32,000 bases of DNA from Candidatus Brockarchaeota archaeon (GCA_017601145.1 JAFNIV010000010.1:6950-38949), one strand, 5' to 3'; shown: positions 1-32,000, counted from the first letter of the stretch. Notes: a model not told the origin generated them from the letters alone. Program-made: numbers and translations.

Positions 1-1031
1 CTTATATAACTTGCCATTTCAGTATGCCAATTTGCTACACTAGTTGGATTGTAGTTATCAGTTAAATCAACTTCATTAAAAAGTTCCCAAGCTAAAAGGT
101 TAGTATAGCCAGAGTACCTTGCAACCATGTATCTCAAAAATTTTTTAAAATACTCTTTAGCTTCAGTATTGGTAAAGAATTGATAAGGATATGATATTGG
201 ACCTCCATTTTTTGAATTGTAAGGGTTGTCGTTCCAGTTATCTTGAGCAATCAGCTGTCCATGATTCACTAGACATAACATTACATAGATTCCGTTTCTT
301 TTAGCTAAGTTCATAACGTAGTCGAGCTTCCATGCTTCTTCTAAGTTATAGTGTCCTACTTTCCTACTCCATCCTATTCCAAATGCCCAAGGCGCAAGCC
401 ATATCCTTGCATAGTTTTCTCCATTGTCTTTCATCTTACTAAACCAATTGTCATAATCATAAGTTCCGTTACTTGAGTACCAACATAGATTCTCACCGAT
501 TAAGAAAAGACCACTACCGTTTTCTAGGTACAAATATCCTGTTTTGCTCATACGAACAAAACCAAGGTCATGAGAATATCCTTTAACAAAGAAGTTAACA
601 AATGAATAGTTTTCAAGCTTCTTGTTTTTGTACAAGTTAATCTTTACTAAGTAATTTCCTTCTAGAAATGGAGTAAACCTTACCTTCCAGTATGGGTCTC
701 CTATTGGTGTTAAAACTTCTTTTCCATTTACTAAACTTCTGTTATAGTCTTGGTGGTAAAATGCAGGAAATGCAACAACCCTTTTGTCTGGAAGAGTTAT
801 TTCAGAAGTTACATTTATCTCGTCTTCATTGAATGGATCCTCTATTCTCCCAGAAATTTTTATGTTTATGTCTACTGTATCATAAACCTTTGGATTCTTA
901 TTAGAAACTTCAACGCTTTCTAGTTTTAATGATTCTTCTTTTCGTTTGGGAACGTTCGAATAAAAATAGTATCCAATCACGAATATAACAACCAATAATA
1001 GAACTAGCAAAACTAGAATATAACTCTTCAT
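1..1031 (-). CDS. Glycoside hydrolase, GH5-like (clan GH-A TIM barrel) with N-terminal membrane anchor/signal and Ig-like domain; 3' end lies beyond the window edge (partial)
   Basis: Not in the ORF track because no stop codon falls inside the window. ATG = cat at 1029-1031. My translation is open to base 1: MKSYILVLLVLLLVVIFVIGYYF (hydrophobic anchor) ... GLFLIGENLCWY ... ENYARIWLAPWAF ... GIYVMLCLVNHGQ ... NLLAWELFNEVD. The NE acid/base motif follows a beta-strand as in GH5-type enzymes. Confidence 0.55.
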   Translation of the reverse strand, partial: MKSYILVLLVLLLVVIFVIGYYFYSNVPKRKEESLKLESVEVSNKNPKVYDTVDINIKISGRIEDPFNEDEINVTSEITLPDKRVVAFPAFYHQDYNRSLVNGKEVLTPIGDPYWKVRFTPFLEGNYLVKINLYKNKKLENYSFVNFFVKGYSHDLGFVRMSKTGYLYLENGSGLFLIGENLCWYSSNGTYDYDNWFSKMKDNGENYARIWLAPWAFGIGWSRKVGHYNLEEAWKLDYVMNLAKRNGIYVMLCLVNHGQLIAQDNWNDNPYNSKNGGPISYPYQFFTNTEAKEYFKKFLRYMVARYSGYTNLLAWELFNEVDLTDNYNPTSVANWHTEMASYI

Positions 1032-1053
1032 GCTTTTAGTAATTACAAAGAAA

Positions 1054-1061
1054 TTTTTAAA
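1054..1061 (-). promoter_or_regulatory. Candidate TATA box for the GH5-like gene (would give a leaderless mRNA)
   Basis: The minus strand reads TTTAAAAA, centred ~26-27 nt upstream of the ATG at 1031. This fits the archaeal TATA consensus TTTAWATA and the usual TATA-to-TSS spacing. Confidence 0.35.
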
Positions 1062-1296
1062 CTTTTTATTTTTGAAAAAAACATTTAAGTAAATCAGTTA
1101 AACAAAGTAAAACTTGATGTTACAAAAAGTATACAAAAACTTAAAGTTTCCAGTATGTAAAAAGAGGAAATGGAAAGCTTTTTTATTACAGAACTAGAAC
1201 TCTATATAATGGAATTTTGCCTAAAGGACGAGAATCATTCAGTTTCAGCCAAGGCAATGCTAACAACGGAGTCGAAGCTTAATTCTGTTAACTCGA

Positions 1297-1455
1297 AGTG
1301 AACTACCCCTCGCTATCGCAAGGAGCTTCCTGCTTCAACGATGGAGCTTGCTGGTATTTCTACCAGTAGAGGCTTCGTCTCAGCAGGCGAATCAGGGCTA
1401 TCCCATCCCCTCATTTTTATTCGGCAAGCAGATATCCAATCCCTATAGGGATTTT
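1297..1455 (-). ncRNA. Putative TnpB omega-RNA (reRNA) scaffold overlapping the tnpB 3' end; the guide would be read from flank left of 1297
   Basis: By analogy with characterised IS605 elements, the omega-RNA spans the tnpB 3' end and the RE. The region is locally G+C-rich. Hairpins: 1306-1325 (G-U pairs form only on the minus strand), 1351-1366 (ctggta-tttc-taccag, a GAAA loop on the minus strand) and the perfect palindrome aatccctatagggatt at 1438-1453. The 5' limit is a guess. Confidence 0.4.
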
Positions 1456-2440
1456 CATAGCCTAGCCCTTCAGATGTACCTCTTGGGTTCACCTTCACCA
1501 CTCGAACAGCAGCTCTTTCAGCCTTCTGCTCGAGTAGTTGAAGGAATTTTCCCCAAGAAGCATCAAGTATCTTCTGGGCTAAGTTGTGTTTTCTAACCAT
1601 ATTTTTTATGTCCAAGTTTTCAACACATATTACATCGTAATTGTTCACATAGAATCTTGAAAGTTTATGCAGAAAGTCGTTTCTCTGGTTCGTGAGCCTT
1701 TCATAAGCTTTAGCAAGCTTTATTTTTTGTTTCTCATAATTTTTTGAACCTTTCTTTTTCCTTGAAAGCCAATGATGTAGAACTCTTATTCTTCTAATTG
1801 TTTTCTCATAGAATCTCGGATTCTCTATTTGTCTTCCGTCACTATCTGTGAGAAAGTGTTTTACTCCAACATCTAAGCCTACAACATTTTTAGGCTCTCT
1901 TTGAACAACGTTCACTTCTTTCTCAACGAAAACACAGGCAAACCATTTGCCAGAATTATGCCTCTTCACTATGACTTGTTTTATTCTTCCTTCAATGGTT
2001 CTATGAACTCTTATGGGTATGTCACCTATTTTAGATAGGTGAAGCAGGTCAAGCCTCTTCCCCGTTTTGGTAAGCTTGAAGCCGCTCTGGTTGTAAACAA
2101 AGGTTTTGAACCAGCCTTTGCTTTTGAGCCTTAACCTTCCAACCTTCTTTCTATTTTTCTTCAACTGTGATAAGGCTTTTAGGTTTGAGTATAGCTGATA
2201 AAGCACCATCTGCAAAACTTTAGAGTAGACTCTGCCCAACTCAGGCTTTTCCTTCTTCAGTTTAGGTAGCTGAGACTGAAGCTTAATTCTGCTTGGTATC
2301 TTGCTCTTTCCATTCCATTCAGCCAAGAAATAGTTGTAAGTTTGCCTACACAACTCTAAAGTTTCAAACAATCTTCCCTCTTGTTCCTTGCTTGGATAAA
2401 TCCTGAACTTGTAGCTAAGCATTCCCTTGCTCCTCAACAT
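1313..2440 (-). CDS. tnpB: TnpB (RuvC-like RNA-guided nuclease, IS605 OrfB family); atypically lacks the Zn-finger segment
   Basis: N-terminus MLSYKFRIYPSKEQ, so the likely true start is the ATG at 2422. RuvC-I is VGLDVGVKHFLTDSDG (D190), RuvC-II is VICVENLDIKNM (E274), and the RuvC-III-like motif is NPYRDWISACRI (D334). Only ~11 aa separate the TS (322-323) from D334 and none is Cys. The stop codon (1313-1315) sits in the loop of the RE hairpin. Confidence 0.85.
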   Translation of the reverse strand: MLRSKGMLSYKFRIYPSKEQEGRLFETLELCRQTYNYFLAEWNGKSKIPSRIKLQSQLPKLKKEKPELGRVYSKVLQMVLYQLYSNLKALSQLKKNRKKVGRLRLKSKGWFKTFVYNQSGFKLTKTGKRLDLLHLSKIGDIPIRVHRTIEGRIKQVIVKRHNSGKWFACVFVEKEVNVVQREPKNVVGLDVGVKHFLTDSDGRQIENPRFYEKTIRRIRVLHHWLSRKKKGSKNYEKQKIKLAKAYERLTNQRNDFLHKLSRFYVNNYDVICVENLDIKNMVRKHNLAQKILDASWGKFLQLLEQKAERAAVRVVKVNPRGTSEGLGYENPYRDWISACRIKMRGWDSPDSPAETKPLLVEIPASSIVEAGSSLR

Positions 2441-2756
2441 ACTTTTTCAAAACACCCAAAGTCACTTGCCCGGTTGTGGCGAGGAAATACGATGGAGACC
2501 AGAAAACCCCTTTCCAAAGCTTTTCCTTCACTTCAGGGAAGTTTCTCTGGATTTCTCTCGACGTTATGGTTTTTATCGCATTGATGTATTTTGGCATATC
2601 TAATGTCGGCTTCGCCTTGAAAAGCATGTGGAAATGGTCTTTATCATACTCAAGGTTTAGAACATCTACATCAAAGCTTTCGCTTATTTCTCTTATTTTT
2701 TGCTTCAGAAAATCCACAATCTTCTCATTTTCGAACACCTGTCTGTGATATTTCAC
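2415..2756 (-). CDS. tnpA: IS200/IS605 Y1 (HUH) transposase TnpA; conserved N-terminal strand is encoded upstream of the first canonical start
   Basis: HUH motif DKDHFHMLF and catalytic-Tyr helix SPSYFLATTG. The track start is GTG at 2756. The same frame stays open upstream to 2873 and encodes KLDKGAHSVYALQYHLVQV, the conserved beta-1 of TnpA, without any ATG/GTG/TTG. Confidence 0.8.
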   Translation of the reverse strand: MKYHRQVFENEKIVDFLKQKIREISESFDVDVLNLEYDKDHFHMLFKAKPTLDMPKYINAIKTITSREIQRNFPEVKEKLWKGVFWSPSYFLATTGQVTLGVLKKYVEEQGNA

Positions 2757-2828
2757 TACTTGAACGAGATGGTATTGAAGAGCATAAACTGAATGAGCGC
2801 CCTTATCAAGCTTATAAACTATAAATAT

Positions 2829-2884
2829 TTTTCGGCTTTCATCCCCCAGCTTTCGCAGGGGGACTTCCCGCCATCAAAGTTAAA
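2829..2884. repeat. IS left-end segment (56 nt) repeated at 25026-25081, containing the 20-nt hairpin 2843-2862
   Basis: ttttcggctttcat-[hairpin]-acttcccgccatcaaagttaaa is identical in both copies. The exception is the central 10 nt of the hairpin, which are reverse-complemented in the other copy. Confidence 0.9.
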
Positions 2885-3096
2885 GTCTCTAAGGAACTCT
2901 TAGTAAAATGCAAGACAAGTAGCTATCATGTTTTCATGACTTATGACTTATATTTAACTAAAATTAGAGTATGAAAATTTAGCTTTCAAGGAAATATTTT
3001 ATGTTACAAATTAAGAAAAATGACTTTAATAGCAAAAGAATAAAAAGAACTTCTTTTAGAGTAAGGAACAGAAAATTGGAGGAGAAATAAAAACGT

Positions 3097-3795
3097 ATGA
3101 GTGGAAAACCAATTGTTGTACCCGGAGAAATACTAACTTCGGGATACTATAGGGTAGGAGAAAACACAATAAAGTTAGACAATTCAATAATTGCAACAAA
3201 AGTAGGAATACCTCAAACTAAAGGAAATACTATAAGGGTTATAGCACTAAAAAGCTTCTACATACCAAAGATTCATGACTTAATAATAGGCGTAGTTAGT
3301 GAAGTATATTACAACATGTGGAGAGTAAACATTTTTTCTCCTTATGTTGCAGTACTTCCTGCTGTAGATGTTTTTGGTAGGAGATTTGATCCTACGAAAG
3401 ACAACACATTGAAGAAAATGGATGCAGGAACTGTACTAAAAGCAAGAATAACGTTCTTTGACAGAACACAAGATCCAGTAATAACGATTAGAGGCGAAGG
3501 CTTAGGAGTTATAGAGAAGGGCTTTATAACTTATGTGAATCCATCAAAAATTGCGAAACTTATTGGCAAAAAAGGAAACATGCTACAGAAAATCGAACAA
3601 CTTACGAATACGAAGATTACAGTTGGGCAAAATGGAGTAATATTAATTGAAACACAAAGCATTAGTGCAAAGGACAAAGTTATTAAGACAATAAAGTTAA
3701 TTGAAAGAGAAGCACACTTATCTAATTTAGGGGATAGAGTTACGAAAATTTTAAAAGAGGATGAAGAAAATGAGCTTGAAAAAACAACTAATTAA
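3097..3795 (+). CDS. rrp4: Exosome complex RNA-binding subunit Rrp4 (S1 + KH domains)
   Basis: Begins MSGKPIVVPGEIL. An S1-like core is followed by the KH motif IGKKGNMLQKIEQLTNTKITVGQNG. It is the first gene of the conserved archaeal rrp4-rrp41-rrp42 operon, and a GGAGG lies upstream of the ATG. Confidence 0.9.
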   Translation: MSGKPIVVPGEILTSGYYRVGENTIKLDNSIIATKVGIPQTKGNTIRVIALKSFYIPKIHDLIIGVVSEVYYNMWRVNIFSPYVAVLPAVDVFGRRFDPTKDNTLKKMDAGTVLKARITFFDRTQDPVITIRGEGLGVIEKGFITYVNPSKIAKLIGKKGNMLQKIEQLTNTKITVGQNGVILIETQSISAKDKVIKTIKLIEREAHLSNLGDRVTKILKEDEENELEKTTN

Positions 3796-4492
3796 TGAGC
3801 AAGGTATAAGGACGGATGGAAGAGGCATAGACGACCTTAGACCAATAAAGATAACTCTAGGGTATTTAGCACATGCAAATGGTTCAGTCTTATACGAGCA
3901 AGGAAAAAACAAAATCTTAGCCGCAGTTTTTGGGCCTAGCGAAGTTCATCCAAAGCATGCAGAACTTCCAGATAGGGCAATACTGAGAGTAAGGTATAGA
4001 ATGGCTCCCTTTTCAACTGAAGAAAGAAAATCTCCAGCACCAACTAGGAGGGAAATTGAACTTTCAATGGTAATTAGAAACGCTCTAGAGTCTGTAGTGC
4101 TGACAGAACTATTTCCAAGAACAGCGATAGACATATTTATTGAAGTACTGCAAGCAGATGCGGGTACAAGAGTAGCAGGTGTTACTGCAGCAGCGTTAGC
4201 ACTCGCAGATGCAGGAATCCCAATGAAAGGAATAACTGCTGGCTGTGCTGTAGGAAAAGTAGATGGAAAAATTGTTTGCGACTTGAACGACATTGAAGAC
4301 AAGGAAGGAGAAGCAGATATGCCAATTGTATACATTCCAACATTAGGCAAGATATCTTTGTTGCAAATGGATGGATTAATGACTCAAGAAGAATTTAAAC
4401 AAGCACTTTCGAAAGCAATAAATAGTGCGATGAAAGTTTACCAATTACAAGTTAATGCGTTAAAAACGAAATACATCAAGGTAGAAAGGTGA
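3761..4492 (+). CDS. rrp41: Exosome catalytic subunit Rrp41 (RNase PH family)
   Basis: GIRTDGRGIDDLRPIKI ... ANGSVLYEQGKNKILAAVFGP ... DAGTRVAGVTAAALALADAGIPM is a typical RNase PH fold signature. The start could instead be the ATG at 3770. Confidence 0.9.
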   Translation: MKKMSLKKQLINEQGIRTDGRGIDDLRPIKITLGYLAHANGSVLYEQGKNKILAAVFGPSEVHPKHAELPDRAILRVRYRMAPFSTEERKSPAPTRREIELSMVIRNALESVVLTELFPRTAIDIFIEVLQADAGTRVAGVTAAALALADAGIPMKGITAGCAVGKVDGKIVCDLNDIEDKEGEADMPIVYIPTLGKISLLQMDGLMTQEEFKQALSKAINSAMKVYQLQVNALKTKYIKVER

Positions 4493-4501
4493 AAAAATAG
4501 A

Positions 4502-5329
4502 ATGTCTGTTACAAGAGAAAAGCCTGTTGTATCAAAAATTCTGCAAAAGAATATGCTTGAGCTACTATCTAACGGAATAAGGATAGATAAAAGAAAGCTT
4601 GATGAATATAGAAAAATAAGCTACCAAGTAGGGATAATTGAAAAAGCAGATGGATCAGCACTACTTAGCTTAGGTGAAACTATGGTTCTTGTTGGAGTAA
4701 AAGTTGAGTTAGGGCAACCTTTTGAAGATACCCCAGATCAAGGAGTTTTAGTTGTTAATGCAGAACTTCTTCCTTTAGCTTCTCAAACTTTTGAGCCTGG
4801 ACCACCTGATGAAAGAGCAATAGCATTGGCAAGGTACGTCGATAGAAGCATAAGAGAGTCGAATACTGTTGACTTAAAATCACTGACAATAGTCCAAGGA
4901 AAGATTTGCTATGTAGTTTATGTAGACGTCTATGTGTTAGATTATGGAGGGAACTTAGTAGATGCATCAGTTCTGGCAGCCGTGAAAGCCCTAGAGAATA
5001 CAAAAATTAAGAAATATGAACTAGATGAAAATGGAAAAATTATGAAAACTGAGAAAGTCGAAAGTCTAAAACTCAATGATTTTCCAGTTTCCATAACCTT
5101 TGGGATAATAAACAATAAATATTTTGTAGATCCAAGCTTGGAAGAAGAGCAAGCTTGTGATACTTTTCTAACTTTTACCTATACGAAGTCTGGAAACATA
5201 TGTGCTGTTATGAAAAATGAGCAAGGCTTAATTGCCCCTGCTCAAGTAATCGAGATGATGGAACTTGGATGGAAGAAAGCGAAAGAAATAAGTAGCCTTA
5301 TGTTAGGAGGACAGAAAGGAAATGACTAA
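4502..5329 (+). CDS. rrp42: Exosome subunit Rrp42 (RNase PH-like, non-catalytic)
   Basis: GIRIDKRKLDEYRKISYQVG ... ADGSALLSLGETMVLVGVK. The 275-aa length and the position after rrp41 also fit. Confidence 0.9.
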   Translation: MSVTREKPVVSKILQKNMLELLSNGIRIDKRKLDEYRKISYQVGIIEKADGSALLSLGETMVLVGVKVELGQPFEDTPDQGVLVVNAELLPLASQTFEPGPPDERAIALARYVDRSIRESNTVDLKSLTIVQGKICYVVYVDVYVLDYGGNLVDASVLAAVKALENTKIKKYELDENGKIMKTEKVESLKLNDFPVSITFGIINNKYFVDPSLEEEQACDTFLTFTYTKSGNICAVMKNEQGLIAPAQVIEMMELGWKKAKEISSLMLGGQKGND

Positions 5330-5567
5330 GAAAATTTCAGGAATGTTGGGAGCTAAGTATGGATTCACTCTAAGAAGAAGGTATGCAGAAGTTATTCTAA
5401 GAAGGAGAGCAAAATACTATTGCCCAAAATGCCAAACAGGAGTTTTAAAGAGGGTTAGCGTGGGTATTTGGCAGTGTAGAAAGTGTGGCTTCAAGTTTGC
5501 GGGAGGAGCTTACGAGCCATTTACTAAGACAGGAAGAGCAACACTTAGAATTTCTAAGATTATGTGA
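5322..5567 (+). CDS. rpl37ae: Ribosomal protein L37Ae (eL43)
   Basis: Zn-ribbon CPKCQ...CRKCGFKFAGGAYEP. The gene overlaps the rrp42 end by 8 nt, as in the conserved superoperon. Confidence 0.9.
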   Translation: MTKKISGMLGAKYGFTLRRRYAEVILRRRAKYYCPKCQTGVLKRVSVGIWQCRKCGFKFAGGAYEPFTKTGRATLRISKIM

Positions 5568-5591
5568 AAAACATCGGCTAATTATATTAAG

Positions 5592-5599
5592 CTTATAAA
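5592..5599 (+). promoter_or_regulatory. Candidate TATA box upstream of pfdB
   Basis: cttataaa is centred ~31 nt upstream of the ATG at 5627, the same spacing as the TATA boxes before the two tRNA genes. Confidence 0.35.
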
Positions 5600-5626
5600 C
5601 TCTTCTTTTATAGAGAAGAAAACATA

Positions 5627-5953
5627 ATGAGTGCTCCAGAACAAGAGAAGCTTCTAAAGCTACAGGACATGCAAGAAAAAATAGAAAGTCTTAGGATTCA
5701 AATAGAAAGGGTAAAGGGCGAACTTGAAGATGTAGAAAAGGCAATTGAAGCTTTAAGTTCAGAGGAGCAAAAGGATGTTTACCAGTTTTTAGGAAAAATA
5801 ATGATAAAAAGAGAAAAAGATGCAGTCTTAACAGAGTTAAAAGAGAGACAAGAATTCCTGAAGTTAAGGCAATCTGGCTTACAAAAGCAACTTGAAAAAT
5901 TAGAAGAAAAAGCTAAAGAACTAGAAAGTGAAATAAGGGAGACAATAAGATAG
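5627..5953 (+). CDS. pfdB: Prefoldin beta subunit
   Basis: 108-aa coiled-coil / beta-hairpin / coiled-coil protein (VYQFLGKIMIKREKDAVLTELKER). Its position after rpl37ae is conserved. Confidence 0.8.
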   Translation: MSAPEQEKLLKLQDMQEKIESLRIQIERVKGELEDVEKAIEALSSEEQKDVYQFLGKIMIKREKDAVLTELKERQEFLKLRQSGLQKQLEKLEEKAKELESEIRETIR

Positions 5954-6145
5954 TTTTTAACTTTCGTTAAAAGTTTAACTCTGCCCGCATTTATGGGTAA
6001 TTTAACTTATACTTAGCTTTCCTCAATTCTTCCCATTGTTAAATAAGGCTTTCTTGCCAAGTTTAATGTGAGTTTCTTTAAAGAAATTTAACGTAAGGAA
6101 TAAAACCCAAGTAAGAAGGGTTTTACGCGAGAGAATAAAAAGGAA

Positions 6146-7012
6146 ATGAACCCTGAAGAAAGCAAAAAAATAATAAAAGTAAGAAACCTAAAATTTAAGT
6201 ACAAAAACGCTGAGAAAAATGCACTAAACAATATAAACTTTGAGGTAAGAGAAGGGGAGTTCGTCCTCATCACCGGGCCTTCTGGGAGTGGTAAATCAAC
6301 ACTGGCGAAGATACTTACTGGGCTTATACCTAATAGCTATCCTGGTGAGCTTGATGGAGAGATCTCAATTATGGGATTTGATCCAAGAAAGAATAAGATC
6401 TACGAAATTGCTCAAAATGTTGGGTTAGTTCTCCAAAATCCTGAAAATCAATTGTTTGCGCTTACTGTTGAAGATGATGTAGCTTTTGGACCAGAGAATC
6501 TTGGTCTTGGGAGAGAAGAAATAAGGAAAAGAGTAGAGTGGAGCTTAGACGTTGTAAACATGCAAAAGGAAAGACATAAAGCACCTTTTGAACTCTCTGG
6601 AGGCCTTCAACAGAGAGCAGCAATAGCAGCTGTTCTTGCTATGAAACCAAAGGTTTTAATACTTGATGAGCCGACTTCTTATTTAGATACGTTATCAGCT
6701 GTAAAATTCTCTTATTTTTTAGATAACTTAAGGAGAGATCTAAATTTGACAGTCATTTTAATAGAACAAAATGTAGATCTATTCTTTAAATTTTTAAGTA
6801 GAATTGTAGTTATGAGCGAAGGAAAAATTTTAATTGATGATAAACCTGATGTTGTTATAAGCTTTTGCATAAGAAATAAAATCCCAATAAATATTCCACT
6901 TCAATTTTTAATAATAAACAAGGTTTTTGGAAAAAATTGTAATGAAAAAATGCTTCAGGATTATCAGGTTGAAGATTATGAGCTGCTTCTTGAAAAAATA
7001 ATTGATGGGTGA
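6146..7012 (+). CDS. ecfA1: ECF transporter ATPase component EcfA1 (CbiO family ABC ATPase)
   Basis: Walker A GPSGSGKST, signature LSGGLQQR, Walker B LILDEPTSYLD. It is followed by a second ATPase and an EcfT gene. Confidence 0.85.
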   Translation: MNPEESKKIIKVRNLKFKYKNAEKNALNNINFEVREGEFVLITGPSGSGKSTLAKILTGLIPNSYPGELDGEISIMGFDPRKNKIYEIAQNVGLVLQNPENQLFALTVEDDVAFGPENLGLGREEIRKRVEWSLDVVNMQKERHKAPFELSGGLQQRAAIAAVLAMKPKVLILDEPTSYLDTLSAVKFSYFLDNLRRDLNLTVILIEQNVDLFFKFLSRIVVMSEGKILIDDKPDVVISFCIRNKIPINIPLQFLIINKVFGKNCNEKMLQDYQVEDYELLLEKIIDG

Positions 7013-7021
7013 ACAAATAGG

Positions 7022-7849
7022 ATGGCAGAAATATCAATAGAAGACGTTAGTTTTTCATATGAACAAGATAGGGAAAACAACTTTGTACTAAAAAACATAA
7101 ACTACTCTATTTTACCTGGAGATTCAGTGCTACTTTTAGGACCAAATGGCTCTGGAAAAACAACCTTACTAAAGTTAATTATGGGATTACTGAAACCAAC
7201 AAAAGGAAAAATTAAGATAGATAATATCGACACTAATAAATTAAGTGTCTTTGAAATTTCGAAAAAGGTAAGCATGATATTTCAGAATCCTGAAAAACAA
7301 TTCTTTGCTGAAACTGTAAGAGAAGAACTTTCATTTGGATTAAAAAATCGAGGATTACGAGAAGAAGAAATAAAAATGTTAGTTGATGAAGTATCAAAAA
7401 AATTTGGATTGTTCGAATACCTTGATAGAAGCCCATTTGATTTAAGTGGTGGCGAAAAAAGAAGACTGTCTATAGCAAGTATAGCAATATTGGACCCCGA
7501 GGTTCTAATAGTTGATGAACCTACAGCGGGACTTGACTTTCAATATAGGAATTTAATGGTAGGTATTCTAAGAGAGTTCTTAAAAACAAAAAATAAGTCA
7601 CTTATAATTGCAACACACGATATTGATTTCGGACTGAGAATAGCAAACAAAGCTGCAGTAATAGATGAAGGAAAACTTATTTGGAATGGCGATATAGTAA
7701 GTTTACTTAAAGAAGAAGAGATTTTTTCTAAAGGAATACTAACTCATACTTTTGCATCAAGCCTTATATCAAAATTAATTCTTCAAAGCAACGTAGACTT
7801 TCAAAAAGTAGTAAAAGGCTTGGAAGAACTAGCGGAGGGATTAATGTAA
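7022..7849 (+). CDS. ecfA2: ECF transporter ATPase component EcfA2 (CbiO family)
   Basis: Walker A GPNGSGKTT, signature LSGGEKRR, Walker B LIVDEPTAGLD, H-loop ATHD. Confidence 0.85.
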   Translation: MAEISIEDVSFSYEQDRENNFVLKNINYSILPGDSVLLLGPNGSGKTTLLKLIMGLLKPTKGKIKIDNIDTNKLSVFEISKKVSMIFQNPEKQFFAETVREELSFGLKNRGLREEEIKMLVDEVSKKFGLFEYLDRSPFDLSGGEKRRLSIASIAILDPEVLIVDEPTAGLDFQYRNLMVGILREFLKTKNKSLIIATHDIDFGLRIANKAAVIDEGKLIWNGDIVSLLKEEEIFSKGILTHTFASSLISKLILQSNVDFQKVVKGLEELAEGLM

Positions 7850-7850
7850 G

Positions 7851-8591
7851 TTGGCAATGAGTTTTATAAAAGCATACCAATTTTCAAGAAAGAGAACAAT
7901 AATTCATGCTTTAGACCCACGAGTGAAGTTGCTTGTTTCAACTGGAGTAGCTATTGTTGGAATAATAACTTTAGATCCTGTTGAAATTGCATTTCTAACA
8001 ACAATTCAACTTATAATTTTAGCGCTAAGTAAGTCTATAAAACTTTGGTTTAGGTCTCTTAAAGCATTATTATTTTTCATATTTTTAATAGCAACAAGTC
8101 AATACTTAACTACGCAAAGCTTGGCTCAAGCTATAATCTTCTCAGCTCGTTTCATCTTAATAACTTCGGCAACCTCATGGTTTTTTTATACAACTTCTCC
8201 AGAAGATTTAGGAAGAGCACTTGAACAAATTGGTGTTCCTTCTGATTTTTCTCTTGCATTCACACTTTCAATGCGCTTCATTCCAGTAATTGCAAACGAG
8301 TTTCAGGATGTATACGACGCTCAAAGAGTTAGAGGCTTAAACTTAGAAAAAGGAAACTTAATTGAAAGAACAAAGGCCTTTCTCCCTATACTTATTCCAC
8401 TGTTTGTTGAAGTTATAAGGAGAACATATGAAATTTCTGATGCCTTAGAGTTAAGAGGTTATGGGTTTAGAGAAAAAAGAAGTCATTGGAAGGAATTAAA
8501 GTTAACTACTAACGATTATATTTTTTTAGTTTTCTTCCTACTGATTATTTTAGTTATAATTTTACATAGAATTTACTATTTCTCTGTTTAG
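7851..8591 (+). CDS. ecfT: ECF transporter transmembrane component EcfT (CbiQ family)
   Basis: Polytopic membrane protein with the ARG-type coupling motifs (AQRVRG, ALELRGY). The ATG at 7857 is a likelier start than the TTG at 7851. No S-component gene is adjacent. Confidence 0.8.
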   Translation: MAMSFIKAYQFSRKRTIIHALDPRVKLLVSTGVAIVGIITLDPVEIAFLTTIQLIILALSKSIKLWFRSLKALLFFIFLIATSQYLTTQSLAQAIIFSARFILITSATSWFFYTTSPEDLGRALEQIGVPSDFSLAFTLSMRFIPVIANEFQDVYDAQRVRGLNLEKGNLIERTKAFLPILIPLFVEVIRRTYEISDALELRGYGFREKRSHWKELKLTTNDYIFLVFFLLIILVIILHRIYYFSV

Positions 8592-8658
8592 AACCTAAGA
8601 GTTTTCAATTCAATAAGATAAAAATAAATATAAAAAGCTATTTGACATAAGTTAGCTT

Positions 8659-9258
8659 ATGGAGGCTAAGGAAATAGCAAAATATCTTCTAAGAAAAATA
8701 AACGAAAACATCGAAAACAACATTCAAGAAAACCAGTTGGAAGAATTCGTAAAAATGCTCATTGAAACATACAAAAAAAAGAAAATGATAGGAGTTGTAG
8801 GAGCAGGAAGAAGTGGACTTGTTGCTAAAAGTTTTGCCATGAGGCTTATGCACTTAGGATTTAACGTTTTCGTCATAGGAGAGACGATAACACCATCTTT
8901 AAAAAGTGGAGACATTCTGTTAGCTGTTTCTGGTTCTGGTGAAACAACTTTTACGGTTAGTGCAGCTAGCGTCGCAAAGAAAATAGGAGCAAAAGTAATA
9001 TCATTAACATCTTATCCAAATTCAAGGCTTGGAGAACTATCTGACGTAAAAGTAGTTATACCTGGGAGAGTAACAAAAGCAAGTGATGACGATTACTTCT
9101 CTAGGCAACTTTTAGGAATTCATGAGCCGCTTGCACCACTTGGAACTTTGTTTGAACTCTCAGTAGGAATACTACTAGATGCCGTTGTAGTAGAACTTAT
9201 GGAAGCTTTAAACATAAAAGAAAAAGATATGATAGAAAAACATGCAACTATAGAATAA
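8659..9258 (+). CDS. SIS-domain sugar-phosphate isomerase, 6-phospho-3-hexuloisomerase (PHI)-like
   Basis: GVVGAGRSGLVAKSFAMRLMHLGF ... LLAVSGSGETT ... AKVISLTS is the typical SIS fold signature. The ~200-aa size matches stand-alone PHI. The specific substrate is not established. Confidence 0.6.
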   Translation: MEAKEIAKYLLRKINENIENNIQENQLEEFVKMLIETYKKKKMIGVVGAGRSGLVAKSFAMRLMHLGFNVFVIGETITPSLKSGDILLAVSGSGETTFTVSAASVAKKIGAKVISLTSYPNSRLGELSDVKVVIPGRVTKASDDDYFSRQLLGIHEPLAPLGTLFELSVGILLDAVVVELMEALNIKEKDMIEKHATIE

Positions 9259-9262
9259 GAGA

Positions 9263-9853
9263 TTACCTTGAAGCTTCAGCATGCTTCTCAAGTTCTTGTC
9301 TTTTTGCAATAGCATAACTTTTTGGATTGTTTTCTGAAGCATCTATTATTTCATCCGCTAATGCTTCATGAAAAGGACGAGGAGATTTAAATGAGTTATT
9401 CCTTGCACCAATTACTATATTTCTTATTGCAAGGTCAACTCTTCTCGTAGGTGAGATATCTACTGACTGATAATAAAGAATTCCACCATATGAAATTCTT
9501 GTTGTATCTTCCCTTGGAGCGGCATTTTCAATTGCTTTTATAAAAACTAAAATTGGATTTTTTCCAGTCTTATGATTAATTAACTCGAATGCAGCTTTTA
9601 CAGCATTGATTGCCTTGTACTTTTTGCCTCCAGCCTTTGGAGTTAGCGCAATATGGTTAATTAACCTTTCAATTACATTTACTTTATTTTTAGCAAATTT
9701 CCAATGTTCATGCCTTCCTGCAGAATGAGGGACAAATATTGGCTTTATTGAAATTGCAGCTTGTAGACTTTTTGAATAAACTTCTACATTGTCAAAAGTA
9801 TACTTATCGAATAGTTTAATCTTTGTTTCTTCTGCCGTTGACATCGATCTCAC
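9263..9853 (-). CDS. rps7: Ribosomal protein S7 (uS7)
   Basis: [14 protein letters not shown] ... [10 protein letters not shown] ... AVKAAFELI ... [12 protein letters not shown]. The ATG at 9844 (MSTAEE...) is a likelier start than the GTG at 9853. Confidence 0.9.
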
Positions 9854-10287
9854 TTCCTTGGTTTCTGTTTTTTACCAGTTAACAACGCATCTAAAGAAAT
9901 ACCATTTACTGCTATCACCTTGTATCTAACTCCAGGCAGATCCCCCATAGACCTTCCCCCGGAGCCCCCTATTCCAGCTATAAGTACTTCATCTCTTTCA
10001 TCTATGAAGTTTAGAGCACCGTCCTTGGGTACGAAGGCGGTAACTTCCTTATTGTTCTTTATAAGCTGAACTCTTACACACTTTCTAACGGCACTGTTTG
10101 GTTGCTTACTTTCGATACCTACCTTCTCTAGTACGATACCCCTTGCCATTGGAGCTCCTTCTAGAGGATCATACTTTTTCTTTAGCTTTAAGACTCTACG
10201 AGTATAATATTTATCACTCCATAAGAATTTCTTTCTATTTAATTTTAGTTTTCTTGCTGCGAATTCTCCTAAAGCACCCTTTGACAT
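9850..10287 (-). CDS. rps12: Ribosomal protein S12 (uS12)
   Basis: [48 protein letters not shown] ... [10 protein letters not shown]. Confidence 0.95.
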
Positions 10288-10426
10288 CGCAGGAATACCA
10301 GATACAGGATACTTATTAACTTTTGCTTAACTAAAGTATCTTTTGATTTTTATGCTAACATTTTAAAAAACAAACTTATACAACAACCACAAAGTTAGAC
10401 TTCTTCAGGTTTTCTTTCAGAAATTG

Positions 10427-10861
10427 TTAAACGACCCTAACAAGGTCTAAAGAAAAATACTTCTTTGCTAAAAATGAAGCTCTTCTAACGTTTATCCCAG
10501 CTAGACCTATTGCCTTTCCCTTTTCAGACTCATCAACTTTTACAAAAGCAATTTTTCTACCGTCTGTTTGAGGTTCTAAAAGAACTTTCAATACCTTAAC
10601 TTTTGGAAAAAGTCCCGCTATAAATTCTTCGGCAGTCTCAGAATAAGGATAAACTAATATTTTCTTTTTTAAAAATTTTGATAGTTTCAGCAGTGGCTTT
10701 GTTGGATTTATTTTAACTATTATAAGGTCTTCTTTTGGAACCAAGAAAATTAATTCATCGTTGTACTCAGTACAGTCAAGCGCCCTAGCACTGGTGAGCT
10801 TTTCAAAAAGCATTAAGTATTGCAGTGTTTCTGTAGACAGTTTTATTTTAGGCTGAGTCAT
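10427..10861 (-). CDS. nusA: Archaeal NusA-like transcription termination/antitermination factor (two KH domains)
   Basis: 144 aa with the KH GXXG motif GKAIGLAGINV. It lies in the conserved position between rpl30e and rps12. Confidence 0.8.
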   Translation of the reverse strand: MTQPKIKLSTETLQYLMLFEKLTSARALDCTEYNDELIFLVPKEDLIIVKINPTKPLLKLSKFLKKKILVYPYSETAEEFIAGLFPKVKVLKVLLEPQTDGRKIAFVKVDESEKGKAIGLAGINVRRASFLAKKYFSLDLVRVV

Positions 10862-11151
10862 TTCTTTATCAGAGCTTCTAAGTTGGACTGACCAAAATCT
10901 TCAAAAGCTAGCGTTGAAACTGGAAATGGTTTTTCACATAGCCTACCAATTTCAAGTGGTCCTATTTCTAATAAAATAAGAGGAGTTTTAGCTTGTTTTG
11001 CTAGCTGTGTGAGTTCAGTTATATTTTCATTACTAAAAGACTTGCTACAGAATATTGCCTTTAGCTTACCTTTAAGTAGTTGCCTCTTAACGCTCTTGAA
11101 GCCAAAAATAGGCTTTCCTGTTTTTACTGCCACTTTTATTGCAGATTCCAA
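10858..11151 (-). CDS. rpl30e: Ribosomal protein L30e (eL30)
   Basis: 97 aa, AVKTGKPIFGFKSVKRQLLKGKLKAIFCS. It lies in the conserved position after rpoA. Confidence 0.85.
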   Translation of the reverse strand: MESAIKVAVKTGKPIFGFKSVKRQLLKGKLKAIFCSKSFSNENITELTQLAKQAKTPLILLEIGPLEIGRLCEKPFPVSTLAFEDFGQSNLEALIKK

Positions 11152-11207
11152 GATTGATTTCCACTTCCTTTCAAATTAGTATAAACTATTAAACATTTTC
11201 CTTTAGC

Positions 11208-14200
11208 TTAGCTACTAGGTAAGTCAACAAATATGTCGATTACTCCAGTACCAGCCTTTATTTCTTCTCCTGCAAGCACTCTTTCTGTCATTCCTTTCAT
11301 ATAGTCAGTTTCGCCCATTATCGCACCATCAACTAGTGTAGGAACTGTCCTTTCAAAAGCAGCTTTTGCTAAGATGCTAACTTTCTCACCTGACAAACCA
11401 TGTCTTCCAATTTGTCTCAATCTTCCATTTGCAGTCATTGCAGAAGCAACTAGTGATATATGCCTTATATCAACATCTAAACCTTGCTCTTCAAGAGTAC
11501 TCTTTATTTCTCTTATTAGAGCTGTTCTTGCCGCTTCTATTCCTAGAACTTCTTGTATTTCCATAATGTTGTTAGTGTACACTCTTGATGGATCTACTTC
11601 AGGAAGCTTAGTCACCTCCATCAAGTTTGAGCCTTCAGTCTTAATTATCCATTCATCACCCTCTTTTTCAACTGAGGCCCTTGTTATTGACGGAACTCCA
11701 GAAATTGGAATTAGTTTTAGTTTCTCAACAGAAGCAGAAAAGTCTAAGTTAGTTGCTTCTCTTTCTTCTTTTAGTTTAACCAAAATTACGTTACTTCTTT
11801 TCTTTGAAAACTTTGGATTCTTAAATCCGGCCAAACTTAGTGCCTTAACAATATCGCTTCTTTTTAACCCAGCTTCTTGTAACGCTTCATCAGAAAGCAC
11901 TATTAGTGCTAGATTTCTAAGATGAAGTACTCTTATTTCTGTTGATACAAACTCTAGAGTTTTATAAACCAGTTTTCTTGCAACTTTTAAAGCTTCTTCT
12001 CTAGACTTTGAGTATTCTGGCTTCAAATAAATCTTCATTATAGGAGTTTTTGGAGTCCTATGAACGTCAAGGAGTTCTATTAGCCTAGGTAATCCTAGAG
12101 TTACGTTTGCTTCCCTAACACCAGCGTAGTGGAAGGTTCTGAGAGTCATTTGAGTTCCAGGTTCTCCTATCGATTGAGCAGCAACTATACCAACACTTTC
12201 TCCAGGATCAGCTATTGTTTCTTCGTATTTCTTAACTATTTCTCTTATAACTTTTTCAATATCTTCTTCAGCTATACCATATGTCTTTATTTCATTCTTT
12301 AGTTTATTAACTAAGATCTTAGGCAACATCCTCGAATATTTACTTAATATAGAGTCCAACTTTTCATCAGAAACTTCAGTTTTAGTTTTTAAGTTTAGAG
12401 ACTCAACTATTATATTAAAGTAAACTTCAAGTGGAAAGACCCCATGAAAAGTTTTTGATGGATCTATTCCATCGTCACCATACTTAAACTCAACTATATT
12501 ACCATATGGATCTCTTACTGTTCCATCATACTCTACTTTTAATGTTTCTAAGGCATGTATTAATCTCCTTTGTAGATAACCACTTTGCTGAGTTCTAACT
12601 GCAGTATCAACGAGAGATTCTCTACCACCCATTGCATGATAGAAGAATTCTGTTGGAGTCAAACCAACTAAGTAACTTGATCTAATAAAGCCTCTTGCTG
12701 TTGCTCCAAGGTCACCTCTCCTGAAGTGAGGTAATGGTCGACCAATATAACCTCTCGAAATTCTCTTTCCATGAAGAGATTGAGGACCAAGAGATGCGCA
12801 TATATGACCTAAATTTAAGTCTGAGCCTCTGGCTCCCGTTCTCGTCATGATAACTGCGTTGTTATTCATTCCAAGAGAGTTACTTGCAATTTCTCCTGTT
12901 CTAGTTCTTATTTCAGAAAGCTTATCCATTATGTAAGCTTCTAAGGAATCTTCTTCACTTTTTCCAGGTATCCTTTCGAGTTTTCTACTTCTAAAATCTT
13001 CTATAATTTTGTTAACCTCTGGTTCTGCAGTATTAAGTAGATCGTCTATTTCTTTCTTTGACTCTTCTGGTAGAAAGAGCTCGCTGTAAAGCATAGTGAA
13101 CCCGCGAAGTTGTAAGAATTTTATAACCATCCTAGAAAGAGACCTTAAAAAGTTGTGCGCAACTTCATTACCATACCTTAAAATTAGTTCGTGCAGTATA
13201 GTTCCAGCTTTCTCAGAGCCTATTGTTGCTTGATCTATTACTCCTTTTTCAAGAATACCATTTTTTACAACTACAAACCCTTCATTTGGGCAGTTATTTT
13301 CGTCACACTCTTTGCAGTTTGCGCACACTTTTGCCTTTCCTCTATATACGAAATCCTTTGGTAAAAGCAAGCTGAATGCCTGCTTTCCACTCCAAAGAGG
13401 TTCGGGCTCCTTTACAGCTGGTTCTGGAGGATCTTCATAAATTCCTGCTGCTGCCATGAGAAGTAGAAAATCTTTTTTCGTAAGATATGTATCCTTTCTT
13501 GTCATAAGGTATGCACCAGTTATTAGATCTCTGAGAGCTCCTATTATTGGAGCACCATACCTTGGAGTTATGAAGTTCTTATTAACCTCTAAAAGCTCCT
13601 TAGTTTCAGCTACTGCTTCTGTATTCTGGGGAACATGAAGGTTCATTTCATCTCCATCAAAATCTGCGTTGTATGGAGGACAAACTGAAGGATGAAGGCG
13701 CATTGTTCTCCCAGGGAGAACCTTAACTCTATGACCCATCATCGAGATCCTATGAAGAGAAGGTTGCCTATTGAAAATTACATAGTCACCATCCATCAAA
13801 TGGCGTTCTACAATGTAACCTTCAGAAATACTATTCGCAAACGCATTTAAGTCTTTTACAAAGTCTAATTTTATTCTAGCACCATCTGGCCTAATTACAT
13901 AAAGTGCACCAGGATACTTGTTAGGGCCATTCCTTATGAGACTGGCAAGCCTTTCTCTATTGAACGTGTTTACTCTTTCTGGAACTGAAAGAGCTTTTGC
14001 AATAGCTTCTGGAACACCAACCTCATCAACATCTAAGAAAGGATCTGGTGAAATAACAGTTCTAGCTGAAAAATCAACTCGTTTTCCTGAAAGATTCTTC
14101 CTGAAGCGACCTTCCTTTCCCTTTAACCTTTGAGTTAGTGTCTTTAGCACTTTACCAGTTCTGTGTCTTGAAGGAGGAATTCCACTTGCTTCATTATCTA

Positions 14201-15050
14201 GGTAGGTTGTAATATGGTACTGTAATAAGTTTTCGAATTCGCCAAGAATTACTGGATTTGCACCATTCTCTTTCCCCTCTTTCAACTTTTTAGCAGCCCT
14301 TATAATATCAACTAGCTTATGGGTTAAGTCATCTTCGGAGCGTTCACCGCTTTCTAAGACTATTGACGGTCTAACTTGAACTGGTGGAACTGGAAGAACC
14401 TCAAGGATCATCCATTCGGGCCTACTCGTTTCCGGATTAATTCCAAGAAGTTTTAAGTCTTCATTCGGAATTCTCTCAAACCTTTCTCTTATGGCAGAGG
14501 GGTTTATTCTACTTGTTGTTTTCTCTGGAGCTATTTCATAAAATTCTGTTGGCTTTGACCATTTTATAACATATTGAGAAGCACCACAGTGCGGGCAATT
14601 GCTCATCCTCTTTGCTTCTCTTATTATTTGAGAGTACAACCTTTCTGGAACAAAACCAAACTTTTCCTTATATTCTTCAATTTGTTTTTTGTACTCTTCG
14701 ATTCTATCCTGCGAAAGCAACAACCTACCACAAGAACGACAAGTGATTTGAAGAAGAGTATATATCTGTTTTGTGAATAAGTAGTTTACCATTGGCATTG
14801 GAAGTTCGATGTGCCCAAAGTGGCCTGGACACTTGGATGGAGGACTCCCACAAGTTTGACATCTTTGATTTGGTTCTATTGTTCCTAGCCTTAGATCCAT
14901 TACTCCGCCAGTAATTGGGGTTCCATCCTCATCGTATACTTCGTCAGTAAATATTTCTGCTGCAGAGTACCTTCTTATGAAGGTAGGATTAAGAATACCA
15001 AAGATTATAGAATCTATTGATTTTGCTTCGAGTTCAGAAGTTGAGCTCAT
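11208..15050 (-). CDS. rpoA: DNA-directed RNA polymerase subunit A, unsplit (A' and A'' regions in one 1280-aa ORF)
   Basis: N-terminal Zn motifs (CQTCGS...CPGHFGHIEL) and the catalytic NADFDGDEMNLH are A'-type. The trigger-loop/A''-type region AAQSIGEPGTQMTLRTFHYAGV follows in the same uninterrupted frame. Confidence 0.95.
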   Translation of the reverse strand: MSSTSELEAKSIDSIIFGILNPTFIRRYSAAEIFTDEVYDEDGTPITGGVMDLRLGTIEPNQRCQTCGSPPSKCPGHFGHIELPMPMVNYLFTKQIYTLLQITCRSCGRLLLSQDRIEEYKKQIEEYKEKFGFVPERLYSQIIREAKRMSNCPHCGASQYVIKWSKPTEFYEIAPEKTTSRINPSAIRERFERIPNEDLKLLGINPETSRPEWMILEVLPVPPVQVRPSIVLESGERSEDDLTHKLVDIIRAAKKLKEGKENGANPVILGEFENLLQYHITTYLDNEASGIPPSRHRTGKVLKTLTQRLKGKEGRFRKNLSGKRVDFSARTVISPDPFLDVDEVGVPEAIAKALSVPERVNTFNRERLASLIRNGPNKYPGALYVIRPDGARIKLDFVKDLNAFANSISEGYIVERHLMDGDYVIFNRQPSLHRISMMGHRVKVLPGRTMRLHPSVCPPYNADFDGDEMNLHVPQNTEAVAETKELLEVNKNFITPRYGAPIIGALRDLITGAYLMTRKDTYLTKKDFLLLMAAAGIYEDPPEPAVKEPEPLWSGKQAFSLLLPKDFVYRGKAKVCANCKECDENNCPNEGFVVVKNGILEKGVIDQATIGSEKAGTILHELILRYGNEVAHNFLRSLSRMVIKFLQLRGFTMLYSELFLPEESKKEIDDLLNTAEPEVNKIIEDFRSRKLERIPGKSEEDSLEAYIMDKLSEIRTRTGEIASNSLGMNNNAVIMTRTGARGSDLNLGHICASLGPQSLHGKRISRGYIGRPLPHFRRGDLGATARGFIRSSYLVGLTPTEFFYHAMGGRESLVDTAVRTQQSGYLQRRLIHALETLKVEYDGTVRDPYGNIVEFKYGDDGIDPSKTFHGVFPLEVYFNIIVESLNLKTKTEVSDEKLDSILSKYSRMLPKILVNKLKNEIKTYGIAEEDIEKVIREIVKKYEETIADPGESVGIVAAQSIGEPGTQMTLRTFHYAGVREANVTLGLPRLIELLDVHRTPKTPIMKIYLKPEYSKSREEALKVARKLVYKTLEFVSTEIRVLHLRNLALIVLSDEALQEAGLKRSDIVKALSLAGFKNPKFSKKRSNVILVKLKEEREATNLDFSASVEKLKLIPISGVPSITRASVEKEGDEWIIKTEGSNLMEVTKLPEVDPSRVYTNNIMEIQEVLGIEAARTALIREIKSTLEEQGLDVDIRHISLVASAMTANGRLRQIGRHGLSGEKVSILAKAAFERTVPTLVDGAIMGETDYMKGMTERVLAGEEIKAGTGVIDIFVDLPSS

Positions 15051-15053
15051 TTT

Positions 15054-18000
15054 TTACACCCTTTCTTTAAGCTTTATCTTTGGAAATATTCCTAAACTCA
15101 TTATTTCTTGAAGCAAGAGCTTAAAAGCATAAGAAACAGTTATTGCACTTATTTTTGCACTTTTTCCACATACTCTGCAAACATACTTTCTTTGCTTAGC
15201 ATCATAGTAAGCTAAAGAACCGCAATTGTCGCAAATATACACTGTTGTTTTATCAGATTCTTCTAGAAGCCTATCTTGAAGCAGCCTTGCAGCACCATGA
15301 CCTACTAAACAGTCACGTTCCATTTCTCCAAACCTTAATCCACCACCTCTTGCTCTTCCTTCAGTTGGTTGGTGTGTTAGCAGAGTAACTTGGCCTCTTG
15401 CTCTAGCATGTATCTTGTCTTTAACCATGTGATGTAACCTTTGGTAATAAACTATACCAACAAACACCTTAGTATGCAGTAGCTCACCAGTTTGTCCATT
15501 TATCATTACAAAATCACCGTAAGGATGAAAACCATGAGACTTTAGAATTTCATAGACTTGCTCAGGATCTTCGTGATCAAAAGAGTCACCGAACATTTGT
15601 CTTCCTTTTAAAGCACCAGCAATTCCAAAAAGAGATTCCAAAAAGTGAGCTACGGTCATCCTTGATGGAATTGCATGTGGATTAATTAAAGCATCAGGTA
15701 CTAAACCATCTTCTGTAAAAGGCATGTCTTCTTGCGGAACTATCATTCCAACGACTCCTTTTTGACCTGCTCTTGTTGCAAACTTGTCCCCTAGCTCAGG
15801 AATTCTTGTATCTCTTATTCTTACTTTTATGATTTTATTTTGTTCTTTGTCTTCTGTTAAGAGTATCTTGTCAACATAGCCACTATGAGAACTCTTAACT
15901 GCAATCGAAGTGTCTCTCCTGTATGAAGGTTGTCCCCAGACCTCTATTCTTTCTTCTAGAAATCTTGGAGGACTAGTTCTCCCAATGATTATATCGTTTC
16001 CAGTAACATAAGTTTCAGGAGAAACGATTCCATCTTCATCTAACTTTATGTAAGCTTCTTCACCCTTATAGCCTCTAACGTCGCTTTCAGGTTTTTGAAT
16101 TCTATCTTTTTCTCCAACAGGATAGAGCTTTGCTTCTGCTTCATATACGAAGTAAGTTGTGGACCTACCAAGGCCTCTTTCAACTGAAGCCTTGTTTAAA
16201 ACTAGAGCATCTTCCATGTTGTATGGATGGGAGAGAACTGCAACAATAAAGTTTTGTCCTATTGGGTTCTTACTTAGCCCAATTATTTCAGAAGTGGTTG
16301 TTGTAGTTATCGGAATTTGAGGATAAAGTAAGTAGTGTGAAGTTGTAGAAAAGTTCAATGGCAAAGAAGAAGTAGGATATCCAAGAGCTTGTTTTGCCAT
16401 AGCTCCTTCATATGTGTTTCTTGGAGATTGATTATGCTCAGCAAATGGAATTGATGAGCTTATTGCACCGAATATTGCTAAGGGTGAAATTTCAAGATGG
16501 GTTGTATGTAGACCAATATCGTCAAGATTAATTGCAATTAGAGCATTTTCTTCTTCTTCAGCATCTAAGTATTCTATAACACCCAAAGCTACGAGGTCAT
16601 CTATTGTAAGTTCTCCAGACTTAAGTTTCTCTATATGTTCTGGTTTAAGTTTCAATTGACCCTCTTCTACAATAAGTAGTGGCCTTCTTACTCTTCCAGC
16701 ATCAGTATTTATCACAACTTCTGTTTTTCTTTCCTTTTCTTTGCTTTTCTTTCTTGAAGTACCACCATAATTGTGTCTATAAAAACCAAAGTTTACTTGA
16801 TCAGAAATTTTGCCTCTCCTTCTTAAGCGAATAAGCTCCTTAAATATAGAGCGTCCTTCTTGGTGATATCCAACTAAGGTACCATTGACATAAATTTCAG
16901 CCCAACTCTTTGTAATTTCTTCGTTTGCTTTCTCTACTGGAATCATTCCTAGAGAATTTAAAATTCTTACAATTTCTTCTGGATTAGAAGTTGTAGAAAC
17001 TTGACAAAGTAAGCTTAGGTTCTTGACTAGCCCACAGTTACTACCTTCAGGAGATTCAGCAGGGTCGATTCGCCCCCACTGTGTAGGATGAAGGTCTCTA
17101 GCTTCAAAGTTCGATTGACTTCTGCTTAAAGTTGATTGAAGTCTTCTAAGGTGACTAACAGTTGAAAGATAGTTTGTTCTATCTAAGAGCTGAGAGACCC
17201 CAACCAAACGTCTACTCCAATTACCAGTGGCAATTGCATGATTGAGCAAATCTGTTATGAGTCTCGTGCTAACTAGGTTTCCAATGTGACGAGGGGTAGC
17301 TCGTTTTATATCAGCTCTTTGAAGCTGATGTTTTAGATCTCTAACCATCCTCCTAAATCCTTGCCTAAAAAGCTCAGCAATCAGCGGTCCTGCAAACCTT
17401 AGCCTTTTATTCTTGTAATGATCTTTGTCATCGGGTTTTCTCCATCCTAGCTTAACAGCTATTGCTCTTTCTGCCATCTTGCCAATGAAGTATGCTTTCT
17501 TAATCCTATCAGCCGGTTCTCTACCAATATGAGGCAACAGAACTTTATCAATTAAGTATTCAGCTCTTCTTATCCTAACTTCTTTCGGCTGACCATATGC
17601 TGCTCTTCCACCAATATAATCTAAGGCGGATTCTGTATCAAGAAAAGAAGAAGCCTCATCAAAAGATTTCATAAGATTCTCTTGGACTTCTATATATGAT
17701 GAAGTGATGTAAGCAATATCTTTATCTGTAGAAACACCTAATGCACGCATTAAAATTACATAAGGGATATCTTCGCCTATTCCAGGGAACCTAACTCTTA
17801 TTAGCTGCTTTTGAGAATCAAACCTAACTTCAACTTTTGTTCTGTAGCCAACTGTGGCTGAAAAAGTTCTAGAGATATATATTACTGAGCTTCCAACCTT
17901 TTTTCTTTCTGTAAATATTCTATTGGTAGCAAAATCTTCGACACCAACTATTACTCTTTCCGAACCATTTATTATGAAGTATCCTCCAGGATCTCTTGGA

Positions 18001-18443
18001 TCTTCACCAAATTTTATTAGTTCTTCTGGGGAAAGATTACTTAGTCTACACGCTGAAGACTTAACCATTATAGGGAAGTCCCCTATCTTTATAGTTCCTT
18101 CCTGCATTAACTTTTCATTTTTATACTCAGAAAACTTTAGATTAATTGGTGCAGAGTAAGTAAGATTTCTTAGCCTTGCATCTATAGGATAAACGGAAGT
18201 TTGAGCTCCAGAAGCTTCTATAACTGAAGGTTGCTCCAAGGAAACCCCAGAAAAGACAACCCTATGCTTTAAGTCTGGTAAAGTTATGTTTATTTCTCCA
18301 ACTTCTTGAACAATCTTGTTTAAGTCTGAAGTTAGAAGTTCGTTGTAGGAGTCTATATGGTGTTGAGCTATTCCTGCATTTCTTACAAGTAATTCATAAA
18401 GATACTTGAGGTCTTCAGGCTTAACAGAATATGCTTCCATCAC
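15054..18443 (-). CDS. rpoB: DNA-directed RNA polymerase subunit B (unsplit)
   Basis: 1129 aa with GDKFATRAGQKGV, GGLRFGEMERDCL and the C-terminal Zn ribbon CDNCGS...CRVCG. Confidence 0.95.
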   Translation of the reverse strand: MMEAYSVKPEDLKYLYELLVRNAGIAQHHIDSYNELLTSDLNKIVQEVGEINITLPDLKHRVVFSGVSLEQPSVIEASGAQTSVYPIDARLRNLTYSAPINLKFSEYKNEKLMQEGTIKIGDFPIMVKSSACRLSNLSPEELIKFGEDPRDPGGYFIINGSERVIVGVEDFATNRIFTERKKVGSSVIYISRTFSATVGYRTKVEVRFDSQKQLIRVRFPGIGEDIPYVILMRALGVSTDKDIAYITSSYIEVQENLMKSFDEASSFLDTESALDYIGGRAAYGQPKEVRIRRAEYLIDKVLLPHIGREPADRIKKAYFIGKMAERAIAVKLGWRKPDDKDHYKNKRLRFAGPLIAELFRQGFRRMVRDLKHQLQRADIKRATPRHIGNLVSTRLITDLLNHAIATGNWSRRLVGVSQLLDRTNYLSTVSHLRRLQSTLSRSQSNFEARDLHPTQWGRIDPAESPEGSNCGLVKNLSLLCQVSTTSNPEEIVRILNSLGMIPVEKANEEITKSWAEIYVNGTLVGYHQEGRSIFKELIRLRRRGKISDQVNFGFYRHNYGGTSRKKSKEKERKTEVVINTDAGRVRRPLLIVEEGQLKLKPEHIEKLKSGELTIDDLVALGVIEYLDAEEEENALIAINLDDIGLHTTHLEISPLAIFGAISSSIPFAEHNQSPRNTYEGAMAKQALGYPTSSLPLNFSTTSHYLLYPQIPITTTTTSEIIGLSKNPIGQNFIVAVLSHPYNMEDALVLNKASVERGLGRSTTYFVYEAEAKLYPVGEKDRIQKPESDVRGYKGEEAYIKLDEDGIVSPETYVTGNDIIIGRTSPPRFLEERIEVWGQPSYRRDTSIAVKSSHSGYVDKILLTEDKEQNKIIKVRIRDTRIPELGDKFATRAGQKGVVGMIVPQEDMPFTEDGLVPDALINPHAIPSRMTVAHFLESLFGIAGALKGRQMFGDSFDHEDPEQVYEILKSHGFHPYGDFVMINGQTGELLHTKVFVGIVYYQRLHHMVKDKIHARARGQVTLLTHQPTEGRARGGGLRFGEMERDCLVGHGAARLLQDRLLEESDKTTVYICDNCGSLAYYDAKQRKYVCRVCGKSAKISAITVSYAFKLLLQEIMSLGIFPKIKLKERV

Positions 18444-18691
18444 TCAGAAATCACCAACCTATAGTAAACTGATTCTCCCGCTAGGTCACTTTTTCTAATT
18501 ATTTTTATTATGTCTCCAGGCTTTGCTCCTAGTGCTTTTACAGCAGGATCAGAATCAAGAATCTTTGGGAGGTTTGAGGGTTTAATCCTATAAGTCTTAA
18601 GCAAACTAATCCTCTCTTCCTCTGATAGTATCTCATACTTTGGAGATAGCTCATGACTTAGAGGATTAAATCCAAGATTATCCTTTAGCAA
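18440..18691 (-). CDS. rpoH: DNA-directed RNA polymerase subunit H (Rpb5 C-terminal domain homologue)
   Basis: 83 aa, HELSPKYEILSEEERISLLKTYRIKPSNLPKILDSDPAVKALGAKPGDIIKIIRKS. It overlaps the rpoB start by 4 nt. Confidence 0.9.
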   Translation of the reverse strand: MLKDNLGFNPLSHELSPKYEILSEEERISLLKTYRIKPSNLPKILDSDPAVKALGAKPGDIIKIIRKSDLAGESVYYRLVISE

Positions 18692-18787
18692 TTTGGCCGA
18701 TTTTCTTCTCTTTCAGTATTATATTAAGTTTTCTCAAACAACATGGAGAAACCCATTTTTTACGTTTTTTAGAAAGGATAAAGTTAG

Positions 18788-20263
18788 ATGAGGATAGAAA
18801 AAAACATTGACTTAAAAAATAAAATAAATGTTTTTATCCATATTTTCTTCCTTTTCGGGGGATTGTACGACGTAATAATTGGAGGGGCTGGACCAGCGGG
18901 AATATTTGCAGCTCTAGAATTCATAAGGCAAGCAGAAGATAAGAAAGACCTTAAAGTATTAGTTTTAGATATGGGGCCCGATGTAGAAAGAAGGTACTGT
19001 CCCTCAAGAGAATTGCATAAAACATGCATAAAATGCCCTATTTGTACTTTGCAAAGTGGATGGGGAGGTGCTGGAACATTTAGTGATGGTAAAATAACTT
19101 TAACGCCAAACGTAGGAGGTTGGTTAGCTGAACTTATTGGAAGTGAAGAACTTACAAAGATACTAAAAGATGTCGATAAATACTTTTTAGATTTTGGAGC
19201 TCCTAAAGAAATATACGGAGATGATGAAAACAAATTCGAATATTGGGATAAAAAAGCGAAACTTTCAGACCTTAAGCTTGAGAAGAACATTCTGAGACAC
19301 ATGGGCTCAGATATGAGCAAGCAAGTTCTCGTTAACATTAAGAACTTTGTTTCTAAGCATGTAGAGATTAAGTTAAGAACCAAGATTGAAGAAGTTGTTG
19401 TTGAAGGAAACAGAGTAAGAGGAGTAAAGCTAAAGTCTGGAGAAGTGGTAAATGCTAAAGCAGTTCTATTGGCGCCAGGTAGGATAGGTGCACAGTGGCT
19501 AAGTTCTGAAGCTAAGAGACTTAGAATAAAGACAAACAGAAACCCAGTAGATCTGGGAGTAAGAGTTGAGTTACCCTATGAAGTTATGGCACAGATAACA
19601 GACGATCTTTATGAACCAAAACTAAAATTTTTCTCAAAAACTTTTGACGATTACATAAGAACATTCTGTGTTAATCCGAGGGGAGAGGTAATTTCAGAGT
19701 TCTATGAAGACGTTGTTACTGTAAATGGGCATAGCTTGAAGAATGGATCTTCGGGCAATACGAACTTTGCAATACTAGTAAGCACTCATTTCACCGAACC
19801 TTTTAATGATCCAATAGCTTTTGGAAAGTCAATTGCTAAACTTGCAAATTTAATATCTAACGGTGTAATTGTTCAAAGGCTTTCAGATCTTCTTCAAGGA
19901 AGGAGAAGTACAAAAGAAAGAATAAGCAAGAGCATAATAGAACCTACTCTTAAGGATGCAACTCCAGGAGACCTAAGCTTTGTTCTTCCTCATAGAATAC
20001 TTACAGATATAATAGAAATGCTGAGAGCTTTAGATAGGCTTACTCCAGGTGTTGTTTCACAAAACACTTTACTTTATGGTGTTGAAGCAAAATTTTATTC
20101 CTCAAGAATAGAGACAGATGAACATCTACAAACCAGTGTAAAGGGTCTTTTTGTAGCAGGAGATGGAGCAGGAATAACTAGAGGAATAGCTCAAGCTGCC
20201 GCTTCTGGAATGCATGCTGCAAGAAGTATAACAGAACTATTGAGCAACAATGTCCTTGACTAA
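18788..20263 (+). CDS. FAD-dependent oxidoreductase (COG2509-like NAD(FAD)-utilizing dehydrogenase)
   Basis: Rossmann motif YDVIIGGAGPAGIFAA and C-terminal GLFVAGDGAGITRGIAQAAASG. The first 25 codons look non-native. The in-frame TTG at 18863 (MYDVIIGGAG...) is the likelier start. Confidence 0.7.
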   Translation: MRIEKNIDLKNKINVFIHIFFLFGGLYDVIIGGAGPAGIFAALEFIRQAEDKKDLKVLVLDMGPDVERRYCPSRELHKTCIKCPICTLQSGWGGAGTFSDGKITLTPNVGGWLAELIGSEELTKILKDVDKYFLDFGAPKEIYGDDENKFEYWDKKAKLSDLKLEKNILRHMGSDMSKQVLVNIKNFVSKHVEIKLRTKIEEVVVEGNRVRGVKLKSGEVVNAKAVLLAPGRIGAQWLSSEAKRLRIKTNRNPVDLGVRVELPYEVMAQITDDLYEPKLKFFSKTFDDYIRTFCVNPRGEVISEFYEDVVTVNGHSLKNGSSGNTNFAILVSTHFTEPFNDPIAFGKSIAKLANLISNGVIVQRLSDLLQGRRSTKERISKSIIEPTLKDATPGDLSFVLPHRILTDIIEMLRALDRLTPGVVSQNTLLYGVEAKFYSSRIETDEHLQTSVKGLFVAGDGAGITRGIAQAAASGMHAARSITELLSNNVLD

Positions 20264-20953
20264 GCCTAAGTTATACCCATCCAAAGTAGTTACGTTCATA
20301 TCTTCTATGCTTATGTTAAGCATCCTAAGAGCAGGCATTCTAAAGTTATCGTTGTTAACAGTTAGATAGCCTACGTAATTATTAAAGGCAGGCATTATTA
20401 TAACTTTTGGCTTCTTATTTATACGCTCTAACCACACTTGAATTGTATAACTGTAACCGGAGTTGTCAGTTATCTTTACCACTGGGTGGATATGACCCAA
20501 GATTATGTAATCTTTGCTTAAAGCTTCTTTTGGTAGCCTTGCATGTCCATGAGAAATCCAAGAGCCATTGACTTCAAAACCCATTACGTTATGTACTTTT
20601 ACTTTGCTTGGGAGAAGGCCAAGAATGTCACCATCATGATTTCCTGGAACTAAGTGAACTTCTTCCAAGTCTAAAAAAAGATTAAGAAAGTTTCTAGTTA
20701 CAACTAGAGATTCAAGTAAACTTATACCAGAAACCTTGTGTTTTAGATCGCCAGCAATGATTAGCTTTTTAAGCTTGTGAGTTTTAAGTAAGTTCAATAA
20801 CCTTTCTGAGAATTCAGAAGATTTTTCAGGAACGTTTATTCCTTTGTCTCTTAGTTCCTTCTCAAAACCAATATGAAGATCTGAAACAACTAAGTATTCG
20901 TTGTTTAGTATTAGCGCAGGCTCTCTAAACGTTTTTATTACTCCTTTGCTCAT
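20237..20953 (-). CDS. Calcineurin-like metallophosphoesterase (COG1407 / MPE-like, Mre11-related)
   Basis: The track ORF (to 21214) has an implausible 87-aa low-complexity extension overlapping the opposite-strand gene. Homology starts at the ATG at 20953: MSKGVIKTFREPALILNNEYLVVSDLHIGFE ... LIIAGDLKH ... LVPGNHD ... ISHGHA ... LGHIHP. Confidence 0.75.
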   Translation of the reverse strand: MSKGVIKTFREPALILNNEYLVVSDLHIGFEKELRDKGINVPEKSSEFSERLLNLLKTHKLKKLIIAGDLKHKVSGISLLESLVVTRNFLNLFLDLEEVHLVPGNHDGDILGLLPSKVKVHNVMGFEVNGSWISHGHARLPKEALSKDYIILGHIHPVVKITDNSGYSYTIQVWLERINKKPKVIIMPAFNNYVGYLTVNNDNFRMPALRMLNISIEDMNVTTLDGYNLGLVKDIVAQ

Positions 20954-20972
20954 AGTAGTGCTAAAGAACTGA

Positions 20973-21374
20973 ATGAGTAAGGAATTAAAGGATTTTGCTA
21001 GTCTATGTGAAAAGATAAGAGAAAGAGGTTTTCTAACGAGCAATGATAAGGAAAATTTACAGAAATTTTTTGGGGAAAGAGCAGAAAGGGCACTAGAACT
21101 TGTTTTTTTAAACAGAGTAAAGAAGTACAAGTTTATGCCCTCAAACATAACGTTTTGGGTCGTCGTTGGAAAAACTAACGAGTACCTAGTAATTCCTGAA
21201 AGTAATTTTTGCACGTGTGATGATTTTTTGTTCTCTTTCTTTAAAGGTGAGCAGCCTTTTTGTAGTCACTTAATTGCGCAGAGAATTGCTGAAGCTCTTG
21301 GAGAAATAGAGGAAATAGCAGAATCTGACGACTACTACACTTCTCTAATAGATGAGTTTGTCAGCATAAAATAA
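20973..21374 (+). CDS. SWIM-type zinc-finger protein
   Basis: CxC-x16-CxH pattern: FCTCDDFLFSFFKGEQPFCSHLIA. 133 aa, divergent from the phosphoesterase gene with a 19-bp spacer. Confidence 0.7.
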   Translation: MSKELKDFASLCEKIRERGFLTSNDKENLQKFFGERAERALELVFLNRVKKYKFMPSNITFWVVVGKTNEYLVIPESNFCTCDDFLFSFFKGEQPFCSHLIAQRIAEALGEIEEIAESDDYYTSLIDEFVSIK

Positions 21375-21375
21375 C

Positions 21376-22002
21376 TTAGAGGAAAACTTTCTCAAGATAG
21401 CACATCAACATAGACAATACTACATTAGTTGTTAAAACTTTGTCGTAGATAGAAATAACTTCGTCTGAAATTTTTAAGATCTCGTTTCTTGGCCTCCCCT
21501 TTGCGTATGCCCCAACTAAGAAAGCTATTGGAGTACTTGACTTTAATGAAGTTAAGTATTGCTCTAGGTTTACATTATTTCCATGACTGCTTAGGAGAAC
21601 TATCTTTTTTATCCTTAAGCTACTAAGTGTATCCTTAAGTGTTAAGTTACTTATAAAAAGAAGAGGTCTTCCTTTAGGGGGAACTTGACCAAACTTAAGC
21701 AATTGGGAGAAAAGGCTAGAAAAATTAATGTAATTTCTTGGTGGCTTCCAAGAGTCCTTAACAAATATAATTTTATTCTCTATAGTGTGTATAATAAGAC
21801 CTACTTCCCCTCTAGAATAAAGAGGAAAGTCGCATACGTTCAATATTCCTACATGTGTAATGTCTGGTCTTCCTCTTCTTCCTAGGTCTTCTTGTCTCAT
21901 TTTTCTGAAGTGCTTTGAAACATCTAATAGCTCATTGTTTAAAAGCTCTAAGTTAGAGTCAAACAAAACAATCCAAATCTTCTTTTGCCCTTTTTTCATC
22001 AC
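21376..22002 (-). CDS. nep1: Ribosome biogenesis SPOUT methyltransferase Nep1/Emg1
   Basis: GRPDITHVGILNVCDFPLYS ... PPRNYINFSSLFSQLL ... FLVGAYAKG matches the Nep1 family pattern. It neighbours rps19e, as is common in archaea. Confidence 0.8.
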   Translation of the reverse strand: MMKKGQKKIWIVLFDSNLELLNNELLDVSKHFRKMRQEDLGRRGRPDITHVGILNVCDFPLYSRGEVGLIIHTIENKIIFVKDSWKPPRNYINFSSLFSQLLKFGQVPPKGRPLLFISNLTLKDTLSSLRIKKIVLLSSHGNNVNLEQYLTSLKSSTPIAFLVGAYAKGRPRNEILKISDEVISIYDKVLTTNVVLSMLMCYLEKVFL

Positions 22003-22093
22003 TAGAAAACTCAGAAAGAATAAAAACTTAAATTTTTAGTTATAAACAATCAAAAATTAAAAAAGTATGAAGTAAGTTCTTTTTCTACGGGTC

Positions 22094-22585
22094 GTGAGAA
22101 GAAACAGTTATAAATTGCTTTACTTAAAAGATGGGACAAAATTGGTTACAGTTTTTGATATTGAAGGGCAAACGTTCGTCGAAATTCTTGCTGAGTTACT
22201 AAAGAGTAGGTATGGAGAGATAGTAAAGCCTCCGACATGGGCATATTTCGCGAAGACAGCACATTTTAAGAATAATCCACCTTCGGACACAGACTGGTGG
22301 TACAAGAGAGCAGCTTCAATACTGAGAACACTTTATATTAAAGGGCCAATAGGTGTTTCAAGGCTAAGAAAGAAGTACGGAGGAAGAAAAGATTCACCCA
22401 TGAGAAAAGCTCATTTTCACAGGGCTGCAGGAAACCATATAAGGAAAATACTTCAACAGTTAGAAAGAGTGGAGCTTGTAACAGCTTCTAAGAAAGGAAG
22501 AAATCTAACTCCAAAGGGTGTAAGTTTACTTGATTCTTTGGCAGCTTCAATAACAAAGAATCAAAATGTGGAGGTGAAGAGTTAA
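22094..22585 (+). CDS. rps19e: Ribosomal protein S19e (eS19)
   Basis: PPTWAYFAKTAHFKNNPPSDTDWWYKRAASILRTLYIKGPIGVSRLRKKYGG. The in-frame TTG at 22142 (MVTVFDIEG...) gives the usual ~147-aa size and is the likelier start. Confidence 0.9.
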   Translation: MRRNSYKLLYLKDGTKLVTVFDIEGQTFVEILAELLKSRYGEIVKPPTWAYFAKTAHFKNNPPSDTDWWYKRAASILRTLYIKGPIGVSRLRKKYGGRKDSPMRKAHFHRAAGNHIRKILQQLERVELVTASKKGRNLTPKGVSLLDSLAASITKNQNVEVKS

Positions 22586-22608
22586 CGACCATCTCTGAGG
22601 GATATGAG

Positions 22609-22935
22609 ATGAACGAAGAAGAACTAAATGAAATTACTAAAAGAAGAGAGAAAGAACTACTGGAAGCACTAAGAAGAAGAGAGGTAGAAGAAGAAAAGAG
22701 GAAAGAGGAAGAAGAAAGAAAAAAGGCGCTTGCTAGGGTAGTTTTTTCTCCAGAAGCTAGACAAAGGCTTGCGAACCTTAGGTTAGTAAAACCTCAACTA
22801 GTAGAACAACTAGAAACATACTTAATCGCACTTGCCCAACAAGGAAAGCTTCCAGTTCCTTTGGACGATGAAACGCTAAAAAAGATACTTTATCAACTTA
22901 CCCGAGAAAAAAGAGAAACAAGGATAAAGTGGTAA
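22609..22935 (+). CDS. PDCD5/TFAR19-related DNA-binding protein (COG2118)
   Basis: E/K-rich N-terminus followed by LARVVFSPEARQRLANLRLVKPQLVEQLETYLIALAQQGKL. The position after rps19e is conserved. Confidence 0.8.
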   Translation: MNEEELNEITKRREKELLEALRRREVEEEKRKEEEERKKALARVVFSPEARQRLANLRLVKPQLVEQLETYLIALAQQGKLPVPLDDETLKKILYQLTREKRETRIKW

Positions 22936-22938
22936 GAA

Positions 22939-23079
22939 ATGACGAGCAGGAAAAAAGCAATTTTAAAGGCAAGGCTCATGGCAAAGGCTCGGCGTGCCTT
23001 TGGAGTTCCAGCTTGGATCATTCTAAAAACAAATAGGAAAGTGAGGATTAGTTATAGGAGAAGACATTGGAGAAGGTAA
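22939..23079 (+). CDS. rpl39e: Ribosomal protein L39e (eL39)
   Basis: Not in the ORF track (46 aa). My translation is MTSRKKAILKARLMAKARRAFGVPAWIILKTNRKVRISYRRRHWRR*. The VPAW..LKT...RRHWRR signature is present. Confidence 0.9.
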   Translation: MTSRKKAILKARLMAKARRAFGVPAWIILKTNRKVRISYRRRHWRR

Positions 23080-23091
23080 GGGAGATGGAAA

Positions 23092-23352
23092 ATGTCAAGT
23101 GAAAAAGAGAAAATCTTAACTGTAAACCTTTCAAAGGCCTTAAGAGCACCATTAAAAATTAGAGCAAAAAAAGCAGTGAAGCTAGTAAGAGAATACGTTG
23201 CAAGAGCATTAAAAATTAAAGAAGTTGTTTTAGACAGCAACTTAAACGAAGCTATTTGGAGACACTCAATTTCAAAACCTCCTAGGAAAATAAAAATAAA
23301 GGTAGAGGTTGAAGAAGAAACTGCAAAGGTTTCTCTAGCAGAAAAGACTTAG
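23092..23352 (+). CDS. rpl31e: Ribosomal protein L31e (eL31)
   Basis: ILTVNLSKALRAPLKIRAKKAVKLVREYVARALKIKEVVLDSNLNEAIWRHSISKPPRKIKIKV. Confidence 0.9.
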   Translation: MSSEKEKILTVNLSKALRAPLKIRAKKAVKLVREYVARALKIKEVVLDSNLNEAIWRHSISKPPRKIKIKVEVEEETAKVSLAEKT

Positions 23353-23361
23353 GTAAGTACG

Positions 23362-24027
23362 TTGCCGATAAGAGTCTTTAAAGTATCAATAAGGAAAAAT
23401 CCTTTCATTGGAGCATATGTAGCGCTTCATAATAATAGAGCTTTAGTTTCACCAGTAGTTACACAATCCTTTAAGAAAAACTTAATGGAAATTTTGGGAG
23501 TTGAGTATGTCGCAAGTTCGACGGTTGGTCTTGTTTATTCAGTAAACGTAATGGTGGCCATGAATTCAAATGGAATAGTACTACCAAAAACAACAAGCGA
23601 AGAAGAGCTTAAAGAAATTTCAAAACTTGGTATTCCAAAGTTTGTAGTTCAAAGTAAAATTTTGGCTTGGGGAAATTTGGTTGTTGCAAACGATAAAGGA
23701 TGCATTATTTCAGAATACGTTCCAGATGAAGAAGCTTCGAAGATTGCCGATTTTTTAGGAGTTGATTGGTTAAAGATTTCTGTTGGGAACTACCGTTCAA
23801 TCGGACCTTTCTTTGCAGTTTCGAACGAATTCGGACTAGCATCAAACTTAGTTAAGCCTGAAACATTAGAGAAGGTGACAGAAGTTCTTAAGATAAAAAT
23901 CATACCAACAACTCTAAATGGAGGAGAAATGCTAGTTAAGCTTGGAGCTCTAGTGCATGACAAAGCAATATTGGTTGGTAAAAGAACAAGTGGAGCAGAA
24001 CTCCTAAATATTTCTTCACTTAACTAA
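23362..24027 (+). CDS. eif6: Translation initiation factor 6 (aIF6/eIF6)
   Basis: 221 aa with a pentein-repeat pattern (NPFIGAYVALHNNRALVSP ... GNLVVANDKGCIIS). TTG start; the position after rpl31e is conserved. Confidence 0.85.
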   Translation: MPIRVFKVSIRKNPFIGAYVALHNNRALVSPVVTQSFKKNLMEILGVEYVASSTVGLVYSVNVMVAMNSNGIVLPKTTSEEELKEISKLGIPKFVVQSKILAWGNLVVANDKGCIISEYVPDEEASKIADFLGVDWLKISVGNYRSIGPFFAVSNEFGLASNLVKPETLEKVTEVLKIKIIPTTLNGGEMLVKLGALVHDKAILVGKRTSGAELLNISSLN

Positions 24028-24048
24028 AAAGAAAGCATTAAATAAAAA

Positions 24049-24056
24049 TTTAAATA
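24049..24056 (+). promoter_or_regulatory. TATA box for tRNA-Asp
   Basis: tttaaata is an exact match to the archaeal TTTAWATA consensus, centred ~31 nt upstream of the mature tRNA 5' end (24084). Confidence 0.5.
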
Positions 24057-24083
24057 CAGATTGTTAAAGTAGCTTTAACTTGA

Positions 24084-24189
24084 GCCCCGGTAGTACAGCC
24101 CGGTTAGTATAGTCGGCTGTCAATTGTTGAAAGCAGATCCCGACTGACTCGGGTTCAAAAGCAGAACGCTGAGATTCCCGACCGGGGCG
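24084..24189 (+). tRNA. tRNA-Asp: tRNA-Asp (GTC) with two introns (~16 nt after position 37; ~16 nt inside the T-loop)
   Basis: Hand fold: acceptor GCCCCGG/CCGGGGC, D arm GTAC-AGCCCGGTTA-GTAT, anticodon stem GTCGG/CCGAC with loop CTGTCA[attgttgaaagcagat]C, T arm TCGGG-TTCAAA[agcagaacgctgagat]T-CCCGA, discriminator G, no encoded CCA. The exons give a 74-nt cloverleaf. Exact splice points are ambiguous by 1-2 nt. Confidence 0.85.
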
Positions 24190-24193
24190 CATG

Positions 24194-24198
24194 TTTTT
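24194..24198 (+). terminator. Oligo-T tract downstream of tRNA-Asp
   Basis: TTTTT begins 5 nt after the discriminator base. Archaeal RNA polymerase terminates at oligo-T tracts. Confidence 0.3.
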
Positions 24199-24584
24199 AA
24201 ATAAAGTAAAGATTAAAGAACTTACAGATTTTTAAGACAAAAAACTAAACTTGAAAGAAAAGAATTTATATATACAACATAGGAAATTCTCCGTCTGAAC
24301 AATACAAAAATATTCGCAGTTATAGTTTTAAGTAGCTCTTTCAAAAGCAATTTAAGGTAGCACTTTGTTTCTTATGAAAAGAACTTTAGAAGATAAAAAT
24401 TCAACGAACAAAGATTAGTATCTTAGAAGAAAGACTCTTCTGATTTTAATCGAAGTACCAAAGCTGACGTTATAGAATATATGCTCAGGATAGCATTATG
24501 TTATTGCAACGATAAATTCCAACAACCCACAAACTAAAAACTATATCTTATCTTAAAATTAATTCTACTTTTAACTTTCTTAAG

Positions 24585-24727
24585 TCCCCGGGGCTGGACT
24601 TTCAGGAGAAACTCCCTTTTGAACCAGCGACGGTCCGGTATCTATTTTTAGCCTGGTTGGCTGACACGGCCTAGCACAAGGCTAAGCGTCTACAGCCGGA
24701 AGCTCTTCCAGGCTGAGCTACCCGGGG
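24585..24727 (-). tRNA. tRNA-Tyr: tRNA-Tyr (GTA) with two introns (~50 nt after position 37; ~19 nt inside the T-loop)
   Basis: Minus-strand hand fold: acceptor CCCCGGG/CCCGGGG, D arm GCTC-AGCCTGGAA-GAGC, anticodon stem TCCGG/CCGGA with loop CTGTAG[50-nt intron]A, variable CCGTC, T arm GCTGG-TTCAAA[agggagtttctcctgaaag]T-CCAGC, discriminator A. The exons total 74 nt. The long intron has an internal helix ttagcct/aggctaa. Confidence 0.85.
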
Positions 24728-24755
24728 ACTGGATTACTTGATTAGTAAAAAGTAG

Positions 24756-24763
24756 TAAATAAA
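24756..24763 (-). promoter_or_regulatory. TATA box for tRNA-Tyr
   Basis: The minus strand reads tttattta, centred ~32 nt upstream of the tRNA 5' end (24727). The spacing matches that of the tRNA-Asp promoter. Confidence 0.4.
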
Positions 24764-24835
24764 TTTTTCGACCTATAAAAATAAAAGACTGTAGCTTAGG
24801 ATTTAGTATCTTCTAGAGCAATTTTTGATAGAACT

Positions 24836-25025
24836 AGTGAACTACCCCTCGCTATCGCAAGGAGCTTCCTGCTTCCACGGACAGACTCGATCTCCACTCA
24901 CCCACAGCGGAGGCCTCGGCAAGTGAGACCGTTTCGAGGAACCCGTGTGGAAGGTGGGTTACGGAGGTCTTGCCCTCAGCAGGCGTCTCTTTCGGCCTGT
25001 CCCATGCCTACTAGGTAGTAGGCAC
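24836..25025 (-). ncRNA. Putative omega-RNA-like structured RNA carried by the MITE (strand tentative)
   Basis: It shares the 3'-terminal 40 nt, including the RE hairpin, with the tnpB-linked omega-RNA region. It also shares a ctcagcaggcg...tcccat motif (24975-25005 versus 1378-1406). Multiple stable helices are present. The RE hairpin wobble pairs favour the minus strand, while one G-T pair in the 24889/24969 helix favours the plus strand, so orientation is not settled. Confidence 0.35.
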
Positions 25026-25081
25026 TTTTCGGCTTTCATCCCCCTGCGAAAGCTGGGGGACTTCCCGCCATCAAAGTTAAA
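24836..25081 (-). mobile_element. Non-autonomous IS200/IS605 derivative (MITE/PATE-like, 246 bp): both ends of the 1297-2884 element around a different, G+C-rich structured core; no ORF
   Basis: 24836-24875 matches 1297-1336 (40/40). 25026-25081 matches 2829-2884 except for the inverted hairpin core. The internal 150 nt (24876-25025) is ~61% G+C by hand count, against AT-rich surroundings. Nested helices include gatctcc(24889-95)/ggaggtc(24963-69), acccac(24900-05)/gtgggt(24954-59), cctcg(24914-18)/cgagg(24935-39), caggc(24980-84)/gcctg(24995-99) and gcctact-aggt-agtaggc (25006-23). Confidence 0.8.
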
Positions 25082-25090
25082 TATTTTTTG

Positions 25091-25404
25091 AAAGACATAA
25101 AAATACTTCAGGATAGCCTCTTCAGCAGTTTCAAAATAGAAATGTTTAATAGCGGTCTAACTCCCTTAACTCTTTGATGAAAGAAGAACTCTTACGCCCT
25201 CTCTGTTCTGGAAGCATGGCTTCCTATGAGGGCAGGTTTATGAAATGCGAAGAATGTAACATAATCTTAGATAGAGACGTTGTAGCGGTATTGAACCTTC
25301 AGATGCGGGGAGAAGGGTTCCCCCAAAGAGCCCTCAATGAAATAATCGAGAGGGAAGGGTTGAGTAGGAATGAAAATAACAATTCACTATGTATTCCTAC
25401 TTAA
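25091..25404 (+). pseudogene. tnpB: TnpB C-terminal relic (different subfamily from the 1313-2440 copy), 5'-truncated and frame-disrupted
   Basis: Frame A (25091-25177) reads KDIKILQDSLFSSFKIEMF...*, resembling AQKILDASWGKFLQLL of the intact TnpB. Frame B (25174-25404) reads ...KCEECNIILDRDVVAVLNLQMRGEG, which is the second Zn-finger half plus the RuvC-III DRDxNAAxN-like motif. Roughly the N-terminal two thirds of the protein are absent. Confidence 0.7.
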
Positions 25405-25564
25405 CTCAGAACCCTCTATCATTCCTTTTTGGTTCTTCATACTCCTAAACCTATTTCCGTACAAGCTGTGTTCAATGCTCTATAGATGGCTCCCACAATA
25501 AATAGACGATGGTCTTTAGTTAAAGAGATTATTTTCTTGTCAAATTTTATGTAAATATGTTAAG

Positions 25565-26035
25565 TTAAAAAGTTAAGTAGAGTCTATCTCCCTTTCTATG
25601 CAAGTTTTTGATAACTTTTCCCTTCCCTCCAGTTACTATTTCAGAAGAGTTAACTAGAGCAGCTCCAACAGCTATCAGCATAAGTTCCTTAGAAAAAATT
25701 GCTACTGCATCATCCTTTTTGAAACTATTAAACTTAACAATTCCAGGCATCATTACATCTGCACCATTTAGTACTGGGTTTACCGCATTCTCGTCTATCA
25801 TTACAGCAGGACACTTTGTTGTTTTTCCTAAGCTAAGCATATGCGGAATTATTTTTCCATCATTGAAGATAATTAAAGTTGGGTTTGCATCTATAAGTAA
25901 AAGTTTCTCTTCTTGTAGTTCAACAATTTCAGCTAAGTTGAATTTCTCGAAGCTAAAAGTTATTCCTTTTTGTTTTGCATCTTCTAGTATCTTTTTAGCT
26001 TCTTTTCTTCTAATTGGGATTCTCTTTACTTTCAT
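25565..26035 (-). CDS. PUA-domain RNA-binding protein (COG2016, Tma20/MCT-1-like)
   Basis: C-terminal PUA signature AVNPVLNGADVMMPGIVKF ... DAVAIFSKELMLIAVGAAL ... GKGKVIKNLHRKGDRLY. It overlaps the upstream gene's end by 4 nt. Confidence 0.7.
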   Translation of the reverse strand: MKVKRIPIRRKEAKKILEDAKQKGITFSFEKFNLAEIVELQEEKLLLIDANPTLIIFNDGKIIPHMLSLGKTTKCPAVMIDENAVNPVLNGADVMMPGIVKFNSFKKDDAVAIFSKELMLIAVGAALVNSSEIVTGGKGKVIKNLHRKGDRLYLTF

Positions 26036-26892
26036 ACTGACTTAATTATTTCTTCTAGTGCTAAGCAGTTTTCCTTAGCTTTCTTAAGAGCTATTTCTAA
26101 AGTTACTTCTTTAACTTCAGGGTCAAACTCTGGAGGGCATTCAAGAGTTAAGAATCCATTGAAACCAGCCTCTTTTAAAAGTTTTACAATCTTCTTCCAT
26201 TCTACGCTTCCTTTAAGTAAGTGTCTAAATCCAGTTATGTTTCCAACGTTTGTATCGAAATCTTTTGCATGAACATTCGATATCATCCCTTTCAGTGTAT
26301 GAATCCAGTTTTCAGGATAAGCTATTGCCATTAAGTTTGCTACATCTAGATAAACCTTAACATTTTCAAGTCCAACATCTTGTATAAACTTTTTGAATTC
26401 TATAGGTGAATATAGAAACTTATTCCAAACATTTTCTATAGCAACAGTTACTCCAAAATCTTTTGCATAGGATCCAAGCTCTTTTATTGACTTTACTGAA
26501 TTTTCATAAACCTTTTCATAAGGAATACTCGGAGAAGCTACTGCTGGAACAACAAGTATAGACTTAGCTCCAACAGCATTAGCCATTCTAATTCCTGCTT
26601 TCCCATATTCAATTCCTTTTCTTCTTAAGTTTTCATCGCTAGAGCCCAAATTATACTTCCAGAATACACCAGTCGCAACACTTGGTATTTCAAGTCCATG
26701 TAGTATAAAGTTTTCAGCAATCTCTTTTATTTCTTCCCTAACTTTTTTTGTTGGATCAAAATAACTATCATCGAACACAAGTTCAACTCCATCATAACCA
26801 ATTTCCTTTATCTTACCTGCAAGTTCTTTGTTTGAAAGTTCTTTGGTCAAACTTGGCCAGTTTAAGCTCCATAGGTTTATTCCCTTTTTCAT
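26032..26892 (-). CDS. Sugar phosphate isomerase/epimerase (xylose isomerase-like TIM barrel family)
   Basis: 286 aa with a beta/alpha-barrel pattern: GYDGVELVF ... ILVVPA ... VTVAIENV ... VYLDVANL ... VHAKD ... LTLEC. Substrate unknown. Confidence 0.65.
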   Translation of the reverse strand: MKKGINLWSLNWPSLTKELSNKELAGKIKEIGYDGVELVFDDSYFDPTKKVREEIKEIAENFILHGLEIPSVATGVFWKYNLGSSDENLRRKGIEYGKAGIRMANAVGAKSILVVPAVASPSIPYEKVYENSVKSIKELGSYAKDFGVTVAIENVWNKFLYSPIEFKKFIQDVGLENVKVYLDVANLMAIAYPENWIHTLKGMISNVHAKDFDTNVGNITGFRHLLKGSVEWKKIVKLLKEAGFNGFLTLECPPEFDPEVKEVTLEIALKKAKENCLALEEIIKSV

Positions 26893-26945
26893 GTTTTTAT
26901 TATTTATAAGTAAAACTATTTAAAGTTTTTTAGTAGTAAAAACTT

Positions 26946-27902
26946 ATGAGTTGTAAGGTTGGACTTGCATATGGACAAGAACTCCTCCTTTACTCTTTTC
27001 CTGGAAATCACCCAATGAACAGCAAAAGAATAGCTACTTTTTATGAAAAAGTTAAGAATGAAAAAATCTTAGATAGAAAGAACGTTGTAGTCGTAAAACC
27101 AAGGCTTGCAAACGAAGAAGAACTAACACTTTTTCATTCTAAAAGCTATGTTTCATTCGTAAAAGAAAAATCAATCTATGGAGAAGGAGTGCTTGATGAT
27201 GAGGATACTCCCGCATTTAAAGGAGTTTTTGAGGCAGCTTCTTATGTAGTTGGAACTACGTTAAAACTAGTTGATATGATCATGGAAAATAGTATAGATC
27301 ATGGTTTTAACCCAATGGGAGGATTACATCATGCACAGAAAAACTCCGCTGCTGGCTTTTGCGTGTTTAATGATGCTGCAATTGCATTACTAAGACTTAA
27401 AACTTACTATAAGTTAAATAGAATTCTTTACTTTGACATAGATGCGCATCATAGTGATGGAATTTATTATCCATTTGAGGAAGATGGTTGGCTTTATTAT
27501 GTCGATATCCACGAAGATGGAAGGTACCTTTATCCTGGTACTGGAAGTAAAGAAGAAAGAGGCAAAGGAGAAGGTTACGGAAAGAAGATTAACATTCCAT
27601 TAAAACCAAAATCCGGTAATAAAGAGTTTTTGTTTGCTCTTAGCAGTGTAAAATCATTCTTAAGAGAGGCTAAACCTGAGTTTATAGTCCTTCAGGCTGG
27701 AGGAGATGGTATTGAAGGTGATCCGATTACTGACTTAAGGTATTCTAAAAAAGCTCATGAGGAAACTACTCGTCTCTTACACAATGTTTCTCATGAGTTT
27801 TCTAACGGAAGACTTCTCATCCTCGGAGGGGGTGGCTACAACGTTGAAAACACTTCAAATGCATGGATTTCTATTCTTAAAGTCCTTGTTGGAGAAAGTT
27901 AA
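26946..27902 (+). CDS. Histone deacetylase-family (class I/AcuC-like) Zn-dependent deacetylase
   Basis: GGLHHAQKNSAAGFCVFNDAAIA, DIDAHHSDG and LILGGGGYN are the canonical HDAC active-site and metal-ligand motifs. Confidence 0.8.
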   Translation: MSCKVGLAYGQELLLYSFPGNHPMNSKRIATFYEKVKNEKILDRKNVVVVKPRLANEEELTLFHSKSYVSFVKEKSIYGEGVLDDEDTPAFKGVFEAASYVVGTTLKLVDMIMENSIDHGFNPMGGLHHAQKNSAAGFCVFNDAAIALLRLKTYYKLNRILYFDIDAHHSDGIYYPFEEDGWLYYVDIHEDGRYLYPGTGSKEERGKGEGYGKKINIPLKPKSGNKEFLFALSSVKSFLREAKPEFIVLQAGGDGIEGDPITDLRYSKKAHEETTRLLHNVSHEFSNGRLLILGGGGYNVENTSNAWISILKVLVGES

Positions 27903-27934
27903 CTTTATAATTAGTATTTATCATCAAAAAGGCA

Positions 27935-28405
27935 ATGTTTAAGTGGATAGTAAATGAAAAAATTGCAGGAGCTTCAATACCAATTAATGTTGAAGATTTG
28001 CAGATATGGAAAAATGAAGGTATTAAGGCTGTAGTTGTACTTGCAGAAACTCATGAAATTTCTAGATACTGGACAGATACAAGTTATTATTTTGATGTTC
28101 TTAAAGATAATAAATTAGATTTTCTGCATAGCCCTATTAAAGATTTTCATGCTCCATCATTAGAACAGCTCGAGAATATAATCAATTGGATAAATCACAA
28201 GATTGCTATAGGCAAGCCTGTTGTAGTTCATTGTCATGGAGGCATAGGACGAACAGGGATCATTCTTGCAGCTTATCTTGTTGAAAATGGGGCTAAGCCC
28301 GATGTTGCGATCCTCGAGATTAAGAAACAAATTCCATTTTCTCTAGAATTAGAAGAGCAAATTAATATCGTTTACAAGTATTATTGGAAGAAGAAAAATA
28401 TTTAG
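27935..28405 (+). CDS. Dual-specificity (Cys-based, CX5R) protein phosphatase
   Basis: P-loop VVHCHGGIGRTGIILAAYL (HCxxGxxRT) in a 156-aa protein. It lies 32 bp downstream of the deacetylase gene on the same strand. Confidence 0.8.
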   Translation: MFKWIVNEKIAGASIPINVEDLQIWKNEGIKAVVVLAETHEISRYWTDTSYYFDVLKDNKLDFLHSPIKDFHAPSLEQLENIINWINHKIAIGKPVVVHCHGGIGRTGIILAAYLVENGAKPDVAILEIKKQIPFSLELEEQINIVYKYYWKKKNI

Positions 28406-28693
28406 AAATCTAAGGTTTTTAATTTAATCTTTTTTCTGAATGAATCAAAAAGAATATTTTAACTATCATGAAATAAGTAAGCGTGTAAAGTTTTCAAATA
28501 GGTAAAAAGTTTTTCTTTAAAGCTAATGTTTAAGAAAATTTACTTTTTGAATGACCTAATGTTTTGAGTCGTACAAATGTAATTTTGTACTTATAAGTTT
28601 AACCATAATGGCTTATTCATCTTTATTAGACTTACTAACCTAAGCCTTTTTAAAGACAAGTTCCACTTTAGGAGCCAACTTTTAGTTAAGGTG

Positions 28694-31015
28694 CTACTCT
28701 TGTCTTTCTATTGCGCTAGGCCTTATTTTTCCGTCAATAACTTCGTATACCCTTTCTCTTGATTCGAAAACATCAGTTATATGAGTAACAACCACGACTT
28801 GGTCGATATACTTCGTTAAATCTTCTCTCAATAAGTTAACGATAGATTGCCTTCTGTTATAATCAGAAGAAGAAAGTGGTTCATCTAAGATTAAGAACTT
28901 TGGGTAAGTACCTTTTGAAGATGGAAGTATTGAAAGAACAAAGGAAAGTCTCATGGCAAGCAAAAGCTGATCTACAGTCCCTCCACTGTATACATCTTTT
29001 CTTATAAACTTCTTAGCTTCAGGATCATAAACACTTATCTCAAAGTTTTCATCTATTTTTACAGCTTTATACTTTCCATTTGTTATCTTCGAAATAAGTA
29101 GGTTCATATTTCTTTCCATCCTTGGCCTAAAGGCGTTTCTAATTTCGTTTATAGATCTGTCTATAAGTTCAAGCGCGATATGGAGTATTTCTGCTCTATG
29201 TTTAAGTTTCTTTAGTTCTTCCTCAAGTTCATTAAGCCTTAACTTTAGTTTTTCTTCTTTACTTACTTCTTCTTCTAAACTTCTAAGTTGCTCTTCTAGT
29301 GTAGTTAAGCTCCCCCTGATTTTTCCTTCTTCTTGTAGGTAAGAAGAAAGTAAATTTTCAACCTTTTTCTGTGCTTCTTCTAGATTAGTTTTGTTCAAGC
29401 TCTCAAGGTCAATTTTTTCATTGTAGTTTACTAAAATTGTTTTAAAAAGCGTATTAAGTTCTGTTGCTCTTTCTCTATACTGTAAACTAAGCTTAGCTTT
29501 ATCTTCTATTTTTTTATCAAGTTCTTTCATCCTAGATATATCTGACATTGATTTTGCGTATGCTTCAGTGAATCCATTTTTAGATATAACTTTGTAGTAT
29601 GGATCAAGCAAGCTGTTTAGAGAGATTATTCTTTCATTTATTTCCTGTCTTTTTCTTTCAATGTCTTTTATTTCGTTCTCGACATCTTTCAACTTCTTTG
29701 AAGTTGTGTTATAGTTATCTATTTTTTGAAATATTATATTTAGTTCAGAAAGTAAAACATTTTCTTGCTTGTCTATTCTGTTTCTTCTTGTGTAGTATTC
29801 TCTTGTAATAAGAAGAGCCGAAGCAGCAAGAACAGCAACAGTAAATAAAGATGCTAACTTAAAGTTAAGTAATAAGCTTATTAAAGATGTTATTAAGGAT
29901 AACAACATAGTGCTGAAGAAGAATAAAACTTTTTTCTCTCTAATGAACTCGCTAAAGTTTTTGAGTTTCTGAATTTTCTTTAAGTTAAGTTGTATGTCTT
30001 CTTTTTTCTTATTTAGTTCAGTCAAGTTTATTCCTTCTACGTTTCTTTCTATTTCTATCTTCTTACTTGTTCTGCTAGCTAGTTCACTATCTAGTTGAGA
30101 AAGTTCAGTAATGCAACTTCTCATGTTTTCCATTGTTAACTTCAATCTTTGTTCTCCTCCAGAATTTTCTATTCTGTTCTTTAACTCTTCTAGGTTGGAT
30201 ATTTCTTCTTGAATTGAGTTTATTTGGGTCTCAATTTGTTTTAGCTCTTTGTCTATGTTCTTTGCCTTTACAAGAAGAGAAAGTTTCTCTTTCTCTTTTT
30301 TAAGACTTTGAGCCTCTTTTCCTACCTGCTCTAGTCTTTTTAAATAATTGTTCATGCTCTTTTTAATATTCTCTATATCTGTCTTTTTCTTGCTTATATC
30401 TTCAAGTTCTTTCTTTATAGGCTCAATCTCTAAGCTTATTTCTCTTATTTTTCCTCCTCCTCTTTGAGTGCCTTCAATTTCTTTTAGTTCATCATTTGTT
30501 AACTTCTTTACTTGATCCAAGAAATCAATGTTTAACAAACTGTTTATTAGTTGTTGTCTGTTTTGGTTTCCAAGTTCAATTAGTTTGCCAAGTTCTTTCT
30601 GGTTTACTACATTTGTTACCTCCACTTCTTTCCATCCAAGCCCACCTAAAAGTTTACTTAGCTCTTCATTTACTTTCTCAACCTTTAGCGCTATAAGCTT
30701 GTAGCTGTTTTCTTCTAGCTTAGTAAGCTTAGCTGAAGAACCTAAAGTTGTTATTTCTCTTTCTACAATGAATATGTTCCCAGAATCTTCAAACTCAAGC
30801 TTAACGTAAGCTCTTTTTTCCCCATAACTTATAGCTTCCTGAATCTTACTTCCAGTTCTAACTTTTCCAAAGAGTGCAAAAAGTATGGCTTCTATTATCG
30901 TTGATTTTCCAGCCTCATTTTCTCCAACAAGCACAGTTAGTCCGTTTTCAAAACTTATTTCTACATCAGTAAGCTTCCTAAAGTTCTTTACTTTAAGCTT
31001 CCTAAGAACCACCAT
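28694..31015 (-). CDS. Rad50/SbcC-like SMC-type ABC ATPase with a central predicted transmembrane hairpin in place of a zinc hook
   Basis: N-terminal Walker A GENEAGKST. C-terminal signature YSGGTVDQ, Walker B FLILDEPLSSSD and H-loop VVVTHITD. Long heptad-rich E/K arms flank aa 363-404, VLFFFSTMLLSLITSLISLLLNF-K-LASLFTVAVLAASALLIT (DNA 29804-29929), which is bounded by REKK and REYYTRRNR. The whole protein has a single Cys (C301). The start codon shares a base with the stop of the upstream nuclease gene (TAATG). Confidence 0.75.
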   Translation of the reverse strand: MVVLRKLKVKNFRKLTDVEISFENGLTVLVGENEAGKSTIIEAILFALFGKVRTGSKIQEAISYGEKRAYVKLEFEDSGNIFIVEREITTLGSSAKLTKLEENSYKLIALKVEKVNEELSKLLGGLGWKEVEVTNVVNQKELGKLIELGNQNRQQLINSLLNIDFLDQVKKLTNDELKEIEGTQRGGGKIREISLEIEPIKKELEDISKKKTDIENIKKSMNNYLKRLEQVGKEAQSLKKEKEKLSLLVKAKNIDKELKQIETQINSIQEEISNLEELKNRIENSGGEQRLKLTMENMRSCITELSQLDSELASRTSKKIEIERNVEGINLTELNKKKEDIQLNLKKIQKLKNFSEFIREKKVLFFFSTMLLSLITSLISLLLNFKLASLFTVAVLAASALLITREYYTRRNRIDKQENVLLSELNIIFQKIDNYNTTSKKLKDVENEIKDIERKRQEINERIISLNSLLDPYYKVISKNGFTEAYAKSMSDISRMKELDKKIEDKAKLSLQYRERATELNTLFKTILVNYNEKIDLESLNKTNLEEAQKKVENLLSSYLQEEGKIRGSLTTLEEQLRSLEEEVSKEEKLKLRLNELEEELKKLKHRAEILHIALELIDRSINEIRNAFRPRMERNMNLLISKITNGKYKAVKIDENFEISVYDPEAKKFIRKDVYSGGTVDQLLLAMRLSFVLSILPSSKGTYPKFLILDEPLSSSDYNRRQSIVNLLREDLTKYIDQVVVVTHITDVFESRERVYEVIDGKIRPSAIERQE

Positions 31016-32000
31016 TACTGCTGAGAAACCTCCTTAAGTTTAGAATCCAAATAGGATAAGGCTTCTTCAAGCATCTTCTTCTTTTCTTCATCTTTCTCTT
31101 CATTTATCTTCTGCCTTATAAAATCATAGAAAAATTCTATTGGAGTTTTATCTATATTGCTAACTTCATTCCCTTCTTCCTTTAGCACTAAGTCAGCATC
31201 ATTAATCTCAAGTAAAAAGAAGTACTTTTCCAAATTTCTAAGCAGTTCAACTTTATTATAGTACTGGAAAGTTTGAAAGTCAACTCTTCCCTTTAAATCT
31301 ACCCTAAGGATTAAGTTTTCATCTTTTAACTTAAGTATTTCGTTCTGAATATAGCTCTGAATATTTTTTTCGTTTGAACTGTTAATTTCCAGAGAAACTC
31401 TTTGCATTGGTCTAGTTTCTAGATTAATGAAAGTTTGCTTCTGTACTAAGTTGTCTTCAAGTTCAATAAGATAAAATCCTTTTTTATCTTCAGCCTCATC
31501 AAAAGTAAGTTTTTCTGTACTTCCAGGGTATATAATTGTAGTATTCCCTAAAACCTTTATCTCTGGTTTGTGTAAATGTCCAGCAGCAACGTAGTTAACA
31601 TACTTAGGAATCTTACTTGCTTTAACTATCGGCTCAAGTGCATATGGATACTTTTGTTTTACCCCAGTTATTGAATAGTGGAGCATTAATATGTTGAAGT
31701 CTCCCTCTTCAGGTATCTTTACATTCGATAAAGGATCATCTGAAGCACCAAAGTTATGGTTGAAGGATAGTCCACTTATTGTTAAGCTTAAATCCCCAAT
31801 CTTTAAATTTTCAGTTTCGACCTCTTCAGTAGAACCAAAAAACCTAGCGTATCCTGATTTCTCAAACAAGAGAAGAGGAGACTCTGCTTCTTCAACAGAC
31901 CTTGGCATGTCATGATTCCCTCCTATCATAAAAATCTTAGTTCCATTTGAAGTTAAATCTCTAAACCACTTCATCAAGCTACTTCTAGGTGGGTTTCTAG
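31015..32000 (-). CDS. Mre11/SbcD-like metallophosphoesterase nuclease (5' end beyond window; partial)
   Basis: FMIGGNHD, ILMLHYSITG, AAGHLHKPE and IIYPGSTEKLTFDE are calcineurin-like nuclease motifs III-VI. The frame stays open upstream of the track's TTG start (..RNPPRSSLMKWF) to the window edge, so motifs I-II should lie outside the window. Confidence 0.75.
   Translation of the reverse strand, partial: RNPPRSSLMKWFRDLTSNGTKIFMIGGNHDMPRSVEEAESPLLLFEKSGYARFFGSTEEVETENLKIGDLSLTISGLSFNHNFGASDDPLSNVKIPEEGDFNILMLHYSITGVKQKYPYALEPIVKASKIPKYVNYVAAGHLHKPEIKVLGNTTIIYPGSTEKLTFDEAEDKKGFYLIELEDNLVQKQTFINLETRPMQRVSLEINSSNEKNIQSYIQNEILKLKDENLILRVDLKGRVDFQTFQYYNKVELLRNLEKYFFLLEINDADLVLKEEGNEVSNIDKTPIEFFYDFIRQKINEEKDEEKKKMLEEALSYLDSKLKEVSQQ

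What the first reader, a model, noticed from the sequence alone, without database searches (positions are those of the whole stretch)
28694..32000. Mre11/SbcD-Rad50/SbcC-like pair in which the coiled-coil apex is a predicted membrane hairpin instead of a zinc hook
Canonical Rad50/SbcC proteins fold back on themselves, and the apex of the antiparallel coiled coil carries a CxxC zinc hook. This 773-aa ATPase has the head motifs and long charged heptad arms. Its exact midpoint (aa 363-404; DNA 29804-29929), however, is two hydrophobic helices separated by one Lys and flanked on both sides by Arg/Lys clusters (REKK ... REYYTRRNR). That is the signature of a helical hairpin with both ends cytoplasmic. 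The protein contains one cysteine in total and none near the apex. It is translationally coupled (TAATG overlap) to an Mre11/SbcD-like nuclease. A nuclease-ATPase DNA-end machine tethered to the membrane by its coiled-coil tip would be mechanistically distinct from hook-mediated dimerisation. Possible roles include envelope-associated DNA processing, defence against incoming DNA, DNA uptake or chromosome-membrane anchoring. I vaguely recall that the Bacillus subtilis SbcE/YhaN family may have a comparable central hydrophobic segment, but I cannot verify this here. No HerA/NurA genes are visible, though sequence upstream of the nuclease gene is outside the window.
Basis: partly seen in the sequence, partly recalled or inferred. 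Interest (0 to 1): 0.7.

Follow-up and report, generated by a model that had tools for sequence, protein, structure and literature searches.

The report
Hook-less Rad50 with membrane hairpin
This archaeal Mre11-Rad50-type DNA-end-processing gene pair has a Rad50 whose zinc hook is replaced by a conserved two-helix hydrophobic hairpin, which should embed the tip of its coiled coil in the cell membrane; the design turns out to be widespread (it includes Bacillus SbcE/YhaN) but is almost undescribed.

Summary
The 773-aa ORF (28694-31015, minus strand) is a Rad50/SbcC-superfamily ATPase. It is translationally coupled (TAATG) to an Mre11-like nuclease that is cut by the window end. Its exact midpoint (aa 363-404) is a 42-residue uncharged hydrophobic hairpin flanked by Lys/Arg, with no CxxC.

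This is a family trait, not chance:
- Among 120 homologues, 74 have a central hydrophobic apex and 44 have a central CxxC hook. None has both.
- 140 of the 143 closest cluster representatives not already examined have the hydrophobic apex.
- Lys/Arg is enriched about twofold on both flanks, which predicts an in/in hairpin.
- AlphaFold places a helix-turn-helix at residues 331-467, and Rad50 structures are the best fold matches.

Close archaeal relatives (Thermofilaceae, Bathyarchaeia, Asgard) carry the gene as the Rad50 slot of a nurA-herA-mre11-rad50 operon.

My best reading is a membrane-anchored Mre11-Rad50 machine whose intramembrane hairpin replaces the hook. Membrane insertion, the role of the apex, and whether a hook-type Rad50 coexists in the same genome remain untested.

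Verdict: a new, essentially undescribed variant of a known machine. Interest is moderately high.

The parts
28694..31015 (-). Rad50/SbcC-superfamily ATPase, 773 aa, hook-less, with a hydrophobic apex
   Evidence: ORF. Pfam AAA_23 5e-19, SMC_N, AAA_27. Best NCBIfam matches are archaeal Rad50 models at 1e-34, far below their cut-offs. The best Foldseek matches to the AF2 model are Rad50 structures 7zr1, 3auy, 3av0, 5dny and 3qf7.
30899..30925 (-). Walker A / P-loop (GENEAGKST, aa 31-39)
   Evidence: N33, E34, G36, K37, S38 and T39 are invariant in the 46-sequence alignment.
29804..29929 (-). Apical hydrophobic helical hairpin (aa 363-404): helix 1 about 363-382, turn NFKLA 383-387, helix 2 about 388-404
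   Evidence: Only region of the protein with KD > 1.6. AF2 gives helix 331-382, turn 383-387, helix 388-467. A 35-46-residue uncharged apex is conserved in the archaeal clade. Lys/Arg-rich flanks.
29930..30451 (-). N-terminal coiled-coil arm (aa 189-362)
   Evidence: AF2 long helices 189-282, 288-327 and 331-382. 41% charged, with heptad-like periodicity.
29084..29803 (-). C-terminal coiled-coil arm (aa 405-644)
   Evidence: AF2 helices 388-467, 481-530, 545-584 and 587-644. Periodicity 3.45-3.5, z = 4.4-5.5.
28967..28987 (-). ABC signature motif (SGGTVDQ, aa 677-683)
   Evidence: S677 and Q683 invariant, G679 and T680 nearly invariant.
28880..28897 (-). Walker B (FLILDE, aa 707-712), followed by the D-loop (D718) and H-loop (H745)
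   Evidence: D711 invariant and E712 nearly so in A1; D711, E712, D718 and H745 invariant in A2.
31015..32000 (-). Mre11/SbcD-like metallophosphoesterase nuclease, C-terminal about 327 aa. Roughly 60-70 N-terminal residues, including motifs I and II, lie beyond the window end.
   Evidence: Open frame to the window edge. Metallophos and Mre11_Sulfo 4e-23. GNHD, MLH and GHLH motifs align with full-length relatives that carry DNH and GDLFD. A relative matches solved Mre11 structures.
31013..31017 (-). TAATG stop/start overlap coupling the nuclease and ATPase genes
   Evidence: Sequence read directly.
31029..31035 (-). AAGGAGG Shine-Dalgarno-like motif, 13 nt upstream of the ATPase ATG
   Evidence: Sequence read directly.

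Best explanation
The two genes encode a membrane-anchored Mre11-Rad50 complex.

Shown: the ATPase has a complete Rad50-type ABC head, split by a long antiparallel coiled coil of about 170 residues per arm (about 25 nm). Its gene is co-translated with that of an Mre11-type nuclease.

Shown in sequence, inferred in function: where canonical Rad50 has the CxxC zinc hook, this protein has two hydrophobic helices of about 20 residues joined by a turn of about 5 residues. The arm helices continue directly into them.

Inferred topology: the hairpin inserts into the cytoplasmic membrane with both ends inside. The head-nuclease module then hangs about 25 nm into the cytoplasm on a stalk fixed at the membrane.

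Inferred role of the apex: the hairpins of the two Rad50 protomers associate laterally in the bilayer. This would give the constitutive apex dimerisation that the zinc hook normally supplies, and it would also localise the machine.

Inferred function: ATP-dependent recognition and nucleolytic processing of DNA ends, feeding HerA-NurA resection. This rests on the nurA-herA-mre11-rad50 operons of relatives and on the known role of the four proteins. A role on DNA entering at the membrane is possible by analogy with SbcE in Bacillus competence.
For: Identity of the proteins:
- Rad50 identity and motifs.
- Mre11 partner and gene coupling.

The apex as a selected feature:
- The apex is either hydrophobic or CxxC, never both: 74 versus 44 of 120 homologues, with 2 having neither.
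- All 65 full-length homologues of a Nitrososphaerales member have the hydrophobic apex.
- So do 140 of the 143 top 50%-identity cluster representatives not already examined, and none of them has a hook.
- The apex is the fastest-evolving part of the protein, yet it keeps its hydrophobicity. Identity to the orthologue is 45% in the apex against 90-93% in the heads, with mean KD of 2.0 and 2.3. This is what is expected of lipid-facing helices.

Topology:
- Positive-inside signal on both flanks: Lys/Arg 3.5 per 12 residues against a background of 1.65, and Asp/Glu 1.1 against 2.0, over 149 proteins.
- AF2 gives helix 331-382, turn 383-387, helix 388-467.

Context:
- nurA-herA-mre11-[this ATPase] operons occur in Thermofilaceae, Bathyarchaeia, Promethearchaeati, Thorarchaeota and unclassified archaea. 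HerA is also adjacent in Methanobacteriaceae.

Literature:
- The hook is a constitutive dimerisation module that can be exchanged for an SMC hinge (PMC6969161). A different apical dimeriser is therefore plausible.
Against: - No dedicated transmembrane predictor and no experiment were available. Membrane insertion rests on hydropathy, flank charges and conservation.
- AF2 confidence in the apex is only moderate (block means 55-76). A monomer model says nothing about a bilayer or about dimerisation.
- In the archaeal clade the uncharged apex is 35-46 residues. That is short for two full spans plus a loop, so a re-entrant (monotopic) hairpin is not excluded.
- SbcE-YFP was reported as discrete foci on nucleoids and at poles, not as a membrane stain, and the authors did not call the domain transmembrane.
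- HerA and NurA are not visible in this window, and they are absent upstream in some relatives (L004, L007, L009, L010).
- Small-xxx-small packing motifs are not consistently present in the hairpins, so hairpin-hairpin dimerisation is pure inference.
Confidence: 0.68

Rival explanations
1. The hydrophobic apex is not in the membrane. It is a buried, soluble oligomerisation core, for example a four-helix bundle formed by two hairpins, acting as a metal-free hook.
For: The hook's job is dimerisation and it can be replaced by other dimerisers. SbcE-YFP forms nucleoid-associated foci rather than an obvious membrane signal. The hairpins are short, at 35-46 residues.
Against: There are 35-46 consecutive residues with essentially no charge and mean KD about 2.0-2.3. 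Lys/Arg clusters directly abut both ends, across 149 proteins. The sequence drifts fast while hydrophobicity is kept, which is typical of lipid-exposed rather than tightly packed protein cores. The SbcE central domain is completely insoluble when expressed.
Confidence: 0.12
2. The pair is a defence or conflict system (Lamassu-, Gabija- or PARIS-like ABC ATPase plus nuclease) placed at the membrane to attack incoming foreign DNA. It is not a housekeeping repair machine.
For: PADLOC profiles for LmuB (1.5e-23), mad3, GajA and PtuA match the ATPase. A membrane location would suit interception of entering DNA. Gammaproteobacterial relatives lack a nuclease neighbour and may have other partners.
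Against: The PADLOC matches are the generic ABC/SMC head plus coiled coil, and the nuclease matches no PADLOC model. The best family and fold matches are Rad50. Relatives sit in the conserved nurA-herA-mre11-rad50 repair operon. The window neighbours are housekeeping genes: HDAC-like, phosphatase, PUA, RNA polymerase and exosome. No close homologues were found on plasmids or phages; only head-level matches below 32% identity.
Confidence: 0.1
3. The machine is specialised for DNA crossing the membrane, such as uptake, import or export of DNA or conjugation-like transfer. Break repair is secondary.
For: SbcE and SbcF localise to the DNA-entry pole in competent B. subtilis, and the sbcE mutant has reduced transformation. 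Rad50 and HerA-like genes are reported next to the archaeal Ted DNA-import genes in some Thermoproteales (PMC9905601).
Against: No pilus, VirB4/CedB-like or channel genes are conserved next to the archaeal loci examined. Only nurA, herA and mre11 recur. The sbcE transformation defect was described as mild, while double-strand-break phenotypes were clear. I did not test whether the Ted-linked Rad50 has this apex.
Confidence: 0.1
4. The central segment is an assembly, frameshift or annotation artefact.
For: None found.
Against: A single uninterrupted ORF. The same 42-residue segment occurs in an independent assembly at 79% overall identity. Equivalent segments are present in well over 250 homologues from many sources.
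Confidence: 0.01

Closest known systems
Canonical archaeal Mre11-Rad50, usually in an operon with HerA and NurA (for example P. furiosus, M. jannaschii, Sulfolobus)
   Same: ABC head with Walker A, Q-loop, signature, Walker B, D-loop and H-loop. Long antiparallel coiled coil. Adjacent, translationally coupled Mre11 nuclease with the phosphoesterase motifs. In relatives, the same four-gene nurA/herA/mre11/rad50 neighbourhood. Best sequence-family and fold matches.
   Different: No CxxC zinc hook; a hydrophobic two-helix hairpin occupies the apex. Scores lie far below the NCBIfam Rad50 cut-offs (119 bits against 700-1087). The protein is shorter than the Rad50 family models (773 aa against 872-895 model positions). 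Predicted to be membrane-tethered.
Bacillus subtilis SbcE (YhaN) with SbcF (YhaO)
   Same: SMC/SbcC-like ATPase lacking CxxC, with a hydrophobic central domain between two heptad arms, encoded next to an SbcD/Mre11-like nuclease (PMC2811018). YhaN-named Paenibacillus and Cohnella proteins and a Sediminibacillus homologue have the same tight hairpin with Arg/Lys flanks. Pfam AAA_27 (the YhaN-type N-domain) matches weakly.
   Different: SbcE is bacterial and longer (about 950-1100 aa), and no herA or nurA gene was found next to the one YhaN-type locus examined (Paenibacillus L073). Profile-profile alignment links only the C-terminal head and adjacent coil, at 19% identity. In a head-domain NJ tree the archaeal clade groups, weakly, with hook-type Rad50 rather than with Firmicute YhaN. 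The conserved proline reported in the SbcE central domain is absent here. The published description does not call the domain transmembrane.
E. coli SbcCD
   Same: Nuclease-ATPase pair of the same superfamily with an adjacent gene arrangement. The sbcc (2e-15) and SbcD (1.8e-11) models match.
   Different: SbcC has a zinc hook and is about 1050 aa. Similarity is lower than to archaeal Rad50.
Lamassu LmuB and other defence ABC/SMC-like ATPases
   Same: ABC head plus coiled-coil insertion; PADLOC LmuB 1.5e-23.
   Different: No LmuA- or LmuC-type partners. The partner here is Mre11-like, the context is a repair operon, and the apex is a membrane hairpin.

Membership tests
Rad50/SbcC family (ATPase subunit of the Mre11 complex) | Bipartite ABC ATPase head: Walker A, Q-loop, signature SGG, Walker B, D-loop, H-loop | tested here: met
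   GENEAGKST (31-39), Q139, SGG (677-679), LILDE (708-712), D718 and H745 are conserved in alignments. The best Foldseek matches of the model are Rad50 structures.
Rad50/SbcC family (ATPase subunit of the Mre11 complex) | Long antiparallel intramolecular coiled coil between the head halves | tested here: met
   AF2 long helices 189-382 and 388-644 with a single reversal at 383-387. Heptad-like periodicity. No dedicated coiled-coil predictor was run.
Rad50/SbcC family (ATPase subunit of the Mre11 complex) | CxxC zinc hook at the coiled-coil apex | tested here: not met
   Single Cys (C301) and no CxxC. The whole clade lacks it.
Rad50/SbcC family (ATPase subunit of the Mre11 complex) | Encoded next to, and working with, an Mre11/SbcD nuclease | tested here: met
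   Adjacency and TAATG coupling. The nuclease matches Mre11 models and structures. Physical interaction was not testable.
Rad50/SbcC family (ATPase subunit of the Mre11 complex) | Reaches the curated family score (NCBIfam Rad50 equivalogs) | tested here: not met
   Best score 119 bits against cut-offs of 700-1087.
SbcE/YhaN | SMC/SbcC-like ATPase without CxxC, with a hydrophobic central domain between the heptad arms | tested here: met
   YhaN-named proteins show the same architecture.
SbcE/YhaN | Adjacent SbcD-like nuclease (YhaO/SbcF) | tested here: met
   The same holds in Paenibacillus L073.
SbcE/YhaN | Sequence-level membership (closest clade, central domain alignable, conserved proline) | tested here: inconclusive
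   hhalign aligns only the C-terminal head (E 7e-33, 19% identity). The NJ head tree puts the archaeal clade (bootstrap 55) next to hook-type Rad50 (joint bootstrap 37), apart from Firmicute YhaN. There is no Pro in the query apex. The B. subtilis YhaN sequence itself could not be obtained.
Archaeal HerA-NurA-Mre11-Rad50 end-resection module | herA and nurA genes adjacent to mre11-rad50 | not testable with these tools
   The window ends inside the nuclease gene, and the orthologue contig L001 is also cut there. The feature is met in relatives L002, L003, L005, L006, L008, L018, L036 and L084 and not met in L004, L007, L009 and L010.
Integral membrane helical hairpin | Two hydrophobic segments long enough to span a bilayer, a short turn, and positive-inside flanks | tested here: met
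   KD up to 2.19. Helices of about 20 and about 17 residues. Lys/Arg enrichment on both flanks in 149 proteins.
Integral membrane helical hairpin | Experimentally or predictor-verified membrane insertion and topology | not testable with these tools
   No TMHMM, DeepTMHMM or experiment was available. Transmembrane versus re-entrant is unresolved.
Lamassu (LmuB) | LmuB with LmuA effector and LmuC partner in one operon | tested here: not met
   Only the generic ATPase match was found. The partner is Mre11-like, and no other PADLOC match was found for the neighbour.

The most novel reading that the evidence does not exclude
In several major archaeal lineages (Thermofilaceae, Bathyarchaeia, some Nitrososphaeria, Asgard groups, Methanobacteriaceae) the hairpin-apex protein is the only Rad50. 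If so, the supposedly universal zinc hook has been replaced by an intramembrane dimerising anchor, and Mre11-Rad50/HerA-NurA end resection is carried out by a machine physically tethered to the cell membrane. The bacterial SbcEF/YhaNO systems may have arrived at the same solution independently.
Probability: 0.35. Interest if true: 0.8.

Novelty: new variant of a known kind. Interest (0 to 1): 0.62.

Why it matters
The Rad50 zinc hook is treated as a universal and functionally essential feature of Mre11-Rad50 from phage to human. Here a large, conserved class of Rad50-type ATPases, sitting in the canonical archaeal repair operon, has swapped it for a membrane hairpin.

If the hairpin is membrane-embedded, three things follow:
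- It gives a natural experiment on what the apex is for: dimerisation, or reach and tethering.
- It implies that DNA-end processing can be anchored to the envelope in prokaryotes, which bears on repair, DNA uptake and chromosome-membrane contacts.
- It offers a structural explanation for the unexplained 'unique central domain' and the insolubility of B. subtilis SbcE.

The family includes Asgard members, so it also bears on the ancestry of the eukaryotic MRN complex.

Tried and rejected
- Literature. Seven full-text searches for a transmembrane or hook-less Rad50/SbcC found nothing beyond the 2009 SbcE paper. The ABC-ATPase classification by Krishnan et al. 2020 (PMC7544218), which might mention the family, is not held. 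Constantinesco 2004 is not held either. The SbcE supplement with the central-domain alignment is not held.
- B. subtilis YhaN sequence. I could not obtain it. A Priestia megaterium replicon hit that I hoped was YhaN turned out to be a herA-like + Mre11-like + hook-type (CPVC) Rad50-like cluster. I used YhaN-named Paenibacillus and Cohnella proteins and a Sediminibacillus homologue instead.
- AFDB Foldseek was unavailable.
- NCBIfam has no model for the hairpin class. None of five hairpin-type and four hook-type proteins reached a cut-off.
- Defence reading. PADLOC matches are generic head matches. Plasmid and phage collections hold only distant head-level matches.
- Cultured hosts. A search seeded with a Nitrososphaerales member returned only MAG proteins.
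- Head-domain NJ phylogeny with 100 bootstraps gave weak deep support (37-55%). Single versus multiple origin of the hairpin stays open.
- Small-xxx-small motif counts in the hairpins were inconsistent and are not used as evidence.
- No terminator-like site was found downstream of the ATPase gene.


Full report
OBSERVATION. The window carries an uninterrupted 773-codon ORF on the minus strand (28694-31015). Directly upstream is a second minus-strand ORF whose frame stays open to the window end. The two genes overlap by one base (TAATG, 31013-31017), and an AAGGAGG motif lies 13 nt before the ATPase start. Kyte-Doolittle 19-residue windows exceed 1.6 only for start positions 361-387 (peak 2.19). 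The best window elsewhere is 1.47, in the Walker B strand. Residues 363-404 (DNA 29804-29929, exactly as reported) read VLFFFSTMLLSLITSLISLLLNF-K-LASLFTVAVLAASALLIT, between REKK and REYYTRRNR, and are centred at 0.50 of the length. The protein has one cysteine (C301) and no CxxC. The arms are 38-41% charged and the apex 2%. Given 40% charged residues, a 42-residue stretch with at most one charge is expected about 1e-5 times per protein.

WHAT THE PROTEINS ARE. The ATPase matches Pfam AAA_23 (5e-19), SMC_N and AAA_27. Its best NCBIfam matches are the archaeal Rad50 equivalogs (1e-34 to 6e-28), but at 97-119 bits against cut-offs of 700-1087. Walker A, the Q-loop glutamine, the SGG signature, Walker B, and the D- and H-loops are conserved in alignments. 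An AlphaFold2 model (46-sequence alignment, mean pLDDT 79.8, pTM 0.54) gives a globular head made of both termini and long helices 189-382 and 388-644. The only chain reversal is at 383-387, so the arm helices run straight into the hydrophobic segments. Foldseek against the PDB returns Rad50 first: C. thermophilum 7zr1 at E 1e-22, then Smc5/6 chains and further Rad50 entries (M. jannaschii 3auy, 3av0, 5dny; T. maritima 3qf7). Hydrophobic periodicity of 3.4-3.5 residues is significant in most arm segments. The partner matches Metallophos and the Mre11_Sulfo (4e-23) and SbcD models. It aligns with full-length relatives that carry all the phosphoesterase motifs (DNH, GDLFD, GNHD, H, GHxH), and those relatives hit solved Mre11 structures. 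About 60-70 N-terminal residues of the nuclease lie outside the window.

THE APEX IS A SELECTED FAMILY FEATURE. Among the 120 best homologues, 74 have one or two strongly hydrophobic segments at relative position 0.4-0.57 and no central CxxC. Another 44 have a central CPxC-type hook and no hydrophobic segment. Two have neither, and none has both. Nearly all of the 80 GTDB loci found with a family profile carry the hydrophobic apex. All 65 full-length homologues of a Nitrososphaerales member do. In an exhaustive profile search of 1.84 billion cluster representatives, 140 of the 143 best clusters not already examined have it, and none has a hook. The 150th listed hit still had E = 4e-111, so the class is far larger than what was listed. 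In the archaeal clade the apex is a 35-46-residue uncharged block bounded directly by Lys/Arg. Over 149 proteins, the 12 residues on either side hold 3.5 Lys/Arg (background 1.65) and 1.1 Asp/Glu (background 2.0). This is a positive-inside signal on both sides, as required for a hairpin whose ends both return to a cytoplasmic coiled coil. Against its 79%-identical orthologue, the query is 90-93% identical in the heads, 70-75% in the arms, and only 45% in the apex. Mean hydropathy of the apex stays at 2.0-2.3, and the single turn residue flips from Lys to Glu. This is the pattern expected of lipid-facing helices with an exposed turn, and it rules out an assembly or frame artefact.

GENOMIC CONTEXT. 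The window itself shows only the nuclease-ATPase pair. Downstream lie convergent housekeeping genes: a DSP-type phosphatase, an HDAC-like gene, an AP-endonuclease-2/TIM-barrel gene and a PUA gene. This arrangement is syntenic with the orthologue contig. All 14 close archaeal relatives with enough sequence keep the mre11-like gene immediately upstream. Nine also have herA, and seven have the full nurA-herA-mre11-ATPase operon: two Thermofilaceae, Bathyarchaeia, Promethearchaeati, Thorarchaeota, an unclassified archaeon, and L002. An eighth such operon, on a Logan contig, was confirmed with precomputed Pfam labels (NurA, HerA/DUF87, HAS-barrel). Nitrososphaeria and two soil Bathyarchaeota loci have the pair only. 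So in many lineages the hairpin protein occupies the Rad50 slot of the canonical end-resection operon. Bacterial relatives (Clostridia, Chloroflexota, Limnocylindrales, Geobacter, Paenibacillus) usually pair with an SbcD-like gene. A gammaproteobacterial subgroup of 600-660 aa has two hydrophobic helices about 25 residues apart and no nuclease neighbour.

RELATION TO SbcE/YhaN. The 2009 paper on B. subtilis SbcE (YhaN) describes an SbcC-like protein that lacks CxxC. It has a 'unique central domain' whose first half is hydrophobic and which is completely insoluble when expressed. Its neighbour is the SbcD-like YhaO/SbcF. The mutant has double-strand-break repair and mild transformation phenotypes, and the protein forms polar foci in competent cells. 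The word transmembrane is not used. Homologues of a Paenibacillus family member are labelled 'Uncharacterized protein YhaN', 'YhaN AAA domain-containing' or 'YhaN family' by their sources. Of these, 96 of 120 have the central hydrophobic hairpin with Arg/Lys flanks, including a Sediminibacillus (Bacillaceae) protein. Orthology with the archaeal clade is not shown. Profile-profile comparison aligns only the C-terminal head and adjoining coil (E 7e-33, 19% identity). In a bootstrapped NJ tree of head domains, the 22-member archaeal hairpin clade (bootstrap 55) is sister to a 29-member hook-type Rad50 clade (bootstrap 71), with a joint bootstrap of only 37. Firmicute YhaN lies elsewhere. The hairpin apex may thus have arisen more than once, but the support is weak.

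MECHANISM.
- Shown: a Rad50-type head, a fold-back arm of about 174 residues (about 25 nm) on the N-side, a co-translated Mre11-type nuclease, and a conserved apolar hairpin with cationic flanks at the apex.
- Inferred: the hairpin inserts into the cytoplasmic membrane with both ends inside, so the nuclease-ATPase head hangs on a stalk from the membrane.
- Further inferred: the two hairpins of a Rad50 dimer associate in the bilayer and supply the constitutive apex dimerisation that the zinc hook normally provides. This is plausible because a hook can be functionally replaced by an unrelated SMC hinge (PMC6969161).
- Function, inferred from operons and from established knowledge of the HerA-NurA-Mre11-Rad50 system: ATP-dependent recognition and processing of DNA ends for resection.
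- Whether the anchor serves localisation, for example acting on DNA at the envelope as suggested by SbcE in competence, or is merely an alternative dimeriser is open.
- Caveats: no dedicated transmembrane predictor or experiment was available. Apex pLDDT is 55-76. At 35-46 residues a re-entrant hairpin is possible. SbcE-YFP foci were described on nucleoids and at poles, not as membrane staining.

RIVALS. A soluble hydrophobic dimerisation core is disfavoured by the length, the charge-free composition, the cationic flanks and the fast sequence drift. A defence system is disfavoured because the PADLOC matches (LmuB 1.5e-23, GajA, PtuA) are generic head matches, the nuclease has none, the context is a repair operon, and plasmids and phages hold no close relatives. 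A DNA-uptake specialisation is possible but unsupported by conserved neighbours. An artefact is excluded.

NOVELTY. Seven full-text searches found no description of a transmembrane or hook-less Rad50 beyond the SbcE paper. The most likely place for a prior computational mention (Krishnan et al. 2020) could not be read. Databases simply label these proteins 'AAA/SMC family ATPase' or 'exonuclease SbcC'. I therefore class it as a new, essentially undescribed variant of a known machine. It is widespread rather than unique to this window.

VERDICT. The finding is real and its interpretation is supported. Interest is moderately high (0.62). The most novel reading not excluded is that the hairpin protein is the sole Rad50 of several archaeal lineages, so that end resection there is membrane-tethered and the zinc hook is dispensable (probability about 0.35).

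Noticed in passing
window 11208-15050 (-) and 15054-18443 (-): RNA polymerase subunit A is one 1280-aa ORF containing Rpb1 domains 1-5, that is, an unsplit A'+A'' subunit. It lies next to an unsplit 1129-aa subunit B. From memory, an unsplit rpoA is unusual among archaea and is typical of only some TACK/Asgard-related lineages, so it could help place the organism.
   Followed up: partly
window 1313-2440 (-): IS605 OrfB/TnpB-like gene with an HTH_OrfB and a Cas12f1-like TNB domain.
   Followed up: no
window 3097-5329 (+): Exosome gene cluster: an Rrp4-like S1/KH protein and a downstream RNase PH-type subunit were identified by Pfam. An overlapping 243-aa ORF between them was not scanned.
   Followed up: no
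window 20237-21214 (-): A second calcineurin-like metallophosphoesterase (325 aa) that is not adjacent to any ABC/SMC ATPase.
   Followed up: no
loci L031, L033, L039, L048, L050, L053, L060, L081, L082: Gammaproteobacterial relatives (593-660 aa, including Thiodiazotropha symbionts) have two hydrophobic helices about 25 residues apart at the apex and no adjacent nuclease. A roughly 90-aa ORF sits immediately upstream in several. Their partner and function are unknown.
   Followed up: partly
proteins P0199, P0206, P0209, P0210, P0213, P0214, P0216-P0220, P0224, P0226, P0227, P0230, P0233, P0235, P0236, P0238 (about 1060-1210 aa; P0216 is a Caballeronia 'YhaN family protein'): A branch of YhaN-related ATPases has neither a zinc hook nor a hydrophobic apex, so it has a third, uncharacterised type of apex.
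   Followed up: no
L083 (Priestia megaterium pFDU301A, 783925-796344): A bacterial herA-like (DUF87) + Mre11-like + hook-type (CPVC) Rad50-like cluster on a 1.08-Mb replicon. It has no gene listed in the PLSDB table.
   Followed up: partly
L012, L014, L020 (Methanobacteriaceae) and P0014, P0017, P0018: Hairpin-type Rad50-like proteins of 1013-1308 aa with much longer arms. In the two loci with enough upstream sequence (L012, L020), herA and mre11 lie directly upstream. Arm length therefore varies about twofold within the hairpin class.
   Followed up: no
window aa 645-649 of the ATPase (DNA about 29069-29083) and homologues: A T-x-G-[KR]-Y motif (ITNGKYKAV) just before the C-terminal head. T645 and Y649 are invariant across the 46 hairpin-type sequences aligned, from archaea and bacteria, and the motif also appears in hook-type relatives. 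Its role is unknown to me.
   Followed up: no
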